From the IMG/VR virus record IMGVR_UViG_3300033122_000343: 64,000 nucleotides of DNA, one strand, 5' to 3'. The notes beneath the pieces were generated by a model. That model had not been told where the DNA came from and made no database searches. It was given only the letters and a program-made list of their open reading frames with translations. Each line of letters starts with the position of its first letter. The first letter of the stretch is position 1. This document shows positions 1 to 64,000 of the stretch, one piece after another. Origin of the DNA: a virus (Duplodnaviria; Caudoviricetes). A program made the position numbers and the translations under genes.

Positions 1-325
1 ACCACTCATCTACTGTTGCTGCTTCCCACATTGGGTAGAAGTGTAGACCAATAGCATTAGATGAAGGAACAACTGCACCTGAGATGATGTTGTTACCATA
101 CATGAATGAACCTGCAACAGGTTCTCTGATTCCGTCGATATCGACTGGAGGTGCTGCAATGAATGCAACGATGAAGCATGCTGCTGCTGTTAGCAAGCAT
201 GGGATCATAAGGACACCAAACCAACCAACATATAGTCTGTTGTTTGTTGATGTTACCCATTCGCAGAACTCAGGCCAACCTGCTAGGAGACCATTCTGTC
301 TGCGTGATAGATTTGAAGTTGTCAT
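1..325 (-). CDS. psbA: Photosystem II D1 protein, 5' part (runs off the window)
   Basis: Manual translation [45 protein letters not shown]...[14 protein letters not shown]...[12 protein letters not shown]; absent from the ORF track. Confidence 0.99.
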
Positions 326-334
326 TAGGACGTG

Positions 335-436
335 TTTAAGTAGGGCACCAAGGGTAGATGCGAAACTTATTTCCTGTAATCCCTCACTACAGGATAAAAA
401 GACTAATTATTATACTGCCTACAGAGGTCTTGGTTG
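335..436 (-). ncRNA. Structured psbA 5' leader, PhotoRC-II-like cis-regulatory RNA
   Basis: Hairpin UCCUGUAGU-GAGGG-AUUACAGGA (372-394); its loop is complementary to CCCU in the next hairpin; AAGAC/GUCUU pairing; lies directly upstream of phage psbA. Confidence 0.75.
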
Positions 437-501
437 GGAGCAGTCTAAATGGGAGGGCGATCCGTTCGAGTCCCAAATAAATTGTTAGGATTACCTCACA
501 T

Positions 502-536
502 TATTTATTATAAAGAAATGTTAAGTGGTCTGTCAA
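502..536 (-). promoter_or_regulatory. psbA dual promoter: sigma70-type overlapping a T4-type late promoter
   Basis: TTGACA (536-531), 18 nt, TATAAT (512-507), overlapping ATAAATA (508-502). Confidence 0.8.
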
Positions 537-2506
537 CTCTTCGGAAGCCTGTCACTGTCTAACATTCTTTTCACATAATGAGAAAAATTCCAACCCCAAC
601 ACCATTTTATTTTTTTTCTCATATATTCTGAAGAATAAATTGACAAGACTAATTTTTTACCAACTTTTTTTGCAGTAGGGCAAAACACTAATTGATTTTC
701 TCCACCATCTTTGTCTATCATCTTCTTCAACATCTCAGAGTGAATATTTAAAGTATTAATATTAATGAATTGATAGTCATCATCTATTTTTGTCATGGGT
801 CTAATTTCTGATAATAAATTCCTACACTCTTGATATATTTCAGTCATTGTCGTTTTTTTTGTAAACTTACCTGCTTGTGGGTGTAATTTTTTTCGATTAA
901 TTTTTGCTCTATCTCCAATAAAATCAATATCCATTTTTGTCCAATCTGGAAATATATTCCATTTTAAATTTTTCATATTCGCAAACTGTTTTGCAGCATC
1001 AAATGATATTTGATCTCTGTTAGGACCTATCAAAGAATAATGCCACCATAGATCATGAAAATGAAACATCTCTTCAGATATTTCTCTCCAAATACATGCC
1101 AATACTGGTGAAGAATATTGGTCAAATTTATATCGACCTCTTTTCTTTCCTTGATGTTCCTCATCATACAATGCTTTTGTTATATCAATAACATCTTGTT
1201 TAGTATTAAAAGCACATGCAAAACCTTCCATGACTTCATTATGATAATTGTATCTATGAGGGTGAAGCATATGAGAAAGTTTTTCTTCGCTTAATATTTT
1301 CTTACATCTTTGCACCCACTTTTTTGTGTGTTTATAACAACCATCAATCCATACTGTTTTTGTGCCTACAGGGAATACTTTATGTGGATTTATTTTCACA
1401 AATGAACTTAATCTTCTCGGACATGGATGATCTATCGGTATTGGTCTGATATCCCATGGTTCTGGAACATCCACAGTTCCATCTGTAAAACAAACATAAT
1501 AAACATCAGGATCGTAATAATTATCATGAGGTATTGTGTCATATCCATTTGTTATACATGTATAAATTACCATCTTATTTCTATAATCAAAATTATCTCT
1601 TAATTTTTTAAGTTCTTCAGGTGAGAAACGAAACCTTCCATATACCCTCTGTGCAGAAACATCATCAAATTTGTAGTCCCAAATCACAGCAGTTTCAAGT
1701 TCGGGTTTACCTATGACAAAAGAATTAGTTATGTAATCCGTTCCTGTTTGATAATTCCATTTAAGATCTATGTTAAACTTATCCGCTATTTTTTTTATAG
1801 ATTCATATGGATCACCAGTCAAACCTGTTGAGTATCGACCACCTTTACCTTCATTTAAACTCCAATATTCATCTGGGGTTGTAAAATTTTTTATTACCTC
1901 ATGCCACGGAAACATTTTATATTTTAATTCAGATGTTTGTAAAGCAATACCACATGCAAGTTGATCTCTTAAACAACCTTCTTCATATAAATCCCACCAA
2001 ATTTCATTAAAATAACTTACATCACCTTGTCTCCACATTATTGTACATAAAGGCGTGACATAAGATTTGTAATTATGTGAGTCATCTTCAAAATATCCCA
2101 TTTCTTCTAACAATTCAATGAATTCATCAAGTTCTTTTTCAGTTGTAAATCCTCTATGTAAATATTCAGCACACTCTTCTAAAAAAGTATGTTTATGTGG
2201 ATGTTGCATCAACACTACATCATGTTCTGAAAAAATTTTTTCACTATAATTAATAAAATTTTCATTTATTAAAGGTGTCATTGTGGCATCAATGTAAACA
2301 CTCTGTTCAAAAGGACAAAGTATTTTATTCATTCTTGATGACCAGACAGGATCATCATCATTTATGTATTCATCGCCATGTATAGGTCTTCCTTCCCATG
2401 GACTGGGAGGATTTTCCATTCCAAAAACAATATATGTGTGTCCCTCTGGCAACTCAGTTGGTAAATTTTCGACGTAATTATTTGTATTGCAAGTGTAGAT
2501 AATCAT
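533..2506 (-). CDS. Tandem two-domain DUF616/TOD1-MUCI70-like putative glycosyltransferase
   Basis: Two repeats of IYTCxT(N)xY, WID/YID, HPHR/HPHK and RDQ motifs. Confidence 0.7.
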   Translation of the reverse strand: MIIYTCNTNNYVENLPTELPEGHTYIVFGMENPPSPWEGRPIHGDEYINDDDPVWSSRMNKILCPFEQSVYIDATMTPLINENFINYSEKIFSEHDVVLMQHPHKHTFLEECAEYLHRGFTTEKELDEFIELLEEMGYFEDDSHNYKSYVTPLCTIMWRQGDVSYFNEIWWDLYEEGCLRDQLACGIALQTSELKYKMFPWHEVIKNFTTPDEYWSLNEGKGGRYSTGLTGDPYESIKKIADKFNIDLKWNYQTGTDYITNSFVIGKPELETAVIWDYKFDDVSAQRVYGRFRFSPEELKKLRDNFDYRNKMVIYTCITNGYDTIPHDNYYDPDVYYVCFTDGTVDVPEPWDIRPIPIDHPCPRRLSSFVKINPHKVFPVGTKTVWIDGCYKHTKKWVQRCKKILSEEKLSHMLHPHRYNYHNEVMEGFACAFNTKQDVIDITKALYDEEHQGKKRGRYKFDQYSSPVLACIWREISEEMFHFHDLWWHYSLIGPNRDQISFDAAKQFANMKNLKWNIFPDWTKMDIDFIGDRAKINRKKLHPQAGKFTKKTTMTEIYQECRNLLSEIRPMTKIDDDYQFININTLNIHSEMLKKMIDKDGGENQLVFCPTAKKVGKKLVLSIYSSEYMRKKIKWCWGWNFSHYVKRMLDSDRLPKS

Positions 2507-4098
2507 AATATGTTATAAACTCTCATATAGAATGCATGAAAGGGATATGAAGTATATAGTTTAGGATTTAAACCAGTTATTTCACTTAATTCTGAAAGTA
2601 ATTTATCAGTTTTCAAATATTGTTTTTTATCTCCATTTTGTGGATGCATACCTCGACGACCTATTTTATTATAAAAACCTAATGGCACACCAGTATCATT
2701 TCTAATTTCAAAAACAGATGGTAATTGTATACCAGATTCTTTGAGAGCAACATCAAATGAAATTTGATCTCTATTACATCCTACAAGAGACCACTCGTAC
2801 CATAATTTATTGAATTTTGTCATCTCATCACTCATTGTGCGATACACGATAGTTCCTAAAGGACTACCATAAGTTCTGAAGTTATAATTTATTTTTTTTA
2901 ATTTTTTTGTTAACAAAATAGCATCTTCATATGTAAAAAAAGCACATGTAAATCCTTCAAGAATTTCATCAAAATATGAAAATTTACCTGCATGTCTTAA
3001 CATAGTAAAAGGGAAACAACCCTTTGCTTTTTCAATAAATTCTTTAGTATGTTTATAACATCCATCTATCCACACTGTATGTGTCCCATTCGGGAACCAT
3101 AGATGAGGATTTGCTTTAGGGTAGAAAGATAATCTTCTGGGACATTTAATATCAACATTTAGTTTTATGTACTCCCATGGTTCTATTGATGTGTCTACAG
3201 TGCCATCATGAAAACATACATATCTGACATCAGGATCATAATAATTGTCTTTTGGAAATTCATCATAACCATTAGTGATGCATGTATATACTGTAAGATT
3301 TTTTACTTTATCATTTAATTCAAAAGGCATATATTTTACACAGGCATACATTTTATTTGCACCATCATCAAATAAATTTTTAAGTGAATCTACAATTTTT
3401 ATTTGATCATTTTTTGTAGGTATGGGTTTCATATCATATGCTTCACAATAATTTTTAACCCTAGTTGATCTTTTCATATCAATTTTTGGAGAAACTTTTG
3501 TGATATTAAAATGCAAAGGTGCTCTATATTTTTTTGACATTACAAATTCAGCAACAGAACTTGATACCTGATCTCTAGTGACACCATTCATATACCACTT
3601 ATGCCATAATTCTGACCACTCATTTACCTCTGGTGTTAGTCTTCTCCAAATAACACTATTAATTGTTTGTATATAATTTTTTAAATTAAAATTTATTTTT
3701 TTTATAGACTTTGCCATATTCATTATTTCTTCTTCACTTGACCATCCCTGTGAATACAATTTACTAAACTCTGTAACTATTGATCTTTGATCAGGATGTT
3801 TTTGCATGACTAAATCATGATCCTCAAAAATTTTTTTTGAATATGATATTAACGACTCTTCTATTTTGTATGATGCATCTACCCAAACCGTGCATTCATT
3901 TTTGAAATAATGATGAGGTAAATGTTTTGGATAATATGATCTTCTAACAGGACATTTTATATAATCCTTATTAATCCTTTTATATTCCCAGTTTTCAGCA
4001 GTAGGTTTTAAACCGTCCCAGAAGCATATGCACCTCACCCCTTTTGGAGCATCACTTAATTTATCATAACCGTTAGTTATGCTAGTATAAAATATCAT
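2503..4098 (-). CDS. Tandem two-domain DUF616-like putative glycosyltransferase, paralog of 533..2506
   Basis: YTSITNGYD and YTCITNGYD, WVDAS/WIDGC, RDQVS/RDQISF. Confidence 0.7.
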   Translation of the reverse strand: MIFYTSITNGYDKLSDAPKGVRCICFWDGLKPTAENWEYKRINKDYIKCPVRRSYYPKHLPHHYFKNECTVWVDASYKIEESLISYSKKIFEDHDLVMQKHPDQRSIVTEFSKLYSQGWSSEEEIMNMAKSIKKINFNLKNYIQTINSVIWRRLTPEVNEWSELWHKWYMNGVTRDQVSSSVAEFVMSKKYRAPLHFNITKVSPKIDMKRSTRVKNYCEAYDMKPIPTKNDQIKIVDSLKNLFDDGANKMYACVKYMPFELNDKVKNLTVYTCITNGYDEFPKDNYYDPDVRYVCFHDGTVDTSIEPWEYIKLNVDIKCPRRLSFYPKANPHLWFPNGTHTVWIDGCYKHTKEFIEKAKGCFPFTMLRHAGKFSYFDEILEGFTCAFFTYEDAILLTKKLKKINYNFRTYGSPLGTIVYRTMSDEMTKFNKLWYEWSLVGCNRDQISFDVALKESGIQLPSVFEIRNDTGVPLGFYNKIGRRGMHPQNGDKKQYLKTDKLLSELSEITGLNPKLYTSYPFHAFYMRVYNIL

Positions 4099-4748
4099 CC
4101 ATCTGCATTTTTTAAGATCCTATTTGTCACGTCACCTGGCTCTCTTACAAACCAACCCGTTGCAATATACTTCGATTTATCACCAGTCAAAAAAGAACCC
4201 CTATGCATATGTGTATATGCTGCTGGCCAAATAACAACAGTTCCCGTTGTGGGATGAAAAGTTTTTTTCTGATGATAAAAATCTGTCCCTCCTCCATTCT
4301 CTACAGGTATATCATTTAAGTAAATCATCCAAGTTAAAACTCTATCTCGATATAAGAAAGCACCATTTTCACAATGCCATATATGATAACCACCACCAGG
4401 ATCTGTGCGTTGTATTTTAGCAGTCCATGAAGATACGGGATCCATGTTGTCTAGAATACCTGTGTATTCTTTTGCATACTCTTCAAATGCAACTCCAACA
4501 GTTTGATTAACTTGCATTGCCAAACCAGCATCACAAACCTCCAAATATAATTGATGATCTTTTCTTCCCATACCACCATTTTTAAATTGATCTTTACCTT
4601 CATTCGTTGATCCTTGTTCAAGTCCTTCAGAAATATCTTTTTTTACATACTTCAAAGCATAAAAATGTTCAAAAGAATCAATTACTTTTTTACAAAAATC
4701 CTTTGTAACTAATCCTTCCCATACACCTATGTGATCGTAAATTTTCAT
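4095..4748 (-). CDS. 2OG-Fe(II) oxygenase
   Basis: YHIWHCE, WMIYLND, GGGT, THMHRG, KYIATGW; start taken at the ATGA overlap. Confidence 0.85.
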   Translation of the reverse strand: MKIYDHIGVWEGLVTKDFCKKVIDSFEHFYALKYVKKDISEGLEQGSTNEGKDQFKNGGMGRKDHQLYLEVCDAGLAMQVNQTVGVAFEEYAKEYTGILDNMDPVSSWTAKIQRTDPGGGYHIWHCENGAFLYRDRVLTWMIYLNDIPVENGGGTDFYHQKKTFHPTTGTVVIWPAAYTHMHRGSFLTGDKSKYIATGWFVREPGDVTNRILKNADG

Positions 4749-5554
4749 TGTTGTTTCAATTGTTCCTGTGCTTGTTGTAAGTATACTTGAGGTGGTATTC
4801 TCCCGCAATACTCATCTAATTCCATAATTTGATTTATATCCTGATTAGGTCCCTCTTTCATCCAAAAATCCGCTAAAGCATTTCTACTATCTTTATGAAA
4901 TATATCAATGTGTTCTGTGTGTATTGCTGATCCTAAATCTAATCTATAATTAAAAAATGCTGATGAGTATGCCTTACCACTATCAAGAATTAAATCCTCC
5001 GAAACTGCTCTCGGTCTTATATTTTGATCTATTTTCCATTGATGACCTCTCCTATGCAACTTAATAAGTTTTTTTGCATGATGTCTTGTAATTAAATAAC
5101 ATGCAGCAGAAAAATCATTTATAAATCTAGCATGTAGTTTAAGTGTGATACCATTTGGATTTATTATTGTCATCTGAAATACATCGAAGTTGATTGGTAA
5201 TCTTTTTCTAATATCTTTCCAAGTAAAATTCCAATATGCTGCTTGTTGTAGTTCCACATCATCTTCCATAATTATTATTTCATCTAGATCAGTTTCATTA
5301 ACAAAATATTCGATAGCATTAAGATGAGACATCACACATGCACACTCACCTTCATTCATATTATGAGGCACCTGTCCTTTTAAATATTCTTCATATTCAA
5401 CACCATCTATACCTGATATTCTTACATGATCTTTAATTCCCCAATATTCTAATTGTTTTTCCATATACTCTCTTCTATCTGGAAATCTATTTAAATTAAT
5501 CCATAATACTTTTGGAAAATCTTTTAATTTATGAAGACCTTTATTTTTATCCAA
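4745..5554 (-). CDS. Glycosyltransferase family 25
   Basis: WINLNRFPDRR, GECACVMSH, IIMEDD. Confidence 0.85.
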   Translation of the reverse strand: MDKNKGLHKLKDFPKVLWINLNRFPDRREYMEKQLEYWGIKDHVRISGIDGVEYEEYLKGQVPHNMNEGECACVMSHLNAIEYFVNETDLDEIIIMEDDVELQQAAYWNFTWKDIRKRLPINFDVFQMTIINPNGITLKLHARFINDFSAACYLITRHHAKKLIKLHRRGHQWKIDQNIRPRAVSEDLILDSGKAYSSAFFNYRLDLGSAIHTEHIDIFHKDSRNALADFWMKEGPNQDINQIMELDEYCGRIPPQVYLQQAQEQLKQQ

Positions 5555-6386
5555 TAGTCAATCCTCTACTCTTTAAATATTCTTGTTCCTTATAATACTT
5601 TATCAACCCTTCAGGACCTTTCACTCTTAAAGTTTCCCATGTGTCTCTATTTTTTTCAATGTACGGATTATTAAACCAAGAATTAGATGTTCGTCCATGT
5701 TCCATATGGTAAACAAAATCATCTATTCTTCCAACACTAGTCAACATAGAGAAACGATAATGTCTTTCATCATCTTCATAACCATATGCAATAAAATTTT
5801 CATTTTCCATTCCCCATTTTTTATATTCTTCAGTATTGAAAAATTGACAGAACCCAAATTTAGCATCCCACTTTCTATAATTTTTAAAAGAATCAAAATT
5901 AAAATTACTATTGATAAAATTAGTAACCTCAGAATCATTTGTATTTAATTGAAACTGCCAATCACCCATGCCATATGGATATACAACATTTACAGTTCCA
6001 TTTATTATTTCATCTCTTGATCTGATGTATGAAGTTTTAGGTAACAAAATATCAGAATCATAATTTACAACGACTGGTGTTTTAGTCATCATAATCATGT
6101 CATTTAATATTTTTGTCCTATGAAAAGTATACTCGGATGTTTTTTCATACACATAATTAAGATCCTCAATAGCACCACCAACAGCATCTTTTATAATTCC
6201 TAATGCAGATCTCTCAAATATTTTTTCTTCATCACACTCCTTTACAATCACAGTAGTTTTAAAATTACGAAGAAGATATATCATAGAAGTTATAATATTT
6301 CTCATTCGATCCTGACTTTCAATTCTAAGAGGAACTATAAAAGTTACATCACTTAAATCTTCCCTTTTTACATCAAAAATTTCCAT
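5547..6386 (-). CDS. GT-A fold glycosyltransferase (GT2/GT7-like)
   Basis: TFIVPLR, YDSD, ENENFIAYGYEDDE. Confidence 0.8.
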   Translation of the reverse strand: MEIFDVKREDLSDVTFIVPLRIESQDRMRNIITSMIYLLRNFKTTVIVKECDEEKIFERSALGIIKDAVGGAIEDLNYVYEKTSEYTFHRTKILNDMIMMTKTPVVVNYDSDILLPKTSYIRSRDEIINGTVNVVYPYGMGDWQFQLNTNDSEVTNFINSNFNFDSFKNYRKWDAKFGFCQFFNTEEYKKWGMENENFIAYGYEDDERHYRFSMLTSVGRIDDFVYHMEHGRTSNSWFNNPYIEKNRDTWETLRVKGPEGLIKYYKEQEYLKSRGLTIG

Positions 6387-7168
6387 TATATAACCTCCCA
6401 ATTATCACAATAAAGATCAGAGGTATCATGATGCTTAGTGTATCCAGTGCCAAACCATTTCTTAGGTGCAATGATTCTTTTCTTTTTATTTTCACACAAC
6501 CATGATCCCCACCATGAAAATGAAGAATTAGCAATTATAAAATCAGAACATAAACTCATCATACAAAGATCTGCAACATTATCCCCACCTTCTGATACTA
6601 AAAATCTATCATCTTTAAATTGCTCATTACACCATTCAGGATCATCAGAAAAAATAATTACGACTCTATTTGAATCGAACATTGATAACGCCTCATCATA
6701 ATATTCTTTAGGACATGGAGGATGATTATCACAATTTGTGATGTAGTCTGTTCTACGAACATGTAACGCTATTGGATCTTCTACTTGGTTTATCATGTCC
6801 TGACATGGACTGACAATTTGATTTTTAAATTGAAAATCCTCTCTTACTTCTTTTTCTATATGATTGAAATATTTTGTAGATTGTAAATAGGCATAAATGT
6901 TATGTCCATCTGGCATATTGTTAAATAAATTTTCATCAAAATGAAAGTGTGCCTCTTGAACGTAAGGACCTGGTATTTCTTTTATATTTTTAAGACCTGT
7001 TAATTTAAATGCTTCAAACAATTGATGATCATGCCACTCATCTTCAAAGTCACTAGCAGGTATAGCCCAATCATATCCTTTGTGTTCTGCTATACCTCTA
7101 AGTCCAGCATACTGGAACATTTGATTTCCAAGTCGTCCATGACGACCTAAATGATTAAATCCAATCAT
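6386..7168 (-). CDS. Glycosyltransferase family 11 (alpha-1,2-fucosyltransferase-like)
   Basis: GRLGNQMFQYA, HVRRTDY, IIANSSFSWW. Confidence 0.92.
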   Translation of the reverse strand: MIGFNHLGRHGRLGNQMFQYAGLRGIAEHKGYDWAIPASDFEDEWHDHQLFEAFKLTGLKNIKEIPGPYVQEAHFHFDENLFNNMPDGHNIYAYLQSTKYFNHIEKEVREDFQFKNQIVSPCQDMINQVEDPIALHVRRTDYITNCDNHPPCPKEYYDEALSMFDSNRVVIIFSDDPEWCNEQFKDDRFLVSEGGDNVADLCMMSLCSDFIIANSSFSWWGSWLCENKKKRIIAPKKWFGTGYTKHHDTSDLYCDNWEVI

Positions 7169-7844
7169 GTTTTCTTTTCAAATAATCAATTTCAGTTGGT
7201 AAAAGATGCTCAAAAGTTCTTTGAGTTTGATTTTTATGCTCACGATTTGATATATGATAATCGTGTAAAATCGCTGGTTCTCCATGATATTTATAGAGTC
7301 TATAATACATATCACAATCCATCAACATGGTAATTTCCTCATCAAAAAATTCATTCAAATCCTTTCTTAAAGCAAGAATAGATGGAGAACTAAGTGTGTT
7401 TACACCCTCTAATAATTTGTCATTATAATGAGGTATTTTTGGATTGTAATGTGATTGTCCATCATTAAGAGTGTGAGCATAACCTGTGACTGCCCACTTG
7501 ACATCATCTGTAAATGTTTTATCAAGTTGCTCTGTCAAATTTGATGTAAGAATAAAATCGTCTGAAAATAATACCTTCAAAATTTCACCTTTTGCTTTAC
7601 GCATAGCGTTGTTTGTATTAGCAGATATATTTCCTTTATTTTCTTTATTTTTTACATAAACTATATTAAGGACATCAGCATACTCATCACACGCATATCT
7701 AACTTTATTTGAATCAGAATGATCACTTATTGTGACATCAAAATTTTTATACGATTGCTGTGACAATGCATAAAAAATATCAAATAAAAACTGCTGGCAT
7801 CTTGGGTTTCCATCATGAGTCGGAATGCAATAACTTACTCTCAT
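7155..7844 (-). CDS. Glycosyltransferase family 2
   Basis: SYCIPTH, ISDHS, NTNNAM, FSDD. Confidence 0.85.
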   Translation of the reverse strand: MRVSYCIPTHDGNPRCQQFLFDIFYALSQQSYKNFDVTISDHSDSNKVRYACDEYADVLNIVYVKNKENKGNISANTNNAMRKAKGEILKVLFSDDFILTSNLTEQLDKTFTDDVKWAVTGYAHTLNDGQSHYNPKIPHYNDKLLEGVNTLSSPSILALRKDLNEFFDEEITMLMDCDMYYRLYKYHGEPAILHDYHISNREHKNQTQRTFEHLLPTEIDYLKRKHDWI

Positions 7845-8767
7845 TGTACTAAGTCTAAGACTGATAATGGGATTCTATTACTAATTAGTTTTTCGTAGTC
7901 TTTATGTAATTCACATCCTATATAATATCTTCCCAATTGTCTTGCTACCATTCCAGTAGTGCCTGATCCCATGAAAGGATCTAATACAATGTCACCCTCC
8001 TCGCTTCCTGCTTTAATACAGGGTTCAATCAGGTCAGGTGGATATGTTGCGAAGTGTGCTTCACGATATGGTTTATTTGTTACTGTCCAGACAGATCGTT
8101 TATTCTTTGTTGGATATGATTTTGTAAGACCTGAATGTGGTTGTAGTCCTGTTCCCTCGTTGTGATATTTTCCGTTTGTTCTATCTCTTGTTCCCCAATC
8201 TTTTGCTGGTTCTTTGATTGCTTCATTATTATAAAAATAATTTTTGTTTTTACTGAATAAAAAGATATATTCATGTGCTTTTGTACATCTATCTTTCACA
8301 CTCTCTGGCATTGGGTTTGGTTTGCTCCATATTATGTCCTGTCTCAAATACCATCCATCATTTCTCATTGTGAAAGCAAAGAGCCATGGGATTCCAATGA
8401 GATCTTTTTCTTTTAATCCTTCAAATTTATTTCCTCGTTTATTGCATTCTTGTGGTAGATCTTGTGTCGTTTTACTCACAGATTGTTTAGGGTATGATTG
8501 TCCTTTGCCAGGTCTGTAATTATAGTAACTATCGCCAAGATTAACCCAAAGAGTTCCATCATCTGTGAGCACATTTCGCACCTCTTTAAAAACTTTTACT
8601 AATGAATCAATGTATTCTTCTGGAGTTTGCTCCAATCCAATTTGATCATCTTCTCCACCATAGTCCCTTAGTCCATAGTATGGGGGAGATGTAACACAAG
8701 TTCTTACTTTAACATTTATTTTCTTTAATGTTTCTCGACAATCCCCATATAATATTGTATCTCTCAT
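7841..8767 (-). CDS. DNA methyltransferase, N4-C/N6-A beta class
   Basis: TSPPY near the N-terminus; HFATYP and VLDPFMGSGTT near the C-terminus. Confidence 0.93.
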   Translation of the reverse strand: MRDTILYGDCRETLKKINVKVRTCVTSPPYYGLRDYGGEDDQIGLEQTPEEYIDSLVKVFKEVRNVLTDDGTLWVNLGDSYYNYRPGKGQSYPKQSVSKTTQDLPQECNKRGNKFEGLKEKDLIGIPWLFAFTMRNDGWYLRQDIIWSKPNPMPESVKDRCTKAHEYIFLFSKNKNYFYNNEAIKEPAKDWGTRDRTNGKYHNEGTGLQPHSGLTKSYPTKNKRSVWTVTNKPYREAHFATYPPDLIEPCIKAGSEEGDIVLDPFMGSGTTGMVARQLGRYYIGCELHKDYEKLISNRIPLSVLDLVQ

Positions 8768-9438
8768 AAGTCAAGAAGTAATTCAAATGCTTCACAATTG
8801 TAACTTCTTAACTTATTTCTCAATTCATTTGAAATGTCATTGTGTATATACCATTCTTCCATGACGCAATTATTATTTCTTAAATTACAACCAACCAGAT
8901 CATATTCATACTTATAAAATATATCTCTATGATCAAACTCACCACCCCATTGTCTATATGCGTCGTGTTCATATGTAATACAATTAAATTTTAATTTATC
9001 AAAAGGAAATTTTTTTAAACATTCTAATGTAGCTGCTGGTGGTTCTAAATCAATAGAAAGATAATCGAGATGTCTTGGTAGATTGAGTTCGTCTATATGA
9101 GAAACATAATCAAAATTAATTGCGTCATCTTTATACATCTTTGTTAGAGGTCTTTTACCATTCCACATATCTGCAAATTCACTTTCAAGTTCTATAGATA
9201 ATCCTCTCCACTCAAAATGTTCTTCTAATAACCATGTATTGTTTCCTATGAAAGGTTGTCCACCACCTATCTCTATAAATGTGCCATTGTCTTTACCATC
9301 ATTCACAACCAAAGCAAAGATATCTTGCCACACCTGTGAGTAATTTTTTTTAATATTTTTAAGTGATTCAGGTTTTATCTTTAGGAATTCGTAATCCTTT
9401 TGAATGTAGTTTGTTTGACACTGACTTTGAAATGGCAT
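8764..9438 (-). CDS. FkbM-like SAM-dependent methyltransferase
   Basis: YSQVWQD, GTFIEIGG, NNTWLLE, DYLSIDLE, ITYEHD. Confidence 0.75.
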   Translation of the reverse strand: MPFQSQCQTNYIQKDYEFLKIKPESLKNIKKNYSQVWQDIFALVVNDGKDNGTFIEIGGGQPFIGNNTWLLEEHFEWRGLSIELESEFADMWNGKRPLTKMYKDDAINFDYVSHIDELNLPRHLDYLSIDLEPPAATLECLKKFPFDKLKFNCITYEHDAYRQWGGEFDHRDIFYKYEYDLVGCNLRNNNCVMEEWYIHNDISNELRNKLRSYNCEAFELLLDL

Positions 9439-10228
9439 TTTTCTTTACATCCTGTTGAATTTTTCTTGTCAATCTTGGGACAACATCGTTGTCACTATGA
9501 AATTGTTTTGCAATCTCATAGTTTTTTTCTATGACATCTTGCTTACTATTATAGTAGTCTTCACTAATAAAGTCCATGATATCAACCAACTCTGACACAT
9601 TATCAAAAGTTATAACTCCATCCATATCAAACCACTTACTTAAATTTGGACAACCATAATAAATTGGAATTGTTTTACTAGCGAAACAATCAATTATTTT
9701 TTCAGTAAAATAATTATCTTGTTTTGAATTCTCGACAGCAACATGAAACATTGCATTTTCAAAAAAATCATTTCTTTCTGGATAAAAAGGTGGAGATAGA
9801 TGTTGATATATTTCTATATCATTTAATGTTGTGTCAATATTTTTTAAGTATTCGTATATTGATAATCGTAATCTATGCCCCTTAGTGTGATTTTTACTAC
9901 TCGTGACAAAAGTTAAATTAGGTTTTTTATTTAATTTTAAATTTTTAAAATCTAACCAAGATGATCCCCATTCAAAAAGTTCTGCTTGGGGATATTTTTT
10001 AATGATGCTTTGTGTAAAAGTAAATATTCTATCAAATTCATATGAATTCTTTAATGCTCCCTCATTAATTGTCGGTGCGACTGCAAAAGGTTCTGCTAAA
10101 AACAATATCTTATAATCTGCTTTAGGGTCAAAAGATAAATTGTCAACTGATATACTTACTTTACAATCAAAATCTAATCCTTTTTCCTGCCAAGGATTCC
10201 ACCACAGGGTTTGTATACTTGCTTTCAT
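9368..10228 (-). CDS. Glycosyltransferase family 10-like (fucosyltransferase-like)
   Basis: FHVAVENS, YFTEKIIDCF, IPIYYG. Confidence 0.75.
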   Translation of the reverse strand: MKASIQTLWWNPWQEKGLDFDCKVSISVDNLSFDPKADYKILFLAEPFAVAPTINEGALKNSYEFDRIFTFTQSIIKKYPQAELFEWGSSWLDFKNLKLNKKPNLTFVTSSKNHTKGHRLRLSIYEYLKNIDTTLNDIEIYQHLSPPFYPERNDFFENAMFHVAVENSKQDNYFTEKIIDCFASKTIPIYYGCPNLSKWFDMDGVITFDNVSELVDIMDFISEDYYNSKQDVIEKNYEIAKQFHSDNDVVPRLTRKIQQDVKKNAISKSVSNKLHSKGLRIPKDKT

Positions 10229-10879
10229 CTTATATCTTGAAAATGATAATGGAATCCAAATGTCTCAATACCTTTGTGTTCAGGACATTCAACCTCTTTT
10301 GAGAAACGTGCTGCAATCTCTACAGGAGCAAAAACACATCCTTGCTGTTCAAAGATATGTCTATTATGGACACAAATGTTTCCGTCTTCGTTATATAGGT
10401 TTGCATTCATGTGTTTGTAAAAATTACCTTCGTTTACTTCCCAAGGAACCTCTACAATTTTAGGAACATTTAAAAGCTTCCTGCTGCGTAGCGAGCAACC
10501 TCCATTTCCCACTCGTTGATTCCTACCCCATGGATCAAGGTAGGCAGTTGGGTCATCTCTCCATGGTGCTCCAATATAGTCATACTGTAACCATGTGTCA
10601 TCCCAAAGCCAAGGGCGTATAACATAACCGTCAGGATGAATGAGAAGACTGTGTGTTGTCTCCACATGGTTACAGAGATTATAAATGCAATAGAAATTAA
10701 AATCATTGATCGATTGAATTGGATAGACTTCTTCGTAAGTTGCTTGTTCGCATATACCTTCTGGTTTTCCTTTACTACTTAAAAATTTAACTGCTCCCCA
10801 TTTAATTTGTTCACAACTTTTATTTACTGCATGAACAGCCTCTGGTATATCCAGATCAGCGAGCATCAATAGAGTAACA

Positions 10880-10896
<17 letters not shown>
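10225..10896 (-). CDS. DUF5672-like putative glycosyltransferase
   Basis: HPDGYV, YDYIGAPW, VGNGGCSLRS, FGFH. Confidence 0.75.
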
Positions 10897-13233
<2,337 letters not shown>

Positions 13234-13247
<14 letters not shown>

Positions 13248-14013
13248 AGTTCATAATATAATCACGTTGCTCATTTGTATTTTTCCAATCACCTGGTTTT
13301 AGATAATTACTCAAAGGCATACAATGTACCCTGACATCTGTACTAATTAACATCATGTAATTTAAGTGTTCTGATATCATTAAATCACTACAATAAAAAT
13401 TTTCAACCTTTTCGCTACATAACGCAGCAGAAACTGCAAAAGTTCCTACACCTGAACTTGCAATATTTTTTGCTGACAGTAATGTTCCAAAATCTTCTTC
13501 AACAGATTTAGACTGAACAGTCACTCTAGGATCTTTTTTTAATTCTTCAACAATGGGATTATAATTATCAGGTTCGGTTACAATGTATGATCTCGGATAT
13601 AATTCCAATAATTCTTTATAAAAACATAAAGGATTAGGAACATAATTAGTAGGATTACCAACCCCTTGGTCAAAAATATCTCCAGACCTAATGTGAATAA
13701 CAAGAGTATCGTCAGGAACAGAAATTTTCGGTACTTTGAGATGTGGTGCGACATATTTTTTACATACTCTACGCATGTTTCCATAGATGTAATCGGTGTC
13801 TGTTTCGATTTCCTGATGTTCACCTTCCCAGTAGAACCATTTGCTTTCATATATTGTAGAACTTTTTCCAAACGACGTTTTGTATTTAGAGATAATTTCA
13901 TGATCGATACTCTCAAATGTGTCCTTTCTCGCTTCAGCCACCATGGTGCCCAATGCACATTGTTGTATGTTATTTCCTAATCTTCCATACCAATGAGAAA
14001 TTTTAATTGTCAC
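13234..14013 (-). CDS. GT11-like putative fucosyltransferase
   Basis: GRLGNNIQQ, HIRSGD, GTF. Confidence 0.6.
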
Positions 14014-14884
14014 GTAACCAATCCATAATATTAACAGTTGGAGTCCACCCCAACAGAGACCTAGCCTTGGAATTACATGCTAAAGTTTCTCGGCACTCGC
14101 CAGGTCTCTCCTTAATATATATCTGGTCATCAGATATGATATCTGCGAGTTCTTGTACAGAGTAATTTACCCCTGTACCAATATTAATTATTTCATTTGA
14201 TACATCATTCATACATTTAATATTTGCATCTACAACATCATCAACATGAGTGAAGTCTCTTCTCTGTTTACCGTCGCCAACAATAGTTAAAGACTCACCA
14301 CTTTTTTTTTGTTCTTGAAATAATCCAACCACAGGTGCATATGCTCCTTTGAGTGGTTGTCTATCACCATATACATTAAAGTATCTCAGAGTTATAGTAT
14401 CAAGACCAAATAATTCTGAATACATGCGACATAATTCTTCTCCTGCTACCTTTGAAACAGAGTATGGATTTAAACAATCAGTTGGCATTGTCTCAACCAG
14501 TGGTGGTTCATTTTTTAAACCATATGAAGATGATGTACTTGAGTAAATAACTTTTTTTACACCACATTCCCTTGCTGCTTGCAATACATTAGCAGTCCCT
14601 AAGACATTTACATCAATACATTCCAATGGATTTAGTAAAGCAGGTTGTATTCTAGAGTGAGCAGCAAGATGAAATACATAATCAACTCTTTTCATACAAT
14701 TTTTTAAAACTTTGTATTGCGAAATACTTGCTTTTACATTGTACGCTTTATCATTCCAATAAAATTCTTCATTACAAGTTGAAGATTGATCGTCAATACA
14801 TGTGACAATATGCCCAAGATCTATTAACTTATCAACAAGATGAGAACCTATAAATCCTGCACCGCCTGTAACTAATAATTTCAT
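14003..14884 (-). CDS. NAD-dependent nucleotide-sugar epimerase/dehydratase
   Basis: GGAGFIGSH, YSVSK, LRYFNVYG. Confidence 0.92.
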   Translation of the reverse strand: MKLLVTGGAGFIGSHLVDKLIDLGHIVTCIDDQSSTCNEEFYWNDKAYNVKASISQYKVLKNCMKRVDYVFHLAAHSRIQPALLNPLECIDVNVLGTANVLQAARECGVKKVIYSSTSSSYGLKNEPPLVETMPTDCLNPYSVSKVAGEELCRMYSELFGLDTITLRYFNVYGDRQPLKGAYAPVVGLFQEQKKSGESLTIVGDGKQRRDFTHVDDVVDANIKCMNDVSNEIINIGTGVNYSVQELADIISDDQIYIKERPGECRETLACNSKARSLLGWTPTVNIMDWLRDN

Positions 14885-15915
14885 ATTTGAGATGACACCC
14901 ATTCATATGTTCTTTTTATACCCTCTTCAAGAGTCATTTTATAATCCCACCCTAATTTTTCACGAATAAGATCATTGTTTGAATTACGACCTCTAACGCC
15001 AAGAGGTCCTTCAATATGATTTTTGTTTATTTTCTTACCTGCTACCTTTGCAGTAACATCTACAAGTTGATTTATAGTGACCATTTCTTCCGAACCTATG
15101 TTTATGGGTTCTTGGAAATCTGATTGCATTAATTTAAAAGTGGCATCTACACATTCTTCGACGTGGAGGAATGATCTAGTTTGCTCTCCATCTCCCCAGA
15201 CATCGATGGTTCCATTATCGGGACAGTTCGCCACTTTTCTACAGATTGCTGCGGGAGCTTTTTCTCTCCCACCTTGCCATGTTCCTTGTTCTCCGAAGAT
15301 ATTATGGTAACGAGCAATCCTAATAGGAATATTATGGTTGCGATTATAAGCGAGATATAACCTCTCGCTAAAAAGTTTTTCCCATCCATACTCGGAGTCT
15401 GGGTTAGCAGGGTAAGCGGATTCTTCACGGCAGTCTGGGTTGTTAGGGTCTAATTGATTATGTTCTGGATACATACAGGCAGAACTGCTGTAGAATATCT
15501 TAGTTTTATTTACCTTATATTTTTGATTATAATCATGCTGACATTTTAAAACGTTGACATTAATAGATACAGAATTATGCATTAAATCTGCATCATTTTC
15601 TCCTGTAAATACAAATCCTGCACCACCCATATCAGCAGCAAACTGGTATATTTCATCAAAAGGTTCAATCATTTTATAAGGTATTTCATTATAATAATTA
15701 CCTTGCCAACCTTTAAATTCTAAAACCTTTTTAACTCTTGTTATGTCTGTTAAATTTTCTATAACGAATTCATCTGCTTTTGATTTAGAAAATTCTGGCA
15801 TTTTTAAATCAGCACCTCTGACCCAATAACCTTTCTCTTTGAGTTTTGTTACCATGCGATTTCCTATGAAACCACCCGCACCTAAAACAAGTGCTTTTTT
15901 TTCAGGATAATTCAT
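14881..15915 (-). CDS. GDP-mannose 3,5-epimerase-like SDR
   Basis: GAGGFIG, AADMGGAGF, SSACMYP, YGWEK, GGREKAPAA. Confidence 0.85.
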   Translation of the reverse strand: MNYPEKKALVLGAGGFIGNRMVTKLKEKGYWVRGADLKMPEFSKSKADEFVIENLTDITRVKKVLEFKGWQGNYYNEIPYKMIEPFDEIYQFAADMGGAGFVFTGENDADLMHNSVSINVNVLKCQHDYNQKYKVNKTKIFYSSSACMYPEHNQLDPNNPDCREESAYPANPDSEYGWEKLFSERLYLAYNRNHNIPIRIARYHNIFGEQGTWQGGREKAPAAICRKVANCPDNGTIDVWGDGEQTRSFLHVEECVDATFKLMQSDFQEPINIGSEEMVTINQLVDVTAKVAGKKINKNHIEGPLGVRGRNSNNDLIREKLGWDYKMTLEEGIKRTYEWVSSQI

Positions 15916-17209
15916 TTTTGATGTACTCCTCAATAATGTCGTAAATGTAATCAAGCATTGGAACTGTAATTACTGGCGATGTCCCTATGAAAAAAACATC
16001 ATCCAAAACTCTAGAAGCGTTTGGATAATTATCTGGATTACCCAAACCTTTATATGCAGGATGTCTTAAAATATTTCCTGCAAAATAATTTCTGGTTTGG
16101 ACTCCTTTACTTTCCAAATACTCTACCAATTTATGCTTGTTACCTTCATAAATTATAGGACAACCGAACCATGATGTCTCGGCATGTTCATGTTCTTGAA
16201 CAACCCTACAACCAGGTATTTTTGAAAAGATCTGACTCATGGCATCATAATTCATTCTACGAACATGATGGATCTCAGTTTGTTTCTTAAGTTGTATTGA
16301 ACCTATTGCTCCCTGTAAATCGGCAGGTTTTAAATTATATCCTTGAACACCAAAAACATATTTGTGATCTACATCCTTATCATACCCCTCCAACCATCTA
16401 TCAAATCTCTGACCACATACACCATTAGGTAATTTGTTCTGTGCTCCTACACAATAACAACCTCTTCCCCACCATGCATAGGATCTAGCGAGTTGAACCA
16501 CCTCTTCGATATCAGAAGAGACCATACCTCCCTCAATAGTTGTGATGTGATGTGCTGGATAAAAAGAACATGAAGCAGCGACTGCATTCTTTGTAAGATA
16601 ACTACCTTTCCATTTACTTCCTAATGAATCACAATTATCTGCTATGTATTCTAAGTTATTTGAATCAATAATATCTTGAAATTTATCAAAGTCATAAGGG
16701 TTGCCTAAGACAGGTGAGGAAAATACTGCAACTGTTTTTTTAGTAATTTTATTTTCTAATTCATCGAGATTCCAATTTAAATCATTCCAATCCACATCAA
16801 CAAAAACTGGTTTCAATCCATTTTGAATGATCGGGTTTATTGTTGTAGGAAATCCACAAGCACATACTATAATCTCATCATTATCTGCCCATCCAAAATA
16901 TTTTTTTAGTGCAGCAATCATCACAAGGTTTGCAGATGATCCACTATTAACCATCACGGAGTGTTTAAAATCAAATCTTTTTGAAAACTCTCTTTCAAAT
17001 TTATTTACCTTCTCACCTGCTGGCAACCATTTACCAGTGAGAAGAGATGATATTGCAGCAGTTGGTTCCTGATCATCCCAATAAGGACCTGCATATAAAA
17101 TCTGATCACCAGGTTTCCAATCTTGATTAGGTAAGTAATCAAAAAGTTCATAACCTGCTTTTTTTAAATTGACAATAAAGGTGCCAATATGATCTTCTAT
17201 GCTATACAT
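15902..17209 (-). CDS. rfbH: RfbH/E1-type NDP-4-keto-6-deoxyhexose 3-dehydratase (DegT family)
   Basis: NSGSSANL, DNCDSLGS, SFYPAHHIT (His at the usual Lys position), WGRGCYC, HKY, GYNLK. Confidence 0.8.
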   Translation of the reverse strand: MYSIEDHIGTFIVNLKKAGYELFDYLPNQDWKPGDQILYAGPYWDDQEPTAAISSLLTGKWLPAGEKVNKFEREFSKRFDFKHSVMVNSGSSANLVMIAALKKYFGWADNDEIIVCACGFPTTINPIIQNGLKPVFVDVDWNDLNWNLDELENKITKKTVAVFSSPVLGNPYDFDKFQDIIDSNNLEYIADNCDSLGSKWKGSYLTKNAVAASCSFYPAHHITTIEGGMVSSDIEEVVQLARSYAWWGRGCYCVGAQNKLPNGVCGQRFDRWLEGYDKDVDHKYVFGVQGYNLKPADLQGAIGSIQLKKQTEIHHVRRMNYDAMSQIFSKIPGCRVVQEHEHAETSWFGCPIIYEGNKHKLVEYLESKGVQTRNYFAGNILRHPAYKGLGNPDNYPNASRVLDDVFFIGTSPVITVPMLDYIYDIIEEYIKNELS

Positions 17210-18012
17210 AAATCTTTCACAATATATTCATTGGATAAATGTTGTTCAAATCCAAGTGATTTAAGTTTTGAAATATCCATCCAAAAGTTTTGAGTTTGAA
17301 CTGCTTTATGAAAATCAGGAGGTTCCATGTTTAGTAATTCACCTCTTGATCTAGAATAATATTTTGCCAATGTCATCAACTCACTGACTGTCGTTGGATT
17401 TCCAGAGCCTATGTTATATATCTCGTTAAAATTACCCTTCTCCATGACTAATTTTATGGCACGACAAACATCTGAAACATGCATTACATCACGAGTATGA
17501 GAACCATTATCATATAATTTTACATTTCTATCTGCTTTAAGTTCATCAATCATCCAACCTATTGCATTTTTCTTTCTTGATTGATTGTGATCAGCAGGTC
17601 CTAATACATTACATAATCTTAGAATTCTATACTTCATACCATAAGTATTAGCAAATGATTTAATTAAATTTTCTGCACATAATTTTGTTATCGAATAAAA
17701 CCCAGTCGGATTGCAAACTGAATCCTCATTAGCAGGTAAACTACCCTGACCATATACAAACCATGAAGATACAAAATTAAAAGTTATATCTTTCGACCTA
17801 CAAAAATCAAGAACCTCACATAAAACCTTTAAATTAGTTTCAACATCAAGAGTTATATTATCATGCACATTGTAATTATCTGTAGTTGATATCATGTATA
17901 GGATATCATTGTTTCTTGGAACTCTTTCATTTCTAGATTGTACTTCAACTTGTGAATCATACATCTCTTTGAACTTGCGTCCAATAAAACCACAACCATA
18001 AAGTGAAATCAT
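17197..18012 (-). CDS. NAD-dependent epimerase/reductase
   Basis: GCGFIG, YSITK, LRLCNVLG. Confidence 0.85.
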   Translation of the reverse strand: MISLYGCGFIGRKFKEMYDSQVEVQSRNERVPRNNDILYMISTTDNYNVHDNITLDVETNLKVLCEVLDFCRSKDITFNFVSSWFVYGQGSLPANEDSVCNPTGFYSITKLCAENLIKSFANTYGMKYRILRLCNVLGPADHNQSRKKNAIGWMIDELKADRNVKLYDNGSHTRDVMHVSDVCRAIKLVMEKGNFNEIYNIGSGNPTTVSELMTLAKYYSRSRGELLNMEPPDFHKAVQTQNFWMDISKLKSLGFEQHLSNEYIVKDLCIA

Positions 18013-18182
18013 AACTTATCTGTTTTTAAATTAAAAGTTTTGTTTAAATCCATCGTCTTATTCCTTATTATAACTTGATTATTTTCATAGTCAGCAACAA
18101 ATTCAAGTATATCTTCGTTCCCCCAACACAACTCTTCATACATTGAATTGAGTTTAGACATGTCAGACCATAGATCACTCAT
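18009..18182 (-). CDS. Hypothetical protein (57 aa)
   Basis: Manual translation MSDLWSDMSKLNSMYEELCWGNEDILEF...; fills the gap and overlaps the next gene by ATGA. Confidence 0.75.
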   Translation of the reverse strand: MSDLWSDMSKLNSMYEELCWGNEDILEFVADYENNQVIIRNKTMDLNKTFNLKTDKL

Positions 18183-19124
18183 TTAACCTCCAAATCTATC
18201 AAGATACCAAGTAATAGTTGCTCTGAGACCAGTTTCAAAATCAGTAAATGGTTTCCAACCTGTGTATTTTGTAATCTTACTATGATTCATTCCATAGCGT
18301 TTGTCAATACCAGGTCTTCCTTCGTTAATACCAATTAATGTGAGTGGTTTATTAAGCATTTTTAATATCATTTTAGTCACATCTATATTTCTCATCTCAC
18401 ATGATCCACCAATATTAAAATGATCATTAATTATATCCATAATTTCTAAATCCCATATGGCAGCACAATGATCATAAACATATAACCAATCTCTTATTTG
18501 ATTACCACCACCATGCATGTATGTGATTTTATCATTTAAAGCATTCTTTACGACAAGCGGTATTAATTTTTCTGGATGCTGATGTGCTCCATAATTATTA
18601 GAACAATTTGTTATTAAATAAGGAATACCATATGTATTATGCCATGATTTAACCATGAAATCACTGGCAGCTTTTGTTGCTGAATATGGATTACGAGGAT
18701 CATATGGTGTGGTTTCTTTGAAAAGTTCAGTGTCTTCATATTCAAGTGATCCATATACTTCATCAGTTGAAATATGATGAAACTTTTCCACATCCTTTTT
18801 AACACTAGAATTTAATAAATTAATTGTTCCTATAACATTAGATTCTAAAAAAGGTCTGTAGTTTTTAATAGATCTATCAACATGACTTTCAGCAGCAAAA
18901 TGAAATACCCTTGTTATATTATTTCTTTCAAATATATGTTGCACATGCTGTTCGTTGGAAATATCACACCATTCAAATTTAAATTGATTTGTTTTAGGTA
19001 TGTAAGATTCATTTGCAGCGTAAGTTAAATTGTCAATAACAAGAACTTCTTCATCAGTATACCTCTTAATATAATGAAGAAAATTACTGCCTATAAATCC
19101 TGCACCACCAGTGACTAATAACAT
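18183..19124 (-). CDS. rfbB: dTDP-glucose 4,6-dehydratase
   Basis: GGAGFIGSNF, FAAESHVDRS, ISTDEVYG, YSATK, CSNNYG. Confidence 0.93.
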   Translation of the reverse strand: MLLVTGGAGFIGSNFLHYIKRYTDEEVLVIDNLTYAANESYIPKTNQFKFEWCDISNEQHVQHIFERNNITRVFHFAAESHVDRSIKNYRPFLESNVIGTINLLNSSVKKDVEKFHHISTDEVYGSLEYEDTELFKETTPYDPRNPYSATKAASDFMVKSWHNTYGIPYLITNCSNNYGAHQHPEKLIPLVVKNALNDKITYMHGGGNQIRDWLYVYDHCAAIWDLEIMDIINDHFNIGGSCEMRNIDVTKMILKMLNKPLTLIGINEGRPGIDKRYGMNHSKITKYTGWKPFTDFETGLRATITWYLDRFGG

Positions 19125-19486
19125 TAATTTAAAAAATAATATTTTTCACATTCACGACCATAATCGTCTTCAAGTCTAATAATATCGTCTTCATTACATT
19201 CACCAATCTGTGTTTCTATAAATGTAATTCCATTTTTACCACCCGTCAACCTGTGTTTTGATTCACGAGGAATATAAAATTGTTTATCAACACCGATTGT
19301 TTCTTCGTAATTATTAACTAAAGCAACTCCATCACCCTGAATGACAACCCAATGCTCTGAACGATGGTTATGGTACTGTAATGAAAACCTTTGATTTGGT
19401 TTTACATATATTTTTTTAACACAATAATTATTTTCCTTAACTAAAATCTCAAACCATCCCCACGGACGATCATAATGACGATCCAT
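19124..19486 (-). CDS. Cupin, mannose-6-phosphate isomerase type II domain
   Basis: RPWG, SLQYHNHRSEHW, DIIRLEDDYGR. Confidence 0.9.
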   Translation of the reverse strand: MDRHYDRPWGWFEILVKENNYCVKKIYVKPNQRFSLQYHNHRSEHWVVIQGDGVALVNNYEETIGVDKQFYIPRESKHRLTGGKNGITFIETQIGECNEDDIIRLEDDYGRECEKYYFLN

Positions 19487-19539
19487 AATTTATCACATAT
19501 CTCCTCTATATATCTTACTTTAAAAACTCTTCTTTACAA

Positions 19540-19908
19540 CTAACTAAATTCAGAAAATAATTTAAATTTACCATCAACGTCAAACATTCCTTCTTTGCTT
19601 TTATCAACTGGTATATCTGACCAACAACTGCACATAGTAATTTTTGTTTTTAAATTTTTTAAAAAGGCATTATTTACAACTTTACTCATAACATATTTTA
19701 TTGCATTTGAAACACTGTCAACACATGCTTCAGCAGATGTTCCAATGCCTGTATATACATAATATTCATTTAATTCTTCATGTTCATCCAGACCCTTTAT
19801 TTTTGATCCTATGCTCCATCTATATGCATAAAAATAAACTGATGGTTTTGATTCATCACTCACTATTCGAGTATCTTCATACTCATCTGTTAAATCTAAT
19901 ATATTCAA
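19540..19908 (-). CDS. Hypothetical protein, paralog of 19905..20174
   Basis: Shares EYxxYTG(I/V)GT and DxxGxFKxFS. Confidence 0.7.
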   Translation of the reverse strand: MNILDLTDEYEDTRIVSDESKPSVYFYAYRWSIGSKIKGLDEHEELNEYYVYTGIGTSAEACVDSVSNAIKYVMSKVVNNAFLKNLKTKITMCSCWSDIPVDKSKEGMFDVDGKFKLFSEFS

Positions 19909-20174
19909 ATGTCAGAAAATACTTTAAAATTACCACTGTAGTCAATATATCCTGTTGTGCTTATTCCAATTGCTGTTGCACTTGATATTGCGACTTGGCA
20001 TGATGCCTCATCTGTACCAACACCAGTATAGATTAAATACTCTCCCTTCACTTTGCTTCGCATTTCAAGGCTCCACCCATAACGAGTGCTAAGAGACCAA
20101 TCATCATTATCAGGATCGGCATAAACTGAGTAAGCAAATATTTCGCTTGAAATTTTTCTACCTAAAGTATGCAC
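19905..20174 (-). CDS. Hypothetical protein
   Basis: GTG start; late-promoter motif at 20199-20205; paralog of its neighbour. Confidence 0.65.
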   Translation of the reverse strand: MHTLGRKISSEIFAYSVYADPDNDDWSLSTRYGWSLEMRSKVKGEYLIYTGVGTDEASCQVAISSATAIGISTTGYIDYSGNFKVFSDI

Positions 20175-20198
20175 TGTTTTTTTAAGATAAGTTGTAAT

Positions 20199-20246
20199 TA
20201 TTTATCATATGTATCATTTAACTGTTAAAAAATAAAAACCTAAATA
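20199..20246. promoter_or_regulatory. Divergent pair of T4-type late promoters
   Basis: ATAAATA on minus (20205-20199) and TAAATA on plus (20241-20246). Confidence 0.55.
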
Positions 20247-20272
20247 AAGCTGAGTAAAAAAGAATTCTACCA

Positions 20273-20776
20273 ATGAAAAAAATATTACTTGCTTCTTTGT
20301 TTATGTTTTCTTTTGTCCCTAGTGCTAAAGCAGACATCACCCACAAACTTAGTTCAAGCGTACAATTAACAGTAAATGCTGCTGCAACTCAAGTTGAGCG
20401 TATCGGATCATCTTACTCCGTAGTAGGGAATGGTCTTGATAGCACATATGGTACTGGTGACAGTGCTGTAACAAATGGTATCGGTGGAATGACATTCACT
20501 TCTGGTGTTGGTACTCCAACCTCAACTACATTCACACAGGATGTACCAGGTGCAAGTTTTTCACTAACTCAAACTCATGTTCAAGGTGATGCGGTATCAC
20601 AATCTGCACCAACTGTTGGTCAGGTAGGTAATTTCTCAGACCAAGTATCAACAGCATCAGGAACAGCAGGTGATCTTGCAGGTACAATCACATCAAGCGG
20701 TGCGGTGACAGTAACTGCTGGTGGTGCAGGTACAGTCGGTACAGGTCAATTTGTGACTGAACTTACTATAAATTAG
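20273..20776 (+). CDS. Exported G/S/T-rich beta protein
   Basis: Sec-type signal MKKILLASLFMFSFVPSAKA. Confidence 0.85.
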   Translation: MKKILLASLFMFSFVPSAKADITHKLSSSVQLTVNAAATQVERIGSSYSVVGNGLDSTYGTGDSAVTNGIGGMTFTSGVGTPTSTTFTQDVPGASFSLTQTHVQGDAVSQSAPTVGQVGNFSDQVSTASGTAGDLAGTITSSGAVTVTAGGAGTVGTGQFVTELTIN

Positions 20777-20790
20777 TAGGTTATTATACG

Positions 20791-21219
20791 ATGAAGAGGG
20801 TTTTTATATTATTACTTTGTCTTCCTTCGTCAGTTATGGCAGTCCCCGTGGTGCCCAATTTTACACAGGGTTCCATGACCAGCCACACGGAAACGACTTC
20901 GACGGTGACAGAGACCATAAATTCTATGGACTATTCCACAGGTTGGACATACTCGGTAACGGGTACAAATGTTCAACATGATGGAACATCCATATCCCCT
21001 GATGCTACATCAAATCAAAGTAATGTATTAAATGGAGTGACTTCGACATGGACAGGTTTAGATACCAGTCAAAAACCAAACTGGAACATAGTAGAAAGTG
21101 GTGCAGCGTTTCAATTCACAGAGCACTACAATGGCCCAGGACTTCAGACTCAGACAATAATTCAAAGAGAAACCACCGTAACAAGCATAACAGATACAAC
21201 TTCAATCTTCAGTCAATAG
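20791..21219 (+). CDS. Exported Thr-rich beta protein
   Basis: Signal MKRVFILLLCLPSSVMA; motifs shared with the preceding gene. Confidence 0.85.
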   Translation: MKRVFILLLCLPSSVMAVPVVPNFTQGSMTSHTETTSTVTETINSMDYSTGWTYSVTGTNVQHDGTSISPDATSNQSNVLNGVTSTWTGLDTSQKPNWNIVESGAAFQFTEHYNGPGLQTQTIIQRETTVTSITDTTSIFSQ

Positions 21220-21911
21220 GGTCATCAGTTCTATCTGCTATTAGTCTTCTTACTATAACTACCCCAGTCTTAGCAAACACAGACGTTGGGGGAGTTTCTG
21301 CTACCGCTAATCCAGTCGCCAACTCTTCAGGCTCAGTAACCAATCAGGCAATACAAGTTTTACAAGGACCGTATATAACTAATACTTATGGTAATGGCAT
21401 ACAATGTCAGGGTGCCACCGCCAATATTACACCCTATGTCACTAGAACAGGATCATGGTCTGACCCATACGAATCAATTTTCCAAGATCCCGTGTACGAC
21501 TTGAGCACTGATGCAGATGGAAATTTAATTAATCCAGGTGGTGTATTATATTATGTTCCTACAAGAACAGGACAAAAATCAAATCAGAATATAAATTTAG
21601 GATTCAGTGCAACTATTAGCATTCCTTTAGATAAAGAATTACAAAAACAATGTAAAGAAGCAGCTGCAGCAAATATAAAACTTATGCAACAGACTCATGC
21701 TAATAAGAGACTCGACTTTGAGATAGCCAGGTTGAAAAATTGTGGTCAGTTAAAAAAAGAGGGTATAGTATTCCATCCTAAGTCACCTTATTACAGCGTA
21801 TGTTCTGACGTAGTTCTTGTAAATCCACCTGGTGTTGTTGGAAAACATGTTCATGAAGTTAAATCTACTTCTTCAAAGGAGGTAGACCTCTCGATTGGCG
21901 ATACTGATTAG
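21048..21911 (+). CDS. Putative exported or outer-membrane protein; start uncertain
   Basis: Internal signal-like segment VLSAISLLTITTPVLA, strand NLGFSATISIPLD followed by a long helix, four Cys in the mature part. Confidence 0.75.
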   Translation: MDRFRYQSKTKLEHSRKWCSVSIHRALQWPRTSDSDNNSKRNHRNKHNRYNFNLQSIGSSVLSAISLLTITTPVLANTDVGGVSATANPVANSSGSVTNQAIQVLQGPYITNTYGNGIQCQGATANITPYVTRTGSWSDPYESIFQDPVYDLSTDADGNLINPGGVLYYVPTRTGQKSNQNINLGFSATISIPLDKELQKQCKEAAAANIKLMQQTHANKRLDFEIARLKNCGQLKKEGIVFHPKSPYYSVCSDVVLVNPPGVVGKHVHEVKSTSSKEVDLSIGDTD

Positions 21912-22623
21912 TCTTCTTTTCACTTCTGGAAAACTCACGGTGTGTACCTGTTTTCTTTTGGAGAGTAGCGATAGCTTTTTTTACAGCAGGTTTAATTAAT
22001 CTCAATAAAAATGGTGTTGCTGTAGCTCCTGCTGTTGCAATTATTGCGATTGCTAGTGTCGTGGATGCTTGACCTGTAGAAGGTAAAAATTTTTCAACAG
22101 GTGTAGTAGGTTCGTACAATGTTATACAGATTTTACCATCAATACTAAGTTCATGACCTACAACTTTCTCATCACCTGACTGTGTTATATCACCTACTCT
22201 TAATTGAGCAGGACCAGGACATGGCACTTCTTCTTCAATTTTTGGTATTGCTGGAACTTCAGGCGTATCTATTTCTGGTGTTTCAGGTGGTTTTACGACT
22301 GGTGGAGGAACATCTTGTTGAAATATTAATTTATTAGGTTCATAATCCATCGAATCAAATTTTGGCATTCCTGCATCACATAGTACAACAGTACCATCTT
22401 CGTCGTCTGTAGGTAAATTTTCTCTTTTTAATCTTTCATCTTTATGATACTCAACACAACCAGGTAAATCTACTACAGGTGATCCTATATTAACAGTAAC
22501 AGGAGGAACATTTAAAAATGTAGGTCTTGGTTCAAAAAAATTATATTCAGGTATTCGGGGAACATTAACATTATCAATATTTGCATCCCTTATATCGTTT
22601 AATATTATATTAATATCTGGCAT
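21865..22623 (-). CDS. Pro-rich protein with C-terminal membrane anchor
   Basis: PPPVVKPPETPE, four Cys, TLAIAIIATAGATATPFLL followed by a basic tail. Confidence 0.8.
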   Translation of the reverse strand: MPDINIILNDIRDANIDNVNVPRIPEYNFFEPRPTFLNVPPVTVNIGSPVVDLPGCVEYHKDERLKRENLPTDDEDGTVVLCDAGMPKFDSMDYEPNKLIFQQDVPPPVVKPPETPEIDTPEVPAIPKIEEEVPCPGPAQLRVGDITQSGDEKVVGHELSIDGKICITLYEPTTPVEKFLPSTGQASTTLAIAIIATAGATATPFLLRLIKPAVKKAIATLQKKTGTHREFSRSEKKTNQYRQSRGLPPLKK

Positions 22624-22754
22624 TATGTAAATTATTCAATTGATTTATTTAGAATGCCAACTATCATAGTTGAAAATATAATACAGATACGAACTGACGC
22701 TTATTATCAATATTAAACACATCAAATTGACTGAGTGTATTACATCAAGGGTAA

Positions 22755-23414
22755 TTAACAATTTTTATTTAAACCCTCTGCCATATTTGCACCAATATCT
22801 GCACCTTGATTACCACCAAACATTGCTACCCATCCTGCTGCTACCCATCCTACGAATGGAATAGTGCTAAGAGCAGGTGCTGCTGCTGCACCAACACTAG
22901 TTCCTACTATTCTACCTGTTCCTTTTGCAGCACCGACTGCTTCAATGCATGCTTCACTTTTTTGTGTGGAAGAATTTATATCTTTTTCCAATGATTTTGT
23001 TGCTGAATCTAACCAAGATCTATGATTTGATACTGAACCACCTTGGTTAATTTGACCATCCATAACATACTCTTCAACAACCTTTTCTGTATTGTCTGCT
23101 AGTCCTAAGAAACCACCCTTCTTCTTAACGTCTTTGGTTATATACATGGTCTTAGGATCGTTTGCTTTATATGAAATAACATATCCATCCGTTGATACAC
23201 TCACTTTGTATGATGTGTAAGGACCTACTGGTGGATTGATGCTTGGTAATGTGGGTTCAGTTTTTCTTGTAGCAAGATGTCCAATCATTCCGATGTGTGA
23301 CACAGCAAAAAGACTACCAACTATACCAAAAGAAATCCATTTCATGTTGATACCAAAATTTGGTTTTTTATTTACTTTAGGTTCCGCCCCAAACATCGCT
23401 TCATCTTGATCCAT
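22755..23414 (-). CDS. Membrane protein with C-terminal glycine-zipper-like segment
   Basis: N-terminal hydrophobic helix; GRIVGTSVGAAA...FGGNQGADIG. Confidence 0.8.
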   Translation of the reverse strand: MDQDEAMFGAEPKVNKKPNFGINMKWISFGIVGSLFAVSHIGMIGHLATRKTEPTLPSINPPVGPYTSYKVSVSTDGYVISYKANDPKTMYITKDVKKKGGFLGLADNTEKVVEEYVMDGQINQGGSVSNHRSWLDSATKSLEKDINSSTQKSEACIEAVGAAKGTGRIVGTSVGAAAAPALSTIPFVGWVAAGWVAMFGGNQGADIGANMAEGLNKNC

Positions 23415-23415
23415 A

Positions 23416-23799
23416 TTATTTACCAGTGCTCTGAGTTACTATTTTAATCGGAGCTTGTTCTATACGTAAGATCTGAGTAGGATAGGATGGTTTACTTCCT
23501 CCAGTACTATCAGAAGAAGCACTCTTTTTCTTACCTGCTGCTTGAACGCCGAATGTGGCTAAAGTTCCTGTAAACACGCTGGCTATGAAAGTTGGATCGA
23601 GTTTTTGTTCTGGTATATTGAACGCTGCTGGCAATTTAACGTACGCTAATGTTAAAATTCCTGCGGACCAAAAAAGTACGATCACTCTTATCAATGTTGA
23701 TAAGTATGCTAGTTGCTCCTCTTTATCATCAATACTCTCTTTAATTTTGGTGATGATATTTTTTGGTTTTTCTTCAGCAACTTTCTTTGTTTCTACCAT
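23416..23799 (-). CDS. Two-TM membrane protein
   Basis: LIRVIVLFWSAGILTLAYV and TFIASVFTGTLATFGV. Confidence 0.8.
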   Translation of the reverse strand: MVETKKVAEEKPKNIITKIKESIDDKEEQLAYLSTLIRVIVLFWSAGILTLAYVKLPAAFNIPEQKLDPTFIASVFTGTLATFGVQAAGKKKSASSDSTGGSKPSYPTQILRIEQAPIKIVTQSTGK

Positions 23800-23813
23800 T
23801 TTTACACATAATA

Positions 23814-23957
23814 CTACTCCCTATTTAGGATAATTACTTCTCTAATACTTTCTGACATTTCTCTGTAACCATTTCCCACATATATTTGACCTGCAACCAC
23901 TGCTATAGAACATATACCCCAAAAAATATAATACCAAGATGACTTTATCTGTTTCAT
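23814..23957 (-). CDS. Small membrane protein (47 aa)
   Basis: Manual translation MKQIKSSWYYIFWGICSIAVVAGQIYVGNGYREMSESIREVIILNRE; TGATG overlap. Confidence 0.7.
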   Translation of the reverse strand: MKQIKSSWYYIFWGICSIAVVAGQIYVGNGYREMSESIREVIILNRE

Positions 23958-24289
23958 CATATTTTAGGAATTCTTTGTAACAATGGTATCAGATCACTCT
24001 CTACTTTGTCTACAATTCTATCCAAAATGTTTATATCTATGTCTAAAAATGGAGGGACTATACCTAATAATCTCAATGTGCCATCAAGAAATAGTGCAAG
24101 ACATGTAAAACCTAAAATCATACTGATAACAGTTGCATCTCTGTTATGTTTTGCCATTGATTCTTCATCAATTCTCCTCGCTTCTGCTACTGCATTACGA
24201 ATAAGTGAATCAATTTCCTCTCTGGAGTATGTGCCAGATCTTTTTAATTCTTCCGACAATGGGAAGTCTTTAAGGATAGTGCTTAACAT
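23957..24289 (-). CDS. Hypothetical membrane protein
   Basis: ISMILGFTCLALFLDGTLRLLGIVPPF. Confidence 0.8.
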   Translation of the reverse strand: MLSTILKDFPLSEELKRSGTYSREEIDSLIRNAVAEARRIDEESMAKHNRDATVISMILGFTCLALFLDGTLRLLGIVPPFLDIDINILDRIVDKVESDLIPLLQRIPKI

Positions 24290-24317
24290 ACATTTTTAGG
24301 TATATTTATCTATACCT

Positions 24318-24491
24318 TTACTTATTTGAGATGTATTTGCCAGTATTTTTGTCGAAAACACGATATTCACCTCTTTTCAAAGGAGTTTGTTTAGCATACC
24401 TTAAATCTCTTTTAAATTGTTTATAAGTTTTTCTTTTTTCGTTGGCAGATTTAAGGAGTTCGTCTTTTACATCTTCGTTACTTAATTCCAT
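24318..24491 (-). CDS. Small basic hypothetical protein (57 aa)
   Basis: Manual translation MELSNEDVKDELLKSANEKRK...PLKRGEYRVFDKNTGKYISNK; fills the gap. Confidence 0.65.
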   Translation of the reverse strand: MELSNEDVKDELLKSANEKRKTYKQFKRDLRYAKQTPLKRGEYRVFDKNTGKYISNK

Positions 24492-24707
24492 TTAAGGAGT
24501 TGGTATTGGTAAACCTGTTGTCTTTGGTAGGGAGGGAGTCATTGAAGGTAATTTTTTGCTCAATGTTTTTTGTATCTCCTCTGTTGCATATGATTTTACT
24601 TTAGTAATCACTGCATCTTTGTTTACAAAAAGATAAACACCACCACCTATAAGTGATAGAGATACGATCCCTGAGAGAATTGCAATACCATTAACTATTT
24701 TTTGCAT
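24492..24707 (-). CDS. Small single-TM protein
   Basis: MQKIVNGIAILSGIVSLSLIGGGVYLF, Pro-rich tail. Confidence 0.8.
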   Translation of the reverse strand: MQKIVNGIAILSGIVSLSLIGGGVYLFVNKDAVITKVKSYATEEIQKTLSKKLPSMTPSLPKTTGLPIPTP

Positions 24708-24900
24708 AACTATTTTCCGCTATGGTTCTCAAGTATTCTTGAAATTTTTCTTCAATATTATCTATGCTATTATTATTTTCCACATAATCATTACAAAATT
24801 CAAACACTGCACGACAGTGATCATTTAAATGTGAAGACAAAGCAATAAAACAATCTGCTCTCAACTGTAAATATTCATCTGAATATTTTGGATTATCCAT
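24691..24900 (-). CDS. Hypothetical protein
   Basis: Likely start MDNPKYSDEYLQLR; the longer extension overlaps the neighbouring gene. Confidence 0.65.
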   Translation of the reverse strand: MDNPKYSDEYLQLRADCFIALSSHLNDHCRAVFEFCNDYVENNNSIDNIEEKFQEYLRTIAENSYAKNS

Positions 24901-25228
24901 TTCTTGTGGATCTAATAAAGTGCGTCGCAGATAGGACAACCAACGGTTCTTTGCCATTTTTTTTGATGAATACGATAGGTTCATGATTTCCTGAGTTACT
25001 AGATGCCTGTTCATATGCATCCCATACATTCAATTTTTCCTGATTCTTACACTCTATACTATACGGAAATTTTTTTCTTGCATCTCTGGCCATAATTAAA
25101 TCTTCACCACCTGCACCCATGCTTCTAGATTCAATATCCTCTGGATGCACGTCCAATTGTTCTATCAATTGATTACGAACCCACTGCTGAAGTTTCCTTC
25201 CTTTCGCTTTCGCTGACTGTGGTTTCAT
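24893..25228 (-). CDS. PD-(D/E)xK nuclease, resolvase-like
   Basis: AKAKGR, MGAGGEDL, IECKNQE. Confidence 0.7.
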   Translation of the reverse strand: MKPQSAKAKGRKLQQWVRNQLIEQLDVHPEDIESRSMGAGGEDLIMARDARKKFPYSIECKNQEKLNVWDAYEQASSNSGNHEPIVFIKKNGKEPLVVLSATHFIRSTRNG

Positions 25229-25916
25229 TTAATATTCTCCAAGTGTCATGATAATCACTAACTTCAGTTACTAAACCCACATCTGAATTTAGTATTGCTT
25301 GACCAAGAGGGTAATCGTTTTCCCCCTCCTTTAATTTATCTCCGAAAAAATGTAGACGTTCTCCGTACATAAAGTCACGAAGTATTTGACTCTTATCTTT
25401 ATTAGATATATCAAGACCTGTTTGACCTCCAATCTGCACGTTGAGATCTGGAAATCTATCTGTCAACCTCGCAGCAATATCTCTTCTTTCATTTGTATTT
25501 TTATCCCACTTCACATACTCTTCTCTTTCGACAATGTTTACACCGCCACCCCTACCTAATACACTAAAATTTACTCCACCAGGTCTTTCCTCAATATGTA
25601 AACCATTTCTTACAGGAAACTGACTATAATCTAATTCATCTTGTAAAAATTTTTTAACGTCATCTGGTAGTCTCCACGATGAACGATATACGTTTTCCCC
25701 TTTCACCCACACGTCTGCACCAGAACAGTTATAAACTCTTTTTGCTCTGTAACAAATATCTAATCCTAATTGCTCAACTGTTTTTTCTCTATCACTACCA
25801 GTGACAAGATATACGTCATGTTTACAGCAAAACTTTATCATAAAAGTTTGAAAACTTGAATCAATTTGTTGTCTGCTTGGAGTTAGCGTCCCATCAACAT
25901 CAAAGATGTATTTCAT
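25173..25916 (-). CDS. HAD-IIB phosphomannomutase-like
   Basis: FDVDGTLT, VTGSD, FFGDK, GENDY. Confidence 0.85.
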   Translation of the reverse strand: MKYIFDVDGTLTPSRQQIDSSFQTFMIKFCCKHDVYLVTGSDREKTVEQLGLDICYRAKRVYNCSGADVWVKGENVYRSSWRLPDDVKKFLQDELDYSQFPVRNGLHIEERPGGVNFSVLGRGGGVNIVEREEYVKWDKNTNERRDIAARLTDRFPDLNVQIGGQTGLDISNKDKSQILRDFMYGERLHFFGDKLKEGENDYPLGQAILNSDVGLVTEVSDYHDTWRILNETTVSESERKETSAVGS

Positions 25917-27049
25917 AATTTAAATCCTGCAAAGGTGTTTTTCTTTACGTCTTGTTTTATACCACCTACAACATAAGATTCCACTTCAGTTTCTTGTGGT
26001 GCAACCTGTAGACCTTTTGATGAGATCCAATGTTGTGTCCATGGTAATGGGTTGCTTCTTGCAGGTACATCAAAGATAGGTTTTATACCTATTGATTTCA
26101 TTCTGCGATTAGCAATCCACTCAACGTATTTTGATAAGAGTTTCTCATTTAAACCTATCATGCTTCCATTTTTAAACAAGTAATTCGCCCAACTTTTCTC
26201 TTCTTGAACTGTATTTCTAAACATTTCAGTAACATTCTCTTTCTCTTCGTCAACAATCTCTAACATATCGGGATCATCACCCTCTGCCCACTTGTTTAAG
26301 ATTTGCTGCGTGAGGACAAGATGCTGGTTCTCATCTCTGGCAATGAGCGATATAATTTTCGCCGACCCTTCCATGGTCTTGAGTTCGCCAAAAGCAAAAG
26401 AGCAAGCAAAAGACACATAGAACCTAATGCCTTCCAAGATATTGACATTCGCAACTGCCCTATAGAGACTTCTTTTGATCTCTTTGATTTCGTAATTAGA
26501 TGTCGGAGATTTAGTATTCCAAAGACACCCTTGACTCCACTGTTGTGCATGGTTGATGAATTCATCATATGCTTTGGTAACAGATTTTGCTCTCTCTAAT
26601 ATTTTTTCATTATCTAATATTGTGTCAAATACTTCAGAGGGATCTGCGTATACATTTTTTATTATGTATGTGTATGACCTACTATGAATCATCTCCATGA
26701 ATTGCCATACATTCATAGCACCTTCCAGTTCTGGCAAGGAACAATAGGGAGTAAATGCCATTCCAGGTCCTCGACCCTGAACACTATCCAGTAGTATTTG
26801 ATACTTTAAATTGCTTGTAAATATATGCTTTTGCTCATCTGTTAATTCTTGATAATCACTACGATCTTTCTGTAAAGATACTTCTTCAGGTCTCCAGAAG
26901 TATCCCAACATTTGATTTGTTATTTTATCAAACACAGGATGTTTATATGTATCGTACCTTTGCACACCTAATGGTGCTCCAAAGAACATAGGTTGTTTAG
27001 TACTATTAACCTTACTGTCATTAAAGACAGTCATTTGTTTTACAGGCAT
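25913..27049 (-). CDS. nrdB: Ribonucleotide reductase class I beta subunit
   Basis: FWRPEEV, EMIHSRSY, LEGIRFYVSF, RDENQH, APQETE. Confidence 0.98.
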   Translation of the reverse strand: MPVKQMTVFNDSKVNSTKQPMFFGAPLGVQRYDTYKHPVFDKITNQMLGYFWRPEEVSLQKDRSDYQELTDEQKHIFTSNLKYQILLDSVQGRGPGMAFTPYCSLPELEGAMNVWQFMEMIHSRSYTYIIKNVYADPSEVFDTILDNEKILERAKSVTKAYDEFINHAQQWSQGCLWNTKSPTSNYEIKEIKRSLYRAVANVNILEGIRFYVSFACSFAFGELKTMEGSAKIISLIARDENQHLVLTQQILNKWAEGDDPDMLEIVDEEKENVTEMFRNTVQEEKSWANYLFKNGSMIGLNEKLLSKYVEWIANRRMKSIGIKPIFDVPARSNPLPWTQHWISSKGLQVAPQETEVESYVVGGIKQDVKKNTFAGFKL

Positions 27050-27057
27050 TTTTTTTT

Positions 27058-29337
27058 TTAAATTTTGCAGGACTCACACTCATCAGCATTTTCGATGTCA
27101 CATATAAGTGATTCGATAGATTTTTCTTCTACTTCATCTGTTTTACAATCATTAGTGTTTTGATAATATGATGTTTTCCAACCGTACTTGTAGGTTGATA
27201 AAAGATCCTGTGCTATGACAGACACTGGAACTTCATTATTTTCATAATGTTCTGGATTGTAACTCCAGTTGCCAGAAATTGCTTGATCAAAAAATTTCTG
27301 CATCACTGCTGTCACTTTGATATACCCATCGTTACTTGGCATATCCCACAATAAAGTATAATTATTTTTTAATGTTGAATAAGAAGGAACAATTTGTTTC
27401 AAAGGTCCTTTCTTGCTTTTTTTAACGGACAGATAATCTCTAGGGGGTTCGATACCATTCGTTGCATTTGACACAATAGAACTGCTTTCTGAAGGCATTT
27501 GTGCTGATAGTGTACTGTGTCTTAGTCCTGACTTCTTTATCGACTCCCGAAGAGTTTCCCAATCATGTTGGTACTTCGGATTTGTTATTTGATCCACATC
27601 CTTCTTATATGTATCAATAGGAAGTACTCCATCTGAGTATTTTGTATGTGTAAAACCGTCACATTTTCCTTTTTCTTTTGCAAGATTATTTGATGCCTTT
27701 AAAAGAAAAAATTGAAAGGATTCAGAAAGACCATGAACCGCATCCCACGCCTCTTGTGAGTCATATTTATGCCCTAATTTGGCAAGATAATGTGCTAAAC
27801 CTATAAAACCTACCCCAAGCGATCTTCTTGACTTTGTAGCAACTTCTGCTGCCTTTACTGGATACTTCTGATAGTCTATTAATTCATCTAAAGCACGAAC
27901 TGATAAGTCACATAATTTTTCAAATTCACTATCTGATTTAACTTTTCCTACATTGATAGCAGAGAGTATACATAATGCTATTTCTCCTGCACCATCTATA
28001 TGTTGTATCGGATCTGTAGGAAGAGTAATCTCTTGACACAAGTTACTCATATTCACCTTGTCTTTGAAAGATGAATGTGAATTACAATGGTCAATATTCA
28101 TTATGTAAATTCTACCTGTCTCTGCTCGCTCTTTAAGGAGGTCTCCGATGAGTTTTTGTGCTGAGATTCTGGTGTGTGGGATCGATTCATCAAGTTCGTA
28201 ACGGCAATATAACTCATCAAAAGAATCGGTCCCAAAACTCTCATAAAGGTCAGGAACATTATGAGGGGAAAATAACGTGATTTCCTTATCTTCGATAAAA
28301 CGTTCATAAAAAAGTTTAGAAAGTTGAATACTATAGTCTAGTTTACGAACTCTATTGTCCTCTGTGCCTTTATTATTTTTAAGAACTAATATATCTTCTA
28401 TTTCTTGGTGCCAGATTGGGAAGTGGACAGTCGCTGATCCACCTCTAATGCCGTTCTGAGTGCAACATCTGACAGTGCTTTCAAACTTTTTGAGGAAAGG
28501 TATAACGCCTGTGTGTTGTACTTCTCCACCACGGATTTTGCTGTTGATACCCCTAATCCTACCTGCGTTGATACCGATACCCGCCCTTTGTGCAACATAT
28601 TTGCCGATAGCCATATCAGAACTAAAGATGCTATCGAGGGTGTCATCAATGTCAACAAGAACACAACTAGCAAATTGTCTAAGTGGTGTTCTAACCCCAC
28701 CCATAATGGGAGTGGGAATGTTGATTTTGTGTTTGCTGATCGCACGGTAGTACTTTTGAACATAACTTAGTCGTGTTTCTTTAGGATATTTTGCAAATAT
28801 TGTCATCGATATTAAGACATACATAAACTGTGGTGTTTCATATATCGCACCACTGCTACGGTCTTGTACAAGATATTTATCGACCACTTGTCTAAGACCC
28901 GCATATGTAAATAGGAAATCCCTGTCGTGATCTAGAAAATTTTCTATCTCGTTTATTTCTTCATCAGTGTAATTTGTTAATACTTCTTTGTCATATACAC
29001 CATCATTTACACATTTTTTAATGTGTTCTAATAAATTTGGTGTATCAAAATAATAACCATACAAACTTTTTCTAAGTGCAAATAATAATAATCTTGCAGC
29101 AACAAATTGATAATTTGGATTTGATAATGTAATCAAATCATTAGAAGATTTAATTAATATTTCTTGTATCTCAGCAGTTGATATACCGTCATAGAATTGA
29201 ATACCAGAATTCATTTCAATTTGTGATGCGGATACACCTGCTAAACCTTTACATGACTGTTCTACCATGACATGCATTTTTTCTAAATCCAGAGGTTCTA
29301 CAGAACCGTTTCTTTTCTTGACATTTATGTCATTCAT
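27058..29337 (-). CDS. nrdA: Ribonucleotide reductase class I alpha subunit
   Basis: ATP cone, QFASCVL, SNLCQEI, C-terminal CESC. Confidence 0.98.
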   Translation of the reverse strand: MNDINVKKRNGSVEPLDLEKMHVMVEQSCKGLAGVSASQIEMNSGIQFYDGISTAEIQEILIKSSNDLITLSNPNYQFVAARLLLFALRKSLYGYYFDTPNLLEHIKKCVNDGVYDKEVLTNYTDEEINEIENFLDHDRDFLFTYAGLRQVVDKYLVQDRSSGAIYETPQFMYVLISMTIFAKYPKETRLSYVQKYYRAISKHKINIPTPIMGGVRTPLRQFASCVLVDIDDTLDSIFSSDMAIGKYVAQRAGIGINAGRIRGINSKIRGGEVQHTGVIPFLKKFESTVRCCTQNGIRGGSATVHFPIWHQEIEDILVLKNNKGTEDNRVRKLDYSIQLSKLFYERFIEDKEITLFSPHNVPDLYESFGTDSFDELYCRYELDESIPHTRISAQKLIGDLLKERAETGRIYIMNIDHCNSHSSFKDKVNMSNLCQEITLPTDPIQHIDGAGEIALCILSAINVGKVKSDSEFEKLCDLSVRALDELIDYQKYPVKAAEVATKSRRSLGVGFIGLAHYLAKLGHKYDSQEAWDAVHGLSESFQFFLLKASNNLAKEKGKCDGFTHTKYSDGVLPIDTYKKDVDQITNPKYQHDWETLRESIKKSGLRHSTLSAQMPSESSSIVSNATNGIEPPRDYLSVKKSKKGPLKQIVPSYSTLKNNYTLLWDMPSNDGYIKVTAVMQKFFDQAISGNWSYNPEHYENNEVPVSVIAQDLLSTYKYGWKTSYYQNTNDCKTDEVEEKSIESLICDIENADECESCKI

Positions 29338-30323
29338 ACTTTTTTCCAAGTGTTAAATTTTAGTTCTGCCTCTAATCCAGAGTATGTATTAGATTCTAAT
29401 AAGGTTTGGATGTTGCGTCCACCAAGAACCATATCATTGATGTCTTTTTGTTGCACATTTGATGGCCAAATCACAACTTTTCTACCCTTTTTAATGCATT
29501 TTATAATCCTGTTACATATTTCTTTATTACGAGGTTCGTTATCATAAGTGTAAACCAATTCACTATCTTCTAAAAAAGATAATCCACTGTCACTTCCACA
29601 CATAGCAACACTATTTTTTACAAAGGTGCTGTCAAAAGGACCTTCTACAACATACACAGGAAGTGTTTTATCAACCTCATCCAACCCATAGATTTTTGGA
29701 GCATCTTCATCAAACATAAGTGTAAGATATTTAGGTTGTACCCATGCATCCATGCTCCTACCTTGTATACCAATTAAGTTTTTATTTTCATCGTATAAAG
29801 GTATCACTATCCTTGCATGATCCTTTGCAGTATCACTGAAAGTAGGTTTTAAAGTGTTGCAATAACGTTTAAATTTCTCTGTGTAATAAAATTTATCAGG
29901 ATTTATTTTTCTACTTTTTAAATATTTTGATGCTCTAATATGTTTTGATGCTTTATCAATATTTAACTTTTTCTTAAAGACTGGTTTGTTTATAAGTTTT
30001 TTAAAATCAGGTGCTTCAACGGATGATGATCCTTTAATTCCTGCAAATCCCTCCTTAAACTTCTCCATAGTATATTGTTTATAAAGGGTCGTATCTAATC
30101 CCTTTAGAAAATTTTTAAATGAAGAACTTGCACCACAGTTATGGCACTTAAAGTTTGTGTTTACTTTGACCTGATAAAAATATCCTCTTGCCTTATTCTT
30201 GTGTTTCTGAGAATCACCACAAATCGGACAACGAAAATTGTAAAGATTTGGTTTAATTCTTTTGAACTTATCAAGTCTTGAGGATATGAGACCAATGTAT
30301 TTGGAATCAATTATATCCATCAA
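29334..30323 (-). CDS. gp61: DNA primase (T4 gp61)
   Basis: FRCPICGDS, CHNC, VVEGPFDS, DNEPRN. Confidence 0.96.
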   Translation of the reverse strand: MMDIIDSKYIGLISSRLDKFKRIKPNLYNFRCPICGDSQKHKNKARGYFYQVKVNTNFKCHNCGASSSFKNFLKGLDTTLYKQYTMEKFKEGFAGIKGSSSVEAPDFKKLINKPVFKKKLNIDKASKHIRASKYLKSRKINPDKFYYTEKFKRYCNTLKPTFSDTAKDHARIVIPLYDENKNLIGIQGRSMDAWVQPKYLTLMFDEDAPKIYGLDEVDKTLPVYVVEGPFDSTFVKNSVAMCGSDSGLSFLEDSELVYTYDNEPRNKEICNRIIKCIKKGRKVVIWPSNVQQKDINDMVLGGRNIQTLLESNTYSGLEAELKFNTWKKV

Positions 30324-30326
30324 AAA

Positions 30327-30713
30327 TCATCTTATAGAAGCTGGTGTATCTATCTTAGCAGGTATTTGTGATGCGGGCATTAATATCCTTTGACCTATCG
30401 GTGAAACGATAAAACTTATTATAGTTAAAGATCCAGCGATAGTCCACATTTTCTTTTCGATTGTTCTTAGTCTATTATCTACAAGCATGATATCTCTTTC
30501 ACATCCTTTCTTAATATCTGTTGCATGACGATCTAATTTTTGATCTACTTGTTCAATTTTTTCAAATAATACTGCATCAATTCTGTCCTGTTTATCAAGT
30601 TTTTCGTTATGAACTGCAAGAAGTTGTCCCATCTTTACAGAGTTCTCCTGTAGAGATTGAACAACTTTCTCTAATCTTTCAAGTATAGCAGCATTAACGT
30701 TTTGATTTTCCAC
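30327..30713 (-). CDS. Coiled-coil protein with C-terminal TM helix
   Basis: Heptad-rich region followed by MWTIAGSLTIISFIV. Confidence 0.8.
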   Translation of the reverse strand: MENQNVNAAILERLEKVVQSLQENSVKMGQLLAVHNEKLDKQDRIDAVLFEKIEQVDQKLDRHATDIKKGCERDIMLVDNRLRTIEKKMWTIAGSLTIISFIVSPIGQRILMPASQIPAKIDTPASIR

Positions 30714-30903
30714 GAACCTGTTGTAAACGTTTACGATAGAACATGTTTAATTTTCTACCATATTTTTTTCTTAAATCCATGACTTTATCATAACCAGCAA
30801 CTGGATTTTTTGATTTACTACTAAAACCAGCATCACCTGTTTTGCCAGGATCAGTAGACATCATCTCTTCTCTTATGATATTTATGATCCTATTAATATT
30901 CAT
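30694..30903 (-). CDS. Small basic hypothetical protein
   Basis: MNINRIINIIREEM...PVAGYD; TAATG overlap. Confidence 0.7.
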   Translation of the reverse strand: MNINRIINIIREEMMSTDPGKTGDAGFSSKSKNPVAGYDKVMDLRKKYGRKLNMFYRKRLQQVRGKSKR

Positions 30904-31274
30904 TAGACTCTGTGTAGAATACGTTCGCATTCATCATCTATAGGTATTTCATTTAACCCACTTTTAGGATAGACAGGCACTCGATTTAAGAATACCAAAA
31001 ATGTCTTTAATATAGACCAATATTCCTTATCAATTTTATAAAAAAGAAGAGGTATGGTTGCCTCTCCGAAAACATTGAAACATATTATTAGATGATTAAG
31101 GAGCAAATGATGCTTCAATTCACCATGAGTAATATATTTTTTGAATAATCTTTTTATATATTTAAATCTTTTAAGATCCTCCTCAAAATCTTCTATGGTA
31201 GCAGCTTGAGGATTTTCATAATGTTTAATTGCAAATAGAAGATGATTCTCTTCGTTCAATTCATCAAATCTCAT
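30903..31274 (-). CDS. Conserved T4-like phage hypothetical protein
   Basis: FAIKHYENP, EDLKRFKYIKRL, LLNH. Confidence 0.85.
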   Translation of the reverse strand: MRFDELNEENHLLFAIKHYENPQAATIEDFEEDLKRFKYIKRLFKKYITHGELKHHLLLNHLIICFNVFGEATIPLLFYKIDKEYWSILKTFLVFLNRVPVYPKSGLNEIPIDDECERILHRV

Positions 31275-31278
31275 TCAT

Positions 31279-31818
31279 TTATTGAGGAGTAGGATAATCT
31301 ATACCATTAGATCCAGTTGTAATACCTGAGTTGGCAACTAATACTTCTGTTTTGACTCTTGCATTTCCATGCATATCAGTGTATGTAGTAACTCCTACCC
31401 AACCTGCATGTGCTATATGAAACTTGTCCGACCTTGATGGCACGTCAGGACCTGCACCGTAAACTAATTTGTCATCAGTTCCAGATGAACTCTCGCTGTA
31501 AGTTACATCCCCTACTGTGCTGATAGGTAATTCACTGATGTGATAAGATGTTCCTGCAATACTTGGTCCGTTAAGTGCTAATCCTGATGTAGATCCAATC
31601 GTAAGAGATGTGGAACTAGCAATACTTGTGATAACTGCATCACCAAAATATGTACCACCAATACCACGAAAACCTAATCTGATTATGTCCCCTGTCTGGG
31701 CAAAACCAGTTAATCCAAATTTAGAATTATGCTCTTCACCTGTAACTGTTTTAGTAGCATATGTAAGTGTTACTATTCCAGCACTAGCAATATTATCTGA
31801 TTTTCCCCAGAGTGCCAT
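31279..31818 (-). CDS. Putative virion structural protein
   Basis: MALWG...HAGWVG...KTEVLVA; G/S/T-rich; late promoter at 31846-31852. Confidence 0.7.
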   Translation of the reverse strand: MALWGKSDNIASAGIVTLTYATKTVTGEEHNSKFGLTGFAQTGDIIRLGFRGIGGTYFGDAVITSIASSTSLTIGSTSGLALNGPSIAGTSYHISELPISTVGDVTYSESSSGTDDKLVYGAGPDVPSRSDKFHIAHAGWVGVTTYTDMHGNARVKTEVLVANSGITTGSNGIDYPTPQ

Positions 31819-31855
31819 GGTTTACCGTCTTGTTTTTACTAATGATATTTATGGT

Positions 31856-32050
31856 TTAACGTGCTTTAATTGCTTTTTCTACTTGAGCAAACAATTTATC
31901 ATCAGCATCTGTCTTGGTTAATTTAACTGCTTTGCCGATGATGACTAAACACACATCAATTAATTTTTCTCCTAATTCTGAATCATCAGGAATTTTATTT
32001 ACAGCATCAGTAATTATTTTTGATGCAAAAGGAAGTAGAAATGAAAACAT
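31856..32050 (-). CDS. Small hypothetical protein
   Basis: ORF track; amphipathic, TKTDADDKL. Confidence 0.8.
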   Translation of the reverse strand: MFSFLLPFASKIITDAVNKIPDDSELGEKLIDVCLVIIGKAVKLTKTDADDKLFAQVEKAIKAR

Positions 32051-32081
32051 AATCTTTAATCTATACCCTTTATATAGGTAG

Positions 32082-33815
32082 TTAACTGCCTAATCCTCTT
32101 CCTTGTTTCATATTCTTTTCACTGCCGTATCGTGAGACTACATTTGCATAATCTTGAGTTGATTTATATCCTGCTTTCTTCGCTCTGTCTGCAAATGCTT
32201 TACTGCTTGCTGCTTGGTCTTTTTTCTTCATCATCATCTGTGTCATTTTCCCAGTTCCCACAGTGCTTTTTGCACCCTTCACCTTTTTAGGTTGATTAGC
32301 ACCCATGCGTTGACTACCGTATTTTTTCATGACAGATTGGAGTGCAAGATTATTTTTTGCAGTTCCACCTTTTTCTATTTTTTTATTTGTTTTTGTGTCA
32401 ATTCCTTTTTCTTTTTCGTAACGATTTAATTCACTTAGGTAATCAGAAACTATTTTATCCATCATTTTTTCACCCATCATCTTAGGTTGTTTTGCCTTCT
32501 TTAATGCTGCTGCCTTTTCATTAGGATTTTTATTACCCCTAGCAAGATTAATCATCTTTGCAGTTTTTTGTGCCTTTTTATGTTTTTCAGGATCAATTTT
32601 AAACATTTCTGCCATGCCTCTCATGGGAGCAGGTTTAAGTAAATCAAAAACTTTAATCCTACCATCACCAAACTCAGCAGACATCTCCTCTTGTGGTGTC
32701 ATTTTTTGCACATTTTTTTTATAACCACCAGTGCCTACAAGAGTATTTGGATGAATCTTATCTCTCATGGTTCTTTCCATTTTTTTCTCAGTGTATTCTT
32801 TCAACCATGTTCCCTCTGTCATTTTGTCACCTTCATATGTTGACAAATTCTTTTTCTTTTCTTTTTTAGATATCTTAGGACCTCCTATTGGATCACCATA
32901 CTTATCTTTTTTAATTTGTTCTTTGGCAAGATCCTTATGAAGTTCTCTGTATTGTGCTTTACTATCACCAGATCTTTTATTTGACTTGTCCATCTTAGTG
33001 GTTTTCTTATATCCACCCTTCTTTATATCAAATTTTTTTCTGTAAAAATCTTCTTTATATGATTGCACTCTAGTCTTACCAAGAATGTATTTTGGATCAT
33101 TCTTCATTGCTTTCTGTGCATCTGCCTCATCATTTTTATTTACATTTATAATTGTCTTCCCACCTTTCTTACTTTTAGTGTGTGCTATATTACCCATTTC
33201 TTCCTTTGGCACACAATTCGGAACCATTTTTCCACCTTTCTTTTTCATACCCACTTGCTTATGAGTATCCCAACAGGGATCTTTATCTTCTGTTTTTACG
33301 TCAGGATTAATTGTAATTTTATTTTTTACATTTTTAGGATCTATTTTATCATTATCTTTTTTATCAGGTTTTGCTGCTATCTCATCAATGAAACCAAGAT
33401 CATCTCTCCAGTCATAGTGTGATGATAGACTTCTGTTACTAGAATACATTTTTGACAACCCTCCTGTTGTTGCTTTTGCCACTTTACCCACTACCATTGC
33501 TGCTTTACCTGCTGCTGATGCTACTTTTTTAGTGGTTTGAACGGCAGTTTTAACTGGTTCTTTTTTTACTTTATCTTTAAACTTATCAATTTTTTTCTTC
33601 TGTAAATCTATCTTACTCTTTATATAAGATGGTTTTGGTTTTTTCTTAAACTGCGTAGATGGATCAGCAGCAGCACCAGAAGGTTTTCTTTCTGCTGCTC
33701 TTTTTGCTTTTTCTGCTTCTCTTTTATCAATATCGGCTTTGACTTTTGCAATTTTTGCTTCTCGATCTGCCGAACTTTGAGATTTACTTGTTGTTATTCT
33801 TGCTTCACTTATCAT
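32082..33815 (-). CDS. Lys-rich modular protein, putative head-internal polyprotein
   Basis: Basic segments separated by ISE/IDE/MTE/LKE/LSE sites. Confidence 0.7.
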   Translation of the reverse strand: MISEARITTSKSQSSADREAKIAKVKADIDKREAEKAKRAAERKPSGAAADPSTQFKKKPKPSYIKSKIDLQKKKIDKFKDKVKKEPVKTAVQTTKKVASAAGKAAMVVGKVAKATTGGLSKMYSSNRSLSSHYDWRDDLGFIDEIAAKPDKKDNDKIDPKNVKNKITINPDVKTEDKDPCWDTHKQVGMKKKGGKMVPNCVPKEEMGNIAHTKSKKGGKTIINVNKNDEADAQKAMKNDPKYILGKTRVQSYKEDFYRKKFDIKKGGYKKTTKMDKSNKRSGDSKAQYRELHKDLAKEQIKKDKYGDPIGGPKISKKEKKKNLSTYEGDKMTEGTWLKEYTEKKMERTMRDKIHPNTLVGTGGYKKNVQKMTPQEEMSAEFGDGRIKVFDLLKPAPMRGMAEMFKIDPEKHKKAQKTAKMINLARGNKNPNEKAAALKKAKQPKMMGEKMMDKIVSDYLSELNRYEKEKGIDTKTNKKIEKGGTAKNNLALQSVMKKYGSQRMGANQPKKVKGAKSTVGTGKMTQMMMKKKDQAASSKAFADRAKKAGYKSTQDYANVVSRYGSEKNMKQGRGLGS

Positions 33816-35106
33816 TTTTCATGTGGTCGGCAGCTTTGTACATGGGTTTGCCTGTAATTTTACTTTTCATTCCCTTTATATAATTTTGATAGGCAGGTGT
33901 GTTACCTTTCTTATCAGCATTTGTAACTGTCATTGCCTCATCAATGTCTTCAACTGCTTCTTTCATACCTTTAACTTTTTTTACACCTCTTTTTTCAGCC
34001 GTTTCTCTCCCTCTTTCAGCAGAAAAATACTCAGTAGATCCTCCTGGCGATGACATCGGATTATATTTGTTACCTCTCTTATATGGCACATCAATACCAC
34101 TATCTTTCTTACCAAATTTTCTTTTGTTTCTTGCTTCTGCTCTTTCTTTAGCACCACCAAAAAACGGACCTGATGGTAATCGTTTATCTACCTTTGCTTC
34201 ATCAATCTCATCAATCTCTTCAACTTCCTCTTTCTTCACACAGTTTGGATATCTCTTACCAAACATCGTTTTCATTCCTTTCTTTTCATAACCCTTCCAG
34301 CACTTTTCATAGATGATTTCAAGTATATCATCCATTACTTCCTCTTCTAATTCCTGCTCTACAAACATATCCATGAATAGACCAAATGGTTCCATTTCTT
34401 CTATTACTGGTTCTACATCCTCTTTTGCCATCTTCCCACCTGCCATCTCCATACCCTTCAGTCTTTTGTTGACTTGCTTGAGTTTGATGTCCTTTGCTTT
34501 CTTGGGTATACCAGATCCATGTTGTGTTGCCATCATGTTTCCTCTGGTTTCTTTACTTGCCTTCTTTACATAACTACCCATAGTCTCTTTACTTAATTCA
34601 GATATATCTTCTACATCCTCATTTCTGAGTTGTGCAGCAGGAGTTTTCATCTTACTAAATCTTTCTTTTTCCTTTGCAGTAGATATAGTGCTAACAATCT
34701 TTGAAGATCTATCCTGTGCCTTACTACCTTCTTTACTATCAAGTCCTTTGCTAAGTGCATCACGACTTAGATTACCAGCTTTACGATACATCTTTGTTGT
34801 TGGAAGTTCTTTCTTCTCCTCTTCCATTTTCTTTTTCTTGGCAACCATCATATCTTCTTGTCTTTTTTTCTTCGCCATGGCAATCGCTGCTTGTTGTGCA
34901 GGATTTGATGAGTGCATAGACTCTTTCTTCATCTCCTGTTTAGGATTTTTACCCATCGCTTTCTTTATAGCTTTATCTCTTGAACCCATATATTCCTGAG
35001 TTCCAGTTTCTATCTTACCGTCACCATCGTAATCTTTCTTTGCCATTTTCTCTTGCAAAAAAGGTTCTCTGATGTCTTTATAAACTTCTGTCCAAGGATT
35101 ACTCAT
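33805..35106 (-). CDS. Lys/Glu-rich modular protein, putative head-internal polyprotein
   Basis: Repeated ExVExI(D/S)E linkers; late promoter at 35130-35135. Confidence 0.7.
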   Translation of the reverse strand: MSNPWTEVYKDIREPFLQEKMAKKDYDGDGKIETGTQEYMGSRDKAIKKAMGKNPKQEMKKESMHSSNPAQQAAIAMAKKKRQEDMMVAKKKKMEEEKKELPTTKMYRKAGNLSRDALSKGLDSKEGSKAQDRSSKIVSTISTAKEKERFSKMKTPAAQLRNEDVEDISELSKETMGSYVKKASKETRGNMMATQHGSGIPKKAKDIKLKQVNKRLKGMEMAGGKMAKEDVEPVIEEMEPFGLFMDMFVEQELEEEVMDDILEIIYEKCWKGYEKKGMKTMFGKRYPNCVKKEEVEEIDEIDEAKVDKRLPSGPFFGGAKERAEARNKRKFGKKDSGIDVPYKRGNKYNPMSSPGGSTEYFSAERGRETAEKRGVKKVKGMKEAVEDIDEAMTVTNADKKGNTPAYQNYIKGMKSKITGKPMYKAADHMKNDK

Positions 35107-35132
35107 GGTTTTCTATATCTTATACACTATAT

Positions 35133-35999
35133 TTAGACAACTATTGGTCTAGAATCAGTGACCCACGTTCTAAATACATGACCTTGCTCGTCTAGACATA
35201 TCAAATGATTTGCTCCTCTTCTTATAATTTTACCAATTCCATGAGAAGAATTAACAAAATCACCTTCGTTAAAAATATCTCCTGAAATATATTGTTCTCT
35301 TACTGATCTTTCATCTACTGGGTATACCATCATAGAGGAGAAGTTATATAATGACCCGTTCTGTTCCTGTGATAATTTTTGTATCTCTTCAGCTCTGGAC
35401 TTTCGCACGACAATTTTGACATTATCATATCCACTATTATTAACTGATTGAAGCACATCATAAATTGTCTCAGCATTTTTATCGTCTATAATATATTCCG
35501 CCAACTCTGGATTTTCTTCTTGTAATTTTTTTATATCTGCATCTCTACTGGGAAAAATATAAAACTGTCCATCACCTTGTTCTTTGACTGCTGCTAATAC
35601 ATTATCTCCAATTTCATCATCATCAAATTTATCAAATGCAATAGTGAGTGGAGGTTTTTCTGCAACCTGTGTTTGTTGTTGAGATCCTGCTAATCTTGTA
35701 TTTGATCTTGATTGATCTTGCCCATAACCTATAACTCTACTTGGCGTTCTAGCAACTGTTCCTCTTGATTTAGATCCAAATTGTGATGCTGTAGATCCTA
35801 CATTATCTTTATCATCATCGGGTGAACCATCTTTACCACCGCCAAACATTTTTAGTTCGCCGTCAATAGTTTTTGCTTTTAAATTACCCTTCTTATCATA
35901 CCAGTCTCCGTGACCGTTTCCGACCAAACCTAAACGCTTCGCTTCTTGCGATGCTTTGGTTTCTCTTGCTTCTGTAATGAATTGACTGAAAGACTTCAC
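35133..35999 (-). CDS. Degenerate cytidylyltransferase-like protein with capsid-targeting-like N-terminus
   Basis: MKSFSQFITEA start; TIAF...YIFPSR...TIYDVL pattern without HxGH. Confidence 0.65.
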   Translation of the reverse strand: MKSFSQFITEARETKASQEAKRLGLVGNGHGDWYDKKGNLKAKTIDGELKMFGGGKDGSPDDDKDNVGSTASQFGSKSRGTVARTPSRVIGYGQDQSRSNTRLAGSQQQTQVAEKPPLTIAFDKFDDDEIGDNVLAAVKEQGDGQFYIFPSRDADIKKLQEENPELAEYIIDDKNAETIYDVLQSVNNSGYDNVKIVVRKSRAEEIQKLSQEQNGSLYNFSSMMVYPVDERSVREQYISGDIFNEGDFVNSSHGIGKIIRRGANHLICLDEQGHVFRTWVTDSRPIVV

Positions 36000-36201
36000 G
36001 AATACGTTTATAGACCTGTGATTGTTTTTGACGGATTAAATTTAGTAATATTTTTTTCAGATAAAAGTATTTAGGGTCATCCTGTTTGACGTTAGACAAT
36101 ACAAACGCTGTGAACAAAGGTATCTCTTCACGAAGAGGATGTATTTTATTAATCTCTTTTACATATGTATTGATAATTTTATCGAGGAATTCCTCTATCA
36201 T
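35896..36201 (-). CDS. Hypothetical protein
   Basis: ORF track; ATGA coupling upstream, 104-nt overlap downstream. Confidence 0.6.
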   Translation of the reverse strand: MIEEFLDKIINTYVKEINKIHPLREEIPLFTAFVLSNVKQDDPKYFYLKKILLNLIRQKQSQVYKRIREVFQSIHYRSKRNQSIARSEAFRFGRKRSRRLV

Positions 36202-36410
36202 TTTAAGTAAGTGTGTATCATCTCTTTTTGCTCATGCCATTTAGCAACTTGACATAATTCTTTTTCTATTGTCTCAATCATATCAGGATGTTCTGCAACA
36301 CCAACACCATTACTCATAAGTATTTTTATATTTGTCACATGCTTTTGAATATTACCATCTGCATGTGCAAGTAATGTGTTTACTATTTGACTTGAATGAT
36401 CGATTGCCAT
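36198..36410 (-). CDS. Conserved phage hypothetical protein
   Basis: AHADGNI...GVGVAEHPDMIETIEKEL. Confidence 0.8.
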   Translation of the reverse strand: MAIDHSSQIVNTLLAHADGNIQKHVTNIKILMSNGVGVAEHPDMIETIEKELCQVAKWHEQKEMIHTYLK

Positions 36411-36436
36411 AATGTTTTATTTTTATTTAGTTTGAA

Positions 36437-36838
36437 TTACCTATCATCTGACTTTCTATTTTCAGAATAAAACTCTGAGAAATGTCCCTCTGGAAATCTT
36501 TTTTCTAATTTTTGAATATTTTTATCAGTGATCTCTTCAAGAGATACGCCAAGTGCCATGCATGCTTGTGCAACGTACCACATCACATCTCCTAATTCTA
36601 TTTTTAAATGTTCAATATTATCTTCATTTGCAGGTTTACCCTGAAAGATCATCTTCTTTACGATCTCTGCAAATTCGCCACCTTCAGCACTGATTCCTAT
36701 AGCAGCAGTCAACAACCTCTCAATCTTAATATCGTAACTTAATTCTTGTAATCTGTATATAAACGGTTCCATTTCTTTTGATGGTTTGCTTGTCACTTCA
36801 TCAACAAACTTTGAATACTTATCAAAACTTGAATTCAC
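36437..36838 (-). CDS. mazG: MazG-like NTP pyrophosphohydrolase
   Basis: AEGGEFAEIVKK, ELGDVMWY; GTG start assumed. Confidence 0.9.
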   Translation of the reverse strand: MNSSFDKYSKFVDEVTSKPSKEMEPFIYRLQELSYDIKIERLLTAAIGISAEGGEFAEIVKKMIFQGKPANEDNIEHLKIELGDVMWYVAQACMALGVSLEEITDKNIQKLEKRFPEGHFSEFYSENRKSDDR

Positions 36839-38201
36839 TAAATTTCTCCTTCGTTTTATCTGCTTTATCATTGTAATTCACATCATCTTTGTCGTCAACG
36901 ATATCATCTTGAGCATTTTGTTCACAATCATAAAGTCTCATTTTAGGTCTGTCTATACCAACTACAAATCTCCTGTTAAATGTAGGATCATTATATCTGT
37001 TCTTTAATTGTTTGACCATTATTTGCCCTAGTTGTTCCAACTCTTCACTAGAAACCAAAGCAAACATGAGGTCGGCAGTAGCAGGTAGACCAAAAGATTC
37101 ACTTGTATCAGTAAGGTTGGGATCTGAAGAAGTAAAACCACTACGAGTAGTTTGTGTAGCAGAAACAATCGGAACATCAAATTCAACTGCTAGTCCTCTA
37201 AGTTCTTCTGCAATTGCTTTGACGTAAGAATACGAGTTGACGTTTACTGCTGACCTATAACGTGATGATGCACATATGTTCAAATAATCTATGAATATTA
37301 TCTCAGGTTTAAAAGTCTTTTTTAGTTTTAATTCATTTAACAACGCTCTAAAATGACCCACATGTGCAGATGCAGTGGGGTATTCTTTTATTACTAATTT
37401 ACCATTAGTTTTATCTTGTAACGTATTAATTTTTTTGAAGTATGTAGATCTAGGTAAATCTACAATTTCTCTAATATTAACATTCAATAAATTTGCATCA
37501 ATTCTCTCTGCTATTTTTTCCTCTGCCATCTCCATGGTGATATATAAAACATTTTTTCCCTGAGTCAAAACACTAGATGCCATATGACACATGAATAAAC
37601 TTTTACCTACACCTGTTCCTGCCAAAGCAATATTTAATGTTTTATTTGAAACACCTCCAGCAGTTATCTTATTGAACATTTCAAGATCAAAAGATATCTT
37701 ACTTTCTCTACGATGATAATATTCAAAACGTTCTTGATAATCATCAATATAATCGTGTCCAACATGTTGATCAAAACCAACTGCCAATGCCTCTTGAAGT
37801 ATTGAGGGTATGGCATCTGCTGATTTCTTTTCATCCTGCCCATCTGCAATTTGTATACTCTTCATCAACGCTAAGTATATTGCACGTTCCTTACAAAATT
37901 TTTCAGTAATATCCTCCAACCAATCTTGTTTTGAATCAGATGGTTCGAGAACATTTACAAGATCTTGAACTAGTTTAAATTCATCTTGTGTTAAATCACT
38001 TCTGTCTTCTGATTCTATGAATAACACTTCCTTTGTTGGAAGTGCATCATACTTTGTTATATGTTTGCAAATCTCTTCAAATACTACACGATCAGTTTTT
38101 TCTTCAAAATATTCTGGTTGAATGAAAGGTAAAACTTTTCTATTGTAGTCTTCTTTATGAAGCAGATTCCTGAGTATTGTCAGAGGAATCCTCTCCGCCA
38201 T
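36822..38201 (-). CDS. gp41: Replicative DNA helicase (T4 gp41)
   Basis: AGTGVGKS, IFIDY, SATQTTR, SESFGLP. Confidence 0.97.
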   Translation of the reverse strand: MAERIPLTILRNLLHKEDYNRKVLPFIQPEYFEEKTDRVVFEEICKHITKYDALPTKEVLFIESEDRSDLTQDEFKLVQDLVNVLEPSDSKQDWLEDITEKFCKERAIYLALMKSIQIADGQDEKKSADAIPSILQEALAVGFDQHVGHDYIDDYQERFEYYHRRESKISFDLEMFNKITAGGVSNKTLNIALAGTGVGKSLFMCHMASSVLTQGKNVLYITMEMAEEKIAERIDANLLNVNIREIVDLPRSTYFKKINTLQDKTNGKLVIKEYPTASAHVGHFRALLNELKLKKTFKPEIIFIDYLNICASSRYRSAVNVNSYSYVKAIAEELRGLAVEFDVPIVSATQTTRSGFTSSDPNLTDTSESFGLPATADLMFALVSSEELEQLGQIMVKQLKNRYNDPTFNRRFVVGIDRPKMRLYDCEQNAQDDIVDDKDDVNYNDKADKTKEKFSEFKF

Positions 38202-39195
38202 ATGTAAACTCCTTTAATGCTGCTTGATCGAGTTTCCTCATTATATCATCAGTAAAATATTTGTCAGGGTTAGTATAAACTTCCTTCGCAAATACTTTTT
38301 TACCGTCTATTTCATATCTTGTAGAAACTTTTTTAAATATACCTGCACGTTCTGCTAAATCAAGTAAACCATAATACTTATCCAACCCTCTTTCATCATA
38401 GAACAAACGTATTTTTACTTCTTTATTTTCCTTACTTAAACGTGACTTATGAGTCTTTGCTTTGATAACTGTTCCAACGATCTCACTCCCGTCTTTTTCT
38501 TTCGCTTTTGAAAGATAGACGATAGTGGATGCAGCATATTTGAGACCAGAACCGCCACCCATTTCTTTTGTTGGTATATACGATCCGATGACATCATAGG
38601 TATGGTTGGTTACGATTAATGGAATTTTAGCTTGACCGAGTTTTAGTGTCAACATTCTGAAAGTACCCTTGACCAATTGTGATTTGGTCATGTCTCTAAT
38701 TTGTTTATCATCTAAAACATCTTTTATTTCTTTCTCAGTAGAAAGCATCCCCAAAGAATCAAGAACGAACATTAAGGGTTTACGTTCGTTTTCAGGTAGT
38801 TGTAAATATTTATCAACTACCTTCAATGCACGATTACGAAATTGCTCTACAGTAACAACGCTTATAACACCTATTCGTTCAAGATCAAGACCACGACTTA
38901 CTAATAAATCTTTAGTTATGGCAGATTCAGTATCAAAATACATGACACCACCATCAGGATTGTTTTTTAAAAAGTTTTTAACTACTGCGAGGGAGAAGTA
39001 GGTTTTACCTGTACTGGTTTCTCCTGCGATGGCGGTGATTTTATTTCTAGAAACGCCACCAAAGATGCTACCACTAACCAAGGCATTAAAAATAAAACTA
39101 CCCGTGTCAATGTATTGTTCTGTGTTGTCGATTTGCGAGGCAATCTGGGAGTAATCATCGTCAATTTCCTTTAATACGTCTTTTAAAAAATCCAT
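38155..39195 (-). CDS. uvsX: RecA-like recombinase
   Basis: AGETSTGKT, LDSLG, MGGGSGLKY. Confidence 0.95.
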   Translation of the reverse strand: MDFLKDVLKEIDDDYSQIASQIDNTEQYIDTGSFIFNALVSGSIFGGVSRNKITAIAGETSTGKTYFSLAVVKNFLKNNPDGGVMYFDTESAITKDLLVSRGLDLERIGVISVVTVEQFRNRALKVVDKYLQLPENERKPLMFVLDSLGMLSTEKEIKDVLDDKQIRDMTKSQLVKGTFRMLTLKLGQAKIPLIVTNHTYDVIGSYIPTKEMGGGSGLKYAASTIVYLSKAKEKDGSEIVGTVIKAKTHKSRLSKENKEVKIRLFYDERGLDKYYGLLDLAERAGIFKKVSTRYEIDGKKVFAKEVYTNPDKYFTDDIMRKLDQAALKEFTYGGEDSSDNTQESAS

Positions 39196-39199
39196 TCTA

Positions 39200-39658
39200 C
39201 TAGATACCTAATAATTTTCGTTGTCTTTCAAAGTAACCATGTAATATCCATGAACTACTATTCATTTTATCATGCCCACCAACCCCCCAAATAAATTGTA
39301 CACTGGGATCAGATTTATATTTTTCATATTCTGGAGTGTTAGAATCTCCTCTATCTCCACCATTACAAAAAATAACTTTGTCCGATATTTGTAAACATTT
39401 TGCTATGGCACCACAGGCAGTTTCATCACTATCATCCCATGATATAACAGCATCAACCATATTTAAATGTCTTATAATGTCTGCTCTTTCAGTCCAACAC
39501 TGAAAGTATTGTCCTTTTTTTCTTTTTAACCATGGATCCCCATTTAATCCAACCACAAGATAATCTGAATAATCTTTTGCCCTTTCAAAATACCTTATGT
39601 GTCCACTGTGTATTGGATCAAATCCTCCTGTAACCAAACTAATTTTATCAAAAAACAT
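39200..39658 (-). CDS. Cytidylyltransferase-like (HIGH family)
   Basis: TGGFDPIHSGH, NGGDR, KMNSSS. Confidence 0.9.
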   Translation of the reverse strand: MFFDKISLVTGGFDPIHSGHIRYFERAKDYSDYLVVGLNGDPWLKRKKGQYFQCWTERADIIRHLNMVDAVISWDDSDETACGAIAKCLQISDKVIFCNGGDRGDSNTPEYEKYKSDPSVQFIWGVGGHDKMNSSSWILHGYFERQRKLLGI

Positions 39659-39819
39659 TAGATTACCATTCCATGTTCTTCACGAAGAATTTTTTTATAA
39701 GGACCATTAGGATATTCATCTCTAACTTCCTGTACTAATTGTAATTTTCTTCTTAAATTAGAAGATGGAAGAGATTCAATAATAGAACTAAGTTCAAGAT
39801 CATTGATAGGTAAATCCAT
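39658..39819 (-). CDS. Small hypothetical protein
   Basis: MDLPINDLEL...YKKILREEHGMVI. Confidence 0.7.
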   Translation of the reverse strand: MDLPINDLELSSIIESLPSSNLRRKLQLVQEVRDEYPNGPYKKILREEHGMVI

Positions 39820-39847
39820 TTTATTAAAAAATATAAGAATAAAATTC

Positions 39848-39877
39848 AAAAAAACATACGGTTGCTGCCAAACGTAT
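39848..39877 (-). terminator. Possible intrinsic terminator
   Basis: ATACGTTTG-GCAG-CAACCGTAT (one mismatch) followed by GTTTTTTT. Confidence 0.4.
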
Positions 39878-39884
39878 TAAGAAT

Positions 39885-40106
39885 TTAATCATCATGATCA
39901 TCCCAAGGATCTGTTAAATTTTTATTATTAAAAAATGCTGTGTAAACACCCCAACTTGTAAATGTTATCAGCAATATTAAAATGATAGCAGCAAGTTGTC
40001 CTTGTGGTGGTAATCCTTCATATGTTCCATGAGGAATAATGGCATGTCCACACTTACCCCATGTGCCAGGTAAATGATATACAGGAGGACAAGATAAAAA
40101 AATCAT
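39885..40106 (-). CDS. Small membrane protein with PsbN-like C-terminus
   Basis: TM helix followed by WGVYTAF...LTDPWDDHDD. Confidence 0.6.
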   Translation of the reverse strand: MIFLSCPPVYHLPGTWGKCGHAIIPHGTYEGLPPQGQLAAIILILLITFTSWGVYTAFFNNKNLTDPWDDHDD

Positions 40107-40132
40107 GCAACAGTTTTAAGTTTATTATAGCA

Positions 40133-42628
40133 TCAAACAAAAAAAGATTCAAGTGTAGGAACTTTTTCTACAGACCAACCAATAGAATCTAATATTGCTT
40201 TTAGTGGATCAAGAAATGATTTATCAAATTGTAAATCATAATCAATATATTGATTCAGTCCAATTTCTACAGGGAAATCATTAATAAATGAAATTACATT
40301 TTCATGTATTGGATTTGGTTTTTTTAAATATACAAATTTAATTTTTTCTCCATTAGCAATCGAATTATATTTTTTAGAAAGTCCTTTATTTTTAATGTAA
40401 TGATTGAATAACAAAGCACCTCTAACATGCATGGGTGTTCCTTTAGAATATATTGAAAGATTACTTTTATATTTCATTACATTTGATGCTGTTCTAGGAA
40501 ATGCAATATCCTCTGGGTTCAAAGTTTTAAATTTTTTACGAGATGTATCAATAAATTTTTGAACATCATCTTCTGTGCCATTCATCATCAACTTCAATGC
40601 TTCTTTAATCATTTGACGACATGGTGCAGGTGTAGAAGATTTAACTGCTTCAATACCCATCATTTTCAACTTAGGTTCTGTAAATCTTACACCTTCAATG
40701 TCCCATGAATTTAAAATATATCTCTTCTTTGCTGTCCATATACCACGTTCTGCTATTGTTTCTCTCTTCATAAACATTTTTTGTTCATATGCGTTGACGT
40801 ATTTTGCCAACGCTTCGTAAGAACTAGCAATATATTTTTCAAGTTCCATCTCACACACCTTATCAAGGAACGAAACAACGACTTCAGTAGTTTTCTCTCT
40901 CCCTTTGTATACACTTTCAACAAAAGAACCCATATTGAGATAGATAGAATCGGTATCAGAAGCAATAACATAATCTTCACCAGTTGTTTTTAGTATTTTA
41001 TTAAAGTATTCATTCATTTTATTTTCAATCCAACGTATGCTGAATTGACCACCAAGAGTAATTGCTTCAGCACATTCTAATTTGTAATAACGGAAGAAAT
41101 TATTGCCGATAGCACCATAAGCACTATTAAGTTGTATTTTTTTTGCCATCTGAATGTTGTTACACCTAGAAATTTCCTTTTCGAGTTCTTCTGATGGATT
41201 TTTTTCATACTTTTTTTTCGCTTTTAACATCTTCTTTTTGAAGATGACTCTTTCGTTATATATTCTCTCCATAATTATGGGTAAAAAACCACGCTTAGTG
41301 GTATCAAACTGTGCTCCATTGGGACATACTGTTTTACCATCTAAGTTATTAAACACAATCTCTTGATTGAGAAGTTTATCTACATTGACACTAGGATATT
41401 TCTCTTCTAACAGGGTTTCTGGAGATATATTGTACTGCATAATAAGATGAGGATAAAGACTATTGAGGTCGAAAGAAACAACCCAGTCATACCTACCAGG
41501 TATAGGTTCCTTAACATACGCTCCAGCATATTTTTCACTTTTTGCCTCCTCTATTTTTGGTGGAATAACAATATTTTTTTTCTTGAGATCGTTGTAGATA
41601 ATCATATCCCACATACGAACTTGATAAAAAACATCATTAAAATTTACTTTGGCATCAAACGCCATAGTGATGGCGAGTTCTACCAGTTTCATTTTTTCTT
41701 CTAAAGCATCAACAATTTTAACGTCTTGAATGTTGTACTCTACAAATTTTTGCCAGTTTCTTGTATAAAATTCTTTAAAAGTGTCAAACTCACTATGATC
41801 TAATTTTTTCTTACCGAGTTCTACTTCGCCAATAAAATCGAGTCGATAAGATTCTTGAGCTTTGTAGGTAAACTTTTTGTACAGATCAAGATAGTCTAAT
41901 ACGGTAACACCGCCAACATCATAAATGAGATGAGATCTACCAGCCATGTAAATCTCTTCATGTGTAACTAACCCCCATGGTGATAAACGTTTTGATGCTT
42001 TTTCTCCAAGCACACGAGTGATTCTTTTTGCTAGATATGGAATATCGTACAATTGACAGTTCCAACCCGTAACAACATCAGGAATATCTTGTTCCCAATA
42101 TCCTAAAAATTGATTAAGTAAATCATATTCATTTTCACATGCAATATATGTGACATTAGGATCATTATTTTTAAAAGAACCTATCCCAAAAGTAGTTATA
42201 AGTTTAGTAGAAAAGTTTTGTAAAGTTATACATAACATTTCTTCGTCACATTTTTCTACTGTTGGAAAACCGTTTTCTGATTGAACCTCTATATCTATAG
42301 TGACAAGATTTATTTTCTTTATATCATATTCAATACGTTCCTCTGGGTATCTAACAGACATATATTGATAGATATATCTTCTGTTCCCATATATTTTAAA
42401 ATTTTCTACACCATCATATTTTTTTATAAACTCTCTTGTATCTCTGACAGTTCCAGGTTTTATTGGTTGAACATACTCTCCCTCTAATGTTTTAAATTTT
42501 GTTCTTTTTTTACAAGGAACAAACAGGGTTGGTTGAAATTGTTCTCTAATTGTGAATCTTTCACCATTTTCATAACCACGGACAAGAAAATCATTACCCA
42601 CCATCTGTACGTTGGTATAAAATTTCAT
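40133..42628 (-). CDS. gp43: DNA polymerase family B (T4 gp43)
   Basis: DIE exonuclease motif, SFDLNSLYP, KIQLNSAYG, SDTDS. Confidence 0.98.
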   Translation of the reverse strand: MKFYTNVQMVGNDFLVRGYENGERFTIREQFQPTLFVPCKKRTKFKTLEGEYVQPIKPGTVRDTREFIKKYDGVENFKIYGNRRYIYQYMSVRYPEERIEYDIKKINLVTIDIEVQSENGFPTVEKCDEEMLCITLQNFSTKLITTFGIGSFKNNDPNVTYIACENEYDLLNQFLGYWEQDIPDVVTGWNCQLYDIPYLAKRITRVLGEKASKRLSPWGLVTHEEIYMAGRSHLIYDVGGVTVLDYLDLYKKFTYKAQESYRLDFIGEVELGKKKLDHSEFDTFKEFYTRNWQKFVEYNIQDVKIVDALEEKMKLVELAITMAFDAKVNFNDVFYQVRMWDMIIYNDLKKKNIVIPPKIEEAKSEKYAGAYVKEPIPGRYDWVVSFDLNSLYPHLIMQYNISPETLLEEKYPSVNVDKLLNQEIVFNNLDGKTVCPNGAQFDTTKRGFLPIIMERIYNERVIFKKKMLKAKKKYEKNPSEELEKEISRCNNIQMAKKIQLNSAYGAIGNNFFRYYKLECAEAITLGGQFSIRWIENKMNEYFNKILKTTGEDYVIASDTDSIYLNMGSFVESVYKGREKTTEVVVSFLDKVCEMELEKYIASSYEALAKYVNAYEQKMFMKRETIAERGIWTAKKRYILNSWDIEGVRFTEPKLKMMGIEAVKSSTPAPCRQMIKEALKLMMNGTEDDVQKFIDTSRKKFKTLNPEDIAFPRTASNVMKYKSNLSIYSKGTPMHVRGALLFNHYIKNKGLSKKYNSIANGEKIKFVYLKKPNPIHENVISFINDFPVEIGLNQYIDYDLQFDKSFLDPLKAILDSIGWSVEKVPTLESFFV

Positions 42629-44010
42629 TCTAAATCCCTCACCATTGAACAAAAATTATTAAACAAATATTGTATATCGTTTTTACTCATATATGGAGGT
42701 GGCATATTTAAATATGACCCATCATCGTCTGCCCTCATCTCAACGATTAAATCATCACTAATAAAACCTGCATCAACTGCAATTTTCCGTAATTCTGTTC
42801 CGTGATAGGGTGTAAATATGAATCCGTTTAAATCATCAGAGCGAAGTTTTGCTGCTAGTTCAACAGATTTCATAGCATCATCCATGGTTTCATAAGGATA
42901 TCCAAATATAAAGTTACAAGTTGTAGATAGTCCTGCCTCATGTGCAATATCAAATGCCTTTATAGGTAAATCATTTTTGTATACTCTTTTAATATACTTG
43001 GATCTGAACTCTGGGCAACCATGTTCAACACCAATGTTTATTTTTTGACACCCTACTTCCTTTAAACGTTTTGCTTGATGAAGTGTAAACAATTCTGGTC
43101 TTGTTTGAGCAAAGAACGGCATGTTTAATTCACCCCACATATCACAAAATTCATCAAACTCTTTTGGTGGCATGGTCAGTAATGTATCTGTAATAACCCA
43201 TGCAAAAGTAATTTGATGTTTATCAATCAAATCAATCATTTCTTTTTTTATATGATCTATTGATCTTCTTCTAAAAAAAACACCTCCATTTTCTTCCTTG
43301 TATAAAGTATTTTTTCCAGGTGAATTGCAATATGTACATTTAAACGGACAACCTCTTTGTGTTTCTATAGTTGCAACCTTCACTATCTTCCCTTGAAAAG
43401 GTCTATATAGAGATTTTTCTGGAAATATTGTATGATCTGTAATTGGTAAAGTATTTACATCTAATACTGGTCTTAATGGATTAGGATGCACATTAAGAAC
43501 ATCTTTACAAGATAACCCTTTTGATATTAGTTCTATCATCTCAGGTATCGCTTCATCTCCTTCACCTCTACAAATATAATCACATTGATTTTCAAATATA
43601 TGAGGAGCAGCAGTAGGAAAAACACCACCCACAATGCTTATGAAAGACAGATCCTCCACCCTACTCATCATTTTTTTCCAAATGTAATATGTGTCTTCTA
43701 CTAATGATGAGATAATTACGTCAGGTTTATAATCAATAACTTTTTGTCTCCATGCATCATACATGTCAACATTTTCTATTCTAAAACCAGTGCCATCCCA
43801 TGTATATTCTGGGAGCATACCTCTTTTCGACCTTTCTTTATCCCTATCTGTTCTAGAAGATTCTAACGAAGTGTCAATAGGAAACCAAGTAGAATCAAAT
43901 AATTCCACATCATTCCAACCTGCACGTTTAAGACATGCCGTTATTATTGCAATGCCACCTGGTGGAGTAACTCTAAGGTGTTGATTTGGGTAACACCAAA
44001 GTATTTTCAT
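42625..44010 (-). CDS. Cobalamin-binding (class B) radical SAM protein
   Basis: N-terminal B12-domain pattern (PPGGIA, IVGGVFPT, RGEGD), TQRGCPFKCTYC, GVEHG, FTPYHGT. Confidence 0.88.
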   Translation of the reverse strand: MKILWCYPNQHLRVTPPGGIAIITACLKRAGWNDVELFDSTWFPIDTSLESSRTDRDKERSKRGMLPEYTWDGTGFRIENVDMYDAWRQKVIDYKPDVIISSLVEDTYYIWKKMMSRVEDLSFISIVGGVFPTAAPHIFENQCDYICRGEGDEAIPEMIELISKGLSCKDVLNVHPNPLRPVLDVNTLPITDHTIFPEKSLYRPFQGKIVKVATIETQRGCPFKCTYCNSPGKNTLYKEENGGVFFRRRSIDHIKKEMIDLIDKHQITFAWVITDTLLTMPPKEFDEFCDMWGELNMPFFAQTRPELFTLHQAKRLKEVGCQKINIGVEHGCPEFRSKYIKRVYKNDLPIKAFDIAHEAGLSTTCNFIFGYPYETMDDAMKSVELAAKLRSDDLNGFIFTPYHGTELRKIAVDAGFISDDLIVEMRADDDGSYLNMPPPYMSKNDIQYLFNNFCSMVRDLE

Positions 44011-44270
44011 CCGTCATTTAAACTGTTATATTTTGCTAGTTGTTCTTCTGTTGGATCTACAATTGTTAATATAAAATCGGAGTGAATCATCAACTCTTTT
44101 TGATTGGTGAACCAAGGCCATGAAGAGTAAGTAATTGTATTTTTATATGGATCTGCAACCATCTCAAAAGGTCTATGTAATTTACAATCTGGTTCACCTA
44201 AATCCGTACTAACCTCAGTTAAACGGGCAATCAACACTAAGTTATTTTTTAATAATAAAACTTTTATCAT
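44007..44270 (-). CDS. Conserved cyanophage hypothetical protein
   Basis: LGEPDCKL, ILTIVDP. Confidence 0.8.
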   Translation of the reverse strand: MIKVLLLKNNLVLIARLTEVSTDLGEPDCKLHRPFEMVADPYKNTITYSSWPWFTNQKELMIHSDFILTIVDPTEEQLAKYNSLNDG

Positions 44271-45007
44271 AAAGACAGACTCTTTGATTTCAATTCTAGT
44301 CCAACCTTACGTACTTTGTCAATGTAACCTGCGTTTCTTAATTCCTTAAAAACAAGATTTTCCATACCATATTCACCATATTTTTGTATTGAAGCACCTC
44401 TTGCATCTCTCAATTTTTTAACTGCTGCTTTTAAACCCACAGCATTGTTACTTTGCAGTAGTCTATCAAGTATATTTTTAGCATTATTTACTTTTTTTTC
44501 TAATTCTTTTTCGTCAATACCAACATCTGCTTTTTCTGGTTCTTGTAACCATTTATTTTTTAAAATACTGTATACACCCTGTGATTTTTTTCTTACAATA
44601 TTTGGTCTTTCAATGTATGGTTCTGCTTTTACACCAAAAATTTTCACATCATGAGTCAGTTCCCATAATGTTTTTTTATCCTTATAGTAATCATCAATGA
44701 ATTCTGGATCACAATCAGGAACAAAGGATGGATTTATAACTAAATGAACATCCAAATCTGAATATTTTGTGTAATTATAACCTGCATTACCACCTAGTAA
44801 AATTATATCTATGATAGATTCCTCTGGTAGATCAACGTACTCTGCAAAAGATTTACCAAACCTCATCAAAGCATTTCTTACCACTGGTTTTAAAAACTTT
44901 CCTTCCCAAAAAATAGAATTTAATTTATCTCTAAACTTCAAAGTCAGATCCTCGTTCAATCGACGAAGATCTGACGCTGAAATGTGTTTTCTTACTCTAC
45001 TATACAC
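44267..45007 (-). CDS. Pol-beta superfamily nucleotidyltransferase
   Basis: LLGGNAGYNYTKYSDLDVH matches hG(G/S)x9-13DhD; ENLVFKELRN. Confidence 0.75.
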   Translation of the reverse strand: MYSRVRKHISASDLRRLNEDLTLKFRDKLNSIFWEGKFLKPVVRNALMRFGKSFAEYVDLPEESIIDIILLGGNAGYNYTKYSDLDVHLVINPSFVPDCDPEFIDDYYKDKKTLWELTHDVKIFGVKAEPYIERPNIVRKKSQGVYSILKNKWLQEPEKADVGIDEKELEKKVNNAKNILDRLLQSNNAVGLKAAVKKLRDARGASIQKYGEYGMENLVFKELRNAGYIDKVRKVGLELKSKSLSL

Positions 45008-45029
45008 AACCTAATAACTTTTTAGTTAT

Positions 45030-45452
45030 TTAGAGGTAATCCTTGCGTGAATGATGTTCTGGAACTACTTTATTAAGTTGTACAGTTAATAATCCATCTT
45101 CAAATACAACATTTTTGACGATAGAATCTTCAGACAATGCCCAAGATCTTTTAAATGATCTGTTTGACAGTCCTCTGTGTTGATAATCATTATCTTTTTT
45201 ATCTTCTTTATTTCCTTCGACGATTAATTTACCGTATTCTGTGTATACTTTCACCTCTTTTTTCTTAAATCCCGCTAAAGCAATCTCTAATTTAGATTCA
45301 TGATTGTTTAGTTGAATAATATTATAAGGTGGATAATTTGTAGAGTGAGAATTAATTAGTGAGTCGAAATAAGTATCTAAACCAATACTATTTCTGGTGA
45401 TTTGATCTACTAGTGATGATAAATCATTTACACCTAATCTTAAATTGTCCAT
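45030..45452 (-). CDS. hsp20: Small heat shock protein
   Basis: NYPPYNI, LEIALAGF, HRGLS, FEDGLL. Confidence 0.95.
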   Translation of the reverse strand: MDNLRLGVNDLSSLVDQITRNSIGLDTYFDSLINSHSTNYPPYNIIQLNNHESKLEIALAGFKKKEVKVYTEYGKLIVEGNKEDKKDNDYQHRGLSNRSFKRSWALSEDSIVKNVVFEDGLLTVQLNKVVPEHHSRKDYL

Positions 45453-45508
45453 GTGACCTCCTTGAGCGTCTAGTGTGATGTCCCCGTAGGCGACATTACT
45501 AATTATAA
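45453..45508 (-). promoter_or_regulatory. hsp20 leader: promoter-like TATAATTA, hairpin and Shine-Dalgarno
   Basis: ATGTCGCC-TACG-GGGACAT hairpin; AAGGAGG ends 4 nt before the ATG. Confidence 0.55.
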
Positions 45509-45559
45509 GACTTACTTCTATTTCAGGATGAGGAAAACAATACTATTCTTTTAGAGATT

Positions 45560-46600
45560 TCACCCTTTATATTTAAATAATTCTATTTTTTTATCTATTT
45601 CACCTTTTTGTTTATTACCACAGTGTTTATTACATTCTCTAATACATCTATTTTCAAATAAAGTTTTCATTTCATCTCTTTTCAAACAAAATTTTTCTAC
45701 TATATTGTCCCATGAATTTGTTCTGATATTATTATTAAAATTCATCAGTGATGGTACCATCGTTTTTTTCACATCATACTTATATTCCATGTTTGCCGAA
45801 GCCCACCAACAACATGGAAACACATCACCCTCGCACGATATAAAAAGTTCCTTTTCAGTTGACCCTTTACACTTCACAGGAATCTCCTCTTTATAGTGAA
45901 CCCATTTATTAAAATCGTATTCTTTTCCTTTTCTATCAACGACTTTTTTAGTATATTTTAATTCAATATTCTTAGTAAGATGTTTATATTTTTCTTTTTC
46001 ATCACCTGTATATCTACCTCTTTCTGATGGTTTTTTCATTTCAAATCTTTTAAAACCCATTTTTATCGCCATATCTCTTGCTTCTTCAACTTGATGTTCA
46101 TTATGTTTAAAAACCAAATATTGCCACTCAGCATACCCCCCTGCATCTATGAAAGCTTGTGCATTTTCTTTTATTTTCTTGAAGTCTGTACCAACCCTGT
46201 AGATGTGATTAGTATCTTCTAAACCGTCAATATCAAAAGTTATTATATTATAACCTATAGTTCTTTTACTTAAAAGTTTACCGAAGTCATACCAAAATTT
46301 TTTATCGTGCATGCTCCCATTAGTTTTTATGACAATAAAAACATCCTTTTCAATTATATAATCACATATCTCATAAATTTCTGGACACAATAATGGATCA
46401 CCAAAATTACCACAAAAAGATATGACCTCTAAATTTTGAAAATTTATTTTTTTTATATCTTCAAGAGTTAAATTCTTGATCCCAGAATTACCTACTATGG
46501 GTGTTCCTGTCCTCGGACACAATGGACATTTAGAATTACATGCATTAGTTAATTCTATGTGTAATTTATTTACTACACCATCATCGTAAAAAATACTCAT
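45560..46600 (-). CDS. Radical SAM protein with SPASM/twitch-like C-terminus
   Basis: CNSKCPLC, GNFGDP, ISCEGDVFPCC, ECNKHC. Confidence 0.9.
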   Translation of the reverse strand: MSIFYDDGVVNKLHIELTNACNSKCPLCPRTGTPIVGNSGIKNLTLEDIKKINFQNLEVISFCGNFGDPLLCPEIYEICDYIIEKDVFIVIKTNGSMHDKKFWYDFGKLLSKRTIGYNIITFDIDGLEDTNHIYRVGTDFKKIKENAQAFIDAGGYAEWQYLVFKHNEHQVEEARDMAIKMGFKRFEMKKPSERGRYTGDEKEKYKHLTKNIELKYTKKVVDRKGKEYDFNKWVHYKEEIPVKCKGSTEKELFISCEGDVFPCCWWASANMEYKYDVKKTMVPSLMNFNNNIRTNSWDNIVEKFCLKRDEMKTLFENRCIRECNKHCGNKQKGEIDKKIELFKYKG

Positions 46601-47556
46601 AACCAAACAATATTATTATCTCTTTTCGTGGTGCCACAATGTGTTACACATGTAGGCAGATCATTATTACTCCATCCCTCTTTCATAATTTTACTTTTGG
46701 TTTGATAAGCATTTACAATATTTTCCCAAGAGTTTGTATGTAAAGAAATATCTATGTCACTTACAACTTTTGCAAAATCACAATTTTCTATTTCCTTATA
46801 CTTATAAGGAAAGTATGCACCCCCCCAATGACAACAAGGTAATACATCACCATCACAAGAGATGTAAAATTTATAAGTTTTATTATTTTTCGATGCTCTA
46901 CAAATAACTTCTTTCTTTTTTTTATAAACATTTTCAAGTGATGCCCAACCAGAATTTACAAATTTAATCGAGGTATCATTTGTTCTTCGTATTGCTCGTT
47001 TTAATTTAAATGTTTTAAATCCTAAAGATTTTGATAATTCTCTTGCTTCTTCAACTTGATCTTTATTATGATCAAAAATTAAAAATTGCCATCCTGCATT
47101 TCCACCAGCAGAAATATATGATTTAACATTATCTATTATTTTATCCCAATCAGTGCCTATTCTGTATATGCTATTTGTATCTTTTAAACCATCCAAAGCA
47201 AAAGTTACTCTTGAATTAGTATTGGCAAATAATTTACCTAATTTACCCCACCAATCAGAACTTCTTATCGAACCATTAGTATCAATATTTAAATCATAAT
47301 CTTTAAAATAATCACATATATCATATATTTCATCGCACAAAATAGGATCACCATAGTTGCCACACATAAAAACATGCGTCAACCGACTTATGTTTATTTT
47401 TTTTATTAAATCTAATGTTAGTTCTTTTATACCTGAATTTTTAATTGATATAGAATTTGTTCTTGGACAATGTGGACATCTTGAATTACATCTATTTGTC
47501 GGTTCTATATGCAATTTTTTTACTCCAAGTTCATTTACATTATCATAGAAAAACAT
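46597..47556 (-). CDS. Radical SAM protein with SPASM/twitch-like C-terminus, paralog of 45560..46600
   Basis: CNSRCPHC, GNYGDP, ISCDGDVLPCC, TCVTHC. Confidence 0.9.
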   Translation of the reverse strand: MFFYDNVNELGVKKLHIEPTNRCNSRCPHCPRTNSISIKNSGIKELTLDLIKKINISRLTHVFMCGNYGDPILCDEIYDICDYFKDYDLNIDTNGSIRSSDWWGKLGKLFANTNSRVTFALDGLKDTNSIYRIGTDWDKIIDNVKSYISAGGNAGWQFLIFDHNKDQVEEARELSKSLGFKTFKLKRAIRRTNDTSIKFVNSGWASLENVYKKKKEVICRASKNNKTYKFYISCDGDVLPCCHWGGAYFPYKYKEIENCDFAKVVSDIDISLHTNSWENIVNAYQTKSKIMKEGWSNNDLPTCVTHCGTTKRDNNIVWL

Positions 47557-47984
47557 TAATCTTGAGTTTTTTTCTTTCCTATATTATACTTGGTTTCTAA
47601 TATCCAATCACCTTTTTCTTTATATGCAATGACTTTTATTTGATTTAAAGGTGCAATATCTGTAATTGTTTCTGGTTTTAATATAGTAATCAAACCCCAG
47701 TCAGATAATAGTTGTATGATTCTATTTCTACGTTGCACATCGTTTATACTTAGGTTTGCTTTCTTACCATCAAGAGCAAACAATTCCTTGAAATGCACAA
47801 TAAAATATCTACCTTGTTTATGTAAGATATGACATGATTGATATAGTTTTTTTTCTTTACGAGATGCCACCCCTATGCGAGTGAGAGTTTCTCTTACCTT
47901 CAAAAAATCGTCAGGTTCTGCAAGAGTAACCTCAGTCATTAAATCTGGAGTCCAATTATATTCTGGTTCTATTACTACACTCAT
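47556..47984 (-). CDS. regA: Translational repressor RegA
   Basis: FLKVRETLTRIG, QSCHILHKQG, HFKELFALDG. Confidence 0.97.
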   Translation of the reverse strand: MSVVIEPEYNWTPDLMTEVTLAEPDDFLKVRETLTRIGVASRKEKKLYQSCHILHKQGRYFIVHFKELFALDGKKANLSINDVQRRNRIIQLLSDWGLITILKPETITDIAPLNQIKVIAYKEKGDWILETKYNIGKKKTQD

Positions 47985-48364
47985 CTCAATCCTCCAGTAT
48001 CAAGTTTAGATTTAATAGTTTTCAACTGATCATTAGATAAAAGTTTAAGTGCCTGTCTTGCTTTATCGTTACTATATCCATAATAACTTTTTACCAAATC
48101 AAGGTTCTCTACATCTTCTTTGCGAAGCCAAGGAGAGTATCTTTTCTTAGATCTCAAAGTATTTAGATAAAAATCATATTGTAGACGTTTATCAAGATGG
48201 TTATTTATATTCATTTCATTAGCGAACATAATCGCATCAAGATGACCAGACATACACCTGTTGATTATGTAAGGTGGATACTTGGACTCAATATTGTGAT
48301 CTTCATCCATCAAATTTTTTTTTGATACGTTGATAGAATTCAACCAATCTTTTAATTCAATCAT
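47981..48364 (-). CDS. gp62: Clamp loader small subunit (gp62)
   Basis: YPPYIINR, ANEMN, YYGYS. Confidence 0.93.
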   Translation of the reverse strand: MIELKDWLNSINVSKKNLMDEDHNIESKYPPYIINRCMSGHLDAIMFANEMNINNHLDKRLQYDFYLNTLRSKKRYSPWLRKEDVENLDLVKSYYGYSNDKARQALKLLSNDQLKTIKSKLDTGGLR

Positions 48365-48555
48365 GATAAAAGGTCTATCCTTTTTTGAATATATGCTTTT
48401 GCTTTCTTAAGATCTTCTAACTCGTCATCTTTATGTCCAGCACGACAAACATACTTTATTACATTACCACTAAAGTAATCTAAATTTTGATCTGCAATGA
48501 AATCCCATACCTGTATTTTTCCACGTTGATAATGAGAAGGAGATATCTTATTCAC
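48361..48555 (-). CDS. DUF3310-like protein
   Basis: PSHY, GNVIKYVCRAG, EDLKKA. Confidence 0.85.
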   Translation of the reverse strand: MNKISPSHYQRGKIQVWDFIADQNLDYFSGNVIKYVCRAGHKDDELEDLKKAKAYIQKRIDLLS

Positions 48556-49444
48556 TTAACAACCCCTCTCTTTTTAAAGCACCATAGTTGTAGCAAGCAC
48601 CTAATGGACTTATCTTAGGATAATTTACTAAAACTAATTCTTTTCTTTTATCTTGATCATACATATAATCACCAACTGATCTCATGGTGTATGTGTGATT
48701 ATATTCAAACGCTCTCCAGTCTTTAAATCTATCCCTAACTATTTGAGAAGCGTTGTAACTGACCATAATATCGTGGCAAGAATCACTACAAATGTCAGCA
48801 AATTTGTCGTGACTAAATCCTCGATGAAGACTACCTTTTTTTCCGTAAAGATTGTCCTTAATTTCATAAGGAGGATCAAGGTAAATAAACGTTTTCTTTT
48901 TAGTGTTTTCATTTAGAATTTTTTCATAGGATTTTTGTGTGATAACCCACTCCTTTATTATATTGCCATACTCAGATAATTTATCTATTCCTCTGACAGT
49001 AAAATTAGAGTCAGATGCTTGAGGAGAAAAAGATGAAGATTCAGTTAGTCCACTAAAACTACACTTGTTTACAATATAAAAAGATACAGCACGATCCAAA
49101 TCTGAATAAAGAGGATCATTAATGATATCTTTTGCAGATAAGAAAAGAGATTTTGCACTGTCATGATCAGGGTTCTCCTTTTTTAATTTAGACAAGGAAG
49201 AATGTAAATCTTCTGTATTTGTCTGTAATTGTTGCCAAAACAAAACTAATGGTTCATACAAATCATTAACTTTAATTTTTATATGTGGAAATTGTTGTGA
49301 GACATACAATGCAACAGATGCACCACCCAAAAATGGTTCAATATATTGATCGTAAGAACTTAATGAAGGAAGAAAAGATTTTAATTTACTTACAGCACGA
49401 GACTTACCACCAGGATATCTAAGTGGGGTTTTAAAGTTTGTCAT
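48548..49444 (-). CDS. dam: DNA adenine methyltransferase
   Basis: RYPGGKS, EPFLGG, YLDPPY. Confidence 0.92.
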   Translation of the reverse strand: MTNFKTPLRYPGGKSRAVSKLKSFLPSLSSYDQYIEPFLGGASVALYVSQQFPHIKIKVNDLYEPLVLFWQQLQTNTEDLHSSLSKLKKENPDHDSAKSLFLSAKDIINDPLYSDLDRAVSFYIVNKCSFSGLTESSSFSPQASDSNFTVRGIDKLSEYGNIIKEWVITQKSYEKILNENTKKKTFIYLDPPYEIKDNLYGKKGSLHRGFSHDKFADICSDSCHDIMVSYNASQIVRDRFKDWRAFEYNHTYTMRSVGDYMYDQDKRKELVLVNYPKISPLGACYNYGALKREGLLSE

Positions 49445-50066
49445 TTTTCTCCTTAAATTTTAAAAAGAAATTTGTAGATAAACTTATTCTTTCTACATCA
49501 GCGTTGAAAGGATACACATGATGTTGTAACCATGCAGGAAATAAATAAATGTCCTTTTCTTCTGGTTCTAAAGGTCCTAGTTTTATTGAATTATGAGGTG
49601 CCCATTGCCCATAGAAAAATTCCACTTTGCCACCAGAGGGTGCTCTACCACGCTGTGTGGGGTGTTTCCATTCATCTTTTAATTCTCTAGGGACTTGTGC
49701 ATACACAATACATGAAAAGTCTCCTGAGTGTATATGAGGTGGATTCCATTCACCTTTTTTTTGAACATTAATCCATGGTATTTCTAAATCGATATTTGAT
49801 AACTCTGTTCCTACTGGTGGTTGATAAGTTCCTACTTTTATCTGTGCTTTAATATAATCAGTTACAAATTCTTGAAGTTCGTCTACAGTTTCTTCTGATA
49901 TTTTATAAGAAATTTCTTTATCAATATTTCCTGCCAATCTAGAATTTGCTTCTATTGTTGACGTTTTAGATGCCTCTAGAATTTCATCACGAAATCTATC
50001 ACTGATAGTGTTTTTATACATCGTAGGACCAAACGGTCTCATTATAAGACCAGGTTTAATTTTCAT
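49431..50066 (-). CDS. Putative 2OG-Fe(II) oxygenase
   Basis: WINVQ, NPPHIH, FPAWLQHHVYP, RISLS. Confidence 0.85.
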   Translation of the reverse strand: MKIKPGLIMRPFGPTMYKNTISDRFRDEILEASKTSTIEANSRLAGNIDKEISYKISEETVDELQEFVTDYIKAQIKVGTYQPPVGTELSNIDLEIPWINVQKKGEWNPPHIHSGDFSCIVYAQVPRELKDEWKHPTQRGRAPSGGKVEFFYGQWAPHNSIKLGPLEPEEKDIYLFPAWLQHHVYPFNADVERISLSTNFFLKFKEKNDKL

Positions 50067-51007
50067 TTGAATTCACACTCCACCATAATTTCAGTTAATG
50101 CTGCCAAAAGATTTATTTCTTGGTCAGCAACAAAGGCAGATTGATGCTGATACTTAGCAATGATAAGGACTGCTTCAGGAACAGATTGTGGTTTTAATGA
50201 AGAATACATCGTATCGTAAATCTTTCTTAAGACAACGTTAGTATCATTGTCTAAATTTTCTACAACCCACTTTCTTACATTTTGAAATTCTTTCTTTGAT
50301 AAAAATGTAATTAGTTGATTTATATTATTACCAGAAAGATCTACAAGACATCCAGAATCAATAGATCCACCACTTCCATGTCTTTGACATTCATTGAGGA
50401 TTCTACGCCAATCTGGAAAGTGTTTGTTGATAAGTTCTGCGAGGACTTTGTTGTCAGCGTTGCATCCCTCATTGTCAACAATTTCTTTGAGTCTGTTAAA
50501 AAATTTTGCTGCAATTTGTGGTTTATGTTTTTTATTGATGGCGAAGTCGATGACTGCACATCTGGAGTGGAGTGGTTCAATTATTTTGTTTTTGTAATTA
50601 CAGGTAAAAATGAATCTACAGTTCCCAGTGAACTCCTCAATACTCGCTCGCAAAAGGAGCTGTACATCGGGAGTGGTATTGTCTGCTTCATCAATGATGA
50701 TGACTTTGTGCTTCGCTTGACTCGTAATCGATACGGTGGATGCAAAGTTTTTTGCTTTATTACGGACGGTATCGAGGAATCTCCCTTCGTCTGATCCGTT
50801 AATGACATAAGAATCTACTCCTAACTCTGAACATAATGCCTTTGCTACTGTAGTTTTTCCAATACCTGGCGGTCCTGAAAGTAGCAAGTTTGGTATTTCG
50901 CCTTTATTTAGAAACTCTTTAAAAGTTTTCTTTGTGCTTTGAGGTAGGATACATTCATCAATACTTTTGGGTCTATACTTTTCGACCCAGATGAAATCAT
51001 CCCTCAT
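50063..51007 (-). CDS. gp44: Clamp loader large subunit (gp44)
   Basis: WVEKYRP, GPPGIGKT, IIDEAD, HSRC. Confidence 0.97.
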   Translation of the reverse strand: MRDDFIWVEKYRPKSIDECILPQSTKKTFKEFLNKGEIPNLLLSGPPGIGKTTVAKALCSELGVDSYVINGSDEGRFLDTVRNKAKNFASTVSITSQAKHKVIIIDEADNTTPDVQLLLRASIEEFTGNCRFIFTCNYKNKIIEPLHSRCAVIDFAINKKHKPQIAAKFFNRLKEIVDNEGCNADNKVLAELINKHFPDWRRILNECQRHGSGGSIDSGCLVDLSGNNINQLITFLSKKEFQNVRKWVVENLDNDTNVVLRKIYDTMYSSLKPQSVPEAVLIIAKYQHQSAFVADQEINLLAALTEIMVECEFK

Positions 51008-51698
51008 AAGTTGAGTCTGGTTCTAGTGCAATGTAATATGTAAGATTGAAATTTTCGTTTTCAAACTTAGATAATTTTTTTTCTGATATAGTTACTTGAT
51101 ATGTCCCTGTAATTAATTTAAGATTTTCAATTTTAAAATTAAAAGAAAAATTAGCATCAGTCTTACCGACGACAACGGAATGATCATTAGACGTTTGATT
51201 TTTTCTATCAGTAACAAGCAGTCTTATGGCACCGTCACCACCAACAACAGATAAATCTGGTAAACATAGTATTGCTGCTGCTTTTAATATCTTTTGTAAT
51301 TGTATTGCCTGTATAGTAAACGTTACTTCCTTTGACGGAAGTTCCATTTCTTTATCTGGAGGTGCAATAATTACACTAGGATCAGAAAAGAAATATTTGG
51401 AACGATTAAATTTTCCTTCTTTTATTGTAAGATAAGATTCGTTTGATATAACATCTACTTCTGGGTCATCATATAAATTCAGTGTATTTAAAAACTGTGG
51501 TAGATCGTAGATTGCAAAATCTTTTGGAATATGTTCTTCTATCTTTGCTTCTGCCAATACATTTTGCATTGGTGATATGGTACGCAGAGAGTTACCACTT
51601 TTAAAAGACAGTGACTGATTAATAGTTGTAAAATTTTGCAGGACTTTTACAGTTTTATCAGACAATTTCATATTTGGTCTCAATTTCAAAATCCCCAT
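50997..51698 (-). CDS. gp45: Sliding clamp (gp45)
   Basis: NFTTINQS, FAIYDL, YYIALEPDS; alternative start at 51671. Confidence 0.95.
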   Translation of the reverse strand: MGILKLRPNMKLSDKTVKVLQNFTTINQSLSFKSGNSLRTISPMQNVLAEAKIEEHIPKDFAIYDLPQFLNTLNLYDDPEVDVISNESYLTIKEGKFNRSKYFFSDPSVIIAPPDKEMELPSKEVTFTIQAIQLQKILKAAAILCLPDLSVVGGDGAIRLLVTDRKNQTSNDHSVVVGKTDANFSFNFKIENLKLITGTYQVTISEKKLSKFENENFNLTYYIALEPDSTYEG

Positions 51699-51744
51699 AG
51701 TTATATTACTTACTTACTCTAGCAGCGTTATAATAATAAAACAA

Positions 51745-51819
51745 CTAGGAGTATACCAAACTAGTAGGATTAATATAAATGTATAGAAAAATAATAGATG
51801 AGAATAATAGATGGTTCAT
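51745..51819 (-). CDS. Putative 24-aa hydrophobic micropeptide
   Basis: MNHLLFSSIIFLYIYINPTSLVYS; ATGA overlap with the upstream gene. Confidence 0.45.
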   Translation of the reverse strand: MNHLLFSSIIFLYIYINPTSLVYS

Positions 51820-51989
51820 GTCGGTGCCATAATGGGTATTGCTTTTCCACCATCACTACCGTCATCGTCATCATCACTACCAAACAATCTAAGGATATAT
51901 TCAATAGTGATGAGTCCTATGATAGGGTATATAACCCATAGGAATGCGGTAAGAGGTGATATTTCATTAACTGCTGAGAGTTCTGACAT
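51816..51989 (-). CDS. Small single-TM protein with poly-Asp tail (57 aa)
   Basis: MSELSAVNEISPLTAFLWVIYPIIGLITIEYILRLFGSDDDDDGSDGG...; TAATG overlap with hli. Confidence 0.75.
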   Translation of the reverse strand: MSELSAVNEISPLTAFLWVIYPIIGLITIEYILRLFGSDDDDDGSDGGKAIPIMAPT

Positions 51990-52114
51990 TAAAACATGCC
52001 GAAGAACATATGACCAGTTAATATATCTGATGTTGCTGCTGCAACTAAACCAAGCATTGCTAATCTTCCGTTAAGTTTTTCAGCAAATACTTTTTGATCT
52101 TCTAATTTTTTCAT
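51989..52114 (-). CDS. hli: High-light inducible protein (41 aa)
   Basis: AEKLNGRLAMLG. Confidence 0.93.
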   Translation of the reverse strand: MKKLEDQKVFAEKLNGRLAMLGLVAAATSDILTGHMFFGMF

Positions 52115-52221
52115 TAGAAAATACCAGGAATTATTTGACCAGTTGTGACGTATGCTCCAACTGCTGCTACGAAACCGAGCATTGCTGCCCATCCGTTAAA
52201 TCTTTCTGCTTCAGGTGTCAT
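52114..52221 (-). CDS. hli: High-light inducible protein (35 aa)
   Basis: Manual translation MTPEAERFNGWAAMLGFVAAVGAYVTTGQIIPGIF. Confidence 0.95.
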   Translation of the reverse strand: MTPEAERFNGWAAMLGFVAAVGAYVTTGQIIPGIF

Positions 52222-52406
52222 TAGAAAATACCAGGAATAAGTTGACCAGTTGTAATATATGCTCCTAAACCAGAAACAATACCAATCATTGCTAATTGAC
52301 CGTTTACTCTTTCTGCGTTTACGAAGTAGTTCTCCTCAATTAAATCTACAGGTGGTTCAGTTGGGAACATGTTTTGACGACCACCAGTCTCAGTTGTTAC
52401 TGTCAT
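52221..52406 (-). CDS. hli: High-light inducible protein (61 aa)
   Basis: GGRQNMF, AERVNGQLAMIG, TGQLIPGIF. Confidence 0.95.
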   Translation of the reverse strand: MTVTTETGGRQNMFPTEPPVDLIEENYFVNAERVNGQLAMIGIVSGLGAYITTGQLIPGIF

Positions 52407-52414
52407 GAAGTTTT

Positions 52415-52461
52415 GTTAAGAACTGTTACATTATTATATAGCATTTGTAAACTTTTGTAAA
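52415..52461. promoter_or_regulatory. hli promoter with HLR1 (RpaB-type) direct repeats
   Basis: TTTACAAA-AG-TTTACAAA (minus, 52461-52444) and GTTAAGAA-CT-GTTACATT (plus, 52415-52432) flanking TATAAT. Confidence 0.7.
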
Positions 52462-52464
52462 CAC

Positions 52465-52490
52465 AAAAAAAGAGGTGCTATTCGCACCTC
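52465..52490 (-). terminator. Intrinsic terminator of the outer-membrane barrel gene
   Basis: GAGGTGC-GAATA-GCACCTC followed by T7. Confidence 0.9.
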
Positions 52491-52514
52491 CTGACAATCT
52501 GCTATGCAATAAAG

Positions 52515-52874
52515 TTAGAACTTGTACTTTACTCCAGTTTTGAACTCGTACTTGTTGTCGCCACCATCATTTGATTCATATTTGATGGATGCTTTAGCAC
52601 CAACTGAATCTGTGATAGGGAAACCTACACCAGAAGCAATGAAGAATTCTGTTTCTGAATCTCCACCATCTGCTACTGTTGTAACAGGACCACCTTCTAC
52701 AAAGTACTTAGTAGTACCAACTTTACCTTCGTAACCGAGACTTGCTTCAAATTCGGTTGAAGAGTAGTCAGAACCTGTCCACTTTGATTTTGTGTCGATA
52801 CCGACGTAAGGACCTGCTAATACAGGTGCTGAGAATGCAGAGACTGCTGCTACTGCTAAGAGTGATTTAATCAT
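52515..52874 (-). CDS. Small outer-membrane beta-barrel (porin-like) protein
   Basis: Signal MIKSLLAVAAVSAFSAPVLA, amphipathic strands, terminal GVKYKF. Confidence 0.8.
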   Translation of the reverse strand: MIKSLLAVAAVSAFSAPVLAGPYVGIDTKSKWTGSDYSSTEFEASLGYEGKVGTTKYFVEGGPVTTVADGGDSETEFFIASGVGFPITDSVGAKASIKYESNDGGDNKYEFKTGVKYKF

Positions 52875-52884
52875 TTTTGTTTTA

Positions 52885-52975
52885 GTATCTCGCAAGAAAA
52901 AATCCTGCGGATGTTAGACCTCCCCGACATGGAAGTCTTTTTATCTACGCAGGGTTACGATCTTTCGAGTCCTTT
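52885..52975 (-). ncRNA. Structured 5' leader of the barrel gene
   Basis: CCUGCG/CGCAGG outer stem, AGACUUCC/GGAGGUCU inner stem, UCU-UGCG-AGA hairpin. Confidence 0.55.
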
Positions 52976-52982
52976 GTGATGG

Positions 52983-52990
52983 TATTTATA
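52983..52990 (-). promoter_or_regulatory. T4-type late promoter
   Basis: Exact TATAAATA. Confidence 0.75.
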
Positions 52991-53236
52991 GCACCAATTG
53001 GTGTAAATAAATACAAATTGTGTTGATATCACAGCACCTACCTTCCTTGTCAAATTGAACTAAATGTTGATAGTGCTACAACATTTAATTCCAATAATAA
53101 AAATAGGTTGGTCAAGGTGCCGTGATTGTCTATATCTTTTGTAGGTTAGAATTCATATCGGATTTATATGAATCTGACTTAACTATTTTGATATAAACAG
53201 TAGAAGTACTATATCATATAAAAAAATTAAAAGTGG

Positions 53237-54946
53237 TTATGTTAAATATGAAAATCCTTTTTCTTTTTTAAATTCAAGCACAGTCTCAAATTTGTCATGC
53301 AATTCATTCTTATGTGAGATAACAAATATATTTGCATCCTTTACAACAAAACGAATAATTTTCATAAATTCATCAGTGCCATAACTATCAAGCGAAGAAT
53401 CAAAAACCTCATCCATAATTAATAAATTTGTCGCAACACTATTTTTTAATCTAGCAATTTCTCTCCATGTAAAAAGTAGTGATAGATCAATTCTCATTTT
53501 TTCACCTTCACTAAAAGAAGGATATGAAAACTTTTCGTGAATTGGTGATTCTACTTTTTCATTAAACTCTGTATCAAACGAAAAATTAATATAGAAATCC
53601 ATCATTTGTAGATATCTATTTACTTGTTGATTAATCAGAGGTAGATATTTCTTAATGATGGAACTCTTTACACCATCATCTTTAAGTAATTTATTTGCTT
53701 GAAGATAGTAGTTATAATCTTCTTTTACTTTATCATAATCTTTTAGAATATCTCTTAGATCTTTTTTATACTCACTTAATTTCTCATATTCAGAATTTGT
53801 ATCTTGAGTGCGGTTGGCAACATTTTGAATTTCTTGTTCAAGTACGTTTCGTTGCTTATTGGATTCAGAAATGCGAACATTAATCTGAGAAATTTCATTC
53901 TGGATTTTAGTAATCTTTCTTTGGCAGTTGTTGTATAAACTCTCTCTGCCTTCCTCTTCTGATATTTTAATATCTATCTCAGAAATATTATTTCCGTGAT
54001 TTTTTAAAGATTCTGAAAGTTGTTCAAGTTTATTTATTCTGAATTTTTCTTGAATTGCTTGTGTACATGTAGGGCATTCTTTATTGTTTTCAAAAAAATG
54101 TATTACTTGTGTAACATTTTTTTTCTTACTTTCAATTTTAGTTTTGAAATTAACTAACTTTTTTATCATAGCAGTTGCAGAAAGGTTACTCTTTGCCTGT
54201 TCATTCCAATCATTTAGTTCGGCCTTGCACTTTTCAATCTGAAAATTAAAATCAACAATATTGTTTTCAATAAATTTTATCTTTTTTTCCTTGTCATCTA
54301 TATCAGTTTTTGTTGATCTTTCTACGGATTCAATAAATTTTTTTTGCATAACAATTTTGTCACCAAAATTTTCTTTTTTCATTTCTAATATTTTTATTTT
54401 ATCTCTACTATCTTTAATCTTTTGCTTCAGTATGTCTGACATAGAGGTAAAAACTTTTATGTCAAGCAAGTCTTCAATGACCTCTCTCCTGTGAGGAGAT
54501 GACAACTGCATAAAAGGTATGTAACCTGCACTTCCTATAATAACTATCTGTGTAAATGATTTAAAATTTAATTTTAATATCTGTTGCTCTAATGTTTTTT
54601 GTTGATCTATAGCAGATGCATCTTCATTTAATTTTTTGCCCTTTCGATAGATCTCAAATATAGATGGTTTGAATCCTCTTTTTACTTTATATTGAATTTT
54701 ATTAATATCAAAATCTATTTCAACTAAACAATCTTTATCATTTTGTGAATTTACTATTTGACTTTTAGTAATTTTTCTAAAAGGTCTATTGAACAATGAA
54801 AAACATAAAGCATCGAGCATTGTGCTTTTGCCTGAACCGTTATCGCCAACAATTATATTAGTTCTCTGTTTATTCAAAGGTATCTCTATAAATTGATTAC
54901 CAGTTGATAAAAAATTTTTATAACGAAGATGTTTAAAGGTCAGCAT
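53237..54946 (-). CDS. gp46: Recombination ATPase subunit (gp46, Rad50/SbcC-like)
   Basis: GDNGSGKS, CPTC hook, FSEGEK, IMDE. Confidence 0.97.
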   Translation of the reverse strand: MLTFKHLRYKNFLSTGNQFIEIPLNKQRTNIIVGDNGSGKSTMLDALCFSLFNRPFRKITKSQIVNSQNDKDCLVEIDFDINKIQYKVKRGFKPSIFEIYRKGKKLNEDASAIDQQKTLEQQILKLNFKSFTQIVIIGSAGYIPFMQLSSPHRREVIEDLLDIKVFTSMSDILKQKIKDSRDKIKILEMKKENFGDKIVMQKKFIESVERSTKTDIDDKEKKIKFIENNIVDFNFQIEKCKAELNDWNEQAKSNLSATAMIKKLVNFKTKIESKKKNVTQVIHFFENNKECPTCTQAIQEKFRINKLEQLSESLKNHGNNISEIDIKISEEEGRESLYNNCQRKITKIQNEISQINVRISESNKQRNVLEQEIQNVANRTQDTNSEYEKLSEYKKDLRDILKDYDKVKEDYNYYLQANKLLKDDGVKSSIIKKYLPLINQQVNRYLQMMDFYINFSFDTEFNEKVESPIHEKFSYPSFSEGEKMRIDLSLLFTWREIARLKNSVATNLLIMDEVFDSSLDSYGTDEFMKIIRFVVKDANIFVISHKNELHDKFETVLEFKKEKGFSYLT

Positions 54947-55215
54947 TAATAATTAGTTAGTTCATCAGGTGGCACAACTATATCTTCAGGTGTGATTATC
55001 GCCCACTTAGTTTGTGTTTCATTAAGGGCAGCAATGGCTACCATATCATCGAGTTCTACAACCTTCATTGTAGGGTTTCCTTCGCTTTCTAGCAATAACG
55101 CATATCTTTCAGCATCATCTCTTTCATCAAAACAAAACACAACTTTTTCATTATCGTCATCTCTAACGGCATAAGCACCATCTTTTTCATTTTCTTTCAT
55201 TGCAATTACATACAT
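54946..55215 (-). CDS. Conserved hypothetical protein between gp46 and gp47
   Basis: GAYAV, DDAERYA, IITPEDIVVPP. Confidence 0.8.
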   Translation of the reverse strand: MYVIAMKENEKDGAYAVRDDDNEKVVFCFDERDDAERYALLLESEGNPTMKVVELDDMVAIAALNETQTKWAIITPEDIVVPPDELTNY

Positions 55216-56258
55216 TACATTACCTCGCATGCTTCGTGATAGATTTTTTTAACTATATTTTTTATCCTTGGTTTATGTAGGTTAGTTTCAAGGTCATCAA
55301 CATACTTATCAAGTAATGTCATAGTGTCTTCAGTTGTATCAACTATTGCATCATCAAAATCTAAAAGAGGATCTATTTTTTCTACTATTTTGATATCATA
55401 CGGATTAGAAAATTGTAATGCTTCCATAAACTTGTCATATTCTTTTTCATTTGATTTTTTCTTTATTATAATTTTTACTATTTTTTGTTTATATTTTAAA
55501 AAATTATGTAATTGTCGTGGTGTGTCGTCATATTTAATAACTTTGTACATAGTGAAAGGATTATTAATTACTTCTAGTTCTAGTGTTTCTGTATCAAATA
55601 TATGGAAACCCCTTTTATCTCCTACATCGTTCCAAAATAATTCATATGGATTACCTAGATAAAAAATTCTACCATCATTAGATCTCGTATGATAATGACC
55701 TGAAAAAACACGATCAAATTTTAAAAAAGGTTCTATATCATGGCCTTCATCCATACAATATCCATGATGTGCATAGAAACCATTGAGTTCTAAATGTCCC
55801 ATTGATATTTTTGCTTTTGATTTCTCAATCATTTCCTTAGTAAGATCCATATTTTCAGGAGTTATCCAAGGAACAAATAATATATCTCTACCTCCTACAT
55901 TAATTTCCTCTGGATCAACCACAATTCGTATATTGCTATATTCTCGTAAGAGAAGATCAATAGTGTTAACGCAGTTAGTGTTTTTATAGAAAGCGGTATG
56001 ATTACCAACAATTGAGATAAGAGATATATTGCGATCTCGTAAGGGATTAAACCAATTCTTCTGAGACCAATCCAAGGAATATAAATCAATGCCTTTACGA
56101 TTATCAAAAGTATCCCCAAGGTCGAGCACAGTGTTGATTCCACGTTCCTGTATAGTTGGAAAAAAGGTTTCTTCATAAAACTTTTGAAAATATTCGTGAA
56201 ACAATTTAGATCCTTTTTTAAATCCAAAGTGTTGATCAGTAATAATTGCAACTTTCAT
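55215..56258 (-). CDS. gp47: Recombination nuclease subunit (gp47, Mre11/SbcD-like)
   Basis: TDQHFG, LGDTFD, VGNH, SGHYH. Confidence 0.97.
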   Translation of the reverse strand: MKVAIITDQHFGFKKGSKLFHEYFQKFYEETFFPTIQERGINTVLDLGDTFDNRKGIDLYSLDWSQKNWFNPLRDRNISLISIVGNHTAFYKNTNCVNTIDLLLREYSNIRIVVDPEEINVGGRDILFVPWITPENMDLTKEMIEKSKAKISMGHLELNGFYAHHGYCMDEGHDIEPFLKFDRVFSGHYHTRSNDGRIFYLGNPYELFWNDVGDKRGFHIFDTETLELEVINNPFTMYKVIKYDDTPRQLHNFLKYKQKIVKIIIKKKSNEKEYDKFMEALQFSNPYDIKIVEKIDPLLDFDDAIVDTTEDTMTLLDKYVDDLETNLHKPRIKNIVKKIYHEACEVM

Positions 56259-56446
56259 TTAGGATTTTTTGGATATAATTTTGATATTTTTTTTTGACGT
56301 AGTTCTTCTTTTTTCCTTCTTGCTTCTACTTCTTCGTCCCACCATTTGACTGGCCAACGATTAAGTTTTAAAGCAGCAACCCATAATTTCTTACGAGGAA
56401 GACGAAAGTATTTCCTTATTATATATTGGAGAGAGAATAATTTCAT
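56255..56446 (-). CDS. Small basic hypothetical protein
   Basis: ATGA overlaps on both sides. Confidence 0.7.
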   Translation of the reverse strand: MKLFSLQYIIRKYFRLPRKKLWVAALKLNRWPVKWWDEEVEARRKKEELRQKKISKLYPKNPK

Positions 56447-56916
56447 CTTCTATTGTTATTTTTATATTGAACTGCATCTTTAATAGAATTATATGCTGCA
56501 TAATTATCTTTGTCATCACTTGACATTACCTCATCAAAAGAGGATCTCTCAATAATTTTTTGTTTTATCTCTAATTGTCTTTTTTCTTTTTGTATCCTTC
56601 TTAAAAATGCATAGTATATTATTTGTGTGAAATATGCAAAGGGGTTAGAAGATTTTTCTGGATTAAAATTACTAATATACTGAACACAGTTCTCAATCGA
56701 ATCACATATCATATCATCCTTAAACATATAGTTAACAAAATTAGGTTTAAAGGACAAATGAGTTGCGATTTTTAAAAAACACTCACCAAGGTAATTTGTA
56801 ATTCTGGGTTTTGGTTTTCCTAAACGTTCTGCTTCACTTACAGAATTTTTATAATCAATTATTGCAGCAAGAAATTCTTTGTTATTAACGTAATGATCTG
56901 GCCTTTTCTTTGGCAT
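56443..56916 (-). CDS. gp55: Late-transcription sigma factor (gp55)
   Basis: HYVNNKEF, NPFAYFTQI, AFLRRIQKEK. Confidence 0.96.
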   Translation of the reverse strand: MPKKRPDHYVNNKEFLAAIIDYKNSVSEAERLGKPKPRITNYLGECFLKIATHLSFKPNFVNYMFKDDMICDSIENCVQYISNFNPEKSSNPFAYFTQIIYYAFLRRIQKEKRQLEIKQKIIERSSFDEVMSSDDKDNYAAYNSIKDAVQYKNNNRR

Positions 56917-56973
56917 TTATCTCTGTAATTTAGATGAGTTCTATGATTCACTTTTATAATAATATATGTCTTA

Positions 56974-57015
56974 ATTGTAACACAGCTTGACAGTGTAGGC
57001 AACAAGCAGTACAAT
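56974..57015. promoter_or_regulatory. Overlapping divergent sigma70-type promoters
   Basis: Plus: TTGACA-17-TACAAT (56987-57015); minus: TTGCCT-17-TACAAT (57002-56974). Confidence 0.7.
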
Positions 57016-57042
57016 AACCTTGTGAGGTTTGGAAGGATAAAT

Positions 57043-57531
57043 TTAAGTATCTTTACTATCTTTAGTATCCTTAGAGTCCTTCTCGAAAGACTTGTTCCTG
57101 AAAGACTTTTCTAAAAGCAATCTTGCTTTCTTTACAGAACTAATATATCCCATTTTCTTACTAACTTCGGAGTGCTCATGCTCGTCATCCATCGCCGTCC
57201 AACCTCTTGAAATCAGATTTCTATAGGTTTTTATAATATGTTTGTTAGTGATCTCTGATATTGTAACAATCTTGTCAGTGTTTATAACATAAGTCTCATC
57301 TGTACTCATTTTCATCCAAGGTTCAAATTTATATCCCATAGGAATATTACTTCCAGATGCCTTTATCTCTTTACAAATAACTGGATTCTCAACAACGACT
57401 TGATCTCTTTCTTTTTTATCAATCACAACAAGGGCAAGCACTTCTTCTCCAGTAATAAGTTTTATTGTTGCATAAAACTCATCATAAGTTTCTATGTTAT
57501 TTTTTTCCGAATCCGAGTTGGATGATTTCAT
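57043..57531 (-). CDS. Conserved hypothetical protein downstream of uvsW
   Basis: YATIKLITGEEV, PWMK, MGYISSV; start uncertain. Confidence 0.8.
   Translation of the reverse strand: MKSSNSDSEKNNIETYDEFYATIKLITGEEVLALVVIDKKERDQVVVENPVICKEIKASGSNIPMGYKFEPWMKMSTDETYVINTDKIVTISEITNKHIIKTYRNLISRGWTAMDDEHEHSEVSKKMGYISSVKKARLLLEKSFRNKSFEKDSKDTKDSKDT
57047..57082. repeat. Four degenerate 9-nt tandem repeats
   Basis: gtatcttta ctatcttta gtatcctta gagtccttc, encoding KDSKDTKDSKDT. Confidence 0.8.
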
Positions 57532-58954
57532 AATTAAACTTTTCCTCGTTGTAGTACTTGATTCTTTCAATCAAATGATTCAAAGTGTAGTTTTGCTTTG
57601 AACCTTTTTTACAATCATCAGCAATATCATAAAGAGTTGCTTTTACTTTTGCATCACCTTTTCTTAAAACTCTTCCTATAGATTGAAGAGTTCTAATACG
57701 AGATTTACTGGGAGAAGAAAAAACAACATTATGTAAATTTTTGATGTTGATTCCAGTAGAGAAAGTTCCAAAAGAAGCAACAATGATTGCATCGTTTTCA
57801 GATTCTACAATCTCTCTTACGGTTTCTCTTTCCTCTGTGTCCACTCCACCGTGAACAAAAAAAACTCGTTTACTATTTGTATTTAGCAAGTCAAAAAGGA
57901 CTTGACCATGTGTAGCAACCCTACTATAAAGAACTAATGTATTACCTTTTAAGTCGTGAACAAGGTTCTTAATAAATTTATTTCTACGTTCATGAGAAAT
58001 TAAATATTTTATTTCGTCCTCATACACTTCAAATTCTTGTGGATCATGCTTAAGTATTAAAACTTTTATATTTAACTTTGCAAGATATCCTGCTTCTTGT
58101 AAATTTTTTGTGTTTACTATTTTATATGAAGAACCAAACAATCCTTCCAATACCCATTTATGAGTTTGACTTCCATCTAATGTTCCAGTAAAACCGTATC
58201 TATATTTTGCTCCGTCTAATTTTGTCATGATACTCATCAAAGACTTTGATTTGAATTGATGAGCCTCATCACCTATCACACATGAAAAGTTTCTAAACCA
58301 TTTTTTATCTTGTTTATATAATGACTGCCATGTTGATATTATGACTGGTGCTTTTGAAAATAAATCTTTACCAGCATAGATGCGGTGGCAGTTGGTCTTA
58401 ACATCCCATCCATATTCATAAAAGTCTTTATACATCTGCTCCACGAGAGAAGTTGTTGGCACAACTATCAAAACTTTTTTATTTTGCTCTGCATGGTATC
58501 TACTTAGTGCGTATATCATTAATGATTTACCACTACCAGTTGGTGAAACAATTAACCTTCTATTGCATTTAAGTGCATCATAAATGCCTTCTATTTGATA
58601 ATCTCTTGGTTTAAAATTTGTAATTTTATTGATATATTCTTTTACTCCTTCATAGGAAACCATATCATTCTCTTCATATGGCAACCCAAAAAATTTACTA
58701 TTCTCAAACTCAAAAGAGTAGTCATACTCTTCACAAAAGGTTTGTATTCTGTGTATTAATCCTGCGTATATTTCTCCTTTATTTAAATTAAATAACTTTA
58801 TCTTACCGTCCCAATACTTATTTCTGTATTGAGGCATGAATTTTGCACCTTCTACATCAAAACTAAATCTATCTGCAAGTTCGTATTTAATATGTGGTTC
58901 ACAATCTACCTTCAAATAAACTTCATTCTTCTTTGATATAGTGAGATCAGCCAT
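57497..58954 (-). CDS. uvsW: RNA-DNA/DNA helicase UvsW
   Basis: PTGSGKS, GDEAH, TGT, QSIGRVLR. Confidence 0.96.
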   Translation of the reverse strand: MADLTISKKNEVYLKVDCEPHIKYELADRFSFDVEGAKFMPQYRNKYWDGKIKLFNLNKGEIYAGLIHRIQTFCEEYDYSFEFENSKFFGLPYEENDMVSYEGVKEYINKITNFKPRDYQIEGIYDALKCNRRLIVSPTGSGKSLMIYALSRYHAEQNKKVLIVVPTTSLVEQMYKDFYEYGWDVKTNCHRIYAGKDLFSKAPVIISTWQSLYKQDKKWFRNFSCVIGDEAHQFKSKSLMSIMTKLDGAKYRYGFTGTLDGSQTHKWVLEGLFGSSYKIVNTKNLQEAGYLAKLNIKVLILKHDPQEFEVYEDEIKYLISHERRNKFIKNLVHDLKGNTLVLYSRVATHGQVLFDLLNTNSKRVFFVHGGVDTEERETVREIVESENDAIIVASFGTFSTGINIKNLHNVVFSSPSKSRIRTLQSIGRVLRKGDAKVKATLYDIADDCKKGSKQNYTLNHLIERIKYYNEEKFNYEIIQLGFGKK

Positions 58955-59399
58955 AACCAGCAGTGAATCTTCTCCATTCAATAGCATTTTTTATTTGATA
59001 AGTTCTATTTGAAATCTGTTTAAGAATTTCTTCACAAAACTTAAGTGTCATATCGTAGTATTCAATTTTTAATTTTACTTTGGATAATCTTTCGTCTGCT
59101 TCGAGATAAATTTTTAAATCATCTTTATCTCTGATTTTATAAGGAAAAGGTTCCTCTTTGTATATGTCAGCAGACGCTTTACCCATGTAAAACTTTCTAC
59201 GATCTAACAAAATAGTATTATATTGTTGCGACGCAGTTTTGCGTAGAACTAATACTGTATTATATATGTCGTAATATTTTGAGTGAAGAGTTGGTATCTT
59301 GAGAGACTCAGTATCTAGTTCATCTTGATTCATTGAAGAATCTTTCTTCCACATTTCTTGAATTAATTCAAGTGAAAAACTAGACTTCTTCTCCTTCAA
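58947..59399 (-). CDS. uvsY: Recombination mediator UvsY
   Basis: KIPTLHSKY, RTYQIKNAIEW. Confidence 0.92.
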   Translation of the reverse strand: MKEKKSSFSLELIQEMWKKDSSMNQDELDTESLKIPTLHSKYYDIYNTVLVLRKTASQQYNTILLDRRKFYMGKASADIYKEEPFPYKIRDKDDLKIYLEADERLSKVKLKIEYYDMTLKFCEEILKQISNRTYQIKNAIEWRRFTAGYG

Positions 59400-59898
59400 T
59401 GTTGATCACGTTGTAAATGGTGTACTTAAAACTTACCTGTGCTGCAAAGTATTTCTGTTCTTCTATTGTAGCATCAAAAGGTAGTCCTGTCAGTGAGTAT
59501 GGGAATAAATCTTTGAATTTTACTTTACCTGCTACTTGATAATTACTGTTTAATATTAATAACGTTCCATCAGAAAATTCATCAGGGTCAAAATCACTTA
59601 TGCTTTCTGGAAAACCTAATGCATTCATCCATGCATATATCTGATTATAATTTTCTAAGTTCTCATCTACTATAAAATTTATAGTAAAATCTCCATATTG
59701 AAGTTTATCACCAGGCACAGGGATATTTTTGAGATAGGTGCTTTGATTTGCAATACCTAAAGAGATACCTGGCAGGTTTGCCATGTTGCATAAAAAATCG
59801 ACCTTCGGACATTTTTCCAATACCAATTGAAATCCTGCAATAGACAGAAAATTTCTATTTGATATGTCCTCTAGTGTTAATGGATTTTTTTCTGCCAT
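59380..59898 (-). CDS. gp3: Tail completion protein (gp3)
   Basis: NFLS, NLPGISLG, PGDKL, FIVDENLENY, SDGTL; adjacent to g23. Confidence 0.85.
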   Translation of the reverse strand: MAEKNPLTLEDISNRNFLSIAGFQLVLEKCPKVDFLCNMANLPGISLGIANQSTYLKNIPVPGDKLQYGDFTINFIVDENLENYNQIYAWMNALGFPESISDFDPDEFSDGTLLILNSNYQVAGKVKFKDLFPYSLTGLPFDATIEEQKYFAAQVSFKYTIYNVINIEGEEV

Positions 59899-59913
59899 GT
59901 CTATATTTATCAT

Positions 59914-59941
59914 AAAAAAAGACCCCTCAAAGAGGAGTCTT
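59914..59941 (-). terminator. Intrinsic terminator after g23
   Basis: GACTCCTC-TTT-GAGGGGTC followed by T7. Confidence 0.9.
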
Positions 59942-59962
59942 GTAAAGATATAAGCATCTCGC

Positions 59963-61387
59963 TTACATTAGGTTTTGTACCTTTACTCTTCTGTAGTAAC
60001 GGTTGTTGCTTGAGTTAATCGCACCAGCACCAACTGTTGTTCCTTCAGCAAATGGGTTAGCAACCATACCATATCTGGTCTTGAAACCAATTTTTGGTTG
60101 GAATGTGTCTTGTCCAACTGCTCTTACCATCTGTAATGGAACGTAAGGACAGTAGAATAATCCAGCGTCATAAGGTGAAGTACCTTTATAACCCATAACA
60201 TAGTACTGATCAGCACTTAAGTTGGCAGCGAATGGATCGATGTATACTCTGTAACGTCCGTTAAGTGTACCAGCAAATGTGTTACCAGTGTCATCAACGT
60301 TAAGTGCAGAGTTAAGGGCAGGTGTGTAATCTAATTGACCAGCAGCTGCAAGTGCAGATGCAACGTCAGCAGAACACATGATGATGTTACCCTTTCCACG
60401 ACGAGTTCTTTGTGCGATAGCGTTGGCATCTCTTTCTAATTGGAAGATCATACCTTTGAACTTCTCAACCATCCATCTTCCGTTAGAGTCAACGTCTAAG
60501 TCGAATATACCTGATGTAGCAACGTTTGTTTGTGCACCAGCTTCAGCAACTTTATAGATTGTTCTAACGATTTCCCTGTTGATTTCAGCAAGGATTTCAG
60601 TAGATAGGATGTTTGCTAGTTCTGCTTCAGCATCTAGACCGTGGATTGCTTTAAGGTCTTGAGCAAGTTCTAAACTGTACTCTGCCTTTAGTGCTCTGGA
60701 GCGAGCAGTAACAGTAACTTTCTCAATACTGAATGACATCTCACGGAAGTCATTAGTAGTGGTGTTGTCACCGAGTGCTTCTAACTCTTGAGTTCTAAAA
60801 CCTTGACCTACTGCGTACTCTTTCTGAGTACCACCGTTTAAGATAGCAGGGTTGGTATCAGTATATGCTTCCTGATTACCAGTAGTACCGAAACCAACTG
60901 ATGCTCCACCGTCAGTACCGCCTGTGTAATCACCTTGGTTAAGGTTCATACCGTTGACGTTCTGTGCGGAGAATGCAGTATCTGGTTCGTTGAAGAACGC
61001 TTCTCTTCCGTCTGACTGGTTGTTGTATTGAGATCTCATTGCGAAGATCAAACCAGTAGGACCAGACATTGGTTGTACACCAGCAAGATCATATGCCACC
61101 AAGTTAGGCATCGCTCTTCTGATGAGACTGATCAATACAGGATCGAAACCTGCAACTGGTGATGCACCAGCAGAACCAGAGAAACCTGGATTGCCTGTAC
61201 CACTTGGATCAGTGTTTGTTGTAGGAGGTGCTTCTGTTAAGTATGCACGTTCCTCTCTTAAAAATCTTTCTTGGTTTTCGAGAAGTTGGGCGGTAACTGC
61301 TCTTCTATGATTATCTTCGATCTTGTCAAGACCTTCAGCTTCTAGAAGAGGTGCCCACTTCTTCTGCAATGCAGCAGAATTAAACAT
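59963..61387 (-). CDS. gp23: Major capsid protein (gp23)
   Basis: LLENQE, GVQPMSGPTGLIFAMR, LKAEYS, FYCPYVPL, GFKTRYG. Confidence 0.99.
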   Translation of the reverse strand: MFNSAALQKKWAPLLEAEGLDKIEDNHRRAVTAQLLENQERFLREERAYLTEAPPTTNTDPSGTGNPGFSGSAGASPVAGFDPVLISLIRRAMPNLVAYDLAGVQPMSGPTGLIFAMRSQYNNQSDGREAFFNEPDTAFSAQNVNGMNLNQGDYTGGTDGGASVGFGTTGNQEAYTDTNPAILNGGTQKEYAVGQGFRTQELEALGDNTTTNDFREMSFSIEKVTVTARSRALKAEYSLELAQDLKAIHGLDAEAELANILSTEILAEINREIVRTIYKVAEAGAQTNVATSGIFDLDVDSNGRWMVEKFKGMIFQLERDANAIAQRTRRGKGNIIMCSADVASALAAAGQLDYTPALNSALNVDDTGNTFAGTLNGRYRVYIDPFAANLSADQYYVMGYKGTSPYDAGLFYCPYVPLQMVRAVGQDTFQPKIGFKTRYGMVANPFAEGTTVGAGAINSSNNRYYRRVKVQNLM

Positions 61388-61424
61388 TGTGGGTCTCCTT
61401 ATAGGGGGATTGAGTTAAATTAAT

Positions 61425-62507
61425 CTATTGGAACTTTGTCACTGCATTCAGGTATGCTTGCATAGCGGAAGAATTATCTTCTACTACAGCTCCTTCAGAG
61501 ATGACTTCTTGTGATTCTTCTACTTTCTTAGGAGCAAAATATGAATCCTTGAGAGTAGATAGTTTTTCACGGTATTGTTCTTCGCTTTCAAACTCAACAC
61601 CATCAGCAAGACTTGCTAACTTTTCCTTTTGAGATAGTGCAAGACCCTCAGATATTTCATCTAGGATGTTGTTGGAGACAGATTCAGATAAACGCTTAGT
61701 TAAACCAACGTTTGTATCGATCTGTTCGTTGAGTTTTGTCTCCATTTCATCAAGTTTTTCTACCATAGCCTCTAGAACATCGTATTTGTCATCAGGGATT
61801 TGTACATAATGTTCTTCAAAGAGTCCTTTGAGACCAGACATAAAGGATTCAGAAAGTTCACTTCTGATTCCTGTTTCTACTTGTAGAGCGTTTTCAGTTA
61901 TCCATTCTTGAGCAACATACTCAATATATGAATCAATACGTTCTACTAGTTCCTTTTTGATCTCTTCTACTTGTTCAACTAATGCTTTTTCGTAGCGAGT
62001 ATCAAGGGCAGTGACTGCTTCAGAGATTTTTGAGCGTACAGTTGCTTCAAAAATAGTCCTTGCCTTTTCTTGAAATTCTTCGGATAGTTCTTCGCCTTCA
62101 AGAAGTGCCTGTACATCTTGTGAAAGATCCAATTCTTGTTCGACTACTACTTCTTCCTCTTCTTCTACTGCTGGTTCTTCAGCAACAACATCTCCTTCTG
62201 GTGCTTCCTCCTCTTCTTGTCTCATACTCTTTCCAGAGTCTGGGACATAATTAGGAGCAGTTGGCATCGGATCTGGTGATGATGCTTTTGAATTTACAAC
62301 ATCCTTGACTTGTTTAATAGTTTTAGCAGGAGTGCTATACTTATTAGACTCATCATCTGGACGAGAGTTGGTAGGAGTAGGTCCACCCAAGTCTTCAACA
62401 GTTCCTGCTTGAGGAACATAATTAGGTGCCTTGGGCATCGGCTCCGCAGGAGTCGCTCCCTTAGTTACCTGATTTTCCATTTCTTTTAGTGTGTTATTGG
62501 CTGGCAT
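61425..62507 (-). CDS. gp22: Prohead core scaffold protein (gp22)
   Basis: Acidic; LSEEF, TIFEA; lies between gp21 and gp23. Confidence 0.92.
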   Translation of the reverse strand: MPANNTLKEMENQVTKGATPAEPMPKAPNYVPQAGTVEDLGGPTPTNSRPDDESNKYSTPAKTIKQVKDVVNSKASSPDPMPTAPNYVPDSGKSMRQEEEEAPEGDVVAEEPAVEEEEEVVVEQELDLSQDVQALLEGEELSEEFQEKARTIFEATVRSKISEAVTALDTRYEKALVEQVEEIKKELVERIDSYIEYVAQEWITENALQVETGIRSELSESFMSGLKGLFEEHYVQIPDDKYDVLEAMVEKLDEMETKLNEQIDTNVGLTKRLSESVSNNILDEISEGLALSQKEKLASLADGVEFESEEQYREKLSTLKDSYFAPKKVEESQEVISEGAVVEDNSSAMQAYLNAVTKFQ

Positions 62508-62546
62508 TGTGTTTTTACCTTTAGAAACTTCAAGAATTTCTGTTAT

Positions 62547-62552
62547 TATTTA
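62547..62552 (-). promoter_or_regulatory. Late promoter upstream of gp22
   Basis: TAAATA. The same motif also precedes genes at 22646, 23822, 24303, 31846, 35130, 36424, 45027 and 59904. Confidence 0.6.
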
Positions 62553-62557
62553 GACAA

Positions 62558-63205
62558 CTACAGTGTTGACAGGAAATCCGCAAAAAGACGCAACTTATTT
62601 GCCTCTAAAATTCCTTTATCTACTGAAATATTTATATTCTCTTTAATCTCCTCTACTTTTCTTTCTCTTAAAACAGATCCTTCCCAGACCCATTCTTTTC
62701 CTTCCATTACACCATCTACAAATGCATCAGGTGCTGAAGGATCAGCGACAATATCAGCAGCAGTGGCAAGCATGAAGTCTTCACCAACATGGTTTACGCC
62801 TTCAATATTTGTTATAGATCCCATACCACGACTTGAGACTCCAAGTTTCACTCCATCTGCTAGAAGTGATTCCGCAATCTTACCCATGGGTGTTGAAAGA
62901 ATCTGTGCCTTACCGATAAAATTATTACCTTCTTGTGTCAATGAAACAATTTTATGTGAAACACGATCAAGATTTATTTGAGGACCATCTGGGTGTCCAA
63001 GTTCACCAAGAGCACGACCTTTTGAAACAAAATCATTATTATAACGTTTCACCTCATTTGCCATTGTCTTTATAGGATAAAAACGTTTATTACGATTGAC
63101 CATCTCTGCTTGAAGAAAAGGTCCTTGAATATAAAGAGTCTTCTTACCGTCTTTTTCTTCAGTAAGAATATCGATAGATTCTATTTCTTCTGCTATTAGT
63201 TTCAT
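62558..63205 (-). CDS. gp21: Prohead protease (gp21)
   Basis: ALGELGHP, GVSSRGMGS, DIVADPSAP. Confidence 0.97.
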   Translation of the reverse strand: MKLIAEEIESIDILTEEKDGKKTLYIQGPFLQAEMVNRNKRFYPIKTMANEVKRYNNDFVSKGRALGELGHPDGPQINLDRVSHKIVSLTQEGNNFIGKAQILSTPMGKIAESLLADGVKLGVSSRGMGSITNIEGVNHVGEDFMLATAADIVADPSAPDAFVDGVMEGKEWVWEGSVLRERKVEEIKENINISVDKGILEANKLRLFADFLSTL

Positions 63206-63804
63206 GATCCTTGAATTTCCTCTATAAAGACTTTAGTTCCTGCTGCACTATCAGGTTTTATAGTGATAGCACCCATCTTATATACAGTTGCTATACCAAC
63301 AAAAGGTAGAGTGTATTGACTTGTATCGTAATCAACTTGTATTTGAACAAAGTTTGGAATACCATTGCTTCCAGTAATAGTAGGTCCAAATATATTAACA
63401 ACTTTTGCGTATGTCATAGATGAGTAACCTACAAAATTAGTTGTCACTCCAGTAGTCACTGCTTGTGATGCTTCACCTAAGATTTTTACATGATCATTAA
63501 CTCTTAATTTTGTATCATACTCACTTAGAGTCAATATAGTATTTACGCCAGTGGTTATACCAGTCACCACTGCTTGAGCTGGATGAGCATATCGCATCTC
63601 CATGGTGTCATCATTAATACCAATATGTGCTGATGTAAATCCGATTGTATTTGTGTTGGCAACACCTACTCTACATCCATCTCTTATACTCCCAATACCA
63701 ATTCTAAGAACACCAGTTCTTATGATATGAGAATCAAATGTGGTTTGAGTAGCGTTAGTGACTGTAAAGTCACCAAGATCTTGCACTACTTTGAAGGCAC
63801 TCAT
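63202..63804 (-). CDS. Putative virion structural protein
   Basis: Beta/Thr-rich; ATGA-coupled to gp21. Confidence 0.65.
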   Translation of the reverse strand: MSAFKVVQDLGDFTVTNATQTTFDSHIIRTGVLRIGIGSIRDGCRVGVANTNTIGFTSAHIGINDDTMEMRYAHPAQAVVTGITTGVNTILTLSEYDTKLRVNDHVKILGEASQAVTTGVTTNFVGYSSMTYAKVVNIFGPTITGSNGIPNFVQIQVDYDTSQYTLPFVGIATVYKMGAITIKPDSAAGTKVFIEEIQGS

Positions 63805-63977
63805 TCTTCTTCCTGTTCCTCGTTATCTTTAGTTCCAAAGTATGCATCTGCTACTTCAGGTTTCATAGCGTCAGATTTTTCCCCTGCTTTCGCATACATC
63901 AAACTTTTAATGTAGTCAGAAATTTCAGATGCAGGAGCATCGTTCATCACCATATCTACAAGCTCGGCAGAATCCAT
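63801..63977 (-). CDS. Small acidic prohead-core-like protein (58 aa)
   Basis: Manual translation MDSAELVDMVMNDAPASEISDYIKSLMYAKAGEK...; lies in the head operon. Confidence 0.7.
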   Translation of the reverse strand: MDSAELVDMVMNDAPASEISDYIKSLMYAKAGEKSDAMKPEVADAYFGTKDNEEQEEE

Positions 63978-64000
63978 AGTTTTTTTAGTTATATATTACT

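Follow-up and report, generated by a model that had tools for sequence, protein, structure and literature searches.

A conserved cyanophage cassette of predicted exported proteins with a gene that starts inside its neighbour and a possible role in breaching the host envelope

A conserved gene cassette in a T4-like cyanomyovirus

The 64,000-nt stretch of DNA analysed here (hereafter, the window) comes from a marine T4-like cyanomyovirus. The initial annotation had singled out positions 20273-21911 as the only plus-strand operon, and both the boundaries and the strand assignment hold: this interval contains three genes, denoted g1, g2 and g3, and all other plus-strand open reading frames of at least 90 aa are antisense to minus-strand genes (for example, the frame at 84-488 is antisense to psbA). 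The features of the locus and of the adjacent minus-strand genes are as follows.

20239-20246, plus strand: T4-type late-promoter-like motif CCTAAATA, 34 nt 5' of the g1 ATG (from sequence)
20273-20776, plus strand: g1, Thr/Ser/Gly-rich, predicted exported beta protein, 167 aa (T4-GC 237, phrog_564)
20273-20332, plus strand: g1 signal peptide, predicted cleavage between AKA and DITH (sequence rules)
20791-21219, plus strand: g2, predicted exported DUF6322 protein, 142 aa (T4-GC 236, phrog_650, Pfam PF19847)
20791-20841, plus strand: g2 signal peptide, predicted cleavage between VMA and VPVVPN (sequence rules)
21034-21039, plus strand: Shine-Dalgarno-like GGAGTG, 9-14 nt 5' of the internal g3 start
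21048-21219, plus strand: dual-coding overlap, the last 57 codons of g2 and the first 57 codons of g3 in the -1 frame
21048-21911, plus strand: g3, predicted exported four-Cys protein, 287 aa (T4-GC 235, phrog_848/1755)
Start of g3, plus strand: predicted export signal with a basic n-extension and the h-region SSVLSAISLLTITTPVLA, cleavage before N77 (nt 21276)
21399-21629, plus strand: predicted long beta-hairpin of g3, with an amphipathic base and a variable acidic tip, D-x-D-G-x-x-D-N-P-G (AlphaFold2)
21633-21758, plus strand: predicted 42-residue helix of g3, bracketed by the invariant Cys125 and Cys155 (AlphaFold2, pLDDT 89-96)
21759-21878, plus strand: C-terminal segment of g3, with the invariant Cys175 and near-invariant D177 and H190-x-H192 (alignment)
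21865-22623, minus strand: g4, Pro-rich four-Cys protein with a C-terminal transmembrane anchor (T4-GC 234, phrog_570)
23416-23799, minus strand: DUF6450 protein with two transmembrane segments, same cassette (Pfam PF20048, E 1.9e-34)

The g1-g2-g3 genes represent a conserved cassette, T4-GC 237/236/235, and their orthologues in the cyanophage P-HM2 (PHM2_197, PHM2_196 and PHM2_195, respectively) carry the T4-LIKE GC numbers. In a tblastn comparison of the window with P-HM2, the products of g1, g2 and g3 show 46%, 66% and 76% identity, respectively, and the gene order is retained. The g4 gene, which is convergent with g3 and shares 47 nt with it at the 3' ends, belongs to the same cassette: across the related IMG/VR loci, g1, g2, g3 and g4 occur together wherever the contig is long enough, with a single exception (L070). 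By its size and topology, the DUF6450 protein appears to be holin-like.

This group of genes (T4-GC 218, 219, 234, 235 and 237, plus 236) has been described as a cluster of hypothetical proteins that is present in 15 of 16 cyanomyoviruses, S-PM2 being the sole absentee, and is possibly mobile (Sullivan et al. 2010, PMC3037559). That study gives the cassette no function, export signal, overlap or structure, and we found no functional assignment for it in the literature; the export signals, the statistics of the dual-coding start, the podovirus link, the fold and self-association model of g3, and the comparison with lysin-encoding phages reported below are new in this respect.

The three genes lie behind a late-type promoter motif, which had already been pointed out in the initial annotation. 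TAAATA is present in the region upstream of g1 in 50 of 62 distinct relatives, and in 46 of the 62, it is located 30-42 nt 5' of the g1 start codon, the surrounding DNA being divergent and otherwise unalignable. The orthologues in P-HM2 are transcribed mid to late in infection: g1 belongs to class Late(E), g2 to Late(D)/Mid(C), g3 to Mid(C), and g4 to Late(D) (PMC5082946, supplement).

The g3 gene starts inside g2

Several lines of sequence evidence strongly support translation of g3 from an ATG that lies 172 nt within g2, in the -1 frame. This ATG is invariant in all 65 distinct sequences (xxA TGG), and the overlying g2 codon is ACA, TCA, CAA or AAA. From the ATG on, the -1 frame contains no stops in 3,675 codons of the 65 distinct relatives, compared to 262 stops in 4,458 codons upstream of it; under synonymous resampling of the overlap, about 3.5 stops per sequence are expected. 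The entropy at four-fold degenerate sites drops within the overlap from 1.65 to 1.28 (p 1.5e-5). Upstream of the ATG, the motif GGnGTGA is near-invariant, with a Shine-Dalgarno-like word in 59 of the 65 sequences, and the Val codon within this site is GTG in 64 of 65, which sets it apart from the other Val codons of g2. The 172-nt overlap is retained in 77 of 78 loci as well as in two podoviruses and in the cyanophage DSL-LC02. A start of g3 beyond the g2 stop codon was considered and rejected because the -1 frame remains open all the way back to the invariant ATG. With initiation at this ATG, the n-region of g3 would be basic and about 56 residues long, and expression of g3 would be tied to that of g2. 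Neither the dual-coding overlap nor the 56-residue extension featured in the initial annotation.

An alternative, which we consider highly improbable, is that g3 lacks an independent start and is produced either as a g2-g3 fusion by programmed -1 frameshifting or by non-canonical initiation just past the g2 stop. The location of g3 in the -1 frame relative to g2 and the lack, in most relatives, of a start codon (ATG, GTG or TTG) in the stretch from the g2 stop to the g3 h-region would be compatible with such mechanisms. However, the ATG column is fully conserved despite four alternative residues (T, S, Q or K) at the overlying position of g2, a GGnGTGA of the SD type precedes the ATG by 9-14 nt, the stops appear only upstream of the ATG, and no conserved slippery heptamer X_XXY_YYZ was detected within the overlap. 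Furthermore, stand-alone g3 genes, namely those at locus L065, where g2 is about 590 nt away, and in S-CAM7, where g3 is divergent, have an ordinary signal peptide in the same place. Because of this, the hydrophobic segment of g3 can be interpreted as an N-terminal signal rather than an internal linker.

Predicted export of the three products

The rules for signal peptides (a positive n-region, a hydrophobic h-region, and small residues at -3 and -1) were checked against 53 distinct N-termini of g1, 61 of g2 and 75 of g3. By these rules, all three families carry predicted Sec signal peptides with SPase-I sites, a strongly supported assignment that agrees with the signal-peptide-like segments perceived in the initial annotation. 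The signals of g1 and g2 are canonical, with an n-region of charge +2, about 16 uncharged residues, and a cleavage site with Ala in position -1 and a small residue in position -3; the mature N-termini of these proteins are conserved and the signal sequences are variable. In g3, a comparable h-region and a cleavage site between VLA and N are preceded by the 56-residue basic extension (net charge +9).

g1 and g2 are distant paralogues

The g2 product is a clear member of the DUF6322 family (PF19847; 134.5 bits at a gathering cut-off of 30.6, E 2.2e-39), as are its podovirus homologues. The g1 product falls below the cut-off of this family yet is a distant relative: an hhalign comparison of g1 with g2 yields a probability of 84.8% (E 6.5e-6, 56 columns), the g2 profile matches the g1 orthologue of P-HM2 (E 1e-5), and the nearest named clusters of g1 in the ESM Atlas are DUF6322 (score 0.97). 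The two proteins share the motifs YSVVGNGL/YSVTGTNV and GASFSLT/GAAFQFT, which were noticed previously, although the pattern given for the second motif was inexact, the g1 version being one residue longer. Thus, sequence comparison strongly supports the distant paralogy of g1 and g2. No internal repeats were detected in either protein.

The AlphaFold2 model of g2, obtained with middling confidence (pLDDT 68.8), is a rod with two very long polar strands of 23-24 residues, and a fold search with this model produced no significant match (best Foldseek E 0.015, best VIA Z 4.2). The earlier suggestion that g1 and g2 are fibre subunits does not gain support from this rod-like model. The g2 gene is directly 5' of g3 in both myoviruses and podoviruses; g1 is known from myoviruses, and the two podovirus loci examined yielded no g1.

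A hairpin-plus-helix model of g3 and its predicted self-association

The AlphaFold2 model of g3 (pLDDT 79.6) consists of a hairpin with strands 53-73 and 89-116, followed by a helix at 119-160. The strings ATANITPYVT and NLGFSATISIPLD, highlighted in the initial annotation as amphipathic strands running into a helix, are indeed present and map to predicted strands at the hairpin base that lead into the 42-residue helix. In an alignment of 40 homologues, residues 105-117 and 41-54 show strict alternation of hydrophobic and polar residues. The hairpin tip is variable and contains indels, and the four cysteines are invariant. The D177 and H190-x-H192 residues of the C-terminal segment possibly form a metal site.

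In a model with four copies of g3, the association score is 0.66, against 0.00 for the best of three controls. In calibration, 20 of 30 proteins with structures solved as pairs scored at this level, as did 1 of 23 solved as single chains; these rates carry over to g3 only roughly, given that the model was built from a custom alignment and with four copies. At least 90% of the contacts are common to the runs, with partner pLDDT of at least 76. In the model, strand 45-63 pairs with strand 100-118 of the neighbour, and adjacent helices are packed in parallel. This outcome of the oligomer modelling that had been suggested as a check supports, but does not demonstrate, side-by-side binding of g3 subunits, and the modelled laterally associating hairpin-plus-helix unit fits an oligomeric ring or channel.

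Searches with g3 did not yield a nameable family. The best Foldseek match of the model in the PDB has E 0.23, and in a wide VIA search, only the helix was matched (Z at most 5.1); a Pfam-A scan gave no family at E up to 1; a PDB search with the sequence and the 40-homologue profile retrieved nothing beyond a chance match (E 1.2); and the ESM Atlas matches are solely the unnamed viral clusters of g3 itself.

Distribution of the cassette in viruses

The g3 family comprises over 7,900 clusters when sequences are grouped at 90% identity and 409 when they are grouped at 50% identity. Among 50,697 phage records, g3 was found in 439, all of them named cyanophages or marine viruses; a search of viral contigs with the distant homologue P0175 gave no match. 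Ten apparent cellular homologues in "bacterial and archaeal" assemblies turned out to be phage contigs in single-cell or binned assemblies, for instance, a 189-kb contig from the SAG of a Prochlorococcus and contigs in bins labelled Formosa and Euryarchaeota, and these matches offer no evidence for a host gene.

The g2-g3 pair recurs, with the same overlap arrangement, in two T7-like cyanopodoviruses, where it is located between the tail fibre and terminase genes, and in one of these, NATL2A-133, look-alikes of g4 and the DUF6450 protein, judged by eye rather than by alignment, are encoded beside g2 and g3. In T7, the holin and spanin genes lie between the tail fibre and the terminase.

We also compared the presence of the cassette with that of lysins. 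None of five endolysin Pfam families was detected in P-HM2, NATL2A-133 or S-TIP37, three phages with the cassette, and g2 and g3 are missing in 4 of 6 cyanomyovirus lineages that encode a stand-alone lysin of the T4-lysozyme type. The complementarity looked striking for S-PM2 but is only partial overall, given that DSL-LC02 combines a lysin with intact g2 and g3, and S-CAM7 combines a lysin with its divergent stand-alone g3; the anticorrelation is thus partial, and the lineages are not phylogenetically independent.

Comparison with known systems

The cassette shares several features with spanins (lambda Rz/Rz1, T7 gp18.5/18.7, T4 PseT.3/PseT.2), which are likewise envelope-directed proteins of mid-to-late infection. 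As in two-component spanins, g2 and g3 occupy different frames of shared DNA, the podovirus pair is found where T7 keeps its lysis genes, and one partner, g3, has a predicted long periplasmic helix and conserved cysteines. An i-spanin has an N-terminal transmembrane anchor followed by a periplasmic coiled coil; g3 has an N-terminal hydrophobic segment and a predicted 42-residue helix, and this segment carries a site of the SPase-I type and appears to be cleavable rather than a stable anchor. The cassette differs from spanins also in that the overlap with g2 is limited to the 5' part of g3, the products are beta-rich, and none is a predicted lipoprotein: at the predicted cleavage sites of g1-g3, Ala occupies position -1 and D, V or N position +1, with neither a lipobox nor a conserved Cys such as that of o-spanins. 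No sequence or profile similarity of g1-g3 to spanin, holin or endolysin families was detected, and no muralytic domain is recognizable in these proteins.

The initial annotation had likened g3 to TolC and other outer-membrane efflux proteins (OEP, PF02321). The likeness is a general one, namely an amphipathic strand leading into a long helix in a predicted exported and possibly oligomeric protein, and kinship found no support: g3 contains no OEP domain recognized by Pfam and has no PDB match by sequence or profile. The extended monomer model of g3 matches solved chains via the helix alone, with no TolC-family chain among the Foldseek and VIA matches. In TolC, which forms trimers, a duplicated four-strand, four-helix unit accounts for the roughly 450 residues, in contrast to one hairpin and one helix per chain of about 210 residues in g3, and no membrane-fusion or pump partner genes accompany g3.

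A different structural parallel involves the pore stems of lysenin, aerolysin, anthrax PA and iota-Ib, and the flagellar L-ring protein FlgH, in which long hairpins pair between subunits as in the g3 model. Hairpin-barrel entries of this kind recur at the top of the fold searches for both g3 and g2, at non-significant values (Foldseek E ≥ 0.015, TM ≤ 0.30, VIA Z ≤ 4.2). The g2 model weakly matches the lysenin pore (VIA Z 4.2, 52 residues aligned, rmsd 5.9), and g3 weakly matches parasporin-2, aerolysin and lysenin (E 0.3-1.8). It is the hairpin that is common to these proteins, not the head domains, and no toxin family was matched in Pfam.

A possible role in breaching the host envelope

The reading that we favour, with a confidence somewhat short of even, is that the exported arm of the cassette breaches the outer membrane and envelope of the host at the end of infection, at lysis. 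In its favour are the conservation of the cassette and its setting in podoviruses, the predicted export, the non-detection in virions, the mid-to-late timing, the g2/g3 overlap, the modelled architecture and self-association of g3, and the failure to find endolysins in three phages with the cassette. Under this scenario, two disulfides, C43-C125 and C155-C175, would brace mature g3 (about 210 residues), and its subunits would join laterally to form a ring with more than four members. In each subunit, the amphipathic hairpin base would reside in the outer membrane, with the variable acidic tip pointing outward, and the 42-residue helices would form a periplasmic collar. The placement of the hairpin base in the membrane derives from strand amphipathicity alone, and the same pattern could result from packing against another protein layer. 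The rod-like g2 would work together with g3, as would its paralogue g1 in myoviruses, and g4 together with the holin-like DUF6450 protein, putative inner-membrane proteins encoded on the minus strand, would take part, so that the cassette proteins jointly perforate or destabilize the envelope, the job of spanins in other phages. Several observations count against a role in lysis: S-PM2 lyses its host without the cassette, g3 of P-HM2 belongs to the Mid rather than a late class, the anticorrelation with lysins is partial, and g1-g3 show no lipobox, muralytic domain or match to known lysis families. Compared with the interpretation offered in the initial annotation, export, non-detection in virions and self-association of g3 (in models) are supported, and lysis was among the functions named there; the TolC kinship and the fibre role of g1 and g2 are not supported.

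A bolder version of the lysis reading, which in its entirety seems unlikely, is that g3 founds a new class of Sec-exported, self-assembling outer-membrane rings and, with the co-translated g2, makes up a lipoprotein-free, spanin-independent lysis device that most marine T4-like and some T7-like cyanophages would use against Prochlorococcus and Synechococcus.

Among the other conceivable functions, the foremost, if distinctly unlikely, is secretion or surface display, whereby g3 would form an outer-membrane channel that releases or displays g1 and g2 and so alters the surface of the infected cell, resulting in superinfection exclusion, receptor masking or aggregation. The logic would resemble that of curli (CsgA/CsgB with CsgG), in which, as in the cassette, paralogous Sec-exported beta proteins rich in Gly, Ser, Thr and Asn are encoded beside a (in our case putative) oligomeric outer-membrane protein. 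The arrangement of paralogous Ser/Thr/Gly-rich g1 and g2 just upstream of g3, which is modelled as self-associating, the variability of the hairpin tip, as expected of a surface-exposed part, and the failure to detect g1-g3 in virions are all consistent with display. However, a full Pfam-A scan of g1-g3 at E up to 1 found neither the curlin repeat (PF07012) nor CsgG (PF03783), and there was no Pfam match to secretin or usher families either; g1 and g2 differ from curli subunits in having no internal repeats; the two podovirus loci keep g2-g3, with g1 undetected; and g3 occurs without an adjoining g2 at L065 and in S-CAM7. Superinfection exclusion is usually an early function, to which the mid-to-late timing of the cassette is ill-suited.

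Very unlikely, in our assessment, is an auxiliary outer-membrane pore or porin that would raise the permeability of the envelope, for example, for uptake of nutrients or ions, rather than effect lysis. Cyanophages carry many host-physiology genes, and the amphipathic hairpin base, the lateral oligomer model and the middle transcription class of g3 in P-HM2 all could be reconciled with such a role. Against it stand the tight linkage to small transmembrane proteins (one holin-like, the other Pro-rich and anchored) in two phage families, the conservation of the late-type promoter motif, and the lack of similarity to porin families.

The least probable assignment is that of virion structural or morphogenetic proteins, which the late-type promoter, the elongated, beta-rich predicted shapes, and weak fold matches that include phage tail and collar hairpins would allow, but which is countered by the predicted cleavable Sec signals of g1-g3, the disulfide-type cysteines of g3, and the non-significance of the tail and collar matches (E ≥ 0.015, Z ≤ 4.2). 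In line with the earlier view that these are not ordinary virion parts, the proteins detected in virions of S-SM1, Syn9 and S-PM2 do not include T4-GC 234-237 (PMC3037559, Table S8).

If the cassette is indeed envelope-breaching machinery, it would represent a lysis system built of unfamiliar parts and would provide metatranscriptomic studies of the ocean with a marker of late infection. When cyanophages lyse Prochlorococcus and Synechococcus, a large share of the fixed carbon of the ocean is released. Irrespective of what the cassette does, g2 and g3 provide a clean example of two-frame coding with deep conservation; in the annotated records of the two podoviruses, the overlap is mis-called, with g3 truncated.

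Layout of the locus

The window comes from a T4-like cyanophage resembling P-SSM2 and P-HM2. It is AT-rich (G+C 29-42%) and transcribed nearly entirely from the minus strand, and, at the DNA level, its g1-g3 region matches only the marine cyanomyoviruses P-HM2, MED4-213, P-HM1 and S-SSM4. The initial annotation had described g1, g2 and g3 as the only plus-strand operon; all three ORFs are present at exactly the coordinates claimed and are the sole real plus-strand genes, the only other free-standing plus-strand ORF (84-488) being antisense to psbA. Together with g4 and the gene for a two-TM protein, they form a cassette located downstream of nrdB:

Left end of the window, psbA
533-19486, sugar-gene island
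20273-20776, plus strand, g1 (T4-GC 237)
20791-21219, plus strand, g2 (DUF6322, T4-GC 236)
21048-21911, plus strand, g3 (T4-GC 235), hairpin-plus-helix protein
21865-22623, minus strand, g4 (T4-GC 234), Pro-rich, C-terminally anchored protein
23416-23799, minus strand, two-TM protein (Pfam DUF6450, E 1.9e-34), holin-like by size and topology
25913-27049, nrdB

Genes for phosphomannomutase, a GDP-mannose 4,6-dehydratase-like protein and mannose-6-phosphate isomerase, which are part of the large sugar-gene island, lie on either side of the cassette (25173-25916 and 18183-19486, both minus strand). The 3' ends of the convergent g3 and g4 genes share 47 nt (window 21865-21911), and overlaps of this type, 38-44 nt long, are found in several related loci; the transcript ends would therefore be complementary.

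The late-promoter motif noted ahead of the operon is present as well: CCTAAATA is found 34 nt ahead of the g1 start, the T4 late consensus being TATAAATA. TAAATA occurs 30-42 nt 5' of the g1 start in 46 of the 62 distinct related upstream regions, within surrounding DNA that is unalignable. In P-HM2, the orthologues belong to expression classes Late(E) for g1, Late(D)/Mid(C) for g2, Mid(C) for g3 and Late(D) for g4 (PMC5082946 supplement).

The g3 gene starts inside g2

The start of g3 lies within g2, a feature that was missed initially. In the window, there is no ATG, GTG or TTG between the g2 stop (21219) and the hydrophobic segment of g3; the g3 frame (-1 relative to g2) is open back to the ATG at 21048, 172 nt within g2. 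The same arrangement is found in 77 of the 78 related loci, with the ATG 165-177 nt ahead of the g2 end. When 65 distinct g2 genes are aligned by codon, this ATG occupies one fixed column: its A is the last base of a variable codon (ACA, TCA, CAA or AAA, each with A in third position), and its TG belongs to an invariant Trp codon, TGG. A GGnGTGA word is located 9-14 nt 5' of the ATG, with GTG as the Val codon in 64 of the 65 genes, and no conserved slippery heptamer was detected among these aligned sequences. The sequences are related and do not represent independent trials, but the within-gene contrast is clear: stops in the -1 frame are absent from all 3,675 codons of the overlap compared to 262 in 4,458 codons of upstream g2, resampling of synonymous codons in the overlap gives 3.5 expected stops per sequence and a chance of about 2% for an open frame, and the third-base entropy at four-fold sites drops from 1.65 to 1.28 bits across the overlap (p 1.5e-5).

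The sole exception is a locus (L065) where g3 is located ~590 nt from g2 and starts with an ordinary signal peptide, MTFLKKQVRLVLLASIGIGFLSPTKALA, which indicates that the hydrophobic segment of g3 is an N-terminal export signal rather than an internal linker. Accordingly, g3 is made with a ~56-residue n-region (net charge +9) in which Arg, Asn, Ser, Lys and His are abundant, followed by a ~16-residue h-region and an A-x-A-type site; the composition of this extension is largely a consequence of the Thr-rich g2 codons.

Export and paralogy of the g1 and g2 products

The products of all three genes are predicted to be exported. The signal peptides originally proposed for g1 and g2 conform to textbook Sec signals, as judged by sequence rules applied to 53 g1 and 61 g2 distinct N-termini: an n-region with a charge of +2, an uncharged run of ~16 residues, A, V or S at position -3 in most cases, and Ala at position -1 in 53/53 and 59/61 N-termini, respectively. 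The mature N-termini, DITHKLSSSVQL in g1 and VPVVPNFTQGSMTS in g2, are almost fixed, and the signal sequences ahead of them vary freely.

The motifs quoted for g1 and g2 were found in the sequences, and the proposed paralogy of the two genes is supported by three partly independent results, namely, profile-profile comparison (probability 84.8%, E 6.5e-6), a match of the g2 profile to the P-HM2 g1 orthologue (E 1e-5), and the language-model neighbours of g1, which are DUF6322 clusters (0.97). The AlphaFold2 model of g2 (pLDDT 68.8) consists of two 23-24-residue strands from the conserved N- and C-terminal segments and a small middle part of lower confidence; the long strands read as polar, Thr-rich and not amphipathic. 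Fold searches with g2 yielded no significant match, the best being a tail protein of phage Andhra (Foldseek E 0.015) and the lysenin pore (VIA Z 4.2).

Structure and predicted self-association of g3

In an alignment of 40 g3 sequences (residues counted from T78 of the ORF), C43, C125, C155, C175, P52, P63 and G108 are invariant, and P-L-D 116-118, D177 and H190-x-H192 are nearly so; the cysteine positions suggest two disulfide staples, C43-C125 and C155-C175. The AlphaFold2 model (pLDDT 79.6, pTM 0.46) includes 20-30 disordered N-terminal residues, a very long hairpin (53-73/89-116) and a 42-residue helix (119-160). At the hairpin base, hydrophobic residues (L105, L107, I109, A111, F113, I115, L117) strictly alternate with N, N, G, S, T, S and P across homologues, and are faced by I41, C43, L48, I50 and V54. 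In the hairpin tip (74-88), an acidic D-x-D-G-x-x-D-N-P-G motif is surrounded by indels of up to ~17 residues.

The four-copy model of g3 scored 0.66, with the best of three controls at 0.00. In calibration, 20 of 30 proteins solved as same-chain pairs attained this mark, compared to 1 of 23 single-chain proteins; these counts are only roughly valid for g3, which was modelled in four copies from an alignment of our own. This model supports self-association but falls short of showing binding. At least 90% of the contacts agree between runs, with partner pLDDT of 76 or higher. Between adjacent copies, strand 45-63 of one is paired with 100-118 of the other (for example, 60-103, 52-111 and 48-115), and the helices are parallel. 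In one of the runs, the scored copy makes roughly double the number of contacts that it has in each of the other two, as in an open sheet, which suggests an assembly larger than four copies.

The initial comparison of g3 with TolC holds for the strand-into-helix layout and the likely oligomer, but the family features that could be tested are absent: there is no OEP domain (Pfam), the g3 profile matches no PDB chain, and the model consists of one hairpin and one helix, in contrast to the duplicated repeat of TolC. Fold searches with g3 matched no solved structure (best Foldseek E 0.23; VIA matches to the helix only, Z ≤5.1). The weak hits are mostly oligomeric hairpin-barrel stems (parasporin-2, aerolysin, lysenin, CDTb, PA and the flagellar L-ring), which share with g3 an arrangement, not kinship.

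The C-terminal segment contains a near-invariant P-H-x-H at mature residues 190-192 (window ~21846-21854), along with D177 and C175; this could be a metal site, and no enzyme family matches.

Distribution of the cassette

Among 50,697 phage records, 439 contain relatives of g3, and each of these bears the name of a cyanophage or marine virus; the family splits into 409 clusters at 50% identity and more than 7,900 at 90%. Among the related IMG/VR loci of sufficient length, g1, g2, g3 and g4 occur together, with the single exception of L070. Sullivan et al. 2010 grouped T4-GC 218, 219, 234, 235 and 237 into a cluster of hypothetical proteins that may be mobile and that every cyanomyovirus of their set carries except S-PM2 (PMC3037559).

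The T7-like cyanopodoviruses NATL2A-133 and S-TIP37 encode g2 immediately 5' of g3, with the g3 frame open into the DUF6322 gene and the ATG again built on A-TGG (positions 3273 and 3282, respectively). The GenBank g3 starts are too far downstream (ATG 3648 within 3024-4055 of NATL2A-133 locus L082; ATG 3651 within 3273-4004 of S-TIP37 locus L083), such that the signal peptide is cut off together with the conserved N-terminal region. In NATL2A-133, neighbouring genes resemble, by eye and not by alignment, g4 (Pro-rich, C-terminal anchor) and the two-TM DUF6450 protein (L082:2718-3023); g1 was not detected in either podovirus locus. The g2-g3 block is located between the tail fibre and terminase genes, the place of T7 genes 17.5, 18.5 and 18.7.

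Ten apparently cellular g3 matches proved to be phage contigs within single-cell or binned assemblies. Cassette contigs L085, L087, L088, L089, L091 and L092 come from assemblies labelled Formosa, Euryarchaeota, Lewinella, Bacteroidetes, Nonlabens and Gammaproteobacteria, labels that in all likelihood reflect misbinning or contamination and not host range.

Possible role in lysis

We tentatively propose, at somewhat below even odds, that the cassette serves to breach the envelope at lysis, with g3 forming rings that would insert in the outer membrane. The g1-g3 products carry export signals, and their genes are expressed in the middle to late classes. In two unrelated phage families, the cassette is linked to small membrane proteins, including the holin-like two-TM protein (in the podoviruses, look-alikes identified by eye), and none of five common endolysin families was found in P-HM2, NATL2A-133 or S-TIP37. 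Surface display or exclusion by the exported proteins has smaller odds, as does a permeability pore, and the same applies to virion roles; a sizeable share of the probability goes to none of these readings. The g1-g3 products are not listed in three published virion proteomes (PMC3037559, Table S8).

With respect to the lysis role, S-PM2, from which g2 and g3 are absent, encodes a stand-alone 'putative lysin' of the T4-lysozyme family right after nrdA-nrdB, in an S-PM2-specific island (L107, record 115200-118229) that looks like a conventional lysis cluster; the cassette of the window likewise follows nrdB. Comparison of six cyanomyovirus lineages with a stand-alone lysin of this type showed that g2 and g3 are undetectable in four (S-PM2, S-CREM1, S-SRM01 and ACG-2014f). 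S-CAM7 has only a divergent, shorter, stand-alone g3 (L114:31200-31900), with no g2 nearby, that retains a classical signal peptide, MLKHLFVGALISFSCSPVLA, and all four Cys, with the hairpin much shortened; DSL-LC02 has an intact g2-g3 pair overlapping by ~60 nt. Because g3 and g2-g3, respectively, coexist with the lysin in these two lineages, the complementarity between the lysin and g2/g3, although suggestive, is only partial and could stem from a small number of evolutionary events.

The open frame of the S-PM2 lysin is longer than the annotated 72-aa CDS, and the nearby genes, as read from their sequences, encode an exported RlpA-like protein (p158) and a protein with a lipobox-like LSSC (p159).
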